Assembly: GCA_944359095.1 (NCBI GenBank)
Contig: CALVSS010000002.1
Coordinates: forward strand, 1-44,627
Reading direction: 5' to 3'
Length of the DNA stretch: 44,627 nt
Source of the DNA: an uncultured Bacilli bacterium
Lineage (GTDB): Bacteria > Bacillota_I > Bacilli_A > RF39 > UBA660
How positions within the stretch are numbered: position 1 is the stretch's first letter; every line of letters begins with the position of its first letter. The translations under genes and the position numbers were made by a program. The notes under the pieces were generated by a model, which saw only the letters and a program-made list of their open reading frames with translations, was not told the origin of the DNA and searched no databases. This document shows, piece after piece, positions 1-44,627 of the stretch.

Positions 1-931
1 CATCCTCTTGTACAACATAATCCACATCTTTTTTCATAGCATAGTTAGCACGCAATGCTTGATTAATATAATGTACTAAAGAGCCATTTTCAATATCATA
101 TAAATTTTTAATATGAAATGATTTTTCTGCTTTTTCTACACCTTTTTCGGTTAATGTAACTGCTTTTGTTTTTTCATCGTAAACATAATCATCTTCATTT
201 TTTAATCCTTTAGCAAAATGATCTGCATCTAAATATAGGTTAGCACTGTTCATTTGTCCACCAGATATAATCAATGGTGTTCTTGCTTCGTCAATTAAAA
301 CAGAGTCAACCTCATCGATAATTGCAAAATTTAATGGTCTTTGTACTCTATTTTCTTTTCTAATTACCATATTGTCTCTTAAATAGTCAAATCCGATTTC
401 ATTATTTGTAGAATATAAAATATCACAATTATATGCTTCTTGTTTTTCTTTGGGACTTAAATCTCTTGTATTAACTCCTACGGTCAAACCAAGAAAACGA
501 TAAATATCTCCCATCCACTGTGCATCACGTCCTGCTAAGTATTCGTTAACTGTGATAACATGTACTCCTTCTCCTGTTAATGCATTTAGATAACCAGGAA
601 GTACACAAGTTAAGGTTTTTCCTTCACCTGTTTTCATTTCAGCTATATTACCATAATGAATAGCAAGACCACCTAAAATTTGTACATAAAAATGTTTTTC
701 TCCTAATACACGGTAAGAGGCTTCTCTTGCAGTTGCAAAAGCTTCTACTAATATATCTTCTAAAGTTTCTCCATTTTGTAATCTTTCTTTAAATTCTTCC
801 GTTTTACCTTTTAATTCTGTATCTGTTAACTTAGAATATTCTTCATCTAAGTCCATGATTTTATCCGCTAGAACTGCAAATCTTTTTAGCTCTTTATATT
901 CGTGGTCAAACAATTTTCTTAATAATTTCAT
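1..931 (-). CDS. secA: Preprotein translocase ATPase SecA, N-terminal ~310 codons (3' part lies beyond the window edge)
   Basis: Not in the ORF track because it is open at the edge. My reverse-strand translation from ATG at 931-929 reads [18 protein letters not shown]...MKTGEGKTL (Walker A)...[19 protein letters not shown] (DEAD box) with no stops. AAGGAG RBS upstream. Confidence 0.9.
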
Positions 932-960
932 TCTAACATCTCCTTAACTAATTATTTTAC

Positions 961-994
961 CAAAAAAAGAGGAAGAATAAAAGGTTATTCTTCC
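961..994 (-). terminator. Rho-independent terminator after hpf
   Basis: GGAAGAATA (971-979) pairs with TATTCTTCC (986-994), 6-nt loop, followed on the minus strand by a 7-T run. Confidence 0.65.
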
Positions 995-1003
995 ATTTTC
1001 TTA

Positions 1004-1534
1004 CTATTCGGATTCGATTACACCATAGTTGCCATCTGTTCTTTTATAAACAACTGCAACTTGATTTGTCTCACTATCCTTATACATATAGAACTGGTGA
1101 CCTAAGAGCTCCATTTGAAGTATTGCCTCTTCTTCGTTCATCGGTTTTACTTCAACTTTCTTTCTCTTTAAGATTTTTTTATCATCAGATGAATCCTCAT
1201 CTGAGAAAGCAGATACTACAAAGTCACGATTTGTTTTCACTTGTTTTGACATAATACGTGTTTTGTTCTTTCTTATCTGTCTTTCTAGCTTATCGATGGT
1301 TTTATCGACAGCTGCATAGAAGTCATCTTTTGACTCTTCTGATCTTAAAATAAATGCTTTTAGTGGTATGGTAATTTCTACTCGTTGTTCATGATTTTTT
1401 ACTTTTACTATGACGGTTGCGCGAACATTTTCGCTATCTTCTAGGTACTTATTTAACTTATCTAGCTTCTCTTCAATATAGCCTTTCATAGAATCAGTAA
1501 TTTTAAGTTTATCTCCATGAATAATAATTTCCAT
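1004..1534 (-). CDS. hpf: Ribosome hibernation promoting factor, long form
   Basis: 176 aa. N-terminal S30AE/RaiA-type domain plus C-terminal dimerisation domain (PMNEEEAILQMELLGHQFYMY). Sits immediately upstream of secA, as in Bacillus. Confidence 0.9.
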   Translation of the reverse strand: MEIIIHGDKLKITDSMKGYIEEKLDKLNKYLEDSENVRATVIVKVKNHEQRVEITIPLKAFILRSEESKDDFYAAVDKTIDKLERQIRKNKTRIMSKQVKTNRDFVVSAFSDEDSSDDKKILKRKKVEVKPMNEEEAILQMELLGHQFYMYKDSETNQVAVVYKRTDGNYGVIESE

Positions 1535-1573
1535 ACTATCACCTCCTTATACTTAGAGTATAGCATAATTTGG

Positions 1574-1603
1574 GAAAAAAAACTACTATTTAGCATTAGC
1601 AGT
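1574..1603 (-). terminator. Probable terminator overlapping the csp 3' end
   Basis: On the minus strand, ACTGCTA and TAGTAGT form a 7-bp stem (one G-U pair) with an 8-nt loop, followed by 8 T. Confidence 0.45.
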
Positions 1604-1807
1604 TTCTTTAACTAATTTTACATTTAAAGCTTGGTATCCCTTGCTTGTTTCAACCAATTTAAATTCTACTAGTTGTCCTTCAGATAAAGTCTTATAACCT
1701 TCTAATTCTATTGCTGAATAGTGTACGAATACATCTTCATTTTCTTTGTATTCAATAAAGCCATAGCCTTTATCATTGTTGAACCATTTTACGCGTCCAA
1801 CCATCAT
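1586..1807 (-). CDS. Cold-shock domain protein (CspA family)
   Basis: [19 protein letters not shown]...VFVHYSAI contains the RNP1/RNP2 motifs. Start set at ATG 1807, which has a GAGGTG RBS. The ORF-track start at 1837 adds 10 unlikely residues. Confidence 0.9.
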
Positions 1808-1943
1808 GTTCTTGCACCTCATTTCTACCAACAGCATCGTTTATCTCCTTGGTGATTACATCATACCAATTTTTGCCAACCCAACGACAAAAATTCCGTT
1901 AATTGCTATTGGTAGTTACTTTGATGGTTTGTATTCTTCTTTT

Positions 1944-1960
1944 TTCGACAAAATTCGACA
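1944..1960 (-). promoter_or_regulatory. Tandem pair of perfect Spo0A-box heptamers (TGTCGAA-TTT-TGTCGAA on the minus strand)
   Basis: Plus strand reads TTCGACAAAATTCGACA. The reverse complement holds two exact 0A-box heptamers spaced 10 bp start to start, in the csp/agrB divergent intergenic region. Confidence 0.5.
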
Positions 1961-2053
1961 AAATTTATTTTTAATTAATTATTTGATTGATTTTTTTGTT
2001 TTTAATCTTATTATAGTTATATAATAAGATTGATTGAGGTTTGGTGGTTGTAT

Positions 2054-2662
2054 ATGAAACAATTATTTTTGAATAAAAGCATGAATTTTATCTGCAAATA
2101 CCAATTCTTTTCTGACTACGATAAGAAAAAATTACGATATGGATTAGAAGGAATTTATCTTACTATTACCAAATTGGTTATATTACTCATTCTAGCTGTC
2201 ATATTAAATATGTTAAAAGAGTTTATTTTAGTAACTATTTTATTTAACATTATTCGATATACAGGTTTTGGATTTCATGCTGAAAAAAGTTATCAATGCT
2301 TATGCTTTTCAACTTTTAATTTTGTTGCAATACCATATTTTTTGTTACATGTACATTTACCTAACTCTGTAGTTTATATTATTTGTGCGATATGTATTTT
2401 TCACTATTTACTATTTGCACCTGCAGATACAAAAAAAAGACCTCTTTCAAATAAGAGAAAAAGGATCATTCGTAAAATTGTTACTGTTACGATTGGACTT
2501 ATTTATACATTTGCAATTATTTTATTGCAAAACGAATATTGGACTGCAATTATATTATCTGCGTTAGTTATTCAGTGCATTGTTGTTAGCCCAATTACAT
2601 ACTGGTTATTTAAACAACCTTATAATAATTACAAAGGATTAAATACTAGCAATAGTATTTAA
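2054..2662 (+). CDS. agrB: AgrB-family membrane peptidase (processes the autoinducing-peptide precursor)
   Basis: Polytopic membrane protein. IRYTGFGFHAEKSYQC has His and Cys 7 residues apart, as in S. aureus AgrB H77/C84. APADTKKRPL matches the conserved AgrB loop. ATG 2054 preferred over TTG 2030. Confidence 0.85.
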   Translation: MKQLFLNKSMNFICKYQFFSDYDKKKLRYGLEGIYLTITKLVILLILAVILNMLKEFILVTILFNIIRYTGFGFHAEKSYQCLCFSTFNFVAIPYFLLHVHLPNSVVYIICAICIFHYLLFAPADTKKRPLSNKRKRIIRKIVTVTIGLIYTFAIILLQNEYWTAIILSALVIQCIVVSPITYWLFKQPYNNYKGLNTSNSI

Positions 2663-2690
2663 TATAAATTATTAGAAAAGGAGATGTAGT

Positions 2691-2813
2691 ATGAAAAAAA
2701 GATTATCAATGTTACTTGCAGCAGTAGCTATGTTAGCAACAGGAGCAGCTAGTTTAGGATGTTGGTGGTGGACTGTTGATGAACCAGATTCATTTGGAAT
2801 ATTAAAGGACTAA
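2691..2813 (+). CDS. agrD: AgrD-like autoinducing-peptide precursor, 40 aa (MKKRLSMLLAAVAMLATGAASLGCWWWTVDEPDSFGILKD)
   Basis: Absent from the ORF track (too short). AAAGGAG RBS 7 nt upstream of the ATG, 28 nt after the agrB stop. Hydrophobic leader, single Cys, acidic Pro-containing tail. Confidence 0.7.
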   Translation: MKKRLSMLLAAVAMLATGAASLGCWWWTVDEPDSFGILKD

Positions 2814-2835
2814 GTTCCTTTTTTATTATGCCATT

Positions 2836-4128
2836 TTAATTTTTTGACACAAAAACTTGTTGAATATAGTAATTATCAATGATTTCTTGTTTTTGTTCTA
2901 GCCACTTATTTTCTTTGATTAATTTTGAGGCAAAATATAGACCGTTTCCTCTTCCCTCGCCTTTAGATGATACTCCTTTTTTATTTCTATCCTTCATATT
3001 TTTGTGCCTTTTAAATGTATTTGAAAAAACTATACTCACTCTATCTTTTAATTCATAAATTTCAATCATTAAATTTTTCTTTCTACTTTCAGCTGCAGCC
3101 TCGATTGCATTATCAAAATATATACCAATCAATTTACATAATATTCTAACTTGCTTCTCAGATAATTTTGTTAATAATCCTTTTGATTCAATACTTACAT
3201 CTGTTGTTAAATTTATTTTTTGTTTTTGTGCGATTGCCGCTTTATAATACATCAATCCCTTTATTCCTCCTTTTGGGAGGTTTTTTAGATTTGTTACTGC
3301 TTGTCCTTCAATATTAATATTATCTTCTAATATTTCATCGATTTTTTCTTTTACTTTCTTTTCTTTCGTTAAGCATCTTAACACAGCTAACTGATTTTTA
3401 TATTCATGGCGATTTAACTGCTCTTTTTCTATCCAATCTTCAAAATTTTGCACATATATAAACATATTATCATATTCATCAGATAATTTTTTATAATCAT
3501 TTTTTCCTTGGATATAAATAAACATAATTACAATAAATACAATTATAACAATTAAGTTTATAAAATATCCTTTTACATAAGTTTCTGTTATGGTAATATT
3601 ATATGCTAAACAGCTAAAATCAACGATTAATAATACAAAAAATATCCAATTTCCAACTACAATCTTTTCAGTTAGAGAAGATAAAAATTGTTTTATGGGA
3701 TTAACATTTTTATTAATATTGATAAATATAATACTTAAAGTTCCAACAGCGACATTTGCTGTAATATTTAATATTTCTGAATTTCGTATTTCATTGATAT
3801 CAAAGAATCCTCTCATGACAAAAGATACTAGCATATCTGAAATTAGCATTATTGTCATAGCAATTGTTGTACAAATGCTACTTTTTTCTAAAGATATATT
3901 AAATATTTCTTTAAAAAAAATTATATTTATAAGATACATTGTTAATGAAAATATCATTGTATATTGAATACGATGTAACATTACTGAAATTATTATTGAA
4001 ATTAATAAACAACCAATAATTTTAACATTTATATGTATATGTGGTTCATCTAAGATTTTTTTTATGATATAAAAGATTGTAAAAATCATTATAAGTGAAC
4101 ATATAATTTTATATAACTCCTCTAACAC
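2836..4128 (-). CDS. AgrC-like (HPK10 family) membrane sensor histidine kinase
   Basis: About 6 N-terminal TM helices, H-box RHEYKNQLAVL, N-box FDNAIEAA, G-box GRGNGLY. Start uncertain: GTG 4128 has an AAGGAGA RBS 9 nt upstream; the longest ORF starts at GTG 4179. Confidence 0.85.
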   Translation of the reverse strand: MLEELYKIICSLIMIFTIFYIIKKILDEPHIHINVKIIGCLLISIIISVMLHRIQYTMIFSLTMYLINIIFFKEIFNISLEKSSICTTIAMTIMLISDMLVSFVMRGFFDINEIRNSEILNITANVAVGTLSIIFININKNVNPIKQFLSSLTEKIVVGNWIFFVLLIVDFSCLAYNITITETYVKGYFINLIVIIVFIVIMFIYIQGKNDYKKLSDEYDNMFIYVQNFEDWIEKEQLNRHEYKNQLAVLRCLTKEKKVKEKIDEILEDNINIEGQAVTNLKNLPKGGIKGLMYYKAAIAQKQKINLTTDVSIESKGLLTKLSEKQVRILCKLIGIYFDNAIEAAAESRKKNLMIEIYELKDRVSIVFSNTFKRHKNMKDRNKKGVSSKGEGRGNGLYFASKLIKENKWLEQKQEIIDNYYIQQVFVSKN

Positions 4129-4840
4129 GATTATACATCTCCTTCTTTTTACTTCTTGAAGTTTCTTTGAATTCTTCACCGTTTTTTAATAGGACTAAGT
4201 TTTTAGTAAAATTATAACTACGAACTTGTTCTACGTTAATAGCAACGGCCCTATTACATTTTACAAATCTTTTATCTAATTTGGCTAGTACTTCATTTAA
4301 AGAACCTTGAATTAAATAAGTTCCATCTTCTGCTTCTATAATACATCTTTTGCTGTCCATTTCTTTTTCAATTTTTATAATATTTTTAAATTCTATATTA
4401 TAAGCTACATTTTTATAATTATATCTTAGGCATTTATATTTATTATCATAGTGTTTCATACATATTAGTAGGGCATCTTGTAGTTTTTTCTCTGAATGAT
4501 CTAGTTTATTTATAAAATCTACTAGCATTAATCTTTTACCTAGAGCCTCATATTTATATTCTGCATAACCTGATATCATAATTATCATTGATACCCAATC
4601 GTCTAATTCTTCTCTAATCATTCTAGCGGCATCTATTCCAGAACCTTCATCTGTTCTAATATCAAGTAAATAAATTTTAAATCCTTTTATTTGTTTTACT
4701 GCTTTCTTCCATAATGAATTATAATTTTTAAATGTATAACATTTATATTCAATATCATATTTCATCATAAACTTATCAATTTGCTCTTTATATCTTTTTA
4801 ATAAATTAGATTCATCCTCACAAATTATAAAATTTATCAT
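4109..4840 (-). CDS. LytTR-family response regulator (AgrA-like)
   Basis: Receiver domain (ICEDE acidic pocket, YLLDIRT phospho-acceptor Asp) plus a C-terminal LytTR DNA-binding domain. AAGGAGG RBS. Overlaps the kinase gene start. Confidence 0.9.
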   Translation of the reverse strand: MINFIICEDESNLLKRYKEQIDKFMMKYDIEYKCYTFKNYNSLWKKAVKQIKGFKIYLLDIRTDEGSGIDAARMIREELDDWVSMIIMISGYAEYKYEALGKRLMLVDFINKLDHSEKKLQDALLICMKHYDNKYKCLRYNYKNVAYNIEFKNIIKIEKEMDSKRCIIEAEDGTYLIQGSLNEVLAKLDKRFVKCNRAVAINVEQVRSYNFTKNLVLLKNGEEFKETSRSKKKEMYNRVRGVI

Positions 4841-4875
4841 TGGTTTTCCTCCTTTATTTTTACCAAAATTTTCCA

Positions 4876-4902
4876 GTTATATAATAAAGAAAAACTGCTA
4901 GT
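4876..4902 (-). terminator. Rho-independent terminator after the tagO-like gene
   Basis: ACTGCTA (4884-4890) pairs with TAGCAGT (4896-4902), 5-nt loop, then a T-rich run (TTTTTCTT) on the minus strand. Confidence 0.6.
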
Positions 4903-4920
4903 CGTTAGCAGTCCTTGGTT

Positions 4921-6024
4921 TTAGGATTTTTTTCTTCTGAAGAATGATATCTTTTGTTCTATTTCTTTTGTTCTTGTTGGTGTTTTATCAGAAATTATTG
5001 TAGTATGTAATACAAACCATAATACAATTATAAATATAATAATATATACTATTTTTCCTAAAACTGGATCTTTAATCGTATAAAGAATGGATGCTGATGC
5101 AAATAGTAGGTTTATACCATAAATAATTAATACTGTTGTTCTTTGAGAAAAGTTCATACCTAATAGTTGGTGATGTAAGTGTTGCTTGTCTGCTTGAAAT
5201 GGAGGTTGTCCTTTTAATAGTCTTCTTATAATAGCAAACAAGGTATCTAATATAGGAATTCCTAAAATCATAAGTGGTACAAAGAAAGATGTTAGGGCTG
5301 GTCCTTTAAATTCTAATAAAGTAATAATTGATATTATAAAGCCCATAAATGTTGCACAATCTCCGGCAAATATCTTTGCTGGATAAAAATTATGTAGTAA
5401 GAATCCTAAAGTAGATCCTAACATAATAAAGGTTAAAATCATTACTAAACTTCCACCACGGCCTTGATAAAATCCAATAATTCCAATTGTCAAATAGAAT
5501 ATTGAACATACTCCTCCGCTTAATCCATCTGCTCCATCTATTAAATTTATAATGTTCGTACAAGCAACGATAAATAATATAGTTATCCAAGGAGCAAATA
5601 TTCCAAAGTCAAATGAAAATCCAAACGCTGTTATATTATCTAATGTAATTTGGCCATAAAAGACTATAATACAAGCGGCTATTAAATGACCAATTAGTTT
5701 TTGATAGGCTCTTATTGGCTTAATGTCATCTGTGATTCCTGTTAAGACAACAATAAAACTTCCTATTAGTACAGAATTCATTCTAATACTTTGTTCTCCA
5801 AATAACATATATCCAAATAAAAATCCTAAAAAGATTCCAACTCCACCTAATTTAGGAGTTGCTTTTTTATGAATATGTCTATGTCCTTCATCTGCTCTTG
5901 GTACATCAATTGCTCCAACGTGTATTGCAATTTTTTTCATGAAAGGCATTATAATTGCAGTAAATATAAAAGTTACTAATACTATTTTACTAGCATCTAA
6001 AATTTGTTCTTTCATTATCGTCAC
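4921..6024 (-). CDS. Glycosyltransferase family 4, polyprenyl-phosphate sugar-1-phosphate transferase (TagO/WecA/MraY-like)
   Basis: 367 aa with about 10-11 TM helices and the NLIDGADGL motif typical of the MraY/WecA superfamily. Confidence 0.85.
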   Translation of the reverse strand: MTIMKEQILDASKIVLVTFIFTAIIMPFMKKIAIHVGAIDVPRADEGHRHIHKKATPKLGGVGIFLGFLFGYMLFGEQSIRMNSVLIGSFIVVLTGITDDIKPIRAYQKLIGHLIAACIIVFYGQITLDNITAFGFSFDFGIFAPWITILFIVACTNIINLIDGADGLSGGVCSIFYLTIGIIGFYQGRGGSLVMILTFIMLGSTLGFLLHNFYPAKIFAGDCATFMGFIISIITLLEFKGPALTSFFVPLMILGIPILDTLFAIIRRLLKGQPPFQADKQHLHHQLLGMNFSQRTTVLIIYGINLLFASASILYTIKDPVLGKIVYIIIFIIVLWFVLHTTIISDKTPTRTKEIEQKISFFRRKKS

Positions 6025-6078
6025 TTCCTATTAAAATTATATCATTTTTACTTTTAATAGAAAAGAAAAAAACCAATT

Positions 6079-7083
6079 TTATTGGTCTTCTTCTAGTAAA
6101 GCTATATTATTTAATAATGTTCCTGTTCCTTCAGCTACACAAGTAAGTGGAGATTCTGCAATTAAAATAGGGACTTGTAGTTCTTTTTCTAATACTTCTG
6201 GTAGTCCTGTAAGCATTGCTCCTCCACCAGTTAAAATAATACCTTTTTCAACAATATCTCCTGATAATTCTGGAGGTGTTTGCTCTAAAACATTGGTTGT
6301 CGCTTTAATTATTTTTTGAATACTTTCTTCTAAAGCTTTCTTTGTTTCATCTTGAGTTATTTCAATGGTATCTGGTAGGCCAGTAATTAAATTTCTTCCT
6401 CGTACTTCTAGTTTTTCTTTCTTATTCGGATCATAAATATTAGAGAATTTTATTTTTATGTCTTCGGCGGTTCTTTCTCCAATTAATAATTTATAATTAT
6501 CTTTTATATATTTTATGATATCTTGGTCGAAAACATTTCCAGCAATACGTACAGAAGCTGATGATACAATATCATTTAATGATAAAATAGCAATATCTGT
6601 TGTTCCTCCACCAATATCTATAACCATGTTGGCCGTTGGTTTTGAAATATCCATTCCTGCTCCAATAGCTGCAACTTTTGGTTCTTCTTCTATGTATACT
6701 TTTCTAGCTCCTGTTCTTTCAGCTGCTTCTTTAATAGCATTTTTTTCTACTTGTGTAATATTTGTTGGACAGCATATTAATATTCTTGGCCTTGAAAATA
6801 ATTTTTTTGCTTTTATTTTTTTGATAAATGTATTTAACATTATTTCTGTTATTTCAAAGTCAGCAATTACTCCATCTTTCATTGGCTTTATAGCCTTTAC
6901 TTTTCCTGGAGTTCTACCTAACATTTCATTTGCTTCTGTTCCAACAGCAATGACACTTTTAGAATCTGTATCAATTGCTACAATACTTGGTTCATTTAAT
7001 ACTATTCCTTGGCCTTTAACATATATTAAAACGTTTGCTGTTCCTAAATCTATTCCTATATCTTTTGCCCACATATATGTCAC
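6079..7083 (-). CDS. mreB: Rod-shape-determining actin homologue, MreB/Mbl family
   Basis: DIGIDLGTANVLIY, DIGGGTTD and LTGGGA actin-fold motifs. The start may be ATG 7074 rather than GTG 7083. Confidence 0.9.
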   Translation of the reverse strand: MTYMWAKDIGIDLGTANVLIYVKGQGIVLNEPSIVAIDTDSKSVIAVGTEANEMLGRTPGKVKAIKPMKDGVIADFEITEIMLNTFIKKIKAKKLFSRPRILICCPTNITQVEKNAIKEAAERTGARKVYIEEEPKVAAIGAGMDISKPTANMVIDIGGGTTDIAILSLNDIVSSASVRIAGNVFDQDIIKYIKDNYKLLIGERTAEDIKIKFSNIYDPNKKEKLEVRGRNLITGLPDTIEITQDETKKALEESIQKIIKATTNVLEQTPPELSGDIVEKGIILTGGGAMLTGLPEVLEKELQVPILIAESPLTCVAEGTGTLLNNIALLEEDQ

Positions 7084-7173
7084 ATCCTTTTCATCATTAA
7101 TATTTTATCATAAAATCGCCATTTTATAATAAAATATATTCATCTTTTTTTCTTTTATGAAAAAAAGAGTATA

Positions 7174-7821
7174 TTACTCTTTCTCTTCTGTTGTTTGTAA
7201 CTCTTTATTTAGATATAAAGTTGGATTTACAACTTGACCATTTACATATAATTCAAAGTGTAAATGATTACCCATATCTTTATCTAATTCATTTGTTCCA
7301 CTTTTACCAAGTACCTGTCCCTGAGTTACTACATCACCTTTTTTTACAGATGTTTCTGATAGACTTTGATATAAACTAACATATCCATTATCATGTTTAA
7401 TTTCTATTACTTTTCCTAAAGTTTCATCATCTTTTACATCTGTAACACTACCATCTAATATAGCTACAACATCAAATGTTTTTTCAGAAACAAAATCAAC
7501 TCCTGAATTTTGCATATATGTATTATCATGATAAATAATAGATTTTGTTTGGGTATCAGCATCTGCCTTATAATCATAATAGTTTTTACCTATTGTTACA
7601 GTTTGATCTGTATAAGGATTAATGATTGTTTTTGTTTCGTTGATTACTGGCTCTTCTTCTTCTTCAAGAATCGTATTTGTTACATAGCTAGTTGGATAAT
7701 CTTCTGTATTATCTTCTTTTTGTAAATTCTTGCTTAGCAATGCTGTTCCAAAAATTACACTTGTAATTGCTATAATCAATAGTGTTGGTAATACATATGG
7801 TCTTAGTTTTCTTCTTTTCAT
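7174..7821 (-). CDS. Membrane-anchored LytM (M23) domain protein with a degenerate metal site, SpoIIQ-like architecture
   Basis: N-terminal TM helix (LRPYVLPTLLIIAITSVIFGTALL) and a C-terminal LytM domain. HLHFE is retained, but the HxxxD motif reads NSGVD. Start at ATG 7821 with a GAGGTGA RBS. Confidence 0.7.
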   Translation of the reverse strand: MKRRKLRPYVLPTLLIIAITSVIFGTALLSKNLQKEDNTEDYPTSYVTNTILEEEEEPVINETKTIINPYTDQTVTIGKNYYDYKADADTQTKSIIYHDNTYMQNSGVDFVSEKTFDVVAILDGSVTDVKDDETLGKVIEIKHDNGYVSLYQSLSETSVKKGDVVTQGQVLGKSGTNELDKDMGNHLHFELYVNGQVVNPTLYLNKELQTTEEKE

Positions 7822-7872
7822 TTTTTTCACCTCATTATAAGTTTTGACCAAAAAAAAAGATTTATACTTCTT

Positions 7873-8070
7873 TTAAAAAAATTTTGAAGAAATAAATAAA
7901 TCCATTAAAAAGTTTGTTACTAAATAAATTAGTGATAGCCCTAATAGAAAATAAAATACTCTTGCTTGTACAATATGATTTTTTTTAAATATTTGATTTA
8001 TGTTGACTGAATCCATGGCCCAAATTACTACTATTGTTACAAATACATATAATAATAGTTTGCCTAACAT
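7873..8070 (-). CDS. Small integral membrane protein, DUF1146/YwzB-like
   Basis: 65 aa with two TM helices. Family assigned from recalled similarity and from the B. subtilis neighbourhood (ywzB near murAA and mbl). Confidence 0.55.
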   Translation of the reverse strand: MLGKLLLYVFVTIVVIWAMDSVNINQIFKKNHIVQARVFYFLLGLSLIYLVTNFLMDLFISSKFF

Positions 8071-8510
8071 TGTTGTTCCTCGTACTTTGCTATTTTTTGT
8101 CTACGTCTAACATGTTTTTCTTCATCTGATGCTTTGGTGTTTATAAATTTTTCTATTAGTTCTAGAGCCTTGGATAGTGTCGTTTTTTCTCCGAAAGCAA
8201 TAATATTTGCATCATTATCTTTTCTAGTTGCTTCTGCTTCTTCTATTCTATCTACTTTTGCACAACGAATTCCTTTTACTTTGTTACAGGCTATACTAAT
8301 TCCTATTCCTGTTCCACAAATAGCTATTCCAAAATCTGCATTTTTACTTGTAATTAGTTTTCCTAATTTAAAGGCATAATCTGGGTAATCCACAGATTGT
8401 TCTGAATTTGTTCCACAGTCAATCATTTGATATTTATCTTTTAATTGTTCTATAATTTGTTTTTTTAAATTATATCCTCTATGATCACTAGCAATTCCAA
8501 TTTTCAACAT
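8064..8510 (-). CDS. rpiB: Ribose-5-phosphate isomerase B (RpiB/LacAB family)
   Basis: MLKIGIASDHRGYNLK...GIAICGTGIGISIACNK is the typical RpiB core. Confidence 0.9.
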   Translation of the reverse strand: MLKIGIASDHRGYNLKKQIIEQLKDKYQMIDCGTNSEQSVDYPDYAFKLGKLITSKNADFGIAICGTGIGISIACNKVKGIRCAKVDRIEEAEATRKDNDANIIAFGEKTTLSKALELIEKFINTKASDEEKHVRRRQKIAKYEEQQC

Positions 8511-8574
8511 ACGTTTCCTTCTTTCTTATTAATATTATATCACTTAACAATGCTTTTTTCATTTATAACTATAT

Positions 8575-8597
8575 TTTATCCACAATTCCTGTGGATA
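8575..8597. promoter_or_regulatory. Inverted pair of DnaA-box-like 9-mers upstream of rpiB
   Basis: TTATCCACA (8575-8583) is a perfect DnaA-box consensus. After a 5-bp spacer, TGTGGATAT (8589-8597) is the reverse complement ATATCCACA, an 8/9 match. The arms form an 8-bp perfect palindrome. Confidence 0.3.
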
Positions 8598-8604
8598 TTT
8601 TATG

Positions 8605-8634
8605 TAAAACAAAAAAACTACTTTTCGTAGTTTT
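8605..8634 (-). terminator. Rho-independent terminator after the NrnA-like DHH gene
   Basis: AAAACTAC (8614-8621) pairs with GTAGTTTT (8627-8634), 5-nt loop, then a T-run on the minus strand. Overlaps the stop codon. Confidence 0.6.
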
Positions 8635-9619
8635 ATTTTTGTATTTTATGACTTAACTCTTCTTTAAGTGAAATCTTTTCTTTTTCTGCTTCATATTCAG
8701 AAAGAACTTTTGCTATTACATTTTCAAAGGTGTCATTATATAATCTTCCTACACACATTGTTTCATGACCACCACCATTACATTCTGTTGCAATTTCTAA
8801 GATGTTGATTGGACATTCACCTAACTTTTTAAATTTTATAATGTAGTCGTTTCCTATTCCTATGATAAAGCAACTTACTGGATTTTCTTTTGTTGGTGCA
8901 ACTTTCTTATGAAAGTCATTATGATTTACTAATAAAGAAGTATCTTTACTGTTTTCTGGCTCTAAAAGCTTATATACTTTTAATCCTTCTACTGGTACTG
9001 ATACTGGTTCTATTTTGCTTAGTAAATATTCTTGTTTAAGAGTTAGCTTTACCATACTTATAATTGCGTTTTGCTTTTCTTCGGATGTTAAAGGAAGCGA
9101 TAAAATAGTTTCTACCGTTTTGTCAGTTACATTATAATTAAATTCTGATGTATCTGATGCGATTCCTATATACAAGTTATAGGCCATATTACTAGGTATA
9201 TCTAGTTCTTTTTCTAATAATTTTTCAGCAATAATTTGACAAGTCGCTGCTGCCTTTGAATCAATTAATTTGTTATTATCTGGTACTTCTAATTCTACTC
9301 TATTACCTGTGTGATGATCAATTAAATATCTTTTTTCCACAGGTACTTGTTCAAATAGTTCTATACCATAAACTCTATCATATTCATTGGTATCGCAAAC
9401 TAAAGCATAATCCAAATGTATATTTTTTGCTTCTTCTATTGAAAAATGCTTTCTATTTCCTTTAACTTTTTCGTCTAAATAACTTGATTCTATTATAGGT
9501 ACTACTTTCAAATTTGAATAGTATGTTTCTAATATCTCTGCCATTGTCTCTGTGCTGCATAATGCATCTAGATCACATCCTTTATGAGTAAATATTCCAA
9601 CATTCTTCATAAGGGTCAT
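8633..9619 (-). CDS. DHH/DHHA1 phosphoesterase (NrnA-like nanoRNase / pAp phosphatase family)
   Basis: Motifs GCDLDALCS, IDHHTGN and GGGHETM in a 328-aa soluble protein. Confidence 0.75.
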   Translation of the reverse strand: MTLMKNVGIFTHKGCDLDALCSTETMAEILETYYSNLKVVPIIESSYLDEKVKGNRKHFSIEEAKNIHLDYALVCDTNEYDRVYGIELFEQVPVEKRYLIDHHTGNRVELEVPDNNKLIDSKAAATCQIIAEKLLEKELDIPSNMAYNLYIGIASDTSEFNYNVTDKTVETILSLPLTSEEKQNAIISMVKLTLKQEYLLSKIEPVSVPVEGLKVYKLLEPENSKDTSLLVNHNDFHKKVAPTKENPVSCFIIGIGNDYIIKFKKLGECPINILEIATECNGGGHETMCVGRLYNDTFENVIAKVLSEYEAEKEKISLKEELSHKIQK

Positions 9620-9667
9620 CTGCTTTCTAAAAGAAAAATATTATTCACATTTTATTAAGCTATTTTA

Positions 9668-9871
9668 TTATTTGTTAAAGCCATATTTTTTGTTGAATTT
9701 ATCAACACGTCCAGCACGTGATGCTCTACTTTGTTTTCCAGTATAGAATGGATGACATTTTGAACATACTTCAACGTTGATTTTATCTTTTGTTGATTTG
9801 CAAGTAAAAGTTTCTCCACATGCACAAGTAACTACGCAGTCTTTTACTTCTGGATGAATTCCTTTTTTCAT
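9668..9871 (-). CDS. rpmE: 50S ribosomal protein L31, Zn-binding type A
   Basis: MKKGIHPEV...CACGE...[10 protein letters not shown]. Start at ATG 9871 with a GGAAGGAG RBS. The ORF-track start at 9907 is too long. Confidence 0.9.
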
Positions 9872-9933
9872 ATTATCTCTCCTTCCGCCATAGCTCATTT
9901 GAGCCATAGTAATTAACTAGCGTTATTAGTATA

Positions 9934-10653
9934 TCAGTTATTTTTTTCTTTTGCAAGTTTTTTTGTTATTTCATAAGCTATTTTCTTATATCCTTCTCTT
10001 CTAATATAAATACTATTAGGATTTAAAAAATCTTCATTTGTTATTATCTTAGCTGTTGATATGTATTCTATTCCTTGCATATTTTTATAAATTGTTTCTA
10101 GTTTTGTTAATCCTTCTTTTATATATATATTTTCAAATGGGATATTAGGGTATCCAATGATATAAATAGTTTTTGGATAATATGTTTTTATTTCTTTTAT
10201 TAATCTTGTTAATTCTTTTTCAATATTGTTCATTATGCTATTTAATTTATACTCATTTAAATTTGGAGTGATTGCTATATGATAGATAAGGTCATTTAAT
10301 CCTATTGTTATTGTTACTAAATTGGATTCTCTTAATATTTCTTTTATATTTTTTTCACTATGATTTATTGTTATTTTTTCATTTGTTACGATTGCATCAT
10401 AAAGATTATTAATGGATTCATCTTTTGATGTGTAGTCTTTAGTATATAATTTTAATTTTTTACTTTTTTGTAAACTATCTTTTATAAAATCACTATAACC
10501 ATATTCTTCTATTCCATAGGAATTTATGCCTTTAGCATAGCCATCTCCTAAAGAAGTATAATTATAGTAATGATTGTGATTATTTTTATAAATCATAAAT
10601 ATTGTGAAAATAATAAGTAGAAAAATAATTAATTTATAGTGTTTTTTTATCAT
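9934..10653 (-). CDS. Membrane-anchored SGNH/GDSL-fold protein with substituted catalytic residues
   Basis: N-terminal TM helix. Block I reads LGDGYAKG where GDS is expected. Block III GLND is intact. Block V reads NSIY where DxxH is expected. Confidence 0.6.
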   Translation of the reverse strand: MIKKHYKLIIFLLIIFTIFMIYKNNHNHYYNYTSLGDGYAKGINSYGIEEYGYSDFIKDSLQKSKKLKLYTKDYTSKDESINNLYDAIVTNEKITINHSEKNIKEILRESNLVTITIGLNDLIYHIAITPNLNEYKLNSIMNNIEKELTRLIKEIKTYYPKTIYIIGYPNIPFENIYIKEGLTKLETIYKNMQGIEYISTAKIITNEDFLNPNSIYIRREGYKKIAYEITKKLAKEKNN

Positions 10654-10660
10654 AATTCCT

Positions 10661-10697
10661 CCAAAAAAAAGAAATATAACTATTTCATTATATTTCT
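10661..10697 (-). terminator. Rho-independent terminator after murA
   Basis: AAGAAATATAA (10668-10678) pairs with TTATATTTCTT (10687-10697), 8-nt loop, then 8 T on the minus strand. Confidence 0.6.
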
Positions 10698-11941
10698 TTT
10701 ATGGTTATTTTAGCACCTACACTTGTTAATTTTTCTACAATTTGTTCATATCCTCTTAAAATGTGTTCGACATTAGTAATTGTTGTTGTTCCTTCAGCGA
10801 TTAATCCGGCAGTTACCATTGCTGCTCCAGCTCTTAAGTCTGTTGCTACTACGGATGTTCCTATTAATTTTCTTGGCCCAATAATTGTTGCTGTTTGATT
10901 CTTTACTGTGATATCTGCTCCTAGATCTTTTAAATATGGAACATGCATAAATCTATTTTCAAATATTGTTTCTGTTACTTTGGACTTTCCATTACATTGT
11001 GTTAATAATACAGAAAATGGTTGTTGTAAATCTGTAGGAAAGCCTGGATAAACTAATGTTTTAATATTTGTTGCTTTATATTCTTTTGTTTTTGATACTA
11101 AAACATAATCTGCTCCAACTTGTAATTCAACACCAATTTCTTCTAATTTTGATAATAGTGAATCTATATGTTCTGGGATGATGTTATCTACTTTTAAATT
11201 TTTTCCACATAGTGCTCCAATGATAATATAAGTTCCTGCTTCTATTCTATCCGGTATTACTTCATGAAAACATTTATGTAGGGTCTCTACTCCTTTTATT
11301 TTTATGGTTGATGTTCCTGCTCCACTTATTTTGGCTCCCATATTATTTAAGAAGGTAGCAACATTTACGATTTCTGGTTCTTTAGCAGCATTATCAATAA
11401 CAGTTGTGCCTTTGGCTTTTACTGCGGCTAACATAATATTAATGGTTGCTCCTACGGATGCTATATCTAAATAAATGTTGGCACCATGTAATTCATCAGC
11501 TTCTACTATGTATTTATTTTGCTCATTTGTTACTTTAGCTCCTAGGGCTTCAAAACCTTTTAGATGTAGGTCAATTGGTCTTGCTCCTATAGAACATCCT
11601 CCTGGAAAATACATTACGGCTTTTTTATATTTTCCTAGTAATGCACCCATAAAGTAGTAAGAGGCTCTTAATTTTTTTGAAAATTTTTCGGCAATCTCTA
11701 CATTTCTCATATTTTGGGGATTAATTATAATACTTTCACTTGCTCTTTTTACATCTACATTTAATTCTTTTAAAATGTCGCATAAAGAATCTGTATCTGT
11801 AATTTCTGGAATATTACAAATCGTTGCTTCTTCGTCAGTCAATATGGCTGCTGGTATTAAGGCAACTGTAGCATTTTTGGCTCCACTAATGCGGATTGTT
11901 CCATTCAATTCTTTATTGCCTTCTATTTCCATTATTTTCAT
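10688..11941 (-). CDS. murA: UDP-N-acetylglucosamine 1-carboxyvinyltransferase
   Basis: 417 aa with RISGAKNA, the catalytic-loop Cys in GGCSIGARPIDLH, and the full EPSP-synthase-like fold length. Confidence 0.95.
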   Translation of the reverse strand: MKIMEIEGNKELNGTIRISGAKNATVALIPAAILTDEEATICNIPEITDTDSLCDILKELNVDVKRASESIIINPQNMRNVEIAEKFSKKLRASYYFMGALLGKYKKAVMYFPGGCSIGARPIDLHLKGFEALGAKVTNEQNKYIVEADELHGANIYLDIASVGATINIMLAAVKAKGTTVIDNAAKEPEIVNVATFLNNMGAKISGAGTSTIKIKGVETLHKCFHEVIPDRIEAGTYIIIGALCGKNLKVDNIIPEHIDSLLSKLEEIGVELQVGADYVLVSKTKEYKATNIKTLVYPGFPTDLQQPFSVLLTQCNGKSKVTETIFENRFMHVPYLKDLGADITVKNQTATIIGPRKLIGTSVVATDLRAGAAMVTAGLIAEGTTTITNVEHILRGYEQIVEKLTSVGAKITIKEI

Positions 11942-11969
11942 TTTTTACCTCCCTTGGCCTCACTATATT

Positions 11970-12815
11970 TTATCTCTTTGTTCCAAATAGAGTGACAATT
12001 TCTTCTATTCTAGTTTTTATTGCTTGTTCTCCACTACCTATGATTTTTCTTGGGTCATAGACTTCTTTATTTTCGTCTAAGAATTTTCTTACCGCTTTAC
12101 TCCATACGGATTGTAAATCAGTATTTATATTTATTTTGGAAATTCCACAAGCAATTGCTTTTTTTATTTTATCTGCTGGAATACCAGTTCCTCCATGAAG
12201 TACTAATGGAATTGGTAGATGGTCATTGATTATTTTCATAGTTTCAAAATCTAAATTTGGTTCACCTTTATAAAATCCATGAACACTTCCAAGTGCTGGT
12301 GCTAAAGAATCAATTCCAGTATTTTCATATAACGTTAAGCAATCTTCTAAAGTTGCATTGGTTGCACTAGAAGTAATATTATCTTCCGTTCCTCCAATAT
12401 GACCTACTTCTGCTTCTACAGTTACTCCTCTTTGATGAGCGTATTCTACAACCTCTTTGGTAATTTGTATATTTTCAGCTAATTCATGACGAGAAGCATC
12501 TATCATAACTGAAGTAAATCCGGCATCAATTGCTTTTATACAAGTTTCTTTACTACTTCCATGATCTACGTGTAAGCATACAGGAATTGTAATATTTAAA
12601 TCTTTCATTAATCCTTTTACCATTCCTGTGATAGCATCAAAGCCGCCCATATATTTGGCTGCTCCTTCACTGACTCCTAATATTACGGGAATTTGTAATT
12701 CATTACATTTTTCTAAGATATATTTTGTCCATTCTAAGTTATTAATATTGAAATGAGGAACTGCATATTTTCCCTTTTTTGCATTCATTAACATTTCATT
12801 AAAGTTTACTAGCAT
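11970..12815 (-). CDS. fba: Class II fructose-1,6-bisphosphate aldolase
   Basis: 281 aa with VPHFNINNLEW, LHVDHG and LVLHGGTG motifs. Confidence 0.9.
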   Translation of the reverse strand: MLVNFNEMLMNAKKGKYAVPHFNINNLEWTKYILEKCNELQIPVILGVSEGAAKYMGGFDAITGMVKGLMKDLNITIPVCLHVDHGSSKETCIKAIDAGFTSVMIDASRHELAENIQITKEVVEYAHQRGVTVEAEVGHIGGTEDNITSSATNATLEDCLTLYENTGIDSLAPALGSVHGFYKGEPNLDFETMKIINDHLPIPLVLHGGTGIPADKIKKAIACGISKININTDLQSVWSKAVRKFLDENKEVYDPRKIIGSGEQAIKTRIEEIVTLFGTKR

Positions 12816-12836
12816 ATTAGCCCACCTTTCATATAT

Positions 12837-12865
12837 ATCATAAGCAATCTTTACTTATTTGTCAA
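12837..12865 (-). promoter_or_regulatory. Sigma-A-type promoter for fba-murA
   Basis: On the minus strand: TTGACA, 17-bp spacer, TATGAT, about 25 nt upstream of the AAAGGTGGG RBS. Confidence 0.5.
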
Positions 12866-12912
12866 AATAAAAAGATAGGTTGTGATAAAAAATGTAAATT
12901 ACTTTTTTCTTT

Positions 12913-13446
12913 TTAAAAAATTAGATATTTTATTCCTAATAAAAATAAAATTATAATTCCTATATATTCAGCTTTATTTTCAAATTTTTCGGCTATTTTA
13001 TTTCCTAATATGACTCCTAATAGTGTAAATATTCCACTGATTATAGCAAATATAAGACATGGTTCTATTATCTTTTTGGTTGTTAATGATAAAGCAATTC
13101 CTACAGAAAAGCTATCGATACTTACAGTAAAAGCAAAAATAATAATAGAAAGCATATTGGTTATTGTACCTGTTTTTTCTTCTTTTCTGGATAAAAACAT
13201 TTCTATTGCTAAAATTAGGAAAATAATTCCTACTAGATAATTTGCTTTAGCTATATAATTTAATAATAATTTGGTTCCTAAAAAAGCTCCTAGTTGAGGC
13301 ATAAAAAAGTGAAATATTCCGACAGTTAGACTTAATAGTATCTTTTTTATAGATGTAATTTTTGTTGTTCCATAAGCTAAAGCTAGAGAAAAAGCATCCA
13401 TACTTAGTCCTATTGCAATAAAAAAATATATAAGGATATCATTCAT
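12913..13446 (-). CDS. mntP: Manganese efflux pump MntP (YwlD family)
   Basis: 177 aa with 6 TM helices. Duplicated DAFS/DSFSVG motifs (SMDAFSLALAYG, SIDSFSVGIAL). Confidence 0.85.
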   Translation of the reverse strand: MNDILIYFFIAIGLSMDAFSLALAYGTTKITSIKKILLSLTVGIFHFFMPQLGAFLGTKLLLNYIAKANYLVGIIFLILAIEMFLSRKEEKTGTITNMLSIIIFAFTVSIDSFSVGIALSLTTKKIIEPCLIFAIISGIFTLLGVILGNKIAEKFENKAEYIGIIILFLLGIKYLIF

Positions 13447-13480
13447 AATATCACCTTATATATTTTATTTGTTTTATCTA

Positions 13481-13999
13481 TTAAAAATACTTATCAATTA
13501 CTTCTTTTACAAAGGAAGTATATTCGACATTTTCTTGCTCTTCTTCTGTATCAAGAAGACATAGTGGAGGAAATAATACGCACCAAAAGTTTTCTCCTAA
13601 GCCATTTCCTAACGTAATTACTAGGGATTCATATTCTCCTTCTTCGTAAACTATGCCTTTATATTCTTTTTCTGGAAAATAATTCATTCCATAATCTATT
13701 GTAAATGTTTCTTTACTTTGATTTTTTTCTAATGTTTCTTTTACAATTTTAGAAAATTCTGGGATAGTATTTTTTATATTTTTTCTAGAATTTTCTAGTG
13801 ATGTATCTAAAAAAGTTAATTTTCTAATTTCTTGATTTAAATTAGTTACTACTTTCTTTTTTAAGGTTTGGTCTTCTTCTTTATCACTGTTAGCAATTAC
13901 TCTAAATCTTATCGCCTCTTTGGGAATGATTACTTTTTCTTCTTTATTAATCGCTAATATAGTAATTATTACTGCTAAAAAGATAATTAGTTTTTTCAT
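13481..13999 (-). CDS. spoIIR: Stage II sporulation protein R-like signalling protein
   Basis: Signal/anchor helix, then AIRFRVIANSDKEEDQTLK and the C-terminal FWCVLFPPLC motif typical of SpoIIR. Syntenic with B. subtilis (near prmC and mntP). Confidence 0.75.
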   Translation of the reverse strand: MKKLIIFLAVIITILAINKEEKVIIPKEAIRFRVIANSDKEEDQTLKKKVVTNLNQEIRKLTFLDTSLENSRKNIKNTIPEFSKIVKETLEKNQSKETFTIDYGMNYFPEKEYKGIVYEEGEYESLVITLGNGLGENFWCVLFPPLCLLDTEEEQENVEYTSFVKEVIDKYF

Positions 14000-14056
14000 A
14001 TTTCTCTTCCTTTCATATTCATAGTGAGAGAAATATTTTTATTTTATACAATATTT

Positions 14057-14884
14057 TTAATTTTTTATTCCATTAAAGATAAATACCATTCTATCTTTTT
14101 CAGATAGATCTTTTTTTACTAGCATCGTTGCATTTGGTAGATAATAATTCACAAGCTTTTTTATATCTTCTGCTTGGGTCATTCCTATTTCAAAGGCAAT
14201 TAGACATTTTTCTTTCATATGTGGGGTAACCGTTTCTAATATTTTTTTATAACAATCCAGTCCATCTTTTCCTGCATATAGAGCAATACTTGGTTCATTT
14301 TCTTTTACTATAGATTCTATTTCTTCTTCCGTTTTAATATAGGGTGGATTACTGATAATAATATCATATTTTTTATTCACAGATGTAAACATATCACTTT
14401 CTATTAAATTTGCTTTAGAATTTAGTTTTACACAATTAATTTTTGCTACTTCTAAGGCTTCTTTACTAATATCTATTAAATCCACAGATTTTGTGGAAAC
14501 TTTTTTTTCAAGAGTTAGACCAATTACTCCACTTCCACAACCTAAATCTATAATATCCACAGGTTCTGTGAAAAACTCTTTGATATATTTTACGGTATTT
14601 TCCACAAGCTCTTCTGTTTCAAATCTAGGAATTAAGACTCTTTTATCAATATAAAATTCATTTCCATAAAAATTAACATGTCCTAATACATATTGAAGTG
14701 GTTTATTTTCTTCTAATGCCTTGATTTCTTCTTTTAATAAGTTTACTTTTTCTTCTGGTACTTCTTCTTGCAAATGATTTAATAGTTCTAATGGATTACA
14801 ATTTAAAAGTTCTGCAACTAATATTTTGGCATGATCAGAGTGAATGTGTCCTTTAGCAAAAAACAGAAGATTTTCTACTGTCAT
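14057..14884 (-). CDS. prmC: Release-factor glutamine N5-methyltransferase
   Basis: DLGCGSG SAM motif and NPPY catalytic motif. ATG overlaps the prfA stop (TAATG). Confidence 0.9.
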   Translation of the reverse strand: MTVENLLFFAKGHIHSDHAKILVAELLNCNPLELLNHLQEEVPEEKVNLLKEEIKALEENKPLQYVLGHVNFYGNEFYIDKRVLIPRFETEELVENTVKYIKEFFTEPVDIIDLGCGSGVIGLTLEKKVSTKSVDLIDISKEALEVAKINCVKLNSKANLIESDMFTSVNKKYDIIISNPPYIKTEEEIESIVKENEPSIALYAGKDGLDCYKKILETVTPHMKEKCLIAFEIGMTQAEDIKKLVNYYLPNATMLVKKDLSEKDRMVFIFNGIKN

Positions 14885-15960
14885 TATTCTTCTGTTTCTC
14901 CTTGTAATTTTCTCTTTTGATCTTCACTAATTAATGCTTCAATGATATCATCAAGATCTCCATCCATTACTCTATCTAAGTTTTTTGTTGTAAATCCAAT
15001 TCTATGATCTGTTACACGATTTTGTGGATAATTGTATGTTCTTATTTTTTCTGCACGATCTCCTGTACCAATTTTACTTCTTCTTTCTGCTCCAGCAGCT
15101 TCTTGTTGCTGTCTTAATTGCATTTCATAAAGTCTTGTCTTTAAAACTTTCATTGCTTGCTCTTTATTTTGAATTTGACTTCTTTCATTTTGGCAAGTTA
15201 CTACTGTATTGGTTGGTAAGTGGGTAATTCTTACTGCAGAATCTGTAGTATTTACTCCTTGTCCACCACAACCACTAGAACGATAAATATCAATTCTTAA
15301 ATCACTTGGGTTAATTTCAATTTCTATATCTTCATCGGCTTCTGGCATTACTAATACCGTTGCTGTTGAAGTTTGTAATCTTCCATTGGCTTCTGTTACT
15401 GGTACACGTTGTACTCTATGGGATCCACTTTCATATTTTAATAAAGAATAGGCATTTTTTCCTTTTACAGTAAATTCAATTTGACTATATCCTCCTGCAG
15501 CTCCTTCTACAGCATTATATACTTTATACGAAAAGCCTTTTTTTTCAGCATATCTTGTATACATTCTAAATAGGTCTCCTGCAAAAATATTTGCTTCGTC
15601 TCCACCAGCAGCTCCACGAATTTCAATTACAACATTTTTTCCATCATTAGGGTCTTTAGGAATTAGTAATACTTCTAATTTTTTATCTAATTGTTCTTTC
15701 GTATTTTCTAATTCTTTTAACTCTTCTTTTGCCATTTCTCCTAAATCTGGATCTTTTGTCATTTCTTTGGTATTTTCTATTTCTCCTAAAACCTTTTTAT
15801 ATTCTTTGTAGCAGGTAATCACATCTTCCATAGAAGCTATTTCTTTAGAATAATCTCTTGTTTTTTTAACATCACTTAATACTTCAGGTTTTGTTAATTC
15901 TTCTTGTAAGTGATTGTATTTTTCTAGCATGGCCTCTAATCTGTCTATCATTTTTTTCAC
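14884..15960 (-). CDS. prfA: Peptide chain release factor 1
   Basis: PVT tripeptide (VQRVPVTE) and the GGQ motif (SSGCGGQGVNT). Confidence 0.95.
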   Translation of the reverse strand: MKKMIDRLEAMLEKYNHLQEELTKPEVLSDVKKTRDYSKEIASMEDVITCYKEYKKVLGEIENTKEMTKDPDLGEMAKEELKELENTKEQLDKKLEVLLIPKDPNDGKNVVIEIRGAAGGDEANIFAGDLFRMYTRYAEKKGFSYKVYNAVEGAAGGYSQIEFTVKGKNAYSLLKYESGSHRVQRVPVTEANGRLQTSTATVLVMPEADEDIEIEINPSDLRIDIYRSSGCGGQGVNTTDSAVRITHLPTNTVVTCQNERSQIQNKEQAMKVLKTRLYEMQLRQQQEAAGAERRSKIGTGDRAEKIRTYNYPQNRVTDHRIGFTTKNLDRVMDGDLDDIIEALISEDQKRKLQGETEE

Positions 15961-16002
15961 CCTTTCTTGGTAATCAATCGTATTATATCATATTTCTTTT
16001 AA

Positions 16003-16028
16003 GAAAAAAACTAGATTATTGTTCTAGT
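16003..16028 (-). terminator. Probable terminator after rpoE
   Basis: ACTAGA (16010-16015) pairs with TCTAGT (16023-16028), 7-nt loop, then 7 T on the minus strand. Confidence 0.45.
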
Positions 16029-16468
16029 TCTAATTCATCTTCATCTATTACGACTAAATCTTTTAATTCTTCGTTGGTATTTCCATCATATTCTTCATCA
16101 GTATCATCATAGCTATCTTCTTCTAGTTCTTCACTTTCTTCTTTTTCAGAATCAGAATCGTTATCTTCCTCTTCTTCCTCATCCTCGTCTTCATCGGTTA
16201 CTTTAGCTACTTTATCAGAAGTGTGACGACTTCTTAAATCCCATTTTCCATCATCTAAAAGAATGAATCTTTTATCAGTTGATAATGCTGTATAGTAATC
16301 ACCTATTTTGGCTTCAAAAGTACTTTCTGGTAAATCTAATAGCTTTATGATTTTTCTAAATAAGTCTGCTGTATTTATAGGCTTTTTACTTTCTTCTAAT
16401 ATTAAATTAGTAATATCTTTATTTGATAATAATTCTAAATCTTCTTTCTTCATTTTACTAAGACTCAT
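16016..16468 (-). CDS. rpoE: RNA polymerase delta subunit
   Basis: N-terminal HARE-HTH-like domain (DLFRKIIKLL...YYTALSTDKRFILLDDGKWDLR) and a long poly-acidic C-terminal tail. Confidence 0.85.
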   Translation of the reverse strand: MSLSKMKKEDLELLSNKDITNLILEESKKPINTADLFRKIIKLLDLPESTFEAKIGDYYTALSTDKRFILLDDGKWDLRSRHTSDKVAKVTDEDEDEEEEEDNDSDSEKEESEELEEDSYDDTDEEYDGNTNEELKDLVVIDEDELELEQ

Positions 16469-16577
16469 AATGCCCTCCTATATTCAAAAACATTATATGC
16501 TAAATTATATATTTTGTTATGGTAAAAAAATTACCAATAAACTTATAACATATATCGATTAGACTTGCAACACTTTT

Positions 16578-18326
16578 TTACATTTTTTCTGGAACTTTTA
16601 TTGCTAAAATATCTAATAATAACATGTTTATATCATAAACAATTTTTGTTAATGTTAACCAAGATTTTTGAAGTTCTTTGTTTTCTTCTGTTAAAATTCT
16701 ATTTTCTGCGTAAAATTTATTATATAAAGATGTAAGTTTATAAATATATTCTGTGATGTCATTTAAACTTCTAGAATCTAGGGCTTTATCTAAAACTATT
16801 GGTAATCTTAAAATCGTTAGGGCTATATCTTTTTCTGTTTCTGTTTTAAATTGAGTTATTTTACCGATATTTAAAGTACTTCCCTTATCTAATAACGATT
16901 TCATACGGATTGTTGAATATAATAAATATGGTCCTGTTTTTCCTTCTAAGTCTGCAAACTTTTCTGGATCAAAGATATAATCTGTTCCTCTATATGGAAG
17001 TAAATCTGCATATTTTAGGGCAGCAATTGCTACTTCTTCGGCAACTTCTTCTCTCTTTGATTCTTCTACAGTATCTGGATTGATTTTTTTTCTTGTTACT
17101 TCTTCTACTAGAGCAATTAGATTTTTTAAACTCATAACTCCACCATCACGAGTTTTAAATGGTTTTCCGTCTTTTCCATTCATTGTACCAAAGCCAATAT
17201 GTTCTAAGCCAACGTTATCATCTACTAATTTTACTTTTCTAGCAGCTCTAAATACTTGTTCAAAGTGTAATCCTTGACGAGCATCAACACAATACCAAAT
17301 TTCGTCTGGATTTAGTTCTTTTTTTCTTTGAAGAATAGTTGCTAAATCCGTTGTTTCATAAGATATTGTTCCGTTAGAACGTTTGAATAATAGTGGTGGC
17401 ATAGGTGATTTATCTGTTTCCTCTTTTACTTCTACAACTTGAGCTCCTTCACTTTCGGTTAAAGCATTTTGTTGTTCATAGATTTCAGTTAATTCATCTA
17501 TATATTCTGCAGCATCACTTTCTCCTAGCCATAATTCAAAATTTACATTTAATTTATCGTAGACTTGTTTAATATCATTTTTAGAAATTTCTACTACTTT
17601 TTTCCATAAATCATAATATCCTCTTTCATGATTTTGGATTTTATATGTAATATCTCTTGCTTCTTCTAGGTATTCTTCGTCTTCTTTGGACTTATTTGAG
17701 GCAAATGGATAGATTTCTTCTAAGTCTTTATTTGTTATTGTCAATTTAATTTCACTATAATCTCCCTTATATGAAGTATCAAAATAAGCTAAATTAGGAT
17801 ATCTTTTCTTAATTTCTAATACAACTAATCCTAGTGGTCTACCATAATCTCCTAAATGGGCATCTCCTATTACTTCATATCCTAGGGCTTTAGCTAATCT
17901 CTTTAGGGCTTCTCCAATATTAGCACTTCTTAAATGACCAACATGTAAGGCTTTTGCTACATTTGCTCCACCATAATCTAGTACTACTTTTTTCTTTGGT
18001 CGCTTATCTATATTTAAACTTTTATCTTCATATATTTTAGTTAATAGTTCACCTAAATACTCATCTGTTAAAGTAATATTAATAAATCCAGGTCCAGCTA
18101 TATTTAAATTTGTAAATCTTCCATCTTCTTCTAATACTTTTACGATATCTTGGGCAATGATTCTAGGATTCTTTTTATATATTTTTGCTAAATTCATAGC
18201 GTCATTTAATTGAAATTGCCCTAAATCTCTTCTTCCAGATGGTTGCAATATTACGTTTTCTTCTTGATATCCAGTTTTTTCTACGATTTTTTTCATATTT
18301 TTATTTAAGTCTTTTATTATACTCAT
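16578..18326 (-). CDS. argS: Arginyl-tRNA synthetase
   Basis: 582 aa class I synthetase. HIGH-type motif (AKALHVGHLRS), plus anticodon-binding domain length and order. Confidence 0.95.
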   Translation of the reverse strand: MSIIKDLNKNMKKIVEKTGYQEENVILQPSGRRDLGQFQLNDAMNLAKIYKKNPRIIAQDIVKVLEEDGRFTNLNIAGPGFINITLTDEYLGELLTKIYEDKSLNIDKRPKKKVVLDYGGANVAKALHVGHLRSANIGEALKRLAKALGYEVIGDAHLGDYGRPLGLVVLEIKKRYPNLAYFDTSYKGDYSEIKLTITNKDLEEIYPFASNKSKEDEEYLEEARDITYKIQNHERGYYDLWKKVVEISKNDIKQVYDKLNVNFELWLGESDAAEYIDELTEIYEQQNALTESEGAQVVEVKEETDKSPMPPLLFKRSNGTISYETTDLATILQRKKELNPDEIWYCVDARQGLHFEQVFRAARKVKLVDDNVGLEHIGFGTMNGKDGKPFKTRDGGVMSLKNLIALVEEVTRKKINPDTVEESKREEVAEEVAIAALKYADLLPYRGTDYIFDPEKFADLEGKTGPYLLYSTIRMKSLLDKGSTLNIGKITQFKTETEKDIALTILRLPIVLDKALDSRSLNDITEYIYKLTSLYNKFYAENRILTEENKELQKSWLTLTKIVYDINMLLLDILAIKVPEKM

Positions 18327-18679
18327 TCTATCACCTCTAATTGATATTTATATTCTTCATTTTCTAATTGATAATCTATTTTAATATTTTTTGCTTCTTT
18401 TATAATATTTTTTGTATTTATTGATAAATTTAATTCTTTTTTTAAGCTTTTCATCATTATTTTTCCCGTTGTTATCTTTTCTTTGGTAAATGGATATTCC
18501 ATCCATAGTTCATCATTTTCTCGTCGGAGTTTTAAATCATTTAATTCTAATTGAACCATTGTATTATTTTCTTCTTTATATACTATCTTATTTTCGTTGG
18601 GATGATAAATAGCCTTATATTTTTTTTCAAGGATTGTATCTGGTGTTACTAATGTAACTTTTACGTTTATTTTGGGCAT
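18323..18679 (-). CDS. DUF1934 / YwiB-like beta-barrel protein
   Basis: 118 aa, translationally coupled to argS by a 4-nt overlap, the same position as ywiB in B. subtilis. Confidence 0.65.
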   Translation of the reverse strand: MPKINVKVTLVTPDTILEKKYKAIYHPNENKIVYKEENNTMVQLELNDLKLRRENDELWMEYPFTKEKITTGKIMMKSLKKELNLSINTKNIIKEAKNIKIDYQLENEEYKYQLEVIE

Positions 18680-18735
18680 TTTTTCACCCCTTTCAATTTC
18701 TAGATTAGATTATAACATAAAACTTTTATTTTGCA

Positions 18736-18759
18736 AATTAAAAAAGGCTTATGCCTTTT
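18736..18759 (-). terminator. Rho-independent terminator after the 258-aa hypothetical gene
   Basis: AAAAGGC (18742-18748) pairs with GCCTTTT (18753-18759), TTAT loop, then a T-run on the minus strand. Confidence 0.6.
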
Positions 18760-19525
18760 CTCTTGATATATATGTATATATTCCATCTTCTTCTTGTTCA
18801 AATGTATAAATATAATTTTCTGCTGTTGTCACTTTGGAATCATCCATGCTGGTTGTTGTCACTGTTTCATACAATTTTATTTGTTTTCCTATTTTTTCTG
18901 CTTTTGTTAATTCTTTTGTAGTTTCTACTGCTGATGAACCCCCAGCTTCTATTGCAAATAAAATATAAGCATCTAAAGATTGTACATATTTATATCTTCC
19001 TACTCCATATTTATCAGTAAACATAATTGTATTTAAATCTAAATTAGCTTGGGAACCATATAAGGTTTTATAGATTCTTTCTACTACATCTTTAGAAATC
19101 ATATTTTTTCCTTGACTATAACAATTACCTAGATTAGGATCTGTTTGATTTGGTACTTGAAAGCAAGAAATCATATCCATGTCAGATTCTTTAATATTAA
19201 CATATACTAATTCCATTTTATTTACTTCTGGCATGTTTTTGATGTCAATTTTAGCTTGACTCATTCCTTCTATTTCATACATCCAATATGGTGTATATTT
19301 ACTATTCATTCCCACTTCATTATATAAATTTTGAACAAGTCGATTATCTAAACTTAAATTTTCTTGCTTTTCTTCGCTTGAGGTATTTTCTTTTGGTAAA
19401 TTTTCTTTTTCTTTTGGTGTAGTAATATATAACTTATTATAGCCAATATACGTTAAACTTAGTAATAAACCTATTAGTAATATTATAATTAGGACTGTTT
19501 TTCCAGGACTTTTTTCTCTTTCCAT
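18749..19525 (-). CDS. Hypothetical membrane-anchored extracytoplasmic protein
   Basis: 258 aa with one N-terminal TM helix (TVLIIILLIGLLLSLTYIGY) and then a polar linker. I recognise no family motif. Confidence 0.6.
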   Translation of the reverse strand: MEREKSPGKTVLIIILLIGLLLSLTYIGYNKLYITTPKEKENLPKENTSSEEKQENLSLDNRLVQNLYNEVGMNSKYTPYWMYEIEGMSQAKIDIKNMPEVNKMELVYVNIKESDMDMISCFQVPNQTDPNLGNCYSQGKNMISKDVVERIYKTLYGSQANLDLNTIMFTDKYGVGRYKYVQSLDAYILFAIEAGGSSAVETTKELTKAEKIGKQIKLYETVTTTSMDDSKVTTAENYIYTFEQEEDGIYTYISREKA

Positions 19526-19627
19526 AACTTTCTCCTTACCTTTTCTTTTATTATACCTTTTTTTTACTTTTTTTGATACATATTTTTTTAAGATATTTCA
19601 GATAATAGTAAAGAAAGGAAGGATTTC

Positions 19628-21601
19628 ATGCGTTTTTTTAGAAAATTAGCTAAATTATCGATGATTATTTTTGTTGTTATTTTACTTATTTACTTGGGTA
19701 TATATTTATATGTTAAATTATCACCAAAAGTAGTAATTAATACTACTAATAGTGTTTTTCTATATGATAAAAATGAAGAAGTCTTTTTTCAGGGAAATGA
19801 TGAGAAAGAATGGGTATCACTTGATGATATATCCCCTTATGTTATTGATGCTACTATCTATACTGAAGATAAGAATTTTTATAAACATCATGGATTTGAC
19901 TATTTAAGAATTTTAAAGGCCTTATATGTTAACCTAACTGCAGGTTCTACTAAGCAGGGTGCTTCTACTATTACTCAACAGTATGCTAAAAATTTGTTTT
20001 TATCTTTTGATAAAACTTGGAAAAGAAAATGGGACGAAATGTGGTATACCATTAAAATTGAAGCTAATTATTCTAAAGATGAAATATTAGAAGGTTATTT
20101 AAATACTATTAATTATGGTCATGGAATGTATGGTATTGAAAATGCTAGTAAATATTATTTTGGTAAATCTGCTAGTGAACTAGATTTGGCTGAAGCAACG
20201 ATTTTAACAGGAATACCAAAATCTCCTTCTAATTATTCTCCTTTAATTAATCTTGATGCTGCGAAAGAAAGGCAATTATTAATTTTAAATACACTTGTAG
20301 AAAACGGTATTATTTCGGAAAAAGAAAAGAATAAAGCATATGATGAAGAACTCGTTTTCTTAGGTAAAGAAGACCGTGAAGAATTAACGACTGTTATGTA
20401 TTATCATGATGCGGTTATGGATGAATTAGAGACTATTGATAGTATTCCAAAATCTTATTCTGATACTAGTGGATTAAAAATCTATACTAATTTGGATTGG
20501 GATTTGCAAAAGAAAGTGGAAGAGAATATTAAAGAGTCTATTCCAGAAGACTCTGATATTCAGACTTCTGTTGTTTTAATGGATCCTAATACTGGTGGTG
20601 TTTTGGCCTTAGTTGGTGGAAAAAATTATAATGAATCTTCGTATAATCGAGCTACTGATTCTTTAAGACAAGTGGGTTCTACGATGAAACCATATCTTTA
20701 TTATGCTGCTTTAGAAAATGGATTTACTTCCAGTTCTTCTTTTACTAGTGAAGAGACTACGTTTGTTTTTAATAATCAAGAAGATTATACTCCGCAAAAT
20801 TATAATAAAACGTATGGTAACAAACCTATTTCTATGGGTACTGCTATTGCCTATTCAGAAAATATTTATGCTGTTAAAACTCATCTTTTTTTAGGAGGAG
20901 ATGCGTTAATTAATGTTGCTAGAAGAGTTGGTATTACTTCTAAATTAGAAAATGTTCCTTCTTTACCACTTGGTACCAATGAAATTAATATTTTAGAGAT
21001 GGCGGCTGGATATTCTGCTTTTGCTAATTTAGGATATAAAGTTGAACCTCATTTTATTGAAAAAGTTGTAGATTCCGATGGAAAGGTTTTATATGAAGCG
21101 AAAAACAAAAAAGATGCTGTTTTAAATCCTAGTATTACATTTATTTTAAACAATTTATTAACTGCTACTTATGATCCTGATTATATCGATTATAATTATC
21201 CAACGGCTATTGGTCTTTCTTCTAAACTTACTCATAAATATGCTTTAAAGAGTGGAACAACTGAAACGGATAATTGGGATATTGGGTTTAATAAGAATGT
21301 GGTTTGTGCCGTTTGGGTTGGTTATGATGATAATCAAGCTTTAAAAACTAGTGAATATAAATATGCACAAAATATTTGGTATCAATCAATTGAATATTAT
21401 GAGCGAAATGTTGATAGTAATGATGGTTGGTATGAAATGCCTAGTAATGTTTCTGCGGTATTAGTAGAACCAATTTCTGGTCGTTTAGCAACTGATACGG
21501 ATAAGAAAAAGAAAATGATGTATTTTATTAAAGGAACAGAACCAACTAGTAGTGAACAAGAAGTTTTTGATGAAAAAGTTGATGGTAGTTATCCTTCTTG
21601 A
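19628..21601 (+). CDS. Class A penicillin-binding protein (bifunctional glycosyltransferase/transpeptidase, PBP1A type)
   Basis: GT51 motifs EDKNFYKHHGFD and GASTITQQ. Transpeptidase motifs STMKP, SEN and KSGT. Confidence 0.9.
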   Translation: MRFFRKLAKLSMIIFVVILLIYLGIYLYVKLSPKVVINTTNSVFLYDKNEEVFFQGNDEKEWVSLDDISPYVIDATIYTEDKNFYKHHGFDYLRILKALYVNLTAGSTKQGASTITQQYAKNLFLSFDKTWKRKWDEMWYTIKIEANYSKDEILEGYLNTINYGHGMYGIENASKYYFGKSASELDLAEATILTGIPKSPSNYSPLINLDAAKERQLLILNTLVENGIISEKEKNKAYDEELVFLGKEDREELTTVMYYHDAVMDELETIDSIPKSYSDTSGLKIYTNLDWDLQKKVEENIKESIPEDSDIQTSVVLMDPNTGGVLALVGGKNYNESSYNRATDSLRQVGSTMKPYLYYAALENGFTSSSSFTSEETTFVFNNQEDYTPQNYNKTYGNKPISMGTAIAYSENIYAVKTHLFLGGDALINVARRVGITSKLENVPSLPLGTNEINILEMAAGYSAFANLGYKVEPHFIEKVVDSDGKVLYEAKNKKDAVLNPSITFILNNLLTATYDPDYIDYNYPTAIGLSSKLTHKYALKSGTTETDNWDIGFNKNVVCAVWVGYDDNQALKTSEYKYAQNIWYQSIEYYERNVDSNDGWYEMPSNVSAVLVEPISGRLATDTDKKKKMMYFIKGTEPTSSEQEVFDEKVDGSYPS

Positions 21602-21607
21602 CATTTC

Positions 21608-21636
21608 TTGACATTAATCAATATTTTTGGTATAAT
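21608..21636 (+). promoter_or_regulatory. Perfect consensus sigma-A promoter with extended -10
   Basis: TTGACA (21608-21613), 17-bp spacer, TG at 21628-21629, TATAAT (21631-21636). Lies 29 nt upstream of the ATG at 21665. Confidence 0.7.
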
Positions 21637-21664
21637 ATACAACACTTGAAGAAGGGAATTCGTT

Positions 21665-22966
21665 ATGTATAAAAATTTAGATGATTTTTTTCGTCATGTT
21701 CAAAATCCATTAGATAGTAAAGATAGTATTTCTTCTTTAGTAGATATTTACTCTTCTTTACATGATTTTAATGGAAATTTTTATGCTAAATTAAAAAAAG
21801 TAAATTCTGTTAATGGTGGCTTTTATAACTTGGATGAAAAAAATGATTTTTTTGTTAGTTTATTTAATTGTTGGAAAGATATTATTCTTCACTCTAGTTT
21901 TTCTAAAGATCATAGACTAGATTCTTTTAAGAAATCTTTAGAAACTTTTCCTAATAGTAATAATATATTTGAAATTAAAGAATTATTATCAAATGAAGAA
22001 ATAAAAAACTATACTAATAGCTTCTTAAATACTGATTCTTCTTGGGTATGTATGGACTCTTTTCAAATTCATGAATTAGATTCTTTCCAACAACTACTTC
22101 CTTATGATGTGGAGCACCGTCTTTATATTAATATTGATTTGTGTAGTATTCATAAGTTAGGTAAATTGTTTTTTGAGCAATGTGAAAAGTCTCACTTACC
22201 TTATCACTTTAAATTTAGACAAGATGATGAGCGAGATGATTCTTTTGTTGTTTATTCTGATTCTAATCATTTATTAACTTATTATCATTTATTAGAAGAA
22301 ATTATAAATAAGCATCCTGATTTAAAAGAACATATTCATCGTCCTCCTCTTCTTACTGGAGTTGTTGATGAGTGGATAGGCTATGGTTCAGAATTTATGA
22401 TTCCTAGTCAATCTTATAATTCTATTCGAGCATATATTGTTCAGAAAGTATTACAAAAGGAATTTAAAGAAATTATTACTGAAAAGCCCAATTTGCCATT
22501 AAAAATTAATCGAAAATCAACTACTCTTATTGATGAAATTACTTCTAGGATAATCAGTAATAAAATTTCTATGCTTACAAATATTAACTCTATCTATTTT
22601 TTTGATACATATGGAATTAAGCCTGCTAATTTAAAAAAGAGAACTTTTTTAATTCCTTTCTATTATAAGATTAAAAAGACTATTCTTAATGACTTAAAAA
22701 AAAGTAATTGGGATTTTTCTAATCTTTCTTATAAATCTATCAAAATTAGTGATAGTGAATTTTATCAGAGTTTCTTTTCTACTTTTCCTGATATTTTAAA
22801 AAATTATCCAGAAGTAAACTTAGAAATTAAAAATTCCATTGTTAAAGAAGCTAAAACAGTTGGTATTTCTGATAAAAATTTTTGTTTTAATGTTTTTTCT
22901 ACTTGGAATTTGTCTCATGAACAGTCTGACAATAATTCTCAAAAAACTTATTATCTTTCTAAATAA
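21665..22966 (+). CDS. Hypothetical cytoplasmic protein, 433 aa, no family assigned
   Basis: Long intact ORF with its own promoter and terminator. No TM helix or signal peptide. Confidence 0.7.
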   Translation: MYKNLDDFFRHVQNPLDSKDSISSLVDIYSSLHDFNGNFYAKLKKVNSVNGGFYNLDEKNDFFVSLFNCWKDIILHSSFSKDHRLDSFKKSLETFPNSNNIFEIKELLSNEEIKNYTNSFLNTDSSWVCMDSFQIHELDSFQQLLPYDVEHRLYINIDLCSIHKLGKLFFEQCEKSHLPYHFKFRQDDERDDSFVVYSDSNHLLTYYHLLEEIINKHPDLKEHIHRPPLLTGVVDEWIGYGSEFMIPSQSYNSIRAYIVQKVLQKEFKEIITEKPNLPLKINRKSTTLIDEITSRIISNKISMLTNINSIYFFDTYGIKPANLKKRTFLIPFYYKIKKTILNDLKKSNWDFSNLSYKSIKISDSEFYQSFFSTFPDILKNYPEVNLEIKNSIVKEAKTVGISDKNFCFNVFSTWNLSHEQSDNNSQKTYYLSK

Positions 22967-22990
22967 GGCCTTGGGCCTTTTTTATTTTTC
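22965..22990 (+). terminator. Rho-independent terminator after the 433-aa ORF
   Basis: AAGGCC (22965-22970) pairs with GGCCTT (22974-22979), then TTTTATTTTT. Confidence 0.7.
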
Positions 22991-23052
22991 TGTTTACTTT
23001 CTTCCTTTTTCTTTCCTAATTTGTTATAATTATATTATCCGGGGTGATGCTA

Positions 23053-23586
23053 ATGATAGAATATATTTTAGGTGGTATTGTTTTAGTTTCTCTATTAGGA
23101 ATTGTAATTATTGTATATCATAATAAATTTCGTATTTCTGTAGTTAAGATGGAAGAAGCTGAAAATAATATTGACTTATTTTTACAAAAGAAATTAGATT
23201 TATTAAAAAGAGGAAAACAAATTGTGATTAAAGAACTAAAATTAGAAAGTTTTTTAGATCAACTTGATAGTGAGACTGTTTCAGAACTTAATCATTTTGA
23301 ATTAAATGACTTATTAAAACGTTCTTATAATGATTTTTTTCAATTATTAGATGAAAACGAAAAATTGTTTAAGAGTGAATCTTTATCTCATATTATAAAT
23401 GATATTAATGATAATGAAATTGATTTGGTTGCTGCTATTAAGTTTTATAATGATTCTGTTGTTGTTTTTAATCAATTGATTGTTAGTTTTCCGTCTAATA
23501 TTATTAGATTATTCTTTGGATATCGTAAAAAAGAGTTTTATAATCATGAAAAAAGAGAAATTTATGAAATATTAAAGGAAAATTAA
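23053..23586 (+). CDS. lemA: LemA family membrane protein
   Basis: N-terminal TM helix, then the LemA helical domain ending in YNDSVVVFNQLIVSFPSNII. Start set at ATG 23053, 5 nt after GGTGAT. The ORF track starts at GTG 23044. Confidence 0.85.
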   Translation: MIEYILGGIVLVSLLGIVIIVYHNKFRISVVKMEEAENNIDLFLQKKLDLLKRGKQIVIKELKLESFLDQLDSETVSELNHFELNDLLKRSYNDFFQLLDENEKLFKSESLSHIINDINDNEIDLVAAIKFYNDSVVVFNQLIVSFPSNIIRLFFGYRKKEFYNHEKREIYEILKEN

Positions 23587-23597
23587 AGGAGGGTATT

Positions 23598-24593
23598 ATG
23601 TCATTTATTGAATCTATTAAAGAAAGAGCTAAGAGTTCTAAAAAGACTATTGTTTTACCTGAAACTATGGATCGTAGAGTTTTAGAAGCTGCTGAAGAAA
23701 TTTTACATGAAGGAATTGCTAATATTATTTTATTAGGTAAAGATGAAGATATTCGAGAAAAGAGTCGAGGTTTTGATATTAGTGGAGCAACTATTATTAA
23801 TCCTTTTACTTCTCCTTTGACTGAAGAATTAATTGAAAAATTAGTAGAAATTAGAAAAAATAAAAATCTAACGTATGATGAAGCTAAAAAATTATTATTA
23901 GAAGACTATATGTATTATGCATGTATGCTTGTTAAAACTGGTAGAGCTGATGGTGTTGTTAGTGGTGCTTGTCATTCTACTGCTAATACTTTAAGACCTG
24001 CTTTACAAATTATTAAAACTAAGCCTGGAGTAATGTTAGTTTCTGCCTTTTTCTTAATGGTAGTTCCAAACTGTAAATATGGAGATCGTGGTACTTTTAT
24101 TTTTGCAGATAGTGGATTGGAACAAAATCCAACTCCAGAACGTTTAGCTGCTATTGCTGCTTCTAGTGCAGAATCTTTTAGGCTTTTAGATGGAAAAGTT
24201 CCTATTGTTGCTATGCTTTCTCATTCTACTAAGGGTAGTGCTTCTCATCCTGATGTTGATAAAGTAGTAGAGGCTGTTAAAATTGCTAAAGAAAAATATC
24301 CACAATATAAAATTGATGGTGAATTACAATTAGATGCTGCTATTGTTCCAGAAGTTGCTGCTTCTAAAGCACCACATAGTCCTGTTGCTGGCAGAGCTAA
24401 TGTTTTAATCTTTCCTGACTTAGATGCTGGAAATATTGGTTATAAATTAGTACAACGACTAGCTAAAGCCGAAGCTTATGGACCTATTACTCAGGGTATT
24501 GCTGCTCCTGTTAATGATTTATCTAGAGGTTGTTCTGCTGAAGATATCGTAGGTGTTGTTGCTATTACAGCTGTTCAAGCACAAAATAAATAA
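23598..24593 (+). CDS. pta: Phosphate acetyltransferase
   Basis: 331 aa with KTIVLPE...VSGA.HSTANTLRPALQIIKT...DLDAGNIGYKLVQR, the classic Pta core. Confidence 0.95.
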   Translation: MSFIESIKERAKSSKKTIVLPETMDRRVLEAAEEILHEGIANIILLGKDEDIREKSRGFDISGATIINPFTSPLTEELIEKLVEIRKNKNLTYDEAKKLLLEDYMYYACMLVKTGRADGVVSGACHSTANTLRPALQIIKTKPGVMLVSAFFLMVVPNCKYGDRGTFIFADSGLEQNPTPERLAAIAASSAESFRLLDGKVPIVAMLSHSTKGSASHPDVDKVVEAVKIAKEKYPQYKIDGELQLDAAIVPEVAASKAPHSPVAGRANVLIFPDLDAGNIGYKLVQRLAKAEAYGPITQGIAAPVNDLSRGCSAEDIVGVVAITAVQAQNK

Positions 24594-24622
24594 GACATGT
24601 TTTGAAGCATGTCCTTTTTTTT
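24594..24622. terminator. Terminator between convergent pta and ung
   Basis: GACATG (24594-24599) pairs with CATGTC (24608-24613), 8-nt loop, then 8 T on the plus strand and a T-rich run on the minus strand. Confidence 0.65.
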
Positions 24623-25283
24623 ATTCTACTCTCCAGTCTATAGGTTTTATGCCTTTACTTTTTAAAAACTCGTTTGTCTTAGAAAATGGTTTGCTACCAA
24701 AGAATCCATTATAAGCTGAAAATGGAGAAGGATGAGCAGACTCAATTACATAGTGAATTGGGTTAGTTATAAGTTTTTTCTTAGCTCTAGCATAACTGCC
24801 CCATAGAATAAAAACTACGGGTGTTGTCTTTTTATTAATTATTTCAATTACTTGGTCTGTAAATTGTTCCCAACCATGGCCTTTATGGGAAGTTGGTGTA
24901 TGTGCTTCTACAGTTAAGACTGAGTTTAATAGTAATACTCCTTCTTTTGCCCATGGTTTTAGTGAGTTATGTTTTGGAAATGGTATTCCTAAGTCACTTT
25001 CTAGTTCCTTAAAAATGTTTTTTAAAGATGGTGGTTTTAATACTTCATTGCTTACTGAAAACGATAATCCTTCTGCTTGATTTGGGCCATGATATGGATC
25101 TTGTCCTAATATGACAACCTTTACATTGTCAAAATCTGTATATCTAAAAGCATTAAAGACATCACTTCTTTTAGGATATACTGTTTTGGTTTTATATTCT
25201 TCTTTAATAAAATTCATTAAATTTTTAAAGTATTCTTTTTTATATTCTTCTTTTAATAATAAATCCCAAGTATTTCCTATCAT
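24621..25283 (-). CDS. ung: Uracil-DNA glycosylase (family 1)
   Basis: Contains GQDPYHGPNQAEGLSFSV and HPSPFSA motifs. Confidence 0.95.
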   Translation of the reverse strand: MIGNTWDLLLKEEYKKEYFKNLMNFIKEEYKTKTVYPKRSDVFNAFRYTDFDNVKVVILGQDPYHGPNQAEGLSFSVSNEVLKPPSLKNIFKELESDLGIPFPKHNSLKPWAKEGVLLLNSVLTVEAHTPTSHKGHGWEQFTDQVIEIINKKTTPVVFILWGSYARAKKKLITNPIHYVIESAHPSPFSAYNGFFGSKPFSKTNEFLKSKGIKPIDWRVE

Positions 25284-25297
25284 TTTATTACCTCCAT

Positions 25298-25753
25298 CTA
25301 TTTATGATAACTTTCATGATTCATAATTTTAAACGCTCTATATATTTGTTCTAATAATAGTACTCTGAACAGTTGATGGGGAAATGTTAATTTAGAAAAA
25401 GACAAATGAAATTTAGCTTTTTCTTTTATCGATTTTTCTATTCCATAACTTCCACCTATTATAAATGTTATATTACTATTTATCATTTGAATATCTTCTA
25501 GTTTTTTAGCTAGTTCTTCTGATGAAAGCTCCTTTCCTTCAATTTCTAGGGTAATTATGTAATCTTTTTCAGAGAGATGTTTCTTTATTTTTTCTCCTTC
25601 TTTTTCCATTGCTTGTAAAGGTGGTAATAGACCTTCATCTTTAATTTCTATCATTTCTATATCTGTATATTTTCTTAATCTTTTACTGTATTCTTCTACA
25701 GCTTCTTTTAAATACTTTTCTTTTAGTGATCCTACAGTTATTATTTTTATCAT
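25298..25753 (-). CDS. rlmH: 23S rRNA (pseudouridine1915-N3)-methyltransferase
   Basis: 151-aa SPOUT protein with IGGSYG and LSFSKLTFPHQL motifs. Confidence 0.9.
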   Translation of the reverse strand: MIKIITVGSLKEKYLKEAVEEYSKRLRKYTDIEMIEIKDEGLLPPLQAMEKEGEKIKKHLSEKDYIITLEIEGKELSSEELAKKLEDIQMINSNITFIIGGSYGIEKSIKEKAKFHLSFSKLTFPHQLFRVLLLEQIYRAFKIMNHESYHK

Positions 25754-25754
25754 A

Positions 25755-26510
25755 TTACACCTCTATCATTGGGCTTTCTTCTTTTTGCCTTGCGATTAAA
25801 ATATGAATTGGCGTTTCTCCTAATTCTTCATGAACTGCTTCTAAAGCTTTTTCTTCGGTATTATTTTTTTCACTTAAATGGGCAAGTACAATATACTGAG
25901 TATTTTTTCCTATTATTTTTTTTAAATATTTTGCTGTTGTTTTATTTGATAAGTGGCCTTTATCACTGATTACTCTTTCTTTTAAAAATCTTGGATAAGG
26001 TCCATCCATTAACATAACTTCATCATGATTGGATTCTATGATATAGATATCTTTTTCTGTCATTTTGGCTAGATACTTTCTATTAATATATCCTGTATCT
26101 GTAACATATACTAACGATTTATTATTATATGTAATAATATAGCCTACAGAACAAGTTGTATCGTGCGAAGTATGAATTAACTCTACTTCTACATCTTGGA
26201 TGTTAAATTTATCATCTACAAATTCACAACGATAAATTGGGACAATGTCTTTTAAATCTTCATACATTTTTTCTGGTATATAGACAGTTAAGTTGGTATG
26301 ACTAATTAATGATTTTAAACCATTAATATGATCTTTATGACTATGAGTAATTAATATTCCATTAAATTGTTCAAAAGAAAGGGAATTTTCTTCTAAACTC
26401 TTTTTTAGAGTTAAGTAGGAAATTCCCATATCTATAATAATATTTGTATTATCACATAATACAATTGAACAATTTCCTTTGGAACCACTAGCGATTGTTT
26501 TTACTTTCAT
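25755..26510 (-). CDS. Metallo-beta-lactamase fold hydrolase, WalJ/YycJ-like
   Basis: ITHSHKDHINGL (HxHxDH motif). Position immediately upstream of rlmH matches yycJ in Bacillus and Staphylococcus. Confidence 0.8.
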   Translation of the reverse strand: MKVKTIASGSKGNCSIVLCDNTNIIIDMGISYLTLKKSLEENSLSFEQFNGILITHSHKDHINGLKSLISHTNLTVYIPEKMYEDLKDIVPIYRCEFVDDKFNIQDVEVELIHTSHDTTCSVGYIITYNNKSLVYVTDTGYINRKYLAKMTEKDIYIIESNHDEVMLMDGPYPRFLKERVISDKGHLSNKTTAKYLKKIIGKNTQYIVLAHLSEKNNTEEKALEAVHEELGETPIHILIARQKEESPMIEV

Positions 26511-26511
26511 T

Positions 26512-28002
26512 TTAATAGAATGCTAATGGGTTTACTGGTCTACCACCACGATATGGGAATCCTCTCCAAATAGCGAAGTGTACATGAACTCCGGTTGCGG
26601 CTCCTGTCATACCCATGTTTCCTATTATTTGTCCTTTTACTACATAGTCACCAACTTTAACTTTTCTTGATCCAGATACCATATGAGCATAAAGTGAATA
26701 GTATCCATTTCCGTGATCAATTGTGATATATTCTCCGTTATCATATTTATAAGCAGATTGAACTACTATTCCGTCATTGGCAGCAAATATGTTAGAACCG
26801 TATCCACATCCAGCAATATCGATGGCATCGTGTAATACTCCCCATCTATATCCAAATGGACTTGAGACAGATGAACAAGTTGCTGGCCATCCCCATTCTC
26901 CAGCAGTTGCAACAACGCTTCCATAACCAACATAACTAGATTTTTTACCACCTTTGACAACAATTTCATTTGTTGGCTCTTTTAATACTTTATCTTCTTC
27001 TGGTACTGGTGCAACAGATACTGTTTGACCATTTATTTTTTGTACCTTTTGAGTTTTTCTAGTTACTCCTTTTACTCCTGCCTGTATTACTTGACTATAA
27101 CCTACTACTTTATCATTGTCATATTGAGTTTCTGTTTGATAATTTGTTTCTTCATCAAAGACAACGTGATCTTCTTCTACGACACTGATTTGAGGCTTTA
27201 AAATACCTAATGTTACTTCTTGTCCTGCATATAGAAGAGTGTTGGCACTTGTAAATTCTGGATTGGCAATTAAAAATTCTTCCGTAGATATTTTATTATT
27301 AAATGAGATTTCTGAAATGGTGTCTCCTGGTTGAACTACATATTTTTGTTGATCCTTTGTTGTACCGAACATTAAATATCTACTTAACGTATTTGTATCT
27401 TGATATATTGTAGCATCCACTGGAATATTTTTTTTAGTAATTGTAATTTTATTTTCTAGATAAATCCTTTCAATTAATTTTCCAGTATCTTTGATTTCCT
27501 CTTGTGTATCATTGGCATAGTTGGAATAATCTTCATCAGATACAAAAGAGTGAACAACATTATCTACGGCATCTTCAAATGTTTTTTTATTTAGAACGTA
27601 AATAGTTTGATTTTTTCCTTTTATTTTTGTTCCATCTACGGCTTGAGAATCAACACCACTTATTTTTATAGCATATCCTTTAATAGTAAATGGTGATATA
27701 TCTTTAATCTTATTATAAATCTCTTTTACAGAAGATATATCATTATCAAAAGTTATTTCTTTTTCAATATCAAGATCTTCTGGTAAATATACTTTATCAA
27801 CATTAAATTTTTCTTTAATTTGATTTTGTTGTTTATTTATATATTCTTCCAATTCGTTTTTAGATTTAATTATTCCTATAGATTTTCCTTTTAAATATAC
27901 ACGGTATACAGTATTTGGCTTGGGATAAGTAAATGCTGTTACTAATGGTAATGAAAATCCTAGTAGAAATATTACTAGTAATTTAGGAATTCTTTTAGTC
28001 AT
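26512..28002 (-). CDS. Secreted LysM-G5-M23 peptidoglycan endopeptidase
   Basis: Signal/anchor helix; LysM (YVVQPGDTISEISFNN...); G5-like segment (VVFDEETNYQTETQYDND...VVKG). Intact M23 site (HDAID, HVHFAI). Start at ATG 28002, after a GGGGTGA RBS. Confidence 0.85.
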   Translation of the reverse strand: MTKRIPKLLVIFLLGFSLPLVTAFTYPKPNTVYRVYLKGKSIGIIKSKNELEEYINKQQNQIKEKFNVDKVYLPEDLDIEKEITFDNDISSVKEIYNKIKDISPFTIKGYAIKISGVDSQAVDGTKIKGKNQTIYVLNKKTFEDAVDNVVHSFVSDEDYSNYANDTQEEIKDTGKLIERIYLENKITITKKNIPVDATIYQDTNTLSRYLMFGTTKDQQKYVVQPGDTISEISFNNKISTEEFLIANPEFTSANTLLYAGQEVTLGILKPQISVVEEDHVVFDEETNYQTETQYDNDKVVGYSQVIQAGVKGVTRKTQKVQKINGQTVSVAPVPEEDKVLKEPTNEIVVKGGKKSSYVGYGSVVATAGEWGWPATCSSVSSPFGYRWGVLHDAIDIAGCGYGSNIFAANDGIVVQSAYKYDNGEYITIDHGNGYYSLYAHMVSGSRKVKVGDYVVKGQIIGNMGMTGAATGVHVHFAIWRGFPYRGGRPVNPLAFY

Positions 28003-28003
28003 T

Positions 28004-29353
28004 TTATTCTTCACCCCTATTTCCTTTACTTAGGTTTAACATAGTTGAAGTATCCTTTTTGAATAATAATTCTACTGTTGCGGTTGGTCCATTACGGTGT
28101 TTTCCAATAATTAATTCAACGATACTTGTATTATCTTCGTTTCTTGCTTCTTTTTTATAGTAATCATCTCTATATAAGAAAGCTACAATATCAGCATCTT
28201 GTTCGATAGATCCTGATTCACGTAAATCACTCATAATTGGTCGTTTATCTTCTCGAGATTCAACACTACGTGATAATTGGGAAAGAGCTATTACAGGGAC
28301 TTGTAGTTCCATTGCTAATGTTTTTAAACTTCTGGAAATATCAGATACTTCTTGTTGTCTATTTGCTCCATAGTTTTTTCCACCAGATATTAACTGTAAA
28401 TAATCTATTACAACTAATCCTAAGCCTTTCTCACTACTTGCTAATCTACGACATTTTGCTCTAATTTCTCCAATTGTTATACCTGGAGTATCGTCCATTA
28501 CTAAGTTGGTATTAGATAGCTGAGATACTGCTTCATTGATTCTTTTCCAATCTGTATTCATTAAATTACCAGTACGTAATTTAAATCCATCTACTTGACC
28601 TAAAGAAGAAATAATACGAATTGCTAATTGTTCGGCACTCATTTCTAGATTAAATAAGGCTACTGCTTTATCTTGGGTCATTGCAGCATGGGTTGCTAAA
28701 TTAAGTGCAAAGACTGTTTTTCCCATTGCTGGACGGGCTGCTATAATAATTAATTCATTAGGATGAAATCCTGTCGTTAATTTATCAATATCATACCAAC
28801 CTGTTGCTAAACCTGTTACTTCTCCTTTATTTTCTGATAATTTTTCTAGATCAGATTGTGTTTTTTGAAGTATTTCTTTTATGGTTTTAAATTCACTGGA
28901 TTTTCTATTCTTTACTATGTTTAATATTTTCTTCTCGGAGTTGTCTAATATTTCATTTACTGTTTCATCTGTTCTATATCCTTCAGATGCAATATCTGTT
29001 GCTGTTTCAATTAATTTTCTTAGAATAGATGCATCTTCTACATTTTTTATATAATAGTCAATATTACTTGCTGTTGGTACAAAGTTTAAAACTTCTGTTA
29101 AGTATTCTACTCCACCAATTTCAGTTAATTGATTATTCTTTTTTAAATATCCTGTTACCGTAGTAATATCAATAGGTGTCTTTTCATCTACTAGGGCATT
29201 CATAGCTGCAAAAATCTTGCCATTTTTTTCATCATAAAAAGAGTCTGCAGTTAAATTTTCACAGGCTTTTTGTAATGCGTATTTTGAAAGGAAGCAGGCT
29301 CCTAAGACAGATTCTTCTGCTTCTATATTATTGGGCATTGTCTTTAATGGCAT
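28004..29353 (-). CDS. dnaB: Replicative DNA helicase (DnaB family; called DnaC in B. subtilis)
   Basis: 449 aa with Walker A ARPAMGKT, the LVVIDYLQL motif and SDLRESGSIEQDAD. Confidence 0.95.
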   Translation of the reverse strand: MPLKTMPNNIEAEESVLGACFLSKYALQKACENLTADSFYDEKNGKIFAAMNALVDEKTPIDITTVTGYLKKNNQLTEIGGVEYLTEVLNFVPTASNIDYYIKNVEDASILRKLIETATDIASEGYRTDETVNEILDNSEKKILNIVKNRKSSEFKTIKEILQKTQSDLEKLSENKGEVTGLATGWYDIDKLTTGFHPNELIIIAARPAMGKTVFALNLATHAAMTQDKAVALFNLEMSAEQLAIRIISSLGQVDGFKLRTGNLMNTDWKRINEAVSQLSNTNLVMDDTPGITIGEIRAKCRRLASSEKGLGLVVIDYLQLISGGKNYGANRQQEVSDISRSLKTLAMELQVPVIALSQLSRSVESREDKRPIMSDLRESGSIEQDADIVAFLYRDDYYKKEARNEDNTSIVELIIGKHRNGPTATVELLFKKDTSTMLNLSKGNRGEE

Positions 29354-29363
29354 ATTTTCACCT

Positions 29364-29804
29364 CTATTTTATGATATGTGCTTTGATTGTTGCTTTGATT
29401 CCTGGATATAGGTTTATATCAACACGATGAAATCCTAAACTTGACATTGCTGTTGTTAATTCTATTTGACTTTTTTCTATTTTATATCCAGCTTTTAGTA
29501 GTGCGTCCTTTACTTGTTTTAAACTTACACTACCAAATACTTTATCTCCTTCTCCTGTTTTAACCTTAAAATCTAAAACTAGTTTATCTAATTCTAATTT
29601 TAACTTTTCTGCTTCTTTCTTTTTAGCTTCATCTTCTAAAGCCTTGGATTTCTTTTCTTTTTCTAATTTAGCTAAATTTTCTTTAGTTTTTATAACAGCA
29701 TAACCGTTTTTTATAAGAAAATTTTCTGCATATCCTTCTTTTACGTTTTTAATTTCTCCCTTTTTACCTTGGTTTTTTAAATCTTTAATGAAAATTACTT
29801 CCAT
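29364..29804 (-). CDS. rplI: 50S ribosomal protein L9
   Basis: [30 protein letters not shown]. Start at ATG 29804, after an AAGGTGA RBS. Confidence 0.9.
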
Positions 29805-29805
29805 T

Positions 29806-30795
29806 TTATTCACCTTCTTCTTCAGATATTGCTTTTTTTAATTCTTGTTCTACTTTACTTATTGTTGTATTTTCAAATCTAGCAGCACCATTATAATGGT
29901 TTCCACCGCCACCTAATTTCTCTAGAATATTCGTAATATCATAATTTCCTAAACTTCTAGCACTAATACCTATGGTGTCCTTACCTATTTTTCCTATTAC
30001 AAAAGATGCTTCTATATTATTAAAGAAAAGTAAGGTATCAGCAACCTTGGCTAAATCTTCTCTTCTATAAATTGTATATGGACTTGCTTTTGTAAAAGCT
30101 ATTTTCTTATTAATTGTTTCAATGTCTGTTAATAATTTTTGACGTTCAGTATATTCTTCAATATCTTGTTTTAATAGGTATTGTACTTTTTTGGCACTAG
30201 CTCCTAGATTGGCTAAATAATAAGCTGCATAATAGGTCTCAGCACTAGTCTTTAAAGTAAAGTTGTTCGTATCTAGAACAATTCCTGATAATAATACAGT
30301 TGCATAATATGGGTCTAGTTCGACATCATAAAACTCTGTTAGTTCTGTAATCATTTCGCATGTGCTTGATACTTCGTCATCGTCAATAATTAAAGCATTT
30401 TTAATAGTTGTTTTTCCTAAATCATGATGGTCAATAATTACTTTTTGATCTATTTTCTTTAAAACACTTTGATTTTGTACTAATTCTGTCTTATTTGTAT
30501 CTAGAATAATTAATAGGTTTTTCTTGTTATTGGGATAGATATATTTATCTATATCTTCTCCTTTTATTATAGGAATACATCCTTCTAATTCCTTTAATAT
30601 TTTTTCAACACCTAATTCATGTTTTTTATCATCTATAATAATATAGCAATCTTTTTTTCTTTTCTTTAATAATAAGCTTAGACCAACACAGCTTCCAAGA
30701 GCATCTAAATCTAAGTCTTTATGAGCCATTAAGAAGATTACTTTTGCTTTTCGTATATGCTTATTTAAAGCACGTCTTTGTTCAATTATCTTCAT
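29806..30795 (-). CDS. Stand-alone DHH/DHHA1 phosphodiesterase in the gdpP (yybT) position
   Basis: 329 aa with [17 protein letters not shown] and [11 protein letters not shown] motifs. No TM, PAS or GGDEF region. Lies between rpsR and rplI. Confidence 0.75.
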
Positions 30796-30821
30796 TTTTG
30801 CCTCCTGTGTTCTTCTTTCTT

Positions 30822-30850
30822 ATTATATAATACTTTCTTTCGTTTGTAAA
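30822..30850 (-). promoter_or_regulatory. Sigma-A-type promoter for the DHH-rplI-dnaB operon
   Basis: On the minus strand: TTTACA, 17-bp spacer, TATAAT, directly after the rpsR terminator. Confidence 0.5.
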
Positions 30851-30852
30851 AT

Positions 30853-30877
30853 GAAAAAAGAGTTCACATGGAACTCT
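30853..30877 (-). terminator. Rho-independent terminator after rpsR
   Basis: AGAGTTC (30859-30865) pairs with GAACTCT (30871-30877), 5-nt loop, then a T-run on the minus strand. Confidence 0.7.
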
Positions 30878-30882
30878 AATTA

Positions 30883-31098
30883 TTATCTTGTATAAGGCAT
30901 TAAAGCGATTGCTCTTGCTCTTTTTACTTGTTTTGAAATATATCTTTGATGACGAGCACAGTTACCAGTAACTCTTCTTGAAACAATTTTTCCTTTTTCA
31001 TTTACATATCTTTTTAATGTTTCAGGATTTTTATAGTCAACAGTAGCACCAGTACACATCATACAAACTTTTTTCTTTCTGCGTCCAAATTCTGCCAT
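30883..31098 (-). CDS. rpsR: 30S ribosomal protein S18
   Basis: [12 protein letters not shown]...[11 protein letters not shown]...GNCARHQR. Start at ATG 31098, after a GGAGGAAG RBS. Confidence 0.95.
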
Positions 31099-31114
31099 CT
31101 TTCTTCCTCCTTTT

Positions 31115-31630
31115 TTAGAATGGTAATTCATCATCGCTTATTTCAATACTTGAACCGAAATCAGCGAAAGGATTGCTATCTACATCTGTGCCTTTTGGCT
31201 CTGGATTTGATCCGAAGTCATAAGGTGTAGGATTTGTAGTGTTTCTAGGTTGTGAACCTACACTATTCACATTTGTAGTTGCATTAACATTGGTATTCAT
31301 ATTATTAGAGGATCCCTTTGAACCAAGAAATTCAACATTATCAGCTACGACTTCTGTTACATAACGTCTTTGACCATTTTGATCATCATAAGTTCTAGTT
31401 TGAATACGTCCATCTATTGCTACTTGACTACCTTGAGAAAGATAGTTTTTTACATTTTCTGCTTGTTTTCTCCAAACTACAATATTAATGAAATCAGCTT
31501 CTCTTTCACCATTGGCATTTGTGAAGTTTCTGTTTACAGCTAAAGAGAAGGTTGCAACAGCAGTATTACTTCCTGTATATCTTAATTCTGGGTCTCTAGT
31601 TAATCTTCCAATTAAAAATACTTTATTCAT
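31115..31630 (-). CDS. ssb: Single-stranded DNA-binding protein
   Basis: OB fold ([19 protein letters not shown]), a disordered N/T/P-rich linker and the acidic tip DDELPF. Confidence 0.95.
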
Positions 31631-31644
31631 ATTATACCTCTTTA

Positions 31645-31932
31645 TTAGTCTTCTACTTTTACGATTAAATGACGTAATAAGTTTTCATTGATTCTTACAA
31701 CTCGGTCGAATTCAGCAACAGCTTCTGGTGTTGCTTCAACTACGAATAAGTAATAATATCCTGTTTTAAACTTGTTAATTTCGTATGCTAATTCTCTAGG
31801 TCCCATTGCCTTTTCTTCTAGCATTTTTGCTTTTTGATCTTCTAAGACTTTCTTTAAGTTTTCTGCTGTTTTTTGAATTTCTGTTTCTTCCATATCAGGT
31901 CTTACGATGAACATAATTTCATACTTTCTCAT
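31645..31932 (-). CDS. rpsF: 30S ribosomal protein S6
   Basis: MRKYEIMFIVRPD...YYYLFVVEA. Confidence 0.95.
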   Translation of the reverse strand: MRKYEIMFIVRPDMEETEIQKTAENLKKVLEDQKAKMLEEKAMGPRELAYEINKFKTGYYYLFVVEATPEAVAEFDRVVRINENLLRHLIVKVED

Positions 31933-31998
31933 TTTTTACACCTCCTTTTGGACTAATGGCTACATCAGTAGCAAGGAGTATTTAAAATACTCGTTAGT
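31933..31998 (-). promoter_or_regulatory. Structured 5' leader of the rpsF-ssb-rpsR operon (candidate S6:S18 autoregulatory leader)
   Basis: Minus-strand RNA has hairpins GAGTATT/AATACTC and GCTAC/GTAGC. CTCCTT can pair with the AAGGAG Shine-Dalgarno. Confidence 0.4.
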
Positions 31999-32027
31999 AT
32001 TATAGCAACATTTTATATGTTTGTCTA
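31999..32027 (-). promoter_or_regulatory. Sigma-A-type promoter for rpsF
   Basis: On the minus strand: TAGACA, 17-bp spacer, TGcTATAAT (extended -10). Confidence 0.5.
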
Positions 32028-32047
32028 GATTATTTTGATACTAATTC

Positions 32048-32842
32048 TTATTTTTCTATACTTTGATAAAAACATCCTACAAAGTTTTGTCCTATATTTT
32101 TTGTTTTATCTCGTACTTCCTCTGTATGGGAATAATAATCTTTATTGGTATATGTATCTATAGGACTTTCTTTTATATTTTCTATTTTTATCTTTTCTTT
32201 AGCTAGTTGTTTTTTGATTGCCTTTATTAAATCTATATAATAAATATCTCCTTTTTTAGTAATACATTCTTTCCACACTTCTTGATTCGTAGCCCAGGCT
32301 GGATATTTATCATATTGGTAGTTTTCTTTTTTTATACAACTTCCTATATAGATATGTATATCCTCTGGGTTACTATTTACTTCTTTCTTTAAAGCTTCTA
32401 CTGTCCATCTTGGCACTTCCCTATTAATTTGTTTAGCACCACAGTGTGAAACTGCTGCAACTTGTTTTTTTGTATCTTCTGCAATTACGATTGGACAGTC
32501 TGCCATTCTGTGTCCTATCACGATGTTAGGATTTTGACTATCGATTAGAAGAATATCACATGGTAGTTTTTCATACCAATGATCTTCTTGTAATAGATTT
32601 TCTTTTTGTATTTTAATGTAGGTGCCATCTGGATACTCTATATTTTTTTCTACATCTTTTTGTTGTGGTTGAGTTATATTTTTTCCATTAAAATTGTATT
32701 TTTTCCCAATTTTGTCTTTAACTTTCGATAGCTCATTTCTTCTATCTTGTTCTGTATAATTTTCAGGGTAAAATTTTTTTGCTAAACTCATACAGCCGTC
32801 ATTTCTATTAGTTTCAAATATGATTAGTTGATATTTTTTCAT
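32048..32842 (-). CDS. YfiH/PgeF (Cu-oxidase_4, DUF152) family protein
   Basis: HRMADCPIV and AAVSHCGAKQ fit the ADC-P and HxGW-type motifs of the family, though divergent. A conserved downstream Cys is present (GSCIKKENY). Confidence 0.65.
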   Translation of the reverse strand: MKKYQLIIFETNRNDGCMSLAKKFYPENYTEQDRRNELSKVKDKIGKKYNFNGKNITQPQQKDVEKNIEYPDGTYIKIQKENLLQEDHWYEKLPCDILLIDSQNPNIVIGHRMADCPIVIAEDTKKQVAAVSHCGAKQINREVPRWTVEALKKEVNSNPEDIHIYIGSCIKKENYQYDKYPAWATNQEVWKECITKKGDIYYIDLIKAIKKQLAKEKIKIENIKESPIDTYTNKDYYSHTEEVRDKTKNIGQNFVGCFYQSIEK

Positions 32843-32862
32843 TATTCTTTCCTTTTATAAAC

Positions 32863-33963
32863 TTAAACATTAAATCTAAAATGACAAATGTCTCCATCTT
32901 GCATAATATAATCCTTGCCCTCTAGTCTTGCACGTCCTGCTTCTTTTACCTTTAACTCATTTCCGTATTTTACTAAGTCTTCATATGACATAACTTCTGC
33001 TCTTATAAATCCTTTTTCAAAGTCTGTGTGAATAATTCCAGCGCATTGTTTAGCATTCATTCCTTTTTTAAATGTCCAAGCTCTTACTTCGTCCTTTCCA
33101 ACTGTGAAGTATGTTGCTAAACCTAGGATTTTATATGTTGCTTGAATTAATTTATCTAGTCCAGAACCATCCATACCAAGGGCTTCTAACATTTCTTCTT
33201 TTTCTTCTTTTGTTAATTCACTTAAATCTTCTTCTACTTTTGCACATAGACTTACTACTTGTGCATCTTCTTTAGCAGCGTATTCTTTTACTTGTTTTAC
33301 ATATTCATTGTCTGGATTACCTATTTCACTTTCTTTTATGTTTGCTAAATATATGATTGGTTTAATTGTAAGAAAACTATAGGATTTTAATAATTTTAAT
33401 TCATCTTCTGTAAAATTTACTTGTCTTAGTGGTTTATTTTCTTCTAAGGCTTTTTTGGCTTTTTCTAAGGCTTCTAATTCTGTTACATCATCTTTGTTTT
33501 TGGTGGTTCTAGCTTTTTTAGATACTCTTTCTAGTCTATTATTAATAACATCTAAATCTGCTATAGCTAACTCTAGATTAATTGTTTCAATATCTCTTAT
33601 TGGATCAATATTTCCGTCTACGTGAATTATTTTTCCATCATCAAAGCAACGAACAACTTCTACAATAGCATCTACTTCTCTAATATGAGATAAGAATTTG
33701 TTTCCTAATCCTTCTCCTTGAGATGCTCCTTTTACTAATCCTGCTATATCTGTAAACTCATAAGCTGTTGGTATAAATCTTTCTGGATTATACATTTCTT
33801 TTAATTTGTCCATTCTCTCGTCTGGTACTGTAACAACTCCTACATTTGGTTCAATGGTTGCAAATGGATAATTTTCTGCTAATATTTTTTGATTTGTAAT
33901 GGCATTAAAAAGTGTTGATTTTCCTACATTTGGTAATCCCACTATTCCTGCTGTTAAACTCAT
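32863..33963 (-). CDS. ychF: Ribosome-binding ATPase YchF
   Basis: GIVGLPNVGKSTLFNA P-loop, the coiled-coil insert and the C-terminal TGS domain (AGIIHTDFEKGFIRAEV). Confidence 0.95.
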   Translation of the reverse strand: MSLTAGIVGLPNVGKSTLFNAITNQKILAENYPFATIEPNVGVVTVPDERMDKLKEMYNPERFIPTAYEFTDIAGLVKGASQGEGLGNKFLSHIREVDAIVEVVRCFDDGKIIHVDGNIDPIRDIETINLELAIADLDVINNRLERVSKKARTTKNKDDVTELEALEKAKKALEENKPLRQVNFTEDELKLLKSYSFLTIKPIIYLANIKESEIGNPDNEYVKQVKEYAAKEDAQVVSLCAKVEEDLSELTKEEKEEMLEALGMDGSGLDKLIQATYKILGLATYFTVGKDEVRAWTFKKGMNAKQCAGIIHTDFEKGFIRAEVMSYEDLVKYGNELKVKEAGRARLEGKDYIMQDGDICHFRFNV

Positions 33964-34083
33964 AATTATACCTCTTTTCTTTTTTTCTTGTTATATTTAC
34001 AGTTCTATTTTATCATATTCTATCATTTCTGGCTCTTTTTTTGTTTTATTCGGTTTTATTATATATTATTTTTTATTTTTTTC

Positions 34084-34108
34084 AAGAAAAAAACACCGAG
34101 CGGTGTTT
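34084..34108 (-). terminator. Rho-independent terminator after the AbgT-family gene
   Basis: AAACACC (34091-34097) pairs with GGTGTTT (34102-34108), GAGC loop, then 7 T on the minus strand. Confidence 0.75.
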
Positions 34109-35702
34109 ATAGTGTAGGATATACTCCTGGTCCTATTGGCAAGCCTGTAATATACCATCCCACTACAATTAGGATCCATGCTAAGAAAATAATTAAAAAA
34201 TATGGAGTAATCATTTTTAAGGATTTTCTAATTGTAATTGGTTTATTTTTATTTAGATTATAGATATTTAAATATCCTAGGTAAATTACAAATGAAGCTA
34301 AAACAGGAGTAAAACCATTTGTCATAGAATTTCCAACACGCATTACTATTTGGGCAAATTGTGGGGAAATATTTGATTGCATAAACATTGGAACAACAAT
34401 TGGAGAAAAGATCATCCATTTTGTTGTTGGACTTGTTGTTAAAAAGTTGGCAACTGCTATTATGATTAATGTTACAACAATTAATGGAATTCCACTAAAT
34501 TTTAAATATTCTAGTAAACTTGCTAACCAAGCTGTAACAATTAATCCAATATTTGTTTCTTTTAATACAGCTATGAATTGAGATACAACAAAGATTAATA
34601 CAAAAATGTAACTTGTTTTACTAAATTTATATCCTATTTCTTCTATTAATGCTTTATCGTTTTTAATAGATTTTGCTCCAATTCCATAAGCTAATCCCAT
34701 TAATACTAGTAATAATGTTACTAAGTATGTAAATCCTGATTGAAAATATGATGTTTCACCAAATAATTGCTTTAAATATGTTTTTTCATTCATGTCTAAC
34801 AACATACCAGAGTATGGTAAATTTGGTATTAACATGTAAATAAATAAAAGTATTACTATGATTCCAGTAATGAAAGCAAAACGTAATCCTCTTTTTTCAT
34901 ATTTTTCGCGTTCTATTCTTTTTTGTTCTTCTTCTTCTAAGTTGATAATTCTATATTGTTCTGTTTTAGCATATTCTTCTTCTTTTTTATATTTTCCTAT
35001 TTTTGGAGCTATTATTTTTTCAATAATAAATGTTCCTATAATAGATATTAAAATTGACGTTGCTATGATAAAGAATAAATTAGATGTTAACGCAATATGG
35101 GTATTATTATCAATTAGCCATGCTGCGTATTTCGTATAGTCCATTAGAGCTACTTCCATGGATCCTACAAAGATTGTAACTCCATATCCAAAACTTACAC
35201 CACAGAAGGCAGTAATGATACCTAAAATTGGATTTCTTCCATTAATAAAATAAATTAAAGCAACTAATGGAATTAGTATTGCATATCCTACTTCATTTAT
35301 TAATGACGATATAGTTGCAACAAATAGAATTATAAAGGTAAATACTTCTTTTGGTATTTTTAAAAAATATCTTTTTGAAAGAGTTTCGATAAATCCTGTT
35401 GCTTCTGCAATTGTAATTCCAATCAATGCTAATAATAATGTTCCTAATGGTGTAAAACTAATAAAGTTTGTTGTTGCATCTCCTATTAAAAATTTCATTC
35501 CATCAAAACTGAATAAATTCTTGACTGCTACTAATGTAGGCTCAAGTTCATTGGTATTTGGATTAATAGTATTATAAGTTGCTTGCATTTCAAATGCTGA
35601 TAATATTCCACTTAAAATTATGATTAAAAAAATTAAAAATAGAAATACCGTAATGGGATGGAAATAAAATTTCTTGAGTCTTAATTTTCTTTTCTCTTGC
35701 AT
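34107..35702 (-). CDS. AbgT-family transporter (p-aminobenzoyl-glutamate / antimetabolite efflux family)
   Basis: 531 aa polytopic membrane protein. N-terminal RLKKFYFHPITVF and the overall length and topology are typical of AbgT/MtrF. Confidence 0.8.
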   Translation of the reverse strand: MQEKRKLRLKKFYFHPITVFLFLIFLIIILSGILSAFEMQATYNTINPNTNELEPTLVAVKNLFSFDGMKFLIGDATTNFISFTPLGTLLLALIGITIAEATGFIETLSKRYFLKIPKEVFTFIILFVATISSLINEVGYAILIPLVALIYFINGRNPILGIITAFCGVSFGYGVTIFVGSMEVALMDYTKYAAWLIDNNTHIALTSNLFFIIATSILISIIGTFIIEKIIAPKIGKYKKEEEYAKTEQYRIINLEEEEQKRIEREKYEKRGLRFAFITGIIVILLFIYMLIPNLPYSGMLLDMNEKTYLKQLFGETSYFQSGFTYLVTLLLVLMGLAYGIGAKSIKNDKALIEEIGYKFSKTSYIFVLIFVVSQFIAVLKETNIGLIVTAWLASLLEYLKFSGIPLIVVTLIIIAVANFLTTSPTTKWMIFSPIVVPMFMQSNISPQFAQIVMRVGNSMTNGFTPVLASFVIYLGYLNIYNLNKNKPITIRKSLKMITPYFLIIFLAWILIVVGWYITGLPIGPGVYPTL

Positions 35703-35705
35703 ATT

Positions 35706-35906
35706 TTATCCTTCCTCAGAAATTATTTTTTTTAGTTTCTTATTGAATTCTATTCTTGGTATTAAAACTGTTCTTCCACAGTTTATACATTTTATTTTGA
35801 TATCTGCACCTACTCTAGTAACTTCCCACTCATTTGTTCCACAGGGATGAGGCTTTTTCATTACTACTTTGGTTCCAACTTTATAGTTATTATTATTATT
35901 TTCCAT
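35706..35906 (-). CDS. DUF951 (YyzM-like) small protein
   Basis: 66 aa with KKPHPCGTNEWEV...CINCGR, a Cys4 zinc-ribbon-like pattern. Origin-proximal position as in Bacillus. Confidence 0.65.
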   Translation of the reverse strand: MENNNNNYKVGTKVVMKKPHPCGTNEWEVTRVGADIKIKCINCGRTVLIPRIEFNKKLKKIISEEG

Positions 35907-36708
35907 GAGTCACCTCTATTTGTTGACAAGTAACTTTAATGTTTCTTTCATCTAGACGCTTTTTAAATTCACTTCGTAAAAAGCGTTCTGCTGAATAATT
36001 ATTCAATGGTTTTGTTTCTACTACAATACGATATTTCATATTGTTTTTATCAAAATCATTTAATCCTAATATTTCAATGTCTTTAGTAGCATTTGGTACT
36101 TTTCCATTTAATTCTTGTCTTATTTCTTCTAAGGCTTTAGCTACTTTATCAGGATCTTCATCATATGAAATACCAATATCGACAACTGCTAGATAATTAT
36201 TAAGACTATAATTAATTATACTATCTAACTTATGGTTAGCAATGATTTTTACAGCACCTTTATAGTCTTTTATTCTTGTTGTTTTTAAGCCTAGAAAAAT
36301 AACTTCTCCCATAAAACCATCATATTCAATGGTATCTCCTACTTCAAATTGATTTTCTGTAATAATTGAGATACCAGCAATTAAATCTTTTGCTAAATCT
36401 TGGAATGCTAAACCAATAATTGCTGTTGTTATTCCTAATCCAGCTACTATGGATTTTACGTTTACTCCAAAATTTGCTAATATTCCTAGTACTACTATTA
36501 CAACTATTGAATATTTTATGATATTTAAAATAATAATTCTTATTGTATTTGCTCTTTGTTGATGATGCTTTCTAGTCATTGGAGTTTTATTAATGATGTT
36601 ATTTACAAGTTTTTTTAATAGTTTATATACGATAAACCCTATAGCTATATAGACTATAGGAAAAATTAAATGTTTAATTTCTATTGATAAATTATCAAAT
36701 ATTTGCAA
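35896..36708 (-). CDS. Small-conductance mechanosensitive channel (MscS family)
   Basis: Three TM helices, the pore-helix motif GLAFQDLAKDLIAG, then a beta-domain. Confidence 0.85.
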   Translation of the reverse strand: MQIFDNLSIEIKHLIFPIVYIAIGFIVYKLLKKLVNNIINKTPMTRKHHQQRANTIRIIILNIIKYSIVVIVVLGILANFGVNVKSIVAGLGITTAIIGLAFQDLAKDLIAGISIITENQFEVGDTIEYDGFMGEVIFLGLKTTRIKDYKGAVKIIANHKLDSIINYSLNNYLAVVDIGISYDEDPDKVAKALEEIRQELNGKVPNATKDIEILGLNDFDKNNMKYRIVVETKPLNNYSAERFLRSEFKKRLDERNIKVTCQQIEVTHGK

Positions 36709-36714
36709 TTAGGA

Positions 36715-37605
36715 TTACCTCCTTGTTTCTAAATTCATAATTTCTAATAAACGGTTTAAATCATTTCCATTTACAAAACTAATTTCTATTTTATTAGATT
36801 TTATTTTTACTTTGGTACCTAGTTTATCACATAATTCTTCTTCTAAATATTGATATTCGTTAGTTTTTGAAACATGTTTTTGAATTTTATGAGTTCTAGC
36901 AAATTGTTCAGGAGATTGAGTTAAAGTTTCTAATTGTCTTACACTCATTCCTTCATTTATAACTTTGTTTGCTAATTCTTGTTGTTGTTCTTTACTTTCT
37001 AATTTACTAAGTACTCTTGCGTGTCCCATTGTTAATTTATTCTCAGAAATTAAATTTTGAACAGTATCAGGTAATGTTTGTAATCCTATCATATTCGTAA
37101 TATAACTTCTACTTTTTCCTAGTTTTTTAGCTAGTTCTTCTTGGGTTATATTTAATGCTTCAATTAGTTTTTTATAGGCTCTTGATTCTTCCATTGGATT
37201 TAAATTTTCACGTTGTAAATTTTCAAGTAAGGCAATTTCCATCATTTCTTCATCTGAAAAATTTCTGATGATTGCTGGTATTTCTGTTAAGCCTGCCATT
37301 TGAGAAGCTTTTACACGACGTTCTCCAGCTATGATTTCATATCCTTTGATACTCTTCTTTATTATTATTGGTTGAAAAACACCATGTTCCTTTATAGAAG
37401 CTGCTAATTCTTGTAAAGCTTCTTCATTAAATACTTGTCTTGGTTGATATGGATTGCTTCTTAAATCCGAAATTTTTACTTTTACAATTTCTTCTTTAGG
37501 AGTTTCTGTTAATATTCTTTCTTCCATTTTATTATAGTCTATTGGTTCATTATAAAATAATTCTTCTAGACCTCTTCCTAATGCTCTACGTTTATTATTT
37601 TCCAT
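36715..37605 (-). CDS. spo0J: Chromosome partitioning protein ParB/Spo0J
   Basis: ALGRGLEEL, NPYQPR, IIAGERRVKAS (CTP-binding GERR box) and the HTH ELAKKLGKSRSYITN. ATG 37605 preferred over TTG 37614. Confidence 0.9.
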   Translation of the reverse strand: MENNKRRALGRGLEELFYNEPIDYNKMEERILTETPKEEIVKVKISDLRSNPYQPRQVFNEEALQELAASIKEHGVFQPIIIKKSIKGYEIIAGERRVKASQMAGLTEIPAIIRNFSDEEMMEIALLENLQRENLNPMEESRAYKKLIEALNITQEELAKKLGKSRSYITNMIGLQTLPDTVQNLISENKLTMGHARVLSKLESKEQQQELANKVINEGMSVRQLETLTQSPEQFARTHKIQKHVSKTNEYQYLEEELCDKLGTKVKIKSNKIEISFVNGNDLNRLLEIMNLETRR

Positions 37606-38380
37606 TTCTTTCAATCACTTCTTTCGCTAGATTTAAATAAGCTTCACTTCCACGACTTTTTGGATCATATGCTATAATTGGTTCTCCGTGTGATGGAGCT
37701 TCTGTCAACCGAACTAACCTTGGAATAATTGTGTTATAGACTTTTTCTTTAAAGAATTTTCTAATGTCTTCTACTACTTCAAATCCTAAATTTGTTCTAG
37801 AGTCTAACATTGTTAGTAATACTCCTTCAATATCTAATGTAGGATTTAAACTTTTTTGAGCTAACATAATTGTTTTTAATAATTGAGTAATTCCTTCTAG
37901 AGCGAAAAATTCACATTGTACGGGAATAATTACAGAATTAGAAGCTGTTAAAGCATTCGTTGTTATTACTCCTAAAGATGGTGGGCAATCAATTATAATG
38001 TAATCAAAGCTATCTTTAATATCAATTAAATGAATTTTTAATTGTTCTCCTTTTAAAAATCCTGTTTCTTGTTTACTTTTTTCTACTAATTCAATGTCTA
38101 ATCCTGCTAAATTAATAGTTGCTGGTAATACATATAAATTTTTATATTTTGTTTTAATCATTGCTTCTGAAATTGTACACTCACCAATTAAAACATCATA
38201 TACACTTTTTTCAATATCTCCCTTGTTTATTCCTACTCCTGTTGTTGTATTTCCTTGTGGGTCTAAATCGATTAATAAAACTTTTTTACCTAGTACTGCT
38301 AATGATGCAGAAAGATTGATACTAGTTGTTGTTTTTCCTACTCCACCTTTTTGATTTACTAAAGATATCACCTTTCCCAT
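37595..38380 (-). CDS. soj: Chromosome partitioning ATPase ParA/Soj
   Basis: Deviant Walker A NQKGGVGKTT. Start at ATG 38380, after an AGGTGA RBS. Confidence 0.95.
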   Translation of the reverse strand: MGKVISLVNQKGGVGKTTTSINLSASLAVLGKKVLLIDLDPQGNTTTGVGINKGDIEKSVYDVLIGECTISEAMIKTKYKNLYVLPATINLAGLDIELVEKSKQETGFLKGEQLKIHLIDIKDSFDYIIIDCPPSLGVITTNALTASNSVIIPVQCEFFALEGITQLLKTIMLAQKSLNPTLDIEGVLLTMLDSRTNLGFEVVEDIRKFFKEKVYNTIIPRLVRLTEAPSHGEPIIAYDPKSRGSEAYLNLAKEVIERNGK

Positions 38381-38446
38381 GTTTATCACCTGTTTCCATT
38401 TTTACTAATATATTGTATCAAATAAAAATACTTTTTTAAATGATTT

Positions 38447-38476
38447 TCGAAAAAAAAGTAGATTTTTGTCTACTTT
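38447..38476 (-). terminator. Rho-independent terminator after noc
   Basis: AAAGTAGA (38455-38462) pairs with TCTACTTT (38469-38476), 6-nt loop, then 8 T on the minus strand. Confidence 0.75.
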
Positions 38477-38477
38477 C

Positions 38478-39887
38478 TTATTCTGCTGTCTTATCTAATT
38501 TTATAATAATCTGGTAAGATTTAGAGAAATTCATTTCGTCTATTTCTGCTTTAACACCCTTATGATTTAATTCTTCTACTAAATTTCTAACTATATCAAT
38601 TGATTTTTGAACAGTAAGTGGTTCATTGTTATTAATATTGATTAGAGAAGCATTATTTAATGCTGCTGTTGAAGATGTATTATTTTGCTCTTTCTTTGTT
38701 GGATGAAGTTCATTTGATGATACCGTATTGGTATTAGCTGTTGCTACTACATTTGGTAAATCTACTGGTATTAAATCAGGGGTTTTAAAATAATCTTCTA
38801 TTTTTTCTTTCTGAGCTTTGGATGCATCTGTTTTTACTATTTCCTCGGCTGGTGTTATAAATTTAAAATTTGATTCATTATGTGTTTGTGGTTGACTAAT
38901 TGGATTTATATTTAACAAACTATCCAAATCAGCAGTTGGTCCTGCTTGAGGCGTATTGATATCTACAGCGTTAGCTTTTATATCTTTGATGTTTGGTAGA
39001 GTCTGACTACTCATAGGATTCGTTCCACCAATTGCTACTGCGTCATCATCATCATCGTCATCATCGTTAATTTCTCCATAATTTATAAATCGTGGTTGAG
39101 AATCATTGGATTCTGTATTTGTTGGAGGAACTATTCTAATTTCGCCATAGTTGGAATTATCTTCAGGTAACGCTGCGGTTGGTTTTAAAGGATTGTTATT
39201 TACAAAGGCAGTTGAACTGATCGATGAATTTGCTGGAGTAGCAACATTATTGTTATTCATATTTTCTTCCTCCTCTTTAGGATACATCTTTTTAATTTCT
39301 TCTTCTAACTGTCGTACTGTCATCTTTTCATTAATTACTCTTTTTAGCATTTCTTTTTGTTTCTTTTTATCAGGCATATTTAGTAATGTTCTAGCATGAC
39401 GCTCTGATATTTGCTCTTTTAATAATGCGTCTTGTACTTCATCAGAAAGAGATAGTAATCTTATTTTATTAGCAACAGCTGACTGACTTTTTCCCATCGT
39501 TTTAGCTAATTCTTCTTGGGTCATTTGATCTAGCTCTAATATTTTTTGATATGTTCTTGCCTCTTCAATAGGATTTAAATTACGTCTTTGTAAATTTTCC
39601 AATAGTGCTACTTTGGAACTTTCCTTGTCATCTAAGTTTCTAATTATTGCAGGTATTTTTGTTAGTCCTGCTAAAGCAGACGCTTTGTATCTTCTTTCTC
39701 CAGCAATAATTTCGTATTTTCCATTAACATTTCTAACAATAATTGGTTGAATAACACCATGTTCTTTAATTGAAACAGCAAGTTCTTTTAATGCTCTTTC
39801 GTCGAAAACCTCACGAGGTTGAAACCTATTAGGTATGATATCATCTAAATATAAATAAACAACTTCATCTTTGTTTTGTTCTTGCAT
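38478..39887 (-). CDS. noc: Noc-like ParB-family protein with a long internal low-complexity insertion
   Basis: PNRFQPR, IIAGERRYKAS, the HTH, and a C-terminal domain (IVRNLVEELNHKGVKAEIDEMNFSKSYQIIIKL) resembling the B. subtilis Noc C-terminus. Lies between rsmG and soj. Confidence 0.8.
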   Translation of the reverse strand: MQEQNKDEVVYLYLDDIIPNRFQPREVFDERALKELAVSIKEHGVIQPIIVRNVNGKYEIIAGERRYKASALAGLTKIPAIIRNLDDKESSKVALLENLQRRNLNPIEEARTYQKILELDQMTQEELAKTMGKSQSAVANKIRLLSLSDEVQDALLKEQISERHARTLLNMPDKKKQKEMLKRVINEKMTVRQLEEEIKKMYPKEEEENMNNNNVATPANSSISSTAFVNNNPLKPTAALPEDNSNYGEIRIVPPTNTESNDSQPRFINYGEINDDDDDDDDAVAIGGTNPMSSQTLPNIKDIKANAVDINTPQAGPTADLDSLLNINPISQPQTHNESNFKFITPAEEIVKTDASKAQKEKIEDYFKTPDLIPVDLPNVVATANTNTVSSNELHPTKKEQNNTSSTAALNNASLININNNEPLTVQKSIDIVRNLVEELNHKGVKAEIDEMNFSKSYQIIIKLDKTAE

Positions 39888-39931
39888 AGATATCCCTCTC
39901 TTTTTATTCTTTCTAGTTTTCCTATGGTATC

Positions 39932-39960
39932 ATTATAGCTTATTTTTTTTTAGCTTTCAA
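39932..39960 (-). promoter_or_regulatory. Sigma-A-type promoter for noc
   Basis: On the minus strand: TTGAAA, 17-bp spacer, TATAAT. Confidence 0.55.
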
Positions 39961-39970
39961 GATAAATACA

Positions 39971-40021
39971 AAGAAAAAAGACCAATTGTATTTTTATCAA
40001 TGTCAACATTTTAATACAATT
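39971..40021 (-). terminator. Possible terminator at the end of the full-length rsmG reading frame
   Basis: AATTGTATT (39984-39992) pairs with AATACAATT (40013-40021), a 9-bp AT-rich stem with a 20-nt loop. On the minus strand GGTC then TTTTTTCTTT follows. Overlaps the distal TAA at 40020-40022. Confidence 0.35.
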
Positions 40022-40670
40022 AATGTCTTTTATTACTTATTATAACTAAACTTCTATGACTTTCCTCTTTTGGAAGATAAAATTTTGTTATTTTTTCTAT
40101 TTTATATTTTTTATTGATTCTTTTTTGTACATCTTCATTTAATTCTTATTCTATGTTTCCTTTCATAGCTACCAAAACACCATTTTTATTTACTAGATGC
40201 ATTGTATATTTTAATAATTTTTCTATGTTTGCGACAGCTCTGGCTGTTACTATATCAAACTGTTCTTTATAGTCTTCTGCTCTTATATGAATAGCTTTTA
40301 TATTATCTAAATTTAAGTCTTTTATGATTTCATTTAAATAATTTACTCTTTTTTGTAAAGAATCAATTAAAGTAATATTTAAGTTTGGATAAAATATTTT
40401 TAAAACAATTCCTGGGAAGCCTGCTCCACTTCCTACATCACAAAGTGTATTTATTTTAGATAGGTCTATTTCTTTTACTATTGTTAGACTATCATAAAAA
40501 TGTTTTAAATAGACGTCTGGTTTGGAAGTTATTCTTGTTAAATTAATTTTTTGATTCCATTCTATTAGTAATTCATAGAATTTATTTAATTTATGTAATT
40601 GTTCTTTGGTTGGATTAATACCTAATTTTTTTATTTCAGTAATAAAATCTTCTTCTATCATATTACCCAT
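40020..40670 (-). pseudogene. rsmG: 16S rRNA (guanine527-N7)-methyltransferase RsmG/GidB, interrupted by an in-frame TAA at 40146-40148
   Basis: The 174-aa ORF (40146..40670) ends at ...VAMKGNIE*. The same frame continues ELNEDVQKRINKKYKIEKITKFYLPKEESHRSLVIISNKRH*, which matches the normal RsmG C-terminus. Confidence 0.75.
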
Positions 40671-42516
40671 TCTTTCTTAAATAGACCATTAAAATTGATA
40701 TATCAGCAGGATTTACTCCACTTATTCTAGAGGCTTGGCCTATTGTTGTTGGTCTGATTTCTGCTAATTTTTGACGTGCTTCACTAGCTAAATTAGGTAT
40801 TACTTCATAATCTATATCTTCTGGAATCTTTTTTTCTTCTAGAGCTAACATCTTTTCTGCTTCTTTATTGGCTTTTTTGATATAGCCTTCATATTTTACA
40901 TTAATTTCTACTTGCTCTTCCTCTTCTTTGGTATAATCTAGTTCTATAAAATGTTTGATATGATCAAATGTTATTTCTGGTCTTTTTAATAAATCATATA
41001 AAGATATACCATCTTTTAAAGGTGTTGAAGGAATTGATTCTAGATAAGAATTTATTCCTTTTTTTGGAGTAATTCTATTATTTTTTAACTTTTCAGTTAG
41101 TTCTTTTATATGATTCCTTTTTTCACAGAATGCTTGGTATCTTTGTTCATCGATTAGACCAATTTGATAACCATAATCTCTTAATCTTAAATCGGCATTG
41201 TCGTTTCTTAATAATAATCTATATTCAGCACGAGATGTTAATAATCTATATGGGTCTTTTACTCCTTTTGTTACTAAATCATCAATTAATACTCCAATAT
41301 AAGATTCATTTCTTTTTAAAATCAAAGGTTCTTTGCCTTCTAACTTTAATGAAGCATTTATTCCGGCAATTAGACCTTGGCCTGCGGCTTCTTCATAACC
41401 ACTTGTTCCATTAATTTGTCCAGCAGTATATAAATTTTCTATTATTTTAGTTTCTAGTGATCTTTTTAATTGCTTTGAATCGATAGCGTCATACTCTATC
41501 GCATATCCATATTTTAATATTTTGGCATGTTCAAGACCTGGTAAACTATGAACCATTAAATCTTGAATTTCATTTGGCATACTTGTAGAAAATCCTTGTA
41601 AATAAATATCATCATAGTATAAGCTCTCTGGCTCTAAAAATAATTGATGTCTTTCTTTATCACTAAATCTTACAACTTTATCTTCTATTGATGGGCAATA
41701 TCTAGGGCCTACTCCTTCTACATAGCCACCATACATACTAGATTCCTTTAAGTGCTCTTTAATTATTTCGTGAGTCTTTGGTGTTGTATAGATTAAATAA
41801 CATGAAATTTGATCTTCTGGTTTTCTATAAACTATATTATCAAAAGAAAACGTATGAGGTGTTTTATCTCCTTTTTCTTCTTGAGCTTTACTATAGTCTA
41901 TTGAGTTTTTATCTATTCTTTGTGGAGTACCTGTTTTTAATCTTTTAATGGTAAAGCCTAATTTTCTTAAATTATCACTTAAAAATTTAGATTCTTTTTC
42001 TCCATGAGGACCGCTAGGTTTCTTTTTAGATCCTGTTAATACCATAGCTTTTAAATAGGTTCCTGTTGTTAAAATTACTGCTGATGATAAAATTTTCTCT
42101 TCATTTTCTAGAATAATTCCTTCTATTTTATTATTATTTACTATTAAGTCTTCTACCATAGATTCTTTAATTTCTAGATTTTTAGTAGATTGCAATGTTT
42201 TTAACATTTCTTTTGGGTAAATAATTTTATCTGCTTGAAAACGTAATGCTTGTACAGCAGGGCCCTTTTTAGTATTTAGCATTTTTGTTTGTAGGGCTCC
42301 TTTATCAGCATTTCTTCCCATTTCTCCACCTAAGGCATCTATTTCTCTTACAACAATACCTTTGGCTGGTCCACCTATTGATGGATTACAAGGCATATCG
42401 GCAATATTTTTTATATTTGATGTTACTAATAATGTTTTATGTCCAAGTCGAGCTGATGCTAAGGCTGCTTCGCAACCTGCATGTCCTCCTCCTACTACAA
42501 TTATTTCATACTTCAT
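40663..42516 (-). CDS. mnmG: tRNA uridine 5-carboxymethylaminomethyl modification enzyme MnmG (GidA)
   Basis: MKYEIIVVGGGHAGCEA FAD-binding motif. Start at ATG 42516, after an AGGAG RBS. Confidence 0.95.
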   Translation of the reverse strand: MKYEIIVVGGGHAGCEAALASARLGHKTLLVTSNIKNIADMPCNPSIGGPAKGIVVREIDALGGEMGRNADKGALQTKMLNTKKGPAVQALRFQADKIIYPKEMLKTLQSTKNLEIKESMVEDLIVNNNKIEGIILENEEKILSSAVILTTGTYLKAMVLTGSKKKPSGPHGEKESKFLSDNLRKLGFTIKRLKTGTPQRIDKNSIDYSKAQEEKGDKTPHTFSFDNIVYRKPEDQISCYLIYTTPKTHEIIKEHLKESSMYGGYVEGVGPRYCPSIEDKVVRFSDKERHQLFLEPESLYYDDIYLQGFSTSMPNEIQDLMVHSLPGLEHAKILKYGYAIEYDAIDSKQLKRSLETKIIENLYTAGQINGTSGYEEAAGQGLIAGINASLKLEGKEPLILKRNESYIGVLIDDLVTKGVKDPYRLLTSRAEYRLLLRNDNADLRLRDYGYQIGLIDEQRYQAFCEKRNHIKELTEKLKNNRITPKKGINSYLESIPSTPLKDGISLYDLLKRPEITFDHIKHFIELDYTKEEEEQVEINVKYEGYIKKANKEAEKMLALEEKKIPEDIDYEVIPNLASEARQKLAEIRPTTIGQASRISGVNPADISILMVYLRKNG

Positions 42517-42526
42517 GTTCTCACTC

Positions 42527-43882
42527 CTATTTTCCAACGCAAAAGTTTGCAAATAAATGATCTAGTATTTCTTCACTATAGGTTTCACCTATAATTTCAC
42601 CTAAATAATCAAAAGTGTCTTTTAAATCTATTTCTATCATATCTATTGGTAGACTGTTGTGTAATCCTTCTTCTGCTTCTTTTAAACTTTGGTAAGCTTT
42701 TTTGGCTAATGAAATTTGGCGTGCATTAGTTAGATATGTATAGTCTTTTGATTTTATAGATTCTAATTGAAATAAATCAATTATTTTGTTCTTTAATTCT
42801 TTTATTCCTTCGACAGTATTTGTATTTGTTTCTACTACACTATCTAGGGAAGATTTAGATATATTTATTTTTTTCTCTAAGTCATTTTTATTTATTACAA
42901 TAATTCTCTCTTTATTCTTTGTCTTTTCTAGAATTTCTTTATCTTCTGAAGTTAACTCTTCATTATTATTTAATACTACAATTACTAAATCTGCTTCATC
43001 AATCATAGATAAACTTTTTTCTACTCCGATTTTTTCAACAATATCTTCTGTTTTTCTAATACCTGCAGTATCAATAATATTTAAAAGAATTCCTTCTAAG
43101 TAAACTTGTCCTTCTACAATATCTCTTGTTGTTCCTGCTATATCAGTAACAATAGCTTTATCTTGTTCTATTAATTTATTTAAAATACTACTTTTCCCTA
43201 CATTAGGTCTTCCAATAATTACTGTTTTTATTCCTTCTTTGATTAGTGTAGAGTTTTTGGATGATTTTATAATATCTTCTAATTCTTTTTTCATAGAAAT
43301 TAATTCTGTTTGAATTTTTTCTTTTGTTACTACTTCTATATCATGATATTCTGGATAATCAATATTTACTTCGATACTTGCTAATAATTGTTTTAAACTA
43401 TCTCTAAACTTTTTAATCATATTTGATGTTGAACCACTAAGTTGAGAAACAGCTAACTTATTTGCTTCTTCACTTTTACTATCTATGATATCCATTACTG
43501 CTTCACTTTTTACTAAGTCAATTCTACCATTTAAAAAGGCTCTTTTGGTAAATTCTCCTGGTTCCGCTAATCTTGCTCCATGCATTAATACTGTTTCTAG
43601 TATTCTTTTTGTAGAAATAATTCCTCCATGACAGTTAATTTCTACAACATCTTCTGTTGTGTATGTTTTAGGAGCTTTCATAATAGAAACAAGTACTTCA
43701 TCAATTACTTCTCCTTGATCTATGATATGTCCATAATTAATTGTATGACTTTCCACTTTGCTTAAATCTTTACCTTTAAAACAGCTATTAGCGATTGATA
43801 TTGCTTCTGGTCCACTTAATCTAATAATGGATATAGCCCCTACTCCTAAGGCTGTTGAAATTGCTGCTATAGTATCATTCAT
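42527..43882 (-). CDS. mnmE: tRNA modification GTPase MnmE (TrmE/ThdF)
   Basis: N-terminal DTIAAISTA, G-domain GRPNVGKSS and DTAG, and the C-terminal CVGK tetrapeptide. Confidence 0.95.
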   Translation of the reverse strand: MNDTIAAISTALGVGAISIIRLSGPEAISIANSCFKGKDLSKVESHTINYGHIIDQGEVIDEVLVSIMKAPKTYTTEDVVEINCHGGIISTKRILETVLMHGARLAEPGEFTKRAFLNGRIDLVKSEAVMDIIDSKSEEANKLAVSQLSGSTSNMIKKFRDSLKQLLASIEVNIDYPEYHDIEVVTKEKIQTELISMKKELEDIIKSSKNSTLIKEGIKTVIIGRPNVGKSSILNKLIEQDKAIVTDIAGTTRDIVEGQVYLEGILLNIIDTAGIRKTEDIVEKIGVEKSLSMIDEADLVIVVLNNNEELTSEDKEILEKTKNKERIIVINKNDLEKKINISKSSLDSVVETNTNTVEGIKELKNKIIDLFQLESIKSKDYTYLTNARQISLAKKAYQSLKEAEEGLHNSLPIDMIEIDLKDTFDYLGEIIGETYSEEILDHLFANFCVGK

Positions 43883-43940
43883 GATATATCACTTCCTTTT
43901 TTCTTCGTATATTATAGCACATTATTTACTTTTGTTTAAG

Positions 43941-43967
43941 AAAAATAAAAAGAAGATTACTCTTCTT
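43941..43967 (-). terminator. Probable terminator after jag
   Basis: AAGAAGA (43950-43956) pairs with TCTTCTT (43961-43967), 4-nt loop, then TTTTTATTTTT on the minus strand. Confidence 0.55.
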
Positions 43968-44574
43968 CCTTAGGCTTTACGACAACGTAACGATTAGGCT
44001 CTTCCCCTTCACTTTGTGTATATACTTTTTTGTTATTGGTTAGAGCATTGTGAATAATTCTTCTTTCATAGGAATTCATAGAATCCATTTTTACTTCTAT
44101 CTTTGTTGTTGCTACTTCTTTGGCAACTTTTTTAGCTAGTCTTACTAATGCTTTTTCATGTTGTTCCTTATAATCATTAACATCAATTAGGAATTTATAA
44201 TTTTCACCAATTTCTTTTTTTATATATTGACTTGTTATTATTGATAAAGCATGAAGATTTTTACCGTTTTTTCCTATTAATAAGGCATCATTATCAGAAT
44301 AAATTGTATAAGTTGGTATTCCTTCTTTTACCTTTACTTCAATATTTACGGTAAATCCTAAATCTTTTAATAATTTAGATAAGTAATTTTTAATTTCTTT
44401 TGCTACTTCTCTTTTTTCTATTACTTCAATTTCTACTTTTTTACTTTTAAATAAACCACCTTTTTGAACTTCAGTTTCTCTTATTATAAGATTTTCTTCC
44501 ATTTCTTCTAAGGCTATTTTGGCATTGTTTATTGCTTCTTCTTTTGTTTTTCCTGTATACTTATGCTTTTCCAT
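43957..44574 (-). CDS. jag: Jag/KhpB RNA-binding protein (Jag_N, KH and R3H domains)
   Basis: 205 aa with the KH segment LLIGKNGKNLHAL and R3H (MNSYERRIIHNAL). AAGGAG RBS. Position next to mnmE. Confidence 0.9.
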   Translation of the reverse strand: MEKHKYTGKTKEEAINNAKIALEEMEENLIIRETEVQKGGLFKSKKVEIEVIEKREVAKEIKNYLSKLLKDLGFTVNIEVKVKEGIPTYTIYSDNDALLIGKNGKNLHALSIITSQYIKKEIGENYKFLIDVNDYKEQHEKALVRLAKKVAKEVATTKIEVKMDSMNSYERRIIHNALTNNKKVYTQSEGEEPNRYVVVKPKEEE

Positions 44575-44627
44575 TTACTTCTTTGCTCCTTTTTACTTCT
44601 ATATTATGGGTTTTCTTTAGTAAATTT

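Follow-up and report, generated by a model that had tools for sequence, protein, structure and literature searches.

Tandem 0A boxes, the sites bound by Spo0A, are laid out at the B. subtilis abrB promoter in the same arrangement as those described here. At spoIIG-type promoters, which use sigma-A and are activated by Spo0A, a strong upstream Spo0A site is paired with a poor or mis-spaced −35 and with weaker boxes over the −35 region. Among winged-helix response regulators, many recognize direct repeats whose period is 10–11 bp; the sites described for LytTR regulators are 9-bp repeats ∼12 bp apart (21-bp period).

Within the Spo0A core TGTCGAA, the contact bases are G2, C4, and G5, and the presence of a consensus box is predictive of binding, even between genera (PMC3485338). 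The abrB promoter of B. subtilis, the standard high-affinity Spo0A target, is recognized by the Spo0A-DBD of C. difficile (PMC3485338). The Spo0A∼P dimer binds perfect or imperfect TGTCGAA boxes, with a 25–30-bp footprint where two boxes are 3 bp apart (PMC2731898). Autoregulation of Spo0A is known from B. subtilis and has been proposed for C. difficile (PMC3485338).

We analyzed a 44,627-nt stretch of DNA from an uncultured Bacilli bacterium, referred to throughout as the window, in which an initial annotation had pointed to a tandem of 0A boxes between the divergent genes csp and agrB. Like abrB and site 0A-1 of A2c in phage phi29/Nf, the element is a direct repeat of the TGTCGAA core with a 3-bp spacer. 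Unlike Nf, which has TGTtGAA twice, and abrB, which has one perfect core accompanied by non-consensus boxes (PMC3485338), here both boxes are perfect. Placement differs as well: the boxes of abrB and A2c, which mediate repression, overlap the core promoter or come after it, whereas the present pair is ∼70–110 nt upstream of each predicted start site. The locus also resembles clostridial systems in which Agr signaling is coupled to the Spo0A pathway (agrBDCA of C. acetobutylicum; RgaR acting on agrB1D1 in C. difficile). There, Agr signaling precedes sporulation and it is AgrA or RgaR that drives agrBD, whereas the direction that we infer here is from Spo0A to agrBD. We did not find 0A boxes at agrB described in the literature on clostridial Agr systems (reviews and primary papers).

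Results

Two perfect 0A boxes at one 10-bp period

The element occupies 17 bp and has three parts.

1944..1950, minus strand: 0A box, csp-proximal, TGTCGAA; the more strongly conserved copy of the pair
1951..1953, no strand: A/T spacer of 3 bp between the boxes, giving them a centre-to-centre period of 10 bp
1954..1960, minus strand: 0A box, agrB-proximal, TGTCGAA on the minus strand and TTCGACA on the plus strand; the more variable copy

The plus strand reads TTCGACAAAATTCGACA at 1944–1960 (TTCGACAAAATTCGACAAAA at 1944–1963) and the minus strand TGTCGAA-TTT-TGTCGAA, confirming the two exact heptamers that had been reported head to tail with a 3-bp spacer. Put differently, the perfect 10-bp unit TTCGACAAAA is present in two exact copies (repeat family D2). 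G2, C4, and G5 of the 7-bp core, the bases by which a 0A box is judged (PMC3485338), are intact in both boxes, and a direct repeat with a 3-bp spacer is compatible with the arrangement of a Spo0A∼P dimer. The tandem sits outside coding sequence, in the 246-nt spacer of the divergent genes, 94–110 nt upstream of the agrB ATG and 137–153 nt upstream of the csp ATG; the distances first given for it were correct.

Exact TGTCGAA occurs six times in the window, where shuffled sequence gives an expectation of 1.96. Besides the tandem there are four isolated copies (10766, 13523, 30319, and 42809), all within coding sequence. The initial annotation had placed the isolated copies at 13523 and 30319, as we do, but had overlooked the one at 10766 and given 42819 for the one at 42809. 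Under a first-order Markov model that counts tandems on either strand with any 3-bp spacer, 3.8e-5 tandems are expected per 44.6-kb window, which bears out the earlier statement that the pair is very unlikely to have arisen by chance.

The element lies in an agr-type quorum-sensing locus

Profile searches gave the following genes in the window around the element.

1004..1534, minus strand: hpf, ribosome hibernation-promoting factor (Pfam PF02482, PF16321)
1586..1807, minus strand: csp, cold-shock domain protein (Pfam PF00313, E=8e-26)
2054..2662, plus strand: agrB, AgrD-processing membrane peptidase of 202 aa (PF04647, E=4.5e-31)
2691..2813, plus strand: ORF for an agrD-like autoinducing-peptide precursor, MKKRLSMLLAAVAMLATGAASLGCWWWTVDEPDSFGILKD
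2836..4128, minus strand: AgrC-like sensor histidine kinase (GHKL) of 430 aa, convergent with agrBD (Pfam HATPase_c_5)
4109..4840, minus strand: AgrA-like LytTR response regulator (Pfam LytTR, E=2.1e-12, plus a receiver domain)
7174..7851, minus strand: SpoIIQ-like M23 protein (NF053738, E=6.6e-51; 173 bits, below the equivalog cut-off of 250)
13481..13999, minus strand: spoIIR (TIGR02837, E=1.5e-42; 145 bits vs. a cut-off of 151.9)

The Pfam matches place csp at 1586–1807 on the minus strand and agrB at 2054–2662 on the plus strand, in agreement with the divergent context described before. With AgrB, an AgrD that has a Cys-x4 ring and an acidic tail, a membrane GHKL kinase, and a LytTR regulator, the locus has the components of an agr-type quorum-sensing system. 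An Rfam search of the csp/agrB spacer at permissive thresholds returned no RNA element, only a sub-threshold cspA match within the csp coding region.

We compared this arrangement across 45 AgrB-bearing loci drawn from a one-genome-per-species collection. All are from uncultured gut MAGs, labeled as Bacilli, Tenericutes, “Mycoplasma sp. CAG:877,” Ca. Faecimonas intestinavium, or Erysipelotrichaceae. The divergent neighbor of agrB was csp in 45 out of 45 loci, and the module (hpf-csp, then divergently agrB-agrD, then the convergent kinase-regulator pair) was seen in every locus whose flank sufficed. In every such locus hpf lies directly 3′ of csp; it may be co-transcribed with csp or be under an extended −10 of its own. 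Across loci, the AgrD leader and its (D/E)EP tail are conserved, the four residues after the Cys are hypervariable, and AgrD, AgrB, and kinase alleles differ even within one species.

The divergent region next to agrB with its direct repeats, in a locus complete with AgrB, AgrD, kinase, and LytTR regulator, recalls P2/P3 of the staphylococcal agr system. There are differences. The unit, period, and sequence of the repeat are of Spo0A type; the divergent partner is csp-hpf and not RNAIII; and the kinase and regulator genes form a separate convergent unit with its own promoter.

This likeness underlies the most serious rival explanation, namely that the repeats serve the neighboring AgrA-like regulator for autoinduction, as at staphylococcal P2/P3, in which case the same boxes at spo0A (see below) would mean that quorum sensing drives spo0A. 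An AgrA-type circuit does predict direct repeats upstream of agrB, the regulator and the GHKL kinase adjoin agrBD in every locus with sufficient flank, and control of spo0A by Agr would be sensible given that Agr promotes sporulation in several clostridia (PMC8102284, PMC11210211). The element nevertheless departs from the geometry of described LytTR sites, being built of 7-bp units with a 3-bp spacer (10-bp period), and its motif is identical in seven out of seven positions to the canonical 0A box. We examined the regulator's own promoter and found it without TTCGACA; a different conserved element, TGGAAAAwTwTGGTAAAAT, stands there instead. Moreover, a canonical Spo0A recognition helix would bind the boxes whatever else binds them (PMC3485338). 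We consider autoinduction by the LytTR regulator very unlikely as the function of the repeats.

The tandem is conserved while its flanks diverge

The perfect tandem (14 matches out of 14) was present in 23 of the 45 species-level loci. A further nine carried a near-perfect tandem at the homologous position, with 13 matches in four loci and 12 in five. The agrB-proximal box departed more than the other one, with variants TTCGATA, TTCGATT, and TTCGACT (L015–L017, L026, L029, and L045). The 3-bp spacer of relatives reads AAA, AAT, or TAT, and the heptamers stay constant. In an alignment of 30 distinct csp/agrB spacers, the mean major-allele frequency was 0.93 over the 14 box positions, compared with 0.64 over the remaining spacer. 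The tandem was kept even in three distant loci (L033, L034, and L041), where AgrB has 36%–39% identity and the spacers can no longer be aligned. The column statistics indicate that the tandem is under strong purifying selection relative to its flanks.

These data dispose of a functionless, neutral 10-bp duplication, or chance, as the origin of the element. Such an origin is suggested by the exact doubling of TTCGACAAAA and by the tendency of AT-rich spacers to gather slippage repeats. It is contradicted by the 23 perfect and nine near-perfect tandems kept while neighboring bases diverge, by a spacer trinucleotide that varies between heptamers that do not, and by an expectation of ∼4e-5 per window; on these alignments we regard it as already refuted. 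A strain-specific 10-bp duplication, which the initial annotation had named as an outcome that would count against a functional site, is excluded on the same grounds.

Exact boxes are concentrated in these spacers: 62 of the 68 found in 488 kb of lineage DNA fall within the 11 kb made up by csp/agrB spacers. As a side observation, TGTCGAA was seen only twice outside the csp/agrB spacers, compared with ∼21 expected in 443 kb. This scarcity is probably owing to rare codons (TCG, CGA, GTC, and GAC) and to the orthology of the loci.

The boxes lie upstream of both predicted promoters

Conserved promoter-like sequences flank the boxes on either side in the window's clade.

1860..1868, minus strand: predicted extended −10 of csp, TGGTATGAT; TGnTAnnAT in all close relatives; predicted start ∼1853
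1979..1993, plus strand: conserved block ACwwTTTAyrGAwwT, at ∼−37 to −52 of the agrB promoter
1996..2001, plus strand: putative weak −35-like TTGTTT, 18 nt upstream of the agrB −10; 4/6 match to TTGACA
2020..2025, plus strand: predicted agrB −10, TATAAT; conserved in the alignment; predicted start ∼2032

With start sites predicted ∼7 nt past each conserved −10, the boxes lie at ∼−72 to −88 relative to agrB and at ∼−91 to −107 relative to csp. The spacing is tightly held: the boxes are 73–75 nt from the csp extended −10 in 26 loci, and box 2 is 57–60 nt from the agrB −10 in 27 loci. The boxes are thus upstream of both predicted promoters and outside the csp leader, because the conserved extended −10 at 1860–1868 intervenes between them and csp. 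It had been proposed earlier that csp might be repressed from within its leader, as at abrB; the position of this −10 speaks against that proposal. More generally, the boxes neither overlap nor follow the predicted start of csp or of agrB, as they would in a repressing operator of the abrB type. Boxes so far from both core promoters could still serve upstream activation, but they are off the classic −40 position, which counts against the operator reading.

The agrB promoter looks activator-dependent because its −35 is weak. In combining a strong upstream site with a poor −35 it resembles spoIIG-type promoters; unlike spoIIG, it has no CG-containing box at −35 to −55 in the window's clade. We looked in the alignment of this clade for a weak promoter-proximal 0A box at agrB and none was evident. 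The conserved block at 1979–1993 was considered for this role and rejected; it is not a 0A box because the CG core is absent. The block is instead a candidate site for the LytTR regulator.

Two further assignments were tried and rejected. A sigma-H promoter read from an A(A/G)GGAwwT-like block upstream of agrB has no GAAT −10 at the right distance, the block being 24 nt from TATAAT. A CodY box, AATTTTCWGAAAATT, has four mismatches in its best register, and on inspection the conservation follows a direct repeat with a CGACA core and not a palindrome.

Distant loci and a box-less sub-clade

Loci of the distant clade have the tandem, or what is left of it after decay, 71–84 nt from the csp ATG and ∼200 nt from agrB. 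In L033, L034, and L041 the tandem lies at ∼−45 to −61 from the csp extended −10 (TGATATACT). A third perfect TGTCGAA, in L033 and L034, falls over the −35 of the agrB promoter (TTGTCGAA-N15-TATAAT); its counterpart in L041 reads TGTCGAT. With the tandem near csp and an extra box at the agrB −35, both units are box-associated in this clade. The extra box in L033 and L034, judged by its place over the −35, looks more like occlusion.

These loci bear on the possibility that a Spo0A operator acts on csp-hpf only, readying ribosome hibernation and RNA chaperoning for dormancy, with the proximity of agrB being incidental. The csp-hpf synteny is universal, the distant-clade tandem stays close to csp and far from agrB, and ∼−45 to −61 in L033, L034, and L041 is a classic activator position. 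Four observations point the other way. In the window's clade the boxes are nearer to the agrB −10 (57–60 nt) than to the csp element (73–75 nt). The agrB −35 is weak and of activator-dependent appearance, whereas an extended −10 such as that of csp can usually work without an activator. In L033, L034, and L041 agrB has a −35 box of its own and is hence independently associated with 0A boxes. Finally, in orientation and in distance from the agrB ATG (∼100–110 nt) the boxes agree with what is seen ahead of spo0A. Action on csp-hpf alone is, on balance, unlikely.

The boxes were wholly lost in one sub-clade (L030, L037, L039, L040, L042, and L043). Where flank was available (L030, L037, L039, and L042), the box-less loci kept csp, agrBD, the kinase-regulator pair, and the SpoIIQ-like gene. 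At the locus we observed no correlation between loss of the boxes and loss of sporulation genes; with the neighboring SpoIIQ-like gene retained, the regulatory link is not obligatory but evolutionarily dispensable. Counting all loci, at least eight without boxes retain the kinase, the regulator, and agrBD; box and LytTR regulator are therefore not co-distributed, a further argument against autoinduction by that regulator.

Spo0A proteins and spo0A promoters in comparable genomes

Profile searches of the 44.6-kb window did not find spo0A. We therefore looked for the gene in comparable genomes by scanning metagenomes with ERAIRHAIE back-translated with AT-rich codons, which returned 120 loci. 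About 52 of the 120 encode a distinct family of short Spo0A proteins (∼255 aa) on contigs with 23%–31% GC, many of them from gut samples. The recognition helix SRVERAIRHAIE is invariant in the alignment of this family, and the two members tested pass the NCBIfam Spo0A equivalog (262 and 265 bits vs. a cut-off of 200). A profile search for the family gave at least 8000 clusters; among the matches listed, 120 out of 120 had Response_reg and Spo0A_C domains, and the named ones were “Spo0A [Bacilli bacterium]” or “Spo0A [Tenericutes bacterium]” from MAGs.

BRZ_* and ONAT22-1 assemblies contain one member of the family, and an AgrB identical to that of the window, as well as agr loci, came from these cohorts. 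When three of the Spo0A proteins were traced, they led to the same cohorts but to different assemblies, and none put spo0A and agr together within an assembly; nor did we find a gene common to the Spo0A contigs and the window or the agr loci. Taken at the level of the lineage, these sequences indicate that spo0A is very probably present in the window's genome.

We then asked what lies upstream of these spo0A genes, using the 35 family members with enough upstream sequence. An exact TTCGACA was found 50–120 nt upstream of the gene's own ATG in 26 out of 35, always on the sense strand. The identical tandem, TTCGACA-N3-TTCGACA, stands upstream of spo0A in four loci (L054, L068, L117, and L142), and most other box-bearing regions have TTCGACA-AAA followed by a degenerate second half-site (yTTkwCA). 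Additional cases were seen beyond these. Read by eye, the spo0A boxes are ∼34–45 nt from the −10.

In orientation and in distance to the ATG (∼100–110 nt at agrB), the boxes at spo0A and at agrB are alike. The element at agrB likewise shares the box, its sense orientation, and its ATG distance with the autoregulatory boxes of spo0A elsewhere (Pv/Ps of B. subtilis; those proposed in C. difficile). It differs from the spo0A boxes of the AT-rich gut family in its target genes; at spo0A, moreover, the second half-site is usually degenerate and the boxes are closer to the −10. A box at spo0A promoters is the expected signature of autoregulation, and on this comparison of promoter sequences the tandem motif is a mark of a canonical Spo0A target in genomes related to that of the window.

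The spo0A promoters also weigh against another direct-repeat-binding regulator, for example, of the OmpR/PhoB family, whose specificity resembles a 0A box by coincidence. What favors this idea is the 10–11-bp period of the direct repeats that many winged-helix response regulators bind. A 14/14 match to the Spo0A consensus, kept in 23 species, would then have to be coincidental, as would the same motif at the spo0A promoters of a Spo0A family in comparable genomes, and we found no candidate regulator linked to the locus. We consider it extremely improbable.

Host lineage and sporulation genes

RF39-type gut bacteria were once filed under “Tenericutes/Mollicutes,” have never been cultured, and are of disputed sporulation status. 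The window has a GC content of 28% and is origin-proximal chromosome: jag, mnmE, mnmG, rsmG, noc, soj, and spo0J are followed by dnaB, prfA, prmC, spoIIR, murA, and the SpoIIQ-like gene, as far as mreB. The organism has a cell wall, because MurA, a class A PBP, and MreB are encoded in the window. It does not belong to Clostridium; by AgrB, its closest named relatives are Ca. Faecimonas, which corresponds to GTDB genus CAG-877 (order RF39, family CAG-611; 28% GC and a 1.4-Mb genome) (PMC8035907).

The initial annotation had used spoIIR and a SpoIIQ-like gene to make a Spo0A regulon plausible, and both hold up as matches to TIGR02837 and NF053738, the SpoIIQ-like gene remaining under the equivalog cut-off. 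We take spoIIR as evidence from context: signaling from forespore to mother cell, which lies downstream of Spo0A, has been kept by this genome. Predictions from whole genomes diverge. RF39 has been predicted to sporulate with a reduced gene set in a study that treated spo0A as an absolute requirement (PMC10868615), and a machine-learning study scored RF39 MAGs as non-sporulating (0%) (PMC12536801).

Discussion

We think that a head-to-tail Spo0A∼P dimer likely binds the 17-bp element with high affinity, as an operator common to the divergent promoters of agrBD and of csp, the latter probably with hpf. That the tandem would be a functional Spo0A operator and not a product of chance, as was first suggested, is strongly supported by its conservation relative to the flanks, by the same box at spo0A, and by the footprinted precedent of boxes spaced 3 bp apart (PMC2731898).

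Very high affinity is expected because both boxes are perfect at a 10-bp period, and Spo0A∼P would therefore occupy the tandem even at low concentration. Binding would alter transcription of one or both units, agrBD and csp-hpf. In the window's clade our preferred guess, close to an even call, is that Spo0A∼P activates agrBD from ∼−72 to −88 of its weak-−35 promoter. Activation of this kind would couple entry into the Spo0A state to the output of autoinducer. Modulation of csp-hpf by Spo0A∼P as well is possible, and we would put it somewhat short of even.

The broadest version of this proposal is that Spo0A is active in RF39-type gut bacteria and directly drives, from one common operator, both Agr peptide production and a csp-hpf dormancy module. 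We hold it tentatively and think it on the doubtful side. If true, it would reverse the clostridial hierarchy, in which Agr acts on Spo0A, and would create a positive feedback loop between Spo0A and Agr that synchronizes entry into sporulation or dormancy across the population.

The element is of a well-known kind. What is new is its target (an agr operon and csp-hpf under one operator), its occurrence in an RF39-type lineage, and the depth of its conservation. The arrangement suggests a direct link from Spo0A to quorum sensing, of which we found no description for clostridial Agr systems in the literature, and it nominates agrBD and csp-hpf as first members of an RF39 Spo0A regulon. Published predictions on sporulation in RF39 conflict (yes in PMC10868615, 0% in PMC12536801). 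An operator that stays perfect in dozens of species, together with autoregulatory boxes at spo0A, suggests that a Spo0A circuit is under selection, and hence in use, in these small-genome gut bacteria, which bears on the persistence and between-host spread of abundant uncultured gut taxa.

agr alleles and the agrB promoter

Window positions 2054–4840, spanning agrB through the gene for the LytTR regulator, were compared with L002 (CALVKA010000002.1), a locus of the same species. The csp/agrB spacer, which carries the tandem 0A boxes of the putative Spo0A operator, is near-identical in the two, with a 1-base deletion in L002 that lies outside the boxes, and HPF is 100% identical. AgrB shares just 83% identity, the kinase encoded next to agrBD 65%, and the LytTR regulator 83%; the AgrD ring reads CAWWF in L002 and CWWWT in the window. 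Judged from sequence, these differences look like specificity-group allelic divergence inside one species, a pattern we liken to the within-species agr groups of staphylococci. Across loci, AgrD combines a conserved leader and a conserved (D/E)EP tail with four hypervariable residues after the Cys.

The agrB core promoter is overlapped by long perfect palindromes, whose sequence differs from lineage to lineage:

2004–2031 of the window, also in L002: palindrome with 12-nt arms around the agrB −10
L016, L017, L019, and L045, just upstream of agrB: palindrome with 13- to 18-nt arms
L025, just upstream of agrB: palindrome with 19-nt arms

No agrB-promoter palindrome was found in the loci besides the window and those listed. 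The palindromes may represent operators of a lineage-specific repressor.

Other putative promoter elements

A terminator-like hairpin followed by a conserved TGGAAAAwTwTGGTAAAAT precedes the LytTR regulator gene, the motif being shared by the window (about 4841–4920) and homologous regions (21 loci). It comprises two TGGnAAAAT units with a 10-bp period, the second of which looks like an extended −10. Within the 51-nt csp–hpf gap (window 1535–1585, minus strand), we noted the extended −10-like element TGCTATACT and no predicted terminator, together suggesting that hpf may have its own promoter in addition to read-through from csp. A GTATA element lies upstream of both forespore-type genes of the window:

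14003–14060, minus strand: GTATA-N18-CACTATGAATAT, upstream of spoIIR
7852–7880, minus strand: GTATA-N13-GGTCAAAAC, upstream of the SpoIIQ-like gene

Both resemble sigma-F/sigma-G promoters and are candidate promoters on that basis.

0A boxes and neighboring conserved elements

Outside the csp/agrB spacer, the species-level relatives' loci (L001–L045) contain just two exact heptamers (TGTCGAA/TTCGACA) in about 443 kb, against ∼21 expected under a first-order Markov model. This scarcity probably stems from codon usage and from the loci being orthologous to one another, although selection against stray Spo0A sites may also contribute. Among the spo0A loci (L049–L193) of the AT-rich family of short Spo0A proteins, tpiA (PF00121) usually precedes spo0A, and in many cases a short inverted repeat of the CTAG...CTAG type (e.g., actagagcatttttgctctat) follows the 0A box upstream of spo0A.

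Besides the boxes, the csp/agrB spacer holds three more conserved blocks:

1893–1905 of the window: TTCCGTTAATTG
about 1925–1931: TTTTGGT
1979–1993: ACwwTTTAyrGAwwT

The first two are retained even in a sub-clade (L030, L037, L039, L040, L042, and L043) that has wholly lost the boxes. Where flanking sequence was available (L030, L037, L039, and L042), csp, agrBD, the kinase–regulator pair, and the SpoIIQ-like gene are all retained. The box-less sub-clade is a natural comparison group for what the boxes do.

Follow-up and report, generated by a model that had tools for sequence, protein, structure and literature searches.

In Staphylococcus aureus, the agrBDCA genes are transcribed from the P2 promoter and RNAIII is transcribed divergently from P3. 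Its AgrB carries the catalytic pair His77/Cys84, separated by 7 residues, and the phosphorylation sites are His239 for AgrC and Asp59 for AgrA. In Clostridium perfringens, the regulator gene of virRS is located ahead of the kinase gene, agrBD is unlinked to this two-component system and the five-residue ring, CLWFT, is rich in Trp and Phe. In the fsrA-fsrBDC locus of Enterococcus faecalis, where all genes have the same direction, fsrA has a transcript separate from that of the peptide genes, and the end of FsrB/FsrD gives rise to a lactone peptide. According to the accessible parts of two publications (PMC3754575, PMC8534292), the regulator gene of Clostridioides difficile agr2 (agrACDB) is listed first, in “reverse order”, a single transcript being suggested, and agrBD and agrCA of Clostridium acetobutylicum are predicted to form two transcription units. 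Links between agr and sporulation have also been described in clostridia (PMC8251862).

The present analysis concerns a stretch of 44,627 nucleotides (hereafter, the window) from a bacterium belonging to the uncultured gut order RF39, close to Ca. Faecimonas, that has a small 1.4-Mb genome. The window carries a complete set of agr-type genes: agrB, agrD, an AgrC-like kinase gene and a LytTR regulator gene Table 1. It also includes SpoIIR and a SpoIIQ-like gene. Similarly to S. aureus agr, this locus has (i) four components, (ii) an AgrB His/Cys pair separated by 7 residues (His75 and Cys82, invariant in 43 orthologues), (iii) similarly located phosphorylation sites (His241 versus His239 and Asp60 versus Asp59), (iv) a polytopic sensor, (v) a hypervariable peptide and sensor that form specificity groups and (vi) a divergent neighbor with upstream LytTR-type repeats of 21–22 bp period. 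In contrast with S. aureus, the RF39 genes form two convergent units, the regulator gene precedes the kinase gene and overlaps it by 20 nt, the conserved kinase core separates the hypervariable sensor from agrD, the divergent neighbor is a protein gene (csp) instead of a regulatory RNA, and the agrBD promoter has no clear repeat beside it whereas Spo0A boxes are present. By description, the regulator gene being ahead of the kinase gene recalls virRS, and its location apart from the peptide genes recalls fsrA. As in C. difficile agr2 and C. acetobutylicum, a complete agr set whose order departs from agrBDCA is found in spore-formers, sporulation of RF39 being a prediction (PMC10868615). Unlike the RF39 locus, the accessible published text on these two species describes no convergent pair; furthermore, C. 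difficile agr2 is strain-variable whereas the RF39 locus is syntenic across the whole lineage. On balance, we favor the view that the locus encodes a working agr-type quorum-sensing system, vertically inherited and organized in two convergent units, in which the regulator would act on csp and Spo0A would gate the circuit.

Table 1. Features of the agr-type locus and of its surroundings (positions in the window; predicted sites are included)
Feature	Position	Strand	Description
csp	1586..1807	-	73-aa cold-shock-domain protein; Pfam CSD, 89.6 bits; divergent from agrBD
Predicted csp promoter, extended -10	1860..1868	-	TGGTATGAT; no recognisable -35
Proximal LytTR-type half-site	1894..1906	-	GCAATTAACGGAA; family consensus ACAATTTACGGAA; 15.9 bits in the window
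Distal degenerate half-site	1916..1928	-	ACCATCAAAGTAA; 22 bp farther upstream than the proximal half-site; 2.5 bits in the window
Two perfect Spo0A boxes	1944..1960	-	TGTCGAA-TTT-TGTCGAA, 3 bp apart; between csp and agrB
Predicted agrBD promoter, -35	1996-2001	+	TTGTTT (poor)
Predicted agrBD promoter, -10	2020..2025	+	TATAAT; consensus TAtaaT; fixed distance from agrB start
agrB	2054..2662	+	Membrane peptidase/cyclase processing AgrD; Pfam PF04647, 108 bits
agrD	2691..2813	+	40-aa autoinducing-peptide precursor MKKRLSMLLAAVAMLATGAASLGCWWWTVDEPDSFGILKD; starts 28 nt after agrB
Weak hairpin and T-run	2804..2821	+	Possible agrBD terminator; 6-bp stem; overlaps agrD stop codon
AgrC-like HPK10 histidine kinase gene	2836..4128	-	430 aa; HATPase_c_5 (PF14501)
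AgrA-like response regulator gene	4109..4840	-	243 aa; receiver with Asp60 and LytTR domain
TGGAA-AATTT-TGGTA element	4860..4875	-	Between tagO terminator and regulator RBS
tagO intrinsic terminator	4890..4916	-	Terminator scan, 11 pairs and T-run; folded

The analysis confirmed the complete agr-type cassette proposed in a preliminary description of this DNA, with its four genes in the places assigned to them. The start of agrB is ATG 2054 in public gene calls (202 aa), an alternative start, TTG 2030, being located upstream. Neither Pfam nor NCBIfam gives a match for AgrD from the window at E ≤ 0.01. Its top sub-threshold match is TIGR04223 (AgrD family, 14.9 bits for a cut-off of 19), a model that also remains sub-threshold (13.3–16.7 bits) for 7 of the 10 peptides of this AgrD family that were tested. 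In the precursor, a leader conserved as ...ATGAAS(L/M)G precedes Cys24, a variable segment of five residues (WWWTV here), an invariant (D/E)EP and a variable tail ending in D; ORFs of 39–41 aa with this GC-x5-(D/E)EP architecture are present in 45 related loci. The kinase (ORF 2836-4179) has about seven hydrophobic segments in residues 1–206, which constitute the sensor, followed by His241, an N box (339) and a G box (390). It matches the NCBIfam AgrC model over its full length but with 41.8 bits, far under the equivalog cut-off of 500, and is therefore not an orthologue of staphylococcal AgrC. A DcuS/MalK kinase-core model scores slightly above the AgrC model, and the best PDB matches of the kinase are AgrC only (6e52 and 4bxi). 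Its best 120 homologues all belong to the same lineage (58–100% identity). The regulator has a LytTR domain (PF04397, 47.5 bits) and a receiver domain that scores below the cut-off (26.3 versus 30.2 bits) yet retains the acidic pair and Asp60. Its top NCBIfam match is AgrA (about 45 bits, equivalog cut-off 400) and its PDB matches are AgrA LytTR domains only. Scores so far under both equivalog cut-offs would fit a two-component pair of the bacteriocin or competence type, responding to a peptide encoded elsewhere and merely adjacent to an orphan agrBD, a possibility that the preliminary description proposed to examine by profile searches. Such an origin appears extremely improbable: among quorum-sensing models, AgrA and AgrC alone match, they are also the sole PDB matches, the pair strictly co-occurs and co-diversifies with agrD, and the kinase is also absent in 15 of the 16 cases of agrBD loss.

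The stop codons of agrD and of the kinase gene, which face each other, are separated by 22 nt in the window, by 5–60 nt in most species and by -11 nt in L019 (L003, L011, L019, L039, L057, L078, L083 and L086 are labels of related loci compared with the window). On the other side of the kinase gene, its start is covered by the last 20 nt of the regulator gene, the first gene of the unit. Public gene calls use the same start as the preliminary description, GTG 4128, with AAGGAGA (4138-4144, minus strand) 9 nt upstream, within the regulator coding sequence. The same overlap is seen in 37 of the 41 loci that have a full cassette (40 related genomes and the window) and, to judge from sequence and comparison, the two genes are translationally coupled through it. 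The hairpin of the tagO terminator is retained across species despite differing stem sequences and, since this terminator precedes the regulator gene, the regulator-kinase pair is predicted to be a separate transcription unit. The cassette thus does not form a single agrBDCA operon: its units converge, the regulator gene comes first, as initially noticed, and a terminator lies before it. Upstream of agrBD, the predicted -10 is mostly conserved: among 40 species, four of its positions are shared by 90% or more and the two others by 70% or more. The hairpin at the end of agrD has a non-significant fold (z-scores of -0.76 and -1.75), and no matching terminator was found there for the kinase unit. 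A literature search, which covered the text of publications, found no description of a convergent agr layout.

The neighborhood of the cassette, initially considered as Bacillus-like, is that of an RF39 gut bacterium. Among 81 species-level genomes, the full cassette is found at exactly the same place in 43, a partial cassette running up to a contig end in 12 and the regulator only in 15 (mostly without the phospho-acceptor Asp), while the regulator has been lost in six, five of which are also devoid of csp. The cassette is located between tagO and csp in 43 of the 65 informative species-level genomes, and it is found on both deep branches of the tagO+mreB tree. Regulators without kinase have mostly lost the phospho-acceptor Asp and kept the LytTR domain. 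To judge from these sequences, genomes without full cassette look like secondary reductions, and the comparison shows a cassette that was apparently inherited vertically at a fixed chromosomal site. The preliminary description had suggested an accessory insertion unless the csp/tagO interval proved conserved in relatives, and such conservation is largely what we found. A recent insertion of a mobile agr cassette could account for its G+C content (22–26%), slightly under that of its flanks (about 30%), and for its absence from some relatives. Nevertheless, a lower G+C content is expected for membrane-protein genes of an AT-rich genome, the genomes without cassette keep remnants of it (regulator, intergenic region), neither mobility genes nor flanking repeats were found, and 43 species from both deep branches have the cassette in one position and with one gene order; this origin is thus hardly credible. 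The lineage offers a natural series for the evolution of a regulator towards phosphorylation independence, from the full system through the receptor alone to loci in which only a regulator with a degenerate receiver is left.

The comparison also revealed a strong diversification within the cassette. Over 40 species, sensor columns have identities of 0.24–0.40 compared to 0.45–0.84 for the kinase core. Even in near-identical genomes, the sensor halves are 12–50% identical compared to 76–100% for the kinase halves, apart from about 5 C-terminal residues. For example, csp and hpf are 100% identical in the window and in L003, whereas their sensors are 12–40% identical, and the same-species haplotypes L083 and L086 are about 99–100% identical over 4200-10128 but 70–95% across the cassette. 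The AgrD rings also differ within one species (CWWWT, CLWWT and CLWWV). AgrD ring and kinase sensor half are therefore hypervariable beside near-identical flanks and, as read from these alignments, their co-variation is the classic agr pherotype pattern. Since ring and sensor diversify together in conserved surroundings, populations probably carry different signal/receptor specificities. By description, the CWWWT and CLWWT rings resemble CLWFT from C. perfringens. Members of RF39, an uncultured order abundant in the gut, have very small genomes and are poorly understood, their phenotypes being only predicted; a strictly syntenic and pherotype-forming quorum-sensing system suggests that these bacteria invest in cell-cell signaling and strain discrimination. 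Their short peptides (CWWWT, CLWWT, CLWWV and others) can be synthesized and might serve to probe or manipulate chicken and mammalian gut communities.

The preliminary description reported no convincing LytTR repeat upstream of either transcription unit. This holds for the agr promoters, beside which none is clear, but an imperfect repeat is located upstream of csp; it was missed because a single sequence had been read, and was revealed by the comparison of 40–58 species. Most of the 59 loci that have both regulator and csp share the extended -10 of csp (TGnTAnnAT), whose spacing to the csp start is constant. The proximal half-site, which covers about -42 to -54 relative to the predicted transcription start of csp, has a fixed position in 58 loci and resembles the AgrA site ACAGTTAAG. 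The best second copy is found at 21–22 bp in 27 of these 58 loci (mean of 6.7 and maximum of 16 in 500 shuffles), a statistic inflated by the relatedness of the loci, which are not independent. The mean PWM score of the second copy peaks at offset 21. At the family level, imperfect direct repeats of about 9–13 bp with a period of 21–22 bp thus precede the csp promoter and form a predicted LytTR site; in the window itself, the distal copy is weak (2.5 bits). Furthermore, the 65 informative genomes have either both the regulator and the csp upstream region or neither: all regulator-only genomes retain this region, and in L057, where csp survives without regulator, the region has been lost.

The intergenic elements could nevertheless serve csp only, through an UP-like element, Spo0A or another factor, the LytTR regulator having its targets elsewhere. 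Indeed, the elements keep a constant spacing to the csp -10, many species have a degenerate distal copy and the PWM of a single site is non-specific genome-wide. A PWM scan for additional regulator sites gave matches only in conserved coding sequence. This explanation seems unlikely to us: the 21–22 bp periodicity exceeds that of all 500 shuffles, the half-site is similar to the AgrA consensus, and both the co-occurrence of regulator and csp upstream region and the case of L057 argue for a link with the regulator. Alternatively, the repeat might serve both divergent promoters, csp being a bystander or a secondary target. In such a closed autoinduction, the phosphorylated regulator would act as it does on P2 in staphylococci and switch on agrBD, perhaps together with its own operon. 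The location of the repeat in a divergent intergenic region resembles P2/P3, the agrB promoter has a poor -35 like activator-dependent promoters and, in several species, a degenerate half-site copy lies near the agrB -35, 60–70 nt before the agrB start (ACAATTTATGGAT in L011, 12.5 bits). However, the strong repeat is located 104–138 nt from the predicted agrB start compared to about 40–75 nt from the csp start, it is retained in genomes devoid of agrBD, and neither the window nor most species have a half-site of at least 7 bits beside agrB, nor was one found ahead of the regulator gene. The sequence of this genome gives no evident sign of closed positive feedback on agrBD, and autoinduction of this kind is rather doubtful. 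A search of the window with Rfam detected no RNAIII-like or other RNA; the only model with a sub-threshold match was cspA, in the coding region of csp.

Two perfect Spo0A boxes are located between the LytTR-type repeat and agrB. This tandem is the only perfect one in the window, in which 0.12 would be expected even allowing two mismatches. Upstream of csp, at least one perfect box is present in 49 of 59 loci and the tandem in 43 of 59, for a background of 0.09 per kb. The core of the 0A box and pairs with a 3-bp spacing are documented (PMC3485338, PMC2731898). Here, the perfect TGTCGAA cores are located 69–110 nt upstream of two promoters. Boxes have been reported at comparable positions in C. 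difficile, 67–82 nt ahead of the start codons of spo0A, sigH, lplA and ssuA, and the arrangement also resembles phage phi29/Nf sites. In the publications searched, neither an agr peptide operon nor a csp gene was found to be controlled by Spo0A through tandem perfect boxes. The boxes persist in regulator-only genomes without agrB and therefore may serve csp only. A LytTR site was also considered for the corresponding 10-bp tandem repeat (TTCGACAAAA x2), and rejected in view of the period of 10 bp, the exact match to two 0A boxes and the persistence without agrB.

Upstream of the regulator gene, a TGGNA-N5-TGGNA element is conserved in a 40-species alignment and has a single match in the window. 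In many species, its second half doubles as a TRTG-extended -10. It is missing from regulator-only loci except L039 and is present in the truncated locus L078; the remaining regulator-only loci have plain TGnTAnAAT promoters. Promoters of sigma-54, sigma-H, sigma-F and sigma-B as well as CtsR, WalR and cre sites were rejected for TGGAAAA-N3-TGGTAA since their spacing or core bases do not fit. A scan for sigma-70 consensus was uninformative in this AT-rich window (20 sites versus 29.9 expected). A tandem TGGNA pair joined by 4–5 A/T bases has been reported for AbrB, a motif of low specificity even in Bacillus (PMC3025583). The element has the features of such a pair, itself weakly specific.

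In the wiring that we favor, AgrB would remove the tail that follows the variable segment of AgrD and close a thiolactone on Cys24, giving a CWWWT, or possibly CWWWTV, ring. The peptide would activate the kinase, leading to autophosphorylation at His241 and to transfer of the phosphate to Asp60 of the regulator, which would then bind the imperfect repeat of 21–22 bp period upstream of the -35-less csp promoter. csp would thus be a direct output, in the place that RNAIII holds in staphylococci. The Spo0A boxes, between the repeat and the agrBD promoter, would put signal production and/or csp under Spo0A, and an AbrB-like transition-state repressor may control the regulator-kinase unit through the TGGNA-N5-TGGNA element. 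If this wiring is true, agr signaling would here have an RNA chaperone gene as its first target, and production of the signal would be linked to Spo0A; a link between agr and Spo0A has often been proposed for clostridia but is rarely visible in promoter sequences. A more speculative extension, which we put forward only tentatively, is that the system is a branch of sporulation entry: its direct output would be the csp RNA chaperone gene, Spo0A would gate both this output and signal production, the receptor would be under an AbrB-like repressor, and the orphan regulators left by the loss of peptide and kinase would be phosphorylation-independent activators of csp.

Some data concern RNA. In gut metatranscriptomes, agrB RNA was seen where neighboring genes show no depth: contigs, short and unstranded, span 2053-2439 and 2053-2280 with about 99.7% identity. 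Four “metagenomic RNA-Seq” runs were discarded as RNA evidence because they resemble DNA or break at the variable region.

The agr-type gene set is complete, intact and expressed. As in the preliminary description, agrB, agrD, a kinase gene and a LytTR regulator gene were all retrieved at their expected places by the ORF map and by profile searches of the window. AgrB matches PF04647 (108 bits), and AgrD (MKKRLSMLLAAVAMLATGAASLGCWWWTVDEPDSFGILKD) is encoded by a 40-aa ORF starting 28 nt past agrB. The kinase, encoded on the minus strand whereas agrBD lie on the plus strand, shows His241, an N box, a G box, about seven hydrophobic segments within residues 1-206 and a HATPase_c_5 domain, which is typical of LytTR-associated kinases. 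The regulator combines a receiver and a LytTR domain. His75 and Cys82 of AgrB, His241 and the two boxes of the kinase and Asp60 of the regulator match functional positions of the staphylococcal proteins. The regulator scores best with the NCBIfam model AgrA; the kinase has its top score in a partial match of its core to a DcuS/MalK model (46.1 bits), closely followed by the AgrC model (41.8 bits), all these scores being far beneath the equivalog cut-offs. The only PDB matches are the LytTR domain of Staphylococcus aureus AgrA for the regulator and AgrC kinase modules for the kinase. Close homologues of the kinase are labelled "AgrC" by JGI, indicating that automatic annotation picks up the components.

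Coordinates and characteristics of the features discussed
Feature	Position	Strand	Characteristics
hpf extended -10	~1548-1556	-	TGCTATACT
csp	1586-1807	-	
Proximal LytTR-type half-site	1894-1906	- (csp strand)	strong; consensus ACAATTTACGGAA, window GCAATTAACGGAA
Distal LytTR-type half-site	1916-1928	- (csp strand)	degenerate copy, upstream of the proximal half-site
Tandem Spo0A boxes	1944-1960		TTCGACAAAATTCGACA; opposite strand TGTCGAA-TTT-TGTCGAA
agrBD -10	2020-2025	+	TATAAT, poor -35; 40-species alignment
agrB	2054-2662	+	ATG 2054, 202 aa (public gene calls, identical contigs)
agrD	2691-2813	+	
Kinase gene	2836-4128	-	GTG 4128, 430 aa (public gene calls, identical contigs)
Regulator gene	4109-4840	-	stop 4109-4111
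TGGAA-N5-TGGTA	4860-4875		upstream of the regulator gene; common to cassette-bearing species
M23 protein, SpoIIQ-like	7174-7851		best NCBIfam SpoIIQ, 173 bits (cut-off 250)
SpoIIR	13481-13999		NCBIfam 145 bits (just below the cut-off, 151.9); Pfam Spore_II_R 129.5 bits
ychF, rplI, parA, parB	26000-44627		part of the origin-proximal set

As far as the DNA itself can show, the cassette consists of two transcription units, with regulator and kinase translationally coupled. The tagO gene is followed by a hairpin and a T-run, whose stem sequences differ between species while the hairpin is retained, so that the regulator-kinase pair forms a separate unit. The regulator stop and the kinase GTG produce the 20-nt overlap initially proposed, and AAGGAGA lies within the regulator gene, 9 nt before this GTG. 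The distance between the stops of agrD and of the kinase gene is 5-60 nt in most species, and in one species the two stops overlap; since folding of the window sequence gave only a weak hairpin between them, convergent read-through is plausible. Contigs from two true metatranscriptomes match agrB (~99.7% identity, 2053-2439 and 2053-2280, depth ~10), which supports the expression of agrBD in vivo; kinase, regulator and tagO had no depth in the same two metatranscriptomes. The two contigs come from separate runs of a single study and both stop at 2053, one base ahead of the agrB start codon; the metagenome-type contigs X22 and X25 also break where the variable region has its edge, at 1985 and 2070. 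Rather than a transcript end, the common end at 2053 probably marks a break of the assembly at the variable intergenic region. The 51-nt csp-hpf gap carries an extended -10 for hpf, and csp and hpf are therefore probably separate units.

The components are those of agr systems but, as previously pointed out, their organisation in two convergent units differs from that of staphylococcal agrBDCA. In two sources (PMC3754575, PMC8534292), agr2 of Clostridioides difficile is given as agrACDB, in "reverse order" and possibly on one transcript, and two units are described for agr of Clostridium acetobutylicum; the RF39 locus likewise has two units, and these are convergent. No description of a convergent agr pair was found in the literature text searched, and the genomes compared here are those of RF39. 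Four aspects appear to be new: (i) the lineage-wide picture of agr in RF39, (ii) the convergent layout with non-contiguous variable segments, (iii) the degenerate regulator-only derivatives and (iv) a promoter architecture pointing to csp and Spo0A.

The comparison of 45 AgrD orthologues revealed a common leader, ...A(M/L)LATGAAS(L/M)GC, and a common (D/E)EP motif, separated by five residues that vary almost freely. In many orthologues (L022-L081, related loci from other genomes) the C-terminus is ...(L/M/F)CD: the terminal Asp is invariant, and two residues from it there is a second Cys, which is missing from the window AgrD (ILKD at its end). In the 40-species comparison, the mean identity per column is 0.24-0.40 for the sensor half of the kinase and 0.45-0.84 for its core, and higher for the flanking proteins (TagO, 0.79; Csp, 0.84). 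The related locus L003 has the same Csp and Hpf as the window (100% identity); its kinase core (residues ~225-425) is 76-100% identical and its sensor only 12-40%, and nucleotide similarity is undetectable across ~515 nt. Judging from these alignments, peptide and sensor are shown to diversify together. The conserved kinase core separates these two variable parts, which are non-adjacent because of the convergent layout, whereas they are contiguous in agrBDCA.

Two same-species haplotypes from other samples, L083 and L086, were compared with the window over 900-10128. They are ~99-100% identical to it from 4200 to 10128 and again over agrB (2100-2550, 99-100%). Identity is patchy (70-95%) over the sensor, the kinase core and agrD: the first third of the sensor has 70-88%, its remainder 97-99% (L083) or 73-89% (L086), and kinase core and agrD have ~84-95%. 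The csp-agrB intergenic region reaches 75-82%, csp and hpf ~90%. The predicted rings are CLWWT and CLWWV, versus CWWWT in the window. Each haplotype was found again in independent assemblies; the patchwork is therefore within-species recombinational mosaicism and not an assembly chimera. It implies several recombination junctions within the 3-kb locus.

Alignment of the csp-agrB intergenic region from 40 species, and of 59 csp upstream regions anchored at the extended -10, revealed four conserved blocks: the -10 of agrBD, the tandem Spo0A boxes and the proximal and distal LytTR-type half-sites. Spo0A binds the TGTCGAA box and also pairs with 3-bp spacing (PMC3485338, PMC2731898). The perfect tandem occurs only once in the whole window; of the 59 loci, 49 have one or more perfect boxes upstream of csp and 43 have a tandem, against an overall density of 0.09 boxes per kb. 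The preliminary description had found no convincing LytTR repeats; cross-species comparison does reveal an imperfect repeat with a 21-22 bp period upstream of csp. The best second copy of the half-site lies at this distance in 27/58 loci (shuffles: mean 6.7, maximum 16), and the mean half-site score is highest at offset 21. This geometry and the likeness to ACAGTTAAG are those of AgrA-type LytTR sites. The pair covers about -42 to -76 relative to the predicted transcription start of csp, whose promoter is devoid of a -35. Upstream of the regulator gene, no comparable site was found. Only weak half-site copies adjoin the agrB -35 in some species, none in the window.

In the proposed mechanism, AgrB would cyclise AgrD at Cys24; known five-residue rings suggest CWWWT as the ring, and a six-residue ring is also possible, as five variable positions precede DEP. 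The AgrD-derived peptide would activate the kinase, and the phosphorylated regulator would bind the csp-proximal repeat and switch on csp; genomes without the regulator have lost csp too, or else the region upstream of it. Through the tandem boxes, Spo0A~P would act on agrBD, on csp or on both. We give Spo0A control an even chance of being real and the regulator-csp link even chances at best. The TGGAA-N5-TGGTA element fits the tandem TGGNA pair of AbrB (PMC3025583), a motif of low specificity, and an AbrB-type site there is rather unlikely. Regulator-only genomes lack this element, except at locus L039, and carry plain TGnTAnAAT promoters in its place.

An accessory insertion between csp and tagO had been suggested for the cassette. 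This does not fit its distribution: a tblastn survey with the window proteins (n = 81 loci, window included) found tagO > regulator > kinase < agrD < agrB, then csp > hpf, at the same site in 43 loci, and a rough neighbour-joining tree (tagO+mreB) places the full cassette on both deep branches and reduced states at several separate points. A further 12 loci carry a partial cassette up to the contig end; 15 retain the regulator alone between tagO and csp, one has regulator and kinase without agrBD, six lack the regulator (five of them also csp) and four were uninformative. An ancestral locus, reduced repeatedly, is the simplest reading. In regulator-only genomes, the Spo0A boxes directly abut the regulator stop and the region upstream of csp is intact; the acidic pair and phospho-acceptor Asp of the receiver are mostly gone (N, S, G, A or F stands in place of Asp), and the LytTR domain remains well conserved. 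For a regulator to outlive its kinase and peptide, its target must be worth keeping. Locus L066 (9177-11517), from one species, has kept the regulator together with a strongly diverged kinase (34% identity) but has neither agrBD nor Spo0A boxes; a good pair of half-sites is still present (ACAATTGAGGGAA, with GCATTTCGCGGCC 21 bp upstream). L066 may be a "listener only" variant. Other loci are rearranged: agrB is broken into two ORFs, with ~640 nt of additional DNA between kinase and agrD, in L011 (11190-12600); synteny is lost past the kinase in L014 (11200-13734), which carries short IS-like ORF fragments and an unknown 357-aa ORF; and a DDE transposase lies at the expected place of mreB and M23 in L085 (84-1245).

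One scan of species-representative genomes with the tagO-like protein as probe yielded 80 loci, every one in a MAG of uncultured gut "Bacilli/Tenericutes/Mycoplasmatota", among them Candidatus Faecimonas (GTDB CAG-877, family CAG-611, order RF39; ~1.4 Mb, 28% G+C; PMC8035907). Most of the DNA sequencing runs in which the window occurs are metagenomes of chicken gut. Spore formation has been predicted for RF39 from gene content (PMC10868615), and the window encodes SpoIIR and a SpoIIQ-like protein, sporulation genes in a ~1.4 Mb genome of an uncultured order. Four ORFs (18323-18679, 18749-19525, 21665-22966 and 23044-23586; 118, 258, 433 and 180 aa) have no NCBIfam match at E<=1e-5, and the second, the one also compared with Pfam, has no match there either. 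The window is origin-proximal (jag, mnmE, mnmG, rsmG, parAB, ssb, dnaB-type helicase), and its ParB-like protein (469 aa, encoded within 26000-44627) has a long additional C-terminal part. Almost the whole gene set lies on the minus strand, the only plus-strand groups being agrBD and the genes at 19628-24593; agrBD transcription is therefore probably head-on to replication.

Follow-up and report, generated by a model that had tools for sequence, protein, structure and literature searches.

A probable AgrD-type autoinducer precursor with a Trp-rich core in an agr-type locus of an uncultured gut Bacilli bacterium

The window, as the whole stretch of 44,627 nucleotides analyzed here is called, comes from an uncultured, AT-rich gut member of the Bacilli whose MAG labels include Bacilli, Tenericutes, "Mycoplasma sp. 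CAG:877" and Candidatus Faecimonas. The features of the locus are as follows.

1944-1960, forward strand: tandem heptad TTCGACA-AAA-TTCGACA, a candidate operator of the agrBD promoter proposed from its conservation
2020-2025, forward strand: putative -10-like TATAAT, kept in 10 of the 12 regions upstream of agrB that were aligned
2054-2662, forward strand: agrB (PF04647), encoding the 202-aa membrane cysteine endopeptidase/cyclase that processes AgrD
2677-2683, forward strand: Shine-Dalgarno sequence AAAGGAG of agrD, read from the sequence, 7 nt 5' of ATG 2691
2691-2813, forward strand: agrD ORF of 40 codons, from ATG 2691 to the stop codon at 2811-2813
2691-2759, forward strand: agrD leader, residues 1-23, MKKRLSMLLAAVAMLATGAASLG, signal-peptide-like, with a basic N-terminus and then a hydrophobic stretch
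2760-2777, forward strand: agrD core, residues 24-29, C-W-W-W-T-V, the macrocycle predicted from the invariant Cys, the variable columns and the register
2778-2813, forward strand: agrD follower, residues 30-40, DEPDSFGILKD, with the stop codon; the presumed AgrB recognition tail, which would be lost on cyclization
2804-2826, forward strand: weak terminator-like hairpin (AAAGGA / TCCTTT, then a T run) overlapping the agrD stop
2836-4128, reverse strand: agrC-like sensor histidine kinase in its 430-aa form, convergent with agrBD; the ORF can be extended to GTG 4179
4109-4840, reverse strand: agrA-like LytTR response regulator, first gene of the agrA-agrC operon

The small ORF starts after a 28-nt gap from the agrB stop codon (TAA, 2660-2662) and translates as MKKRLSMLLAAVAMLATGAASLGCWWWTVDEPDSFGILKD, in which the codon of the sole Cys, residue 24 (TGT, 2760-2762), precedes three TGG codons; the coordinates and the distances to the RBS and to agrB that were given in an earlier, sequence-only reading all agree with this. 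That reading had also called the ORF unannotated, which holds for the ORF track that it used but not for the public collections, where gene callers call the gene on every contig. The hairpin at the end of the gene has a fold energy of -8.9 kcal/mol and a z-score of -2.2 against shuffles, and it was too weak to register in a consensus terminator scan.

The identical 40-aa peptide is encoded on 10 contigs that were read, and the 8 places listed for them are 8 different samples. Its relatives number 49 by single-sequence search and 631 by profile search. Furthermore, a small ORF of 37-41 aa, counted from the shortest plausible start, lies 3' of agrB in 44 of the 45 loci from related species, and at the remaining locus the contig stops too early to hold one. 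Over 21 agrD orthologues, pN/pS is 0.34 for the leader, 0.12 for the DEP motif and 0.71 for the core, at a pS of 0.5-0.7; purifying selection acts on both the leader and the D/E-E-P motif. Thus, the synteny, the profile matches and the pN/pS signature mark the ORF as a gene that is conserved and translated, as opposed to one that arose by chance.

The product of the preceding gene, AgrB, matches Pfam PF04647 with an E value of 4.3e-31 and 108.1 bits (cut-off 23). A PDB sequence search with AgrB returned no solved relative, its single match being spurious (E 0.34), so the catalytic residues were checked by motif: R68-x6-H75-x6-C82 occurs in this AgrB as well as in each of the 45 relatives, with the spacing of S. 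aureus R70/H77/C84 (R70 and C84, PMC10196373).

Upstream of agrB, the TTCGACA tandem heptad is invariant in 12 aligned regions, and 27 of the 45 related species have an exact copy, one per locus, 5' of agrB, with a near-exact copy in most of the others; within the window the exact copy is the only one. It is possibly an AgrA (LytTR) site. Familiar LytTR sites are 9-bp repeats about 21 bp apart, which the repeat found here, with 7-bp units and a 10-bp period, does not resemble; autoregulation through it is therefore put forward as a proposal. The repeat was also sought 5' of agrA and was absent there, so co-regulation of the two operons by this site was considered and rejected. A consensus promoter scan of the AT-rich window DNA gave fewer matches than shuffled sequence and was uninformative.

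The two genes of the convergent operon encode proteins of agr type. The kinase has a Pfam HATPase_c_5 domain above the cut-off and polytopic N-terminal 200 residues, and its best PDB match is the kinase module of S. aureus AgrC (6e52, E 1.9e-9), where its His241 in RHEY aligns with RHDY. The regulator combines a receiver domain with a LytTR domain above the Pfam cut-off (E 2.1e-12). Against the NCBIfam AgrC and AgrA models the matches are weak (E 7.6e-11 and 42 bits for the kinase, where the equivalog cut-off is 500; E 6.5e-12 and 46 bits for the regulator, where it is 400), so that both proteins are assigned to the agr type and not to the Staphylococcus equivalogs. An Rfam search over the window gave no match, whether to an RNAIII-like or to any other known RNA.

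A Pfam search with the 40-aa peptide returned no match, to AgrD or to any other family, so the family evidence was taken from the NCBIfam model and from the orthologues. TIGR04223 (AgrD) scores the window peptide at 14.9 bits (E 0.022), below its curated cut-off of 19 bits, and it matches 34 of the 44 syntenic orthologues at E<=1, the best with an E value of 1.1e-7. The Pfam AgrD model PF05931 matches 7 of the 44, and NCBI gives two close relatives the name "cyclic lactone autoinducer peptide". No relevant paper was found in the literature on this peptide, on CWWWT or on RF39 together with agr.

The three-part layout of leader, single Cys24 and acidic, Pro-containing follower, already described from the sequence, proved to be conserved across the relatives in every part. 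The leader is nearly invariant, with MKKR ahead of a hydrophobic stretch at residues 5-19 (mean Kyte-Doolittle 2.02), and G23-C24 is invariant within the clade alignment. In the follower, the clade shows no variation at E31 and P32 and has either D or E at residue 30; of 148 relatives, 147 keep the spacing C-x5-[D/E]EP, and across all 44 loci the only invariant column is the E of the follower. The nucleophile position holds Cys in about 41 of these loci and, by hand count, Thr at the aligned position in two more. The follower in the window, DEPDSFG, does not have the second Pro of the usual xEPxxP motif, and those of relatives include DEPKAP and DEPECP. The D-E pair of the follower is equivalent to D33-E34 of S. 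aureus AgrD1, which lies right after the scissile bond and is essential for AgrB cleavage (PMC10196373).

Further support was provided by comparison of alleles. A strain of the same species with a CLWWTV core is about 100% identical to the window in DNA over 4200-8800, whereas the 3' end of agrB together with agrD is 88-89% identical and the agrC sensor 66-85%. Contigs that share an AgrD allele have AgrC sensors that are 99-100% identical, whereas contigs of one species with another allele have sensors that are 81% and kinases that are 95% identical, and the differences between alleles cluster in AgrC residues 4-92 and AgrB residues 171-184. Thus, the core differences are linked to the AgrB C-terminus and the AgrC sensor between flanks that are 100% identical, a pherotype pattern that supports the AgrD reading. 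Within the species, ring position 2 (W, L, F or I) is the only one at which the core alleles vary.

Taken together, the gene identities, conservation and selection pattern observed here, along with the register and the allele linkage, lead us to read the ORF at 2691-2813 as agrD, the precursor of an autoinducing peptide (AIP) in a complete agr-type locus in which agrB-agrD converges with agrA-agrC, with a probability of roughly 0.88. The AgrD-type propeptide proposed by the sequence-only reading was therefore borne out, by the position of agrB directly 5', the family-model matches of the orthologues, the conserved leader, Cys and acidic-Pro follower, and the co-variation of the core with AgrB and AgrC.

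The size of the ring was approached through the register of the peptide. In the predicted macrocycle, Cys24 would act as the nucleophile and the Val29 carbonyl as the acyl donor. The five residues past the Cys are hypervariable, with 129 distinct cores in 150 sequences; the column entropies are 3.21, 0.49, 2.39, 2.87 and 3.26 bits at positions 25-29 and fall to 0.58, 0 and 0 bits at residues 30-32, which places the boundary between hypervariable and invariant sequence between residues 29 and 30. Over the core and follower, Cys included, no gap is needed to align the peptide with the C. acetobutylicum AgrD (...CVLVTL/YEPKMP), whose AIP is a six-membered, tail-less [CVLVTL] detected by MS, and in S. 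aureus the ring is C28-M32 with the essential D33-E34 immediately after it. The fixed C-x5-[D/E]EP spacing and the gapless match to an AgrD with a six-membered ring make CWWWTV the likely ring, with six residues a reasonably probable size, and this ring probably carries no tail. This call draws on register homology to only two anchors, and it is not proven that AgrB cuts in a universal register. A literature string search for the S. aureus, Listeria and C. perfringens AgrD junctions, PMC3673130 included, gave no match, and the five-residue registers of Listeria and C. perfringens form no part of the evidence.

The sequence-only reading had predicted a five-residue CWWWT ring instead. In that case the peptide would still be an AgrD, and AgrB would cut one residue earlier to give the thiolactone CWWWT, with V29 left in the follower. 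Five-residue rings are the commonest among characterized AIPs, and the C. perfringens signal [CLWFT] likewise ends in Thr and has Trp second after the Cys (Table 1, PMC12312760). However, no column of the peptide varies more than residue 29, which is not what a recognition residue would be expected to show, and Thr occupies position 28 in only 9 of 144 sequences. The register is that of the C. acetobutylicum-type AgrDs, and the essential D-E pair of S. aureus lies directly past the scissile bond. These points, together with the entropy boundary, favor CWWWTV, and the five-residue ring is judged unlikely, although it keeps a real share of the probability.

As for the composition of the core, Trp richness is a trait of the family: Trp stands at the second position past the Cys in 140 of 150 sequences. 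The sequence-only reading had found the run of three Trp unusual, and it is indeed rare, since among the 129 distinct cores only two start with C-W-W-W (CWWWTV and CWWWSV) and WWW recurs in CAWWWL; Trp-rich cores as such are the norm, and a Trp-rich six-residue AIP from a clostridium, cyclo(CWFWSY), has already been characterized.

The SLGC junction at the end of the leader had been described as weakly lipobox-like, and the patterns scored here divide on it. A permissive PS00013-type lipobox is found in 146 of 148 relatives, but the stricter Gram-positive patterns are found in none (G+LPP) and in one (G+LPPv2) of the 148, because an invariant Ser occupies position -3, where Leu is usual. Lipoprotein signal models give weak matches among the relatives, six for LP_plasma, three for Mollicu_LP and three for spiralin. 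One way to take these observations is that the leader is a genuine Sec/lipoprotein-type signal whose lipobox-like Cys is also the thiolactone Cys, so that Lsp or SPase I, and not a MroQ-like protease, would cut S-x-G-C directly before its Cys. This appears improbable. Were it true, the thiolactone would be obligatorily tail-less and would give cyclo(CWWWTV), or lipid-anchored and diffusible cyclic forms would coexist, and a reduced-genome gut lineage without described cell-cell signaling would possess a large set of Trp-rich hexapeptide pherotypes.

The same leader could also belong to a small lipoprotein or secreted peptide processed by SPII or SPI (MKKR-hydrophobic-SLGC), with no cyclic product and with the adjacency to agrB incidental. 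The permissive lipobox and the few weak model matches speak for it, and RiPP precursors with true lipoboxes offer a precedent (PMC13056109). The failure of the stricter patterns speaks against it, as do distant orthologues next to AgrB of the same family that have no basic N-terminus (MGFFANILAAL...) and nevertheless keep the distance from Cys to DEP. In the two orthologues without an aligned Cys, the Thr found there could not be modified with diacylglyceryl. Furthermore, a plain lipoprotein would leave unexplained the DEP follower, the five hypervariable residues and the allele linkage to the AgrB C-terminus and the AgrC sensor, and it is given a very low probability.

Equally little is given to a linear pheromone or bacteriocin-induction peptide of the ComC/PlnA type, made for the kinase/LytTR pair and not cyclized by AgrB. 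An HPK10-type kinase with a LytTR regulator is also typical of linear-peptide three-component systems, and the position of both proteins far below the Staphylococcus AgrC and AgrA cut-offs would fit such a system. Against it, the peptide has no double-glycine leader and the neighborhood no ABC/C39 exporter, an agrB with intact catalytic residues always adjoins, the nucleophile is held at a fixed distance from the follower, and the kinase finds its best PDB match in S. aureus AgrC. A bacteriocin or double-glycine peptide was likewise rejected, there being no GG motif in the peptide and no ABC/C39 gene nearby. That the ORF is a chance or decaying one without a product, as its merely 40 codons in AT-rich DNA and the frameshifted or deleted core of a few relatives (P0048, P0049) might suggest, is already effectively refuted by the synteny, the profile matches, the strong RBS and the purifying selection on leader and DEP while synonymous differences are near saturation, and its probability is close to nil.

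With the peptide read as AgrD, the following mechanism is proposed. The basic-hydrophobic leader would keep the 40-aa precursor at the membrane, where AgrB, with H75 and C82 as catalytic residues, would recognize the D30-E31-P32 follower. The AgrB cut would most likely fall at V29/D30, and transfer of the V29 carbonyl to the Cys24 thiol would produce the six-residue thiolactone C-W-W-W-T-V. The leader would be removed after cyclization, and cleavage directly before the Cys is suggested by the invariant small residues S21 (-3) and G23 (-1). If the cut does fall there, the tail-less thiolactone could undergo an S-to-N acyl shift to homodetic cyclo(CWWWTV), a conversion to the homodetic lactam that has been shown for clostridial AIPs. 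Once secreted, the peptide would be perceived by the AgrC-like kinase through its polytopic N-terminal domain; the kinase would in turn phosphorylate the LytTR regulator, and the regulator would probably feed back on the agrBD promoter.

Among the known systems, that of C. acetobutylicum shares with the locus the C-x5-[Y/D]-E-P register and the organization of agrBD and agrCA as separate transcription units. Five residues separate the Cys from the x-E-P follower, as in the C. acetobutylicum-type six-ring subgroup, and the ring predicted here has six members too. In contrast, C. acetobutylicum has a long leader of charged and amphipathic character (MNLKEQLNKVNDKF...), whereas the one found here is short, MKKR-hydrophobic and signal-peptide-like; the C. 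acetobutylicum core contains no Trp; a LanM-like effector gene lies downstream there and is absent here; and the window has its agrAC operon convergent with agrBD. Chemically, the nearest precedent for cyclo(CWWWTV), compared at the level of the core peptide, is Rc-AIP1 of Ruminiclostridium cellulolyticum, cyclo(CWFWSY), which also has a six-residue, Trp-rich, Cys-first core and in which a tail-less thiolactone becomes a homodetic lactam. Its two Trp are not adjacent, unlike the three consecutive ones here, and it controls sporulation in a cultured, sporulating clostridium.

As in S. aureus agr groups I-IV, the core alleles go together with divergent AgrB C-terminal regions and AgrC sensors, with AgrA and the flanks conserved, and the D-E pair past the scissile bond and the spacing of the AgrB R/H/C residues are common to both. 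However, the S. aureus rings have five residues and carry tails of 2-4 residues, and its agr genes form one agrBDCA operon accompanied by RNAIII, whereas a six-residue ring is predicted here, the operons converge and the window holds no Rfam RNA; core diversity is also far larger across this clade. The [CLWFT] of C. perfringens and the [CPWII] of C. difficile resemble the present core in the C-x-W start of the ring and differ from it in their reported five-residue rings and in agrBD loci without an adjacent agrCA.

Because the locus follows known agr logic, it extends an existing family and opens no new one, and the ORF at 2691-2813 belongs to the known AgrD family as one of its ordinary members. 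Its interest lies in the host, an uncultured gut lineage whose agr quorum-sensing system is complete and is actively diversifying, so that the signal of each strain can be read from a 6-codon cassette. The correction of the ring size has a practical side, as a synthesis or MS search directed at CWWWT (computed [M+H]+ of cyclo-CWWWT, m/z 763.3021) would miss CWWWTV (cyclo-CWWWTV, m/z 862.3705). For six-residue rings with a G, LG or SLG tail, the computed masses are 919.39, 1032.48 and 1119.51. The syn-BNP approach has already been applied to gut AIPs (PMC11953309). The many pherotypes predicted for this clade may be used as strain markers and as synthetic probes to activate or inhibit these bacteria in communities.

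The coordinates, ribosome-binding site, 28-nt gap and Cys24 that the sequence-only reading gave for the small ORF behind agrB all match the window sequence, and the surrounding features are as follows.

1944-1960, forward strand: tandem heptad TTCGACA-N3-TTCGACA, invariant in 12 aligned upstream regions
2660-2662, forward strand: stop codon of the upstream ORF (agrB), 28 nt before the agrD ATG
2677-2683, forward strand: Shine-Dalgarno AAAGGAG of agrD, 7 nt before the ATG
2691 (ATG) to 2811-2813 (stop codon), forward strand: agrD ORF, read from the sequence
2836-4128, reverse strand: polytopic GHKL kinase, converging on agrD
4109-4840, reverse strand: LytTR response regulator, converging on agrD

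The agrD product is MKKRLSMLLAAVAMLATGAASLGCWWWTVDEPDSFGILKD, in which Cys24 is encoded by TGT (2760-2762) and all three Trp by TGG, so that the reading is independent of an alternative genetic code; a weak hairpin and a T run overlap the stop codon. Ten contigs were read that encode the identical peptide; the eight places listed are from eight different samples, and each contig has a called gene here. A single-sequence search returned 49 relatives of 31-41 aa, mostly 40, and an AgrB scan of one genome per species gave 45 loci, all from uncultured gut MAGs labelled Bacilli, Tenericutes, Mycoplasma sp. CAG:877, Candidatus Faecimonas intestinavium or Erysipelotrichaceae. A small ORF lies 3' of agrB in 44 of them (37-41 aa, counted from the shortest plausible start), and the 45th is cut off by the end of its contig. 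Measured over 21 orthologues, pN/pS comes to 0.12 for D/E-E-P and 0.34 for the leader, against 0.71 for the core and 0.73 for the tail (pS 0.5-0.7); this is the signature of a translated gene in which a constrained frame surrounds a free cassette.

The ORF at 2054-2662 on the forward strand is AgrB (PF04647, E 4.3e-31, 108 bits versus a cut-off of 23). Its motif R68-x6-H75-x6-C82, present in the window and in 45/45 relatives examined, has the same spacing as R70/H77/C84 of S. aureus AgrB (R70 and C84, PMC10196373). Among solved structures, the kinase best matches (E 1.9e-9) the kinase module of S. aureus AgrC, its His241 in RHEY aligning with RHDY. The profile and AgrD-model search that the sequence-only reading had proposed supports its assignment of the peptide: the peptide-family profile found 631 relatives, and TIGR04223, the curated AgrD model, matches 34 of the 44 syntenic orthologues (best E 1.1e-7) and gives the window peptide 14.9 bits, below its cut-off of 19. 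Pfam AgrD matches 7 of the 44. Two close relatives (P0069 and P0099) are named "cyclic lactone autoinducer peptide" by NCBI, and more distant orthologues, e.g., MGFFANILAALGIGSAATGSQACHWFLIDEPECPESLIK, resemble ordinary clostridial AgrDs and connect the clade with the canonical xEPxxPxxL follower.

The Cys and the acidic, Pro-containing tail on which the earlier reading relied are conserved: among 144 distinct segments, entropy is zero at A20, G23, C24, E31 and P32, and position 30 is D or E. Entropy reaches 3.21 bits at position 25, 2.39 at 27, 2.87 at 28 and 3.26 at 29, and position 26 is Trp in 134/144 segments. The 150 sequences contain 129 distinct cores, with Trp second after Cys in 140 and third in 61, and only CWWWTV and CWWWSV start with C-W-W-W; Trp richness is thus a family trait, of which the window allele is the extreme. 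Its cluster mates vary solely in the second ring residue, which is W, L, F or I. Two metagenome relatives (P0048 and P0049) have lost the core, one by a frameshift-like replacement (..GAASVRVLRGGVSDEP..) and the other by a deletion between AAS and EP; these could be null alleles of agrD that occur in nature, as in agr-defective S. aureus, or assembly errors.

The ring is probably six residues long, CWWWTV (a probability of roughly two in three), as four lines of evidence suggest. The spacing C-x5-[D/E]-E-P occurs in 147/148 sequences, and the variable cassette breaks off abruptly after residue 29, itself the most variable column and for that reason unlike a recognition residue. Furthermore, no gap is needed to align the stretch from Cys through the follower with AgrD of C. 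acetobutylicum (...GKCVLVTLYEPKMPEELL), whose AIP [CVLVTL] is a tail-less six-membered macrocycle confirmed by MS (PMC8251862; PMC12312760). Finally, D30-E31 is the counterpart of D33-E34 of S. aureus AgrD1, which directly follows the cut after the C28-M32 ring (PMC12312760) and is essential for AgrB cleavage (PMC10196373). The same evidence disfavours the five-residue ring CWWWT of the sequence-only reading, which is now an unlikely, second-ranking product. No clostridial AIP detected to date has an N-terminal tail, and all of them rearrange to homodetic lactams; they include the Trp-rich hexapeptide cyclo(CWFWSY). Given these precedents and the invariant S21 and G23, which are compatible with a signal-peptidase-like cut directly before Cys, the favoured product would be tail-less cyclo(CWWWTV).

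Three distant orthologues (L048 4652-4765, L056 4606-4722 and L055 3111-3227) depart from the usual Cys pattern. By hand count, Thr replaces Cys six residues before DEP in two (..STFTWWLLADEP.., ..GTMFTIWIWTDEP..), and in the third Cys is shifted by one residue towards the N-terminus (..STCTLWWYLDEP..); such peptides may form lactones or larger rings.

Strong indirect evidence that the adjacent AgrB processes the peptide and the adjacent AgrC senses it comes from allele linkage, seen by comparing the window with L061, a same-species strain with the AgrD core CLWWTV. The DNA at 4200-8800 is ~100% identical (97-100% per 100-nt bin), versus 88% at the agrB 3' end, 89% within agrD and 66-85% across the 5' portion of agrC. 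Among the proteins, AgrB residues 1-130 are 99.2% identical and residues 131-202 91.7%; for AgrC the values are 81% in the sensor (residues 1-200) and 95.2% in the kinase part, AgrA is at 98.8%, and the glycosyltransferase (Pfam Glycos_transf_4) and MreB are at 100%. The alleles differ mainly at residues 4-92 of AgrC and 171-184 of AgrB. In three contigs that share the window's AgrD allele but come from other samples, the AgrC sensor is 99-100% identical to the window's; in three with the CLWWTV allele it is the divergent one. This is the pattern of the hypervariable agrB-agrD-agrC cassette by which the specificity groups of S. aureus are defined (PMC12312760).

Beyond this cassette, the stretch at 900-2050, comprising hpf (Ribosomal_S30AE), a cold-shock gene and the agrB-upstream intergenic region, is only 60-96% identical to L061, and the locus has the look of a recombination mosaic along its entire left side. 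On another CLWWTV-allele contig (L060 6144-8188), the kinase gene is shorter (415 aa) and is followed by an opposite-strand LysM protein gene instead of agrA; this locus may be rearranged or decaying.

That the peptide is a lipoprotein rather than an AgrD is very improbable, although its leader is signal-peptide-like, a permissive lipobox pattern fits 146/148 sequences and a few relatives weakly match mollicute lipoprotein models: stricter Gram-positive patterns fit 0/148 and 1/148 because of the invariant Ser at -3, distant orthologues without a basic N-terminus keep the Cys register, two have Thr at the aligned position (hand count), and the DEP follower and allele linkage are left unexplained. 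The weak lipobox noted earlier at SLGC holds for the permissive pattern and fails the stricter ones; the lipoprotein reading is of greater interest as a way in which the leader might be removed than as a rival to AgrD.

Upstream of agrB, the exact tandem heptad occurs in 27/45 loci (one per species), ~100 nt from agrB in most of the clade and ~220 nt in three distant Erysipelotrichaceae/Bacillales-labelled loci. It has no second copy in the window and is the obvious candidate operator for autoinduction. However, it is absent upstream of agrA, and its 7-bp units repeat with a 10-bp period, unlike classical LytTR sites with their ~21-bp spacing, and are closer to a CtsR-type tandem operator. A perfect 12-nt inverted repeat (AATCTTATTATA / TATAATAAGATT, 2004-2031, forward strand) overlaps the -10-like hexamer of agrB; it is found in the window and L015, a related locus, and is not conserved in other species. 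The cold-shock gene (1586-1837, reverse strand) has two possible starts, giving an 83-aa form (start 1837, AAGGAGAT upstream) or the 73-aa form called on other contigs.

The remaining window is core chromosome near the origin (gidB, parAB, dnaB, ssb, L9). It also encodes PBP1 (class A PBP gene, 19628-21601, forward strand), MreB (6079-7083, reverse strand) and a SpoIIR homologue (13481-13999, reverse strand; PF09551, E 1.4e-37); although related MAGs carry the label Tenericutes or Mycoplasma, the host possesses a cell wall and at least one gene of the sporulation pathway. No Pfam match at E<=1e-5 was obtained for four ORFs of 150-433 aa (9934-10653, 16016-16468, 18749-19525 (-), 21665-22966 (+)), and no Rfam family matches across the whole window.

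A literature search found no published agr or quorum-sensing work on the host lineage. The locus belongs to the agr family and works like agr, and the peptide is a new AgrD family member of the six-residue-register subgroup. The system does not represent a new kind: automatic annotation already names relatives as AgrD, and both six-membered and Trp-rich rings are known from characterised AIPs. Of interest are the corrected product prediction, the great diversity of pherotypes, the leader with its signal-peptide-like character and the conserved candidate operator.
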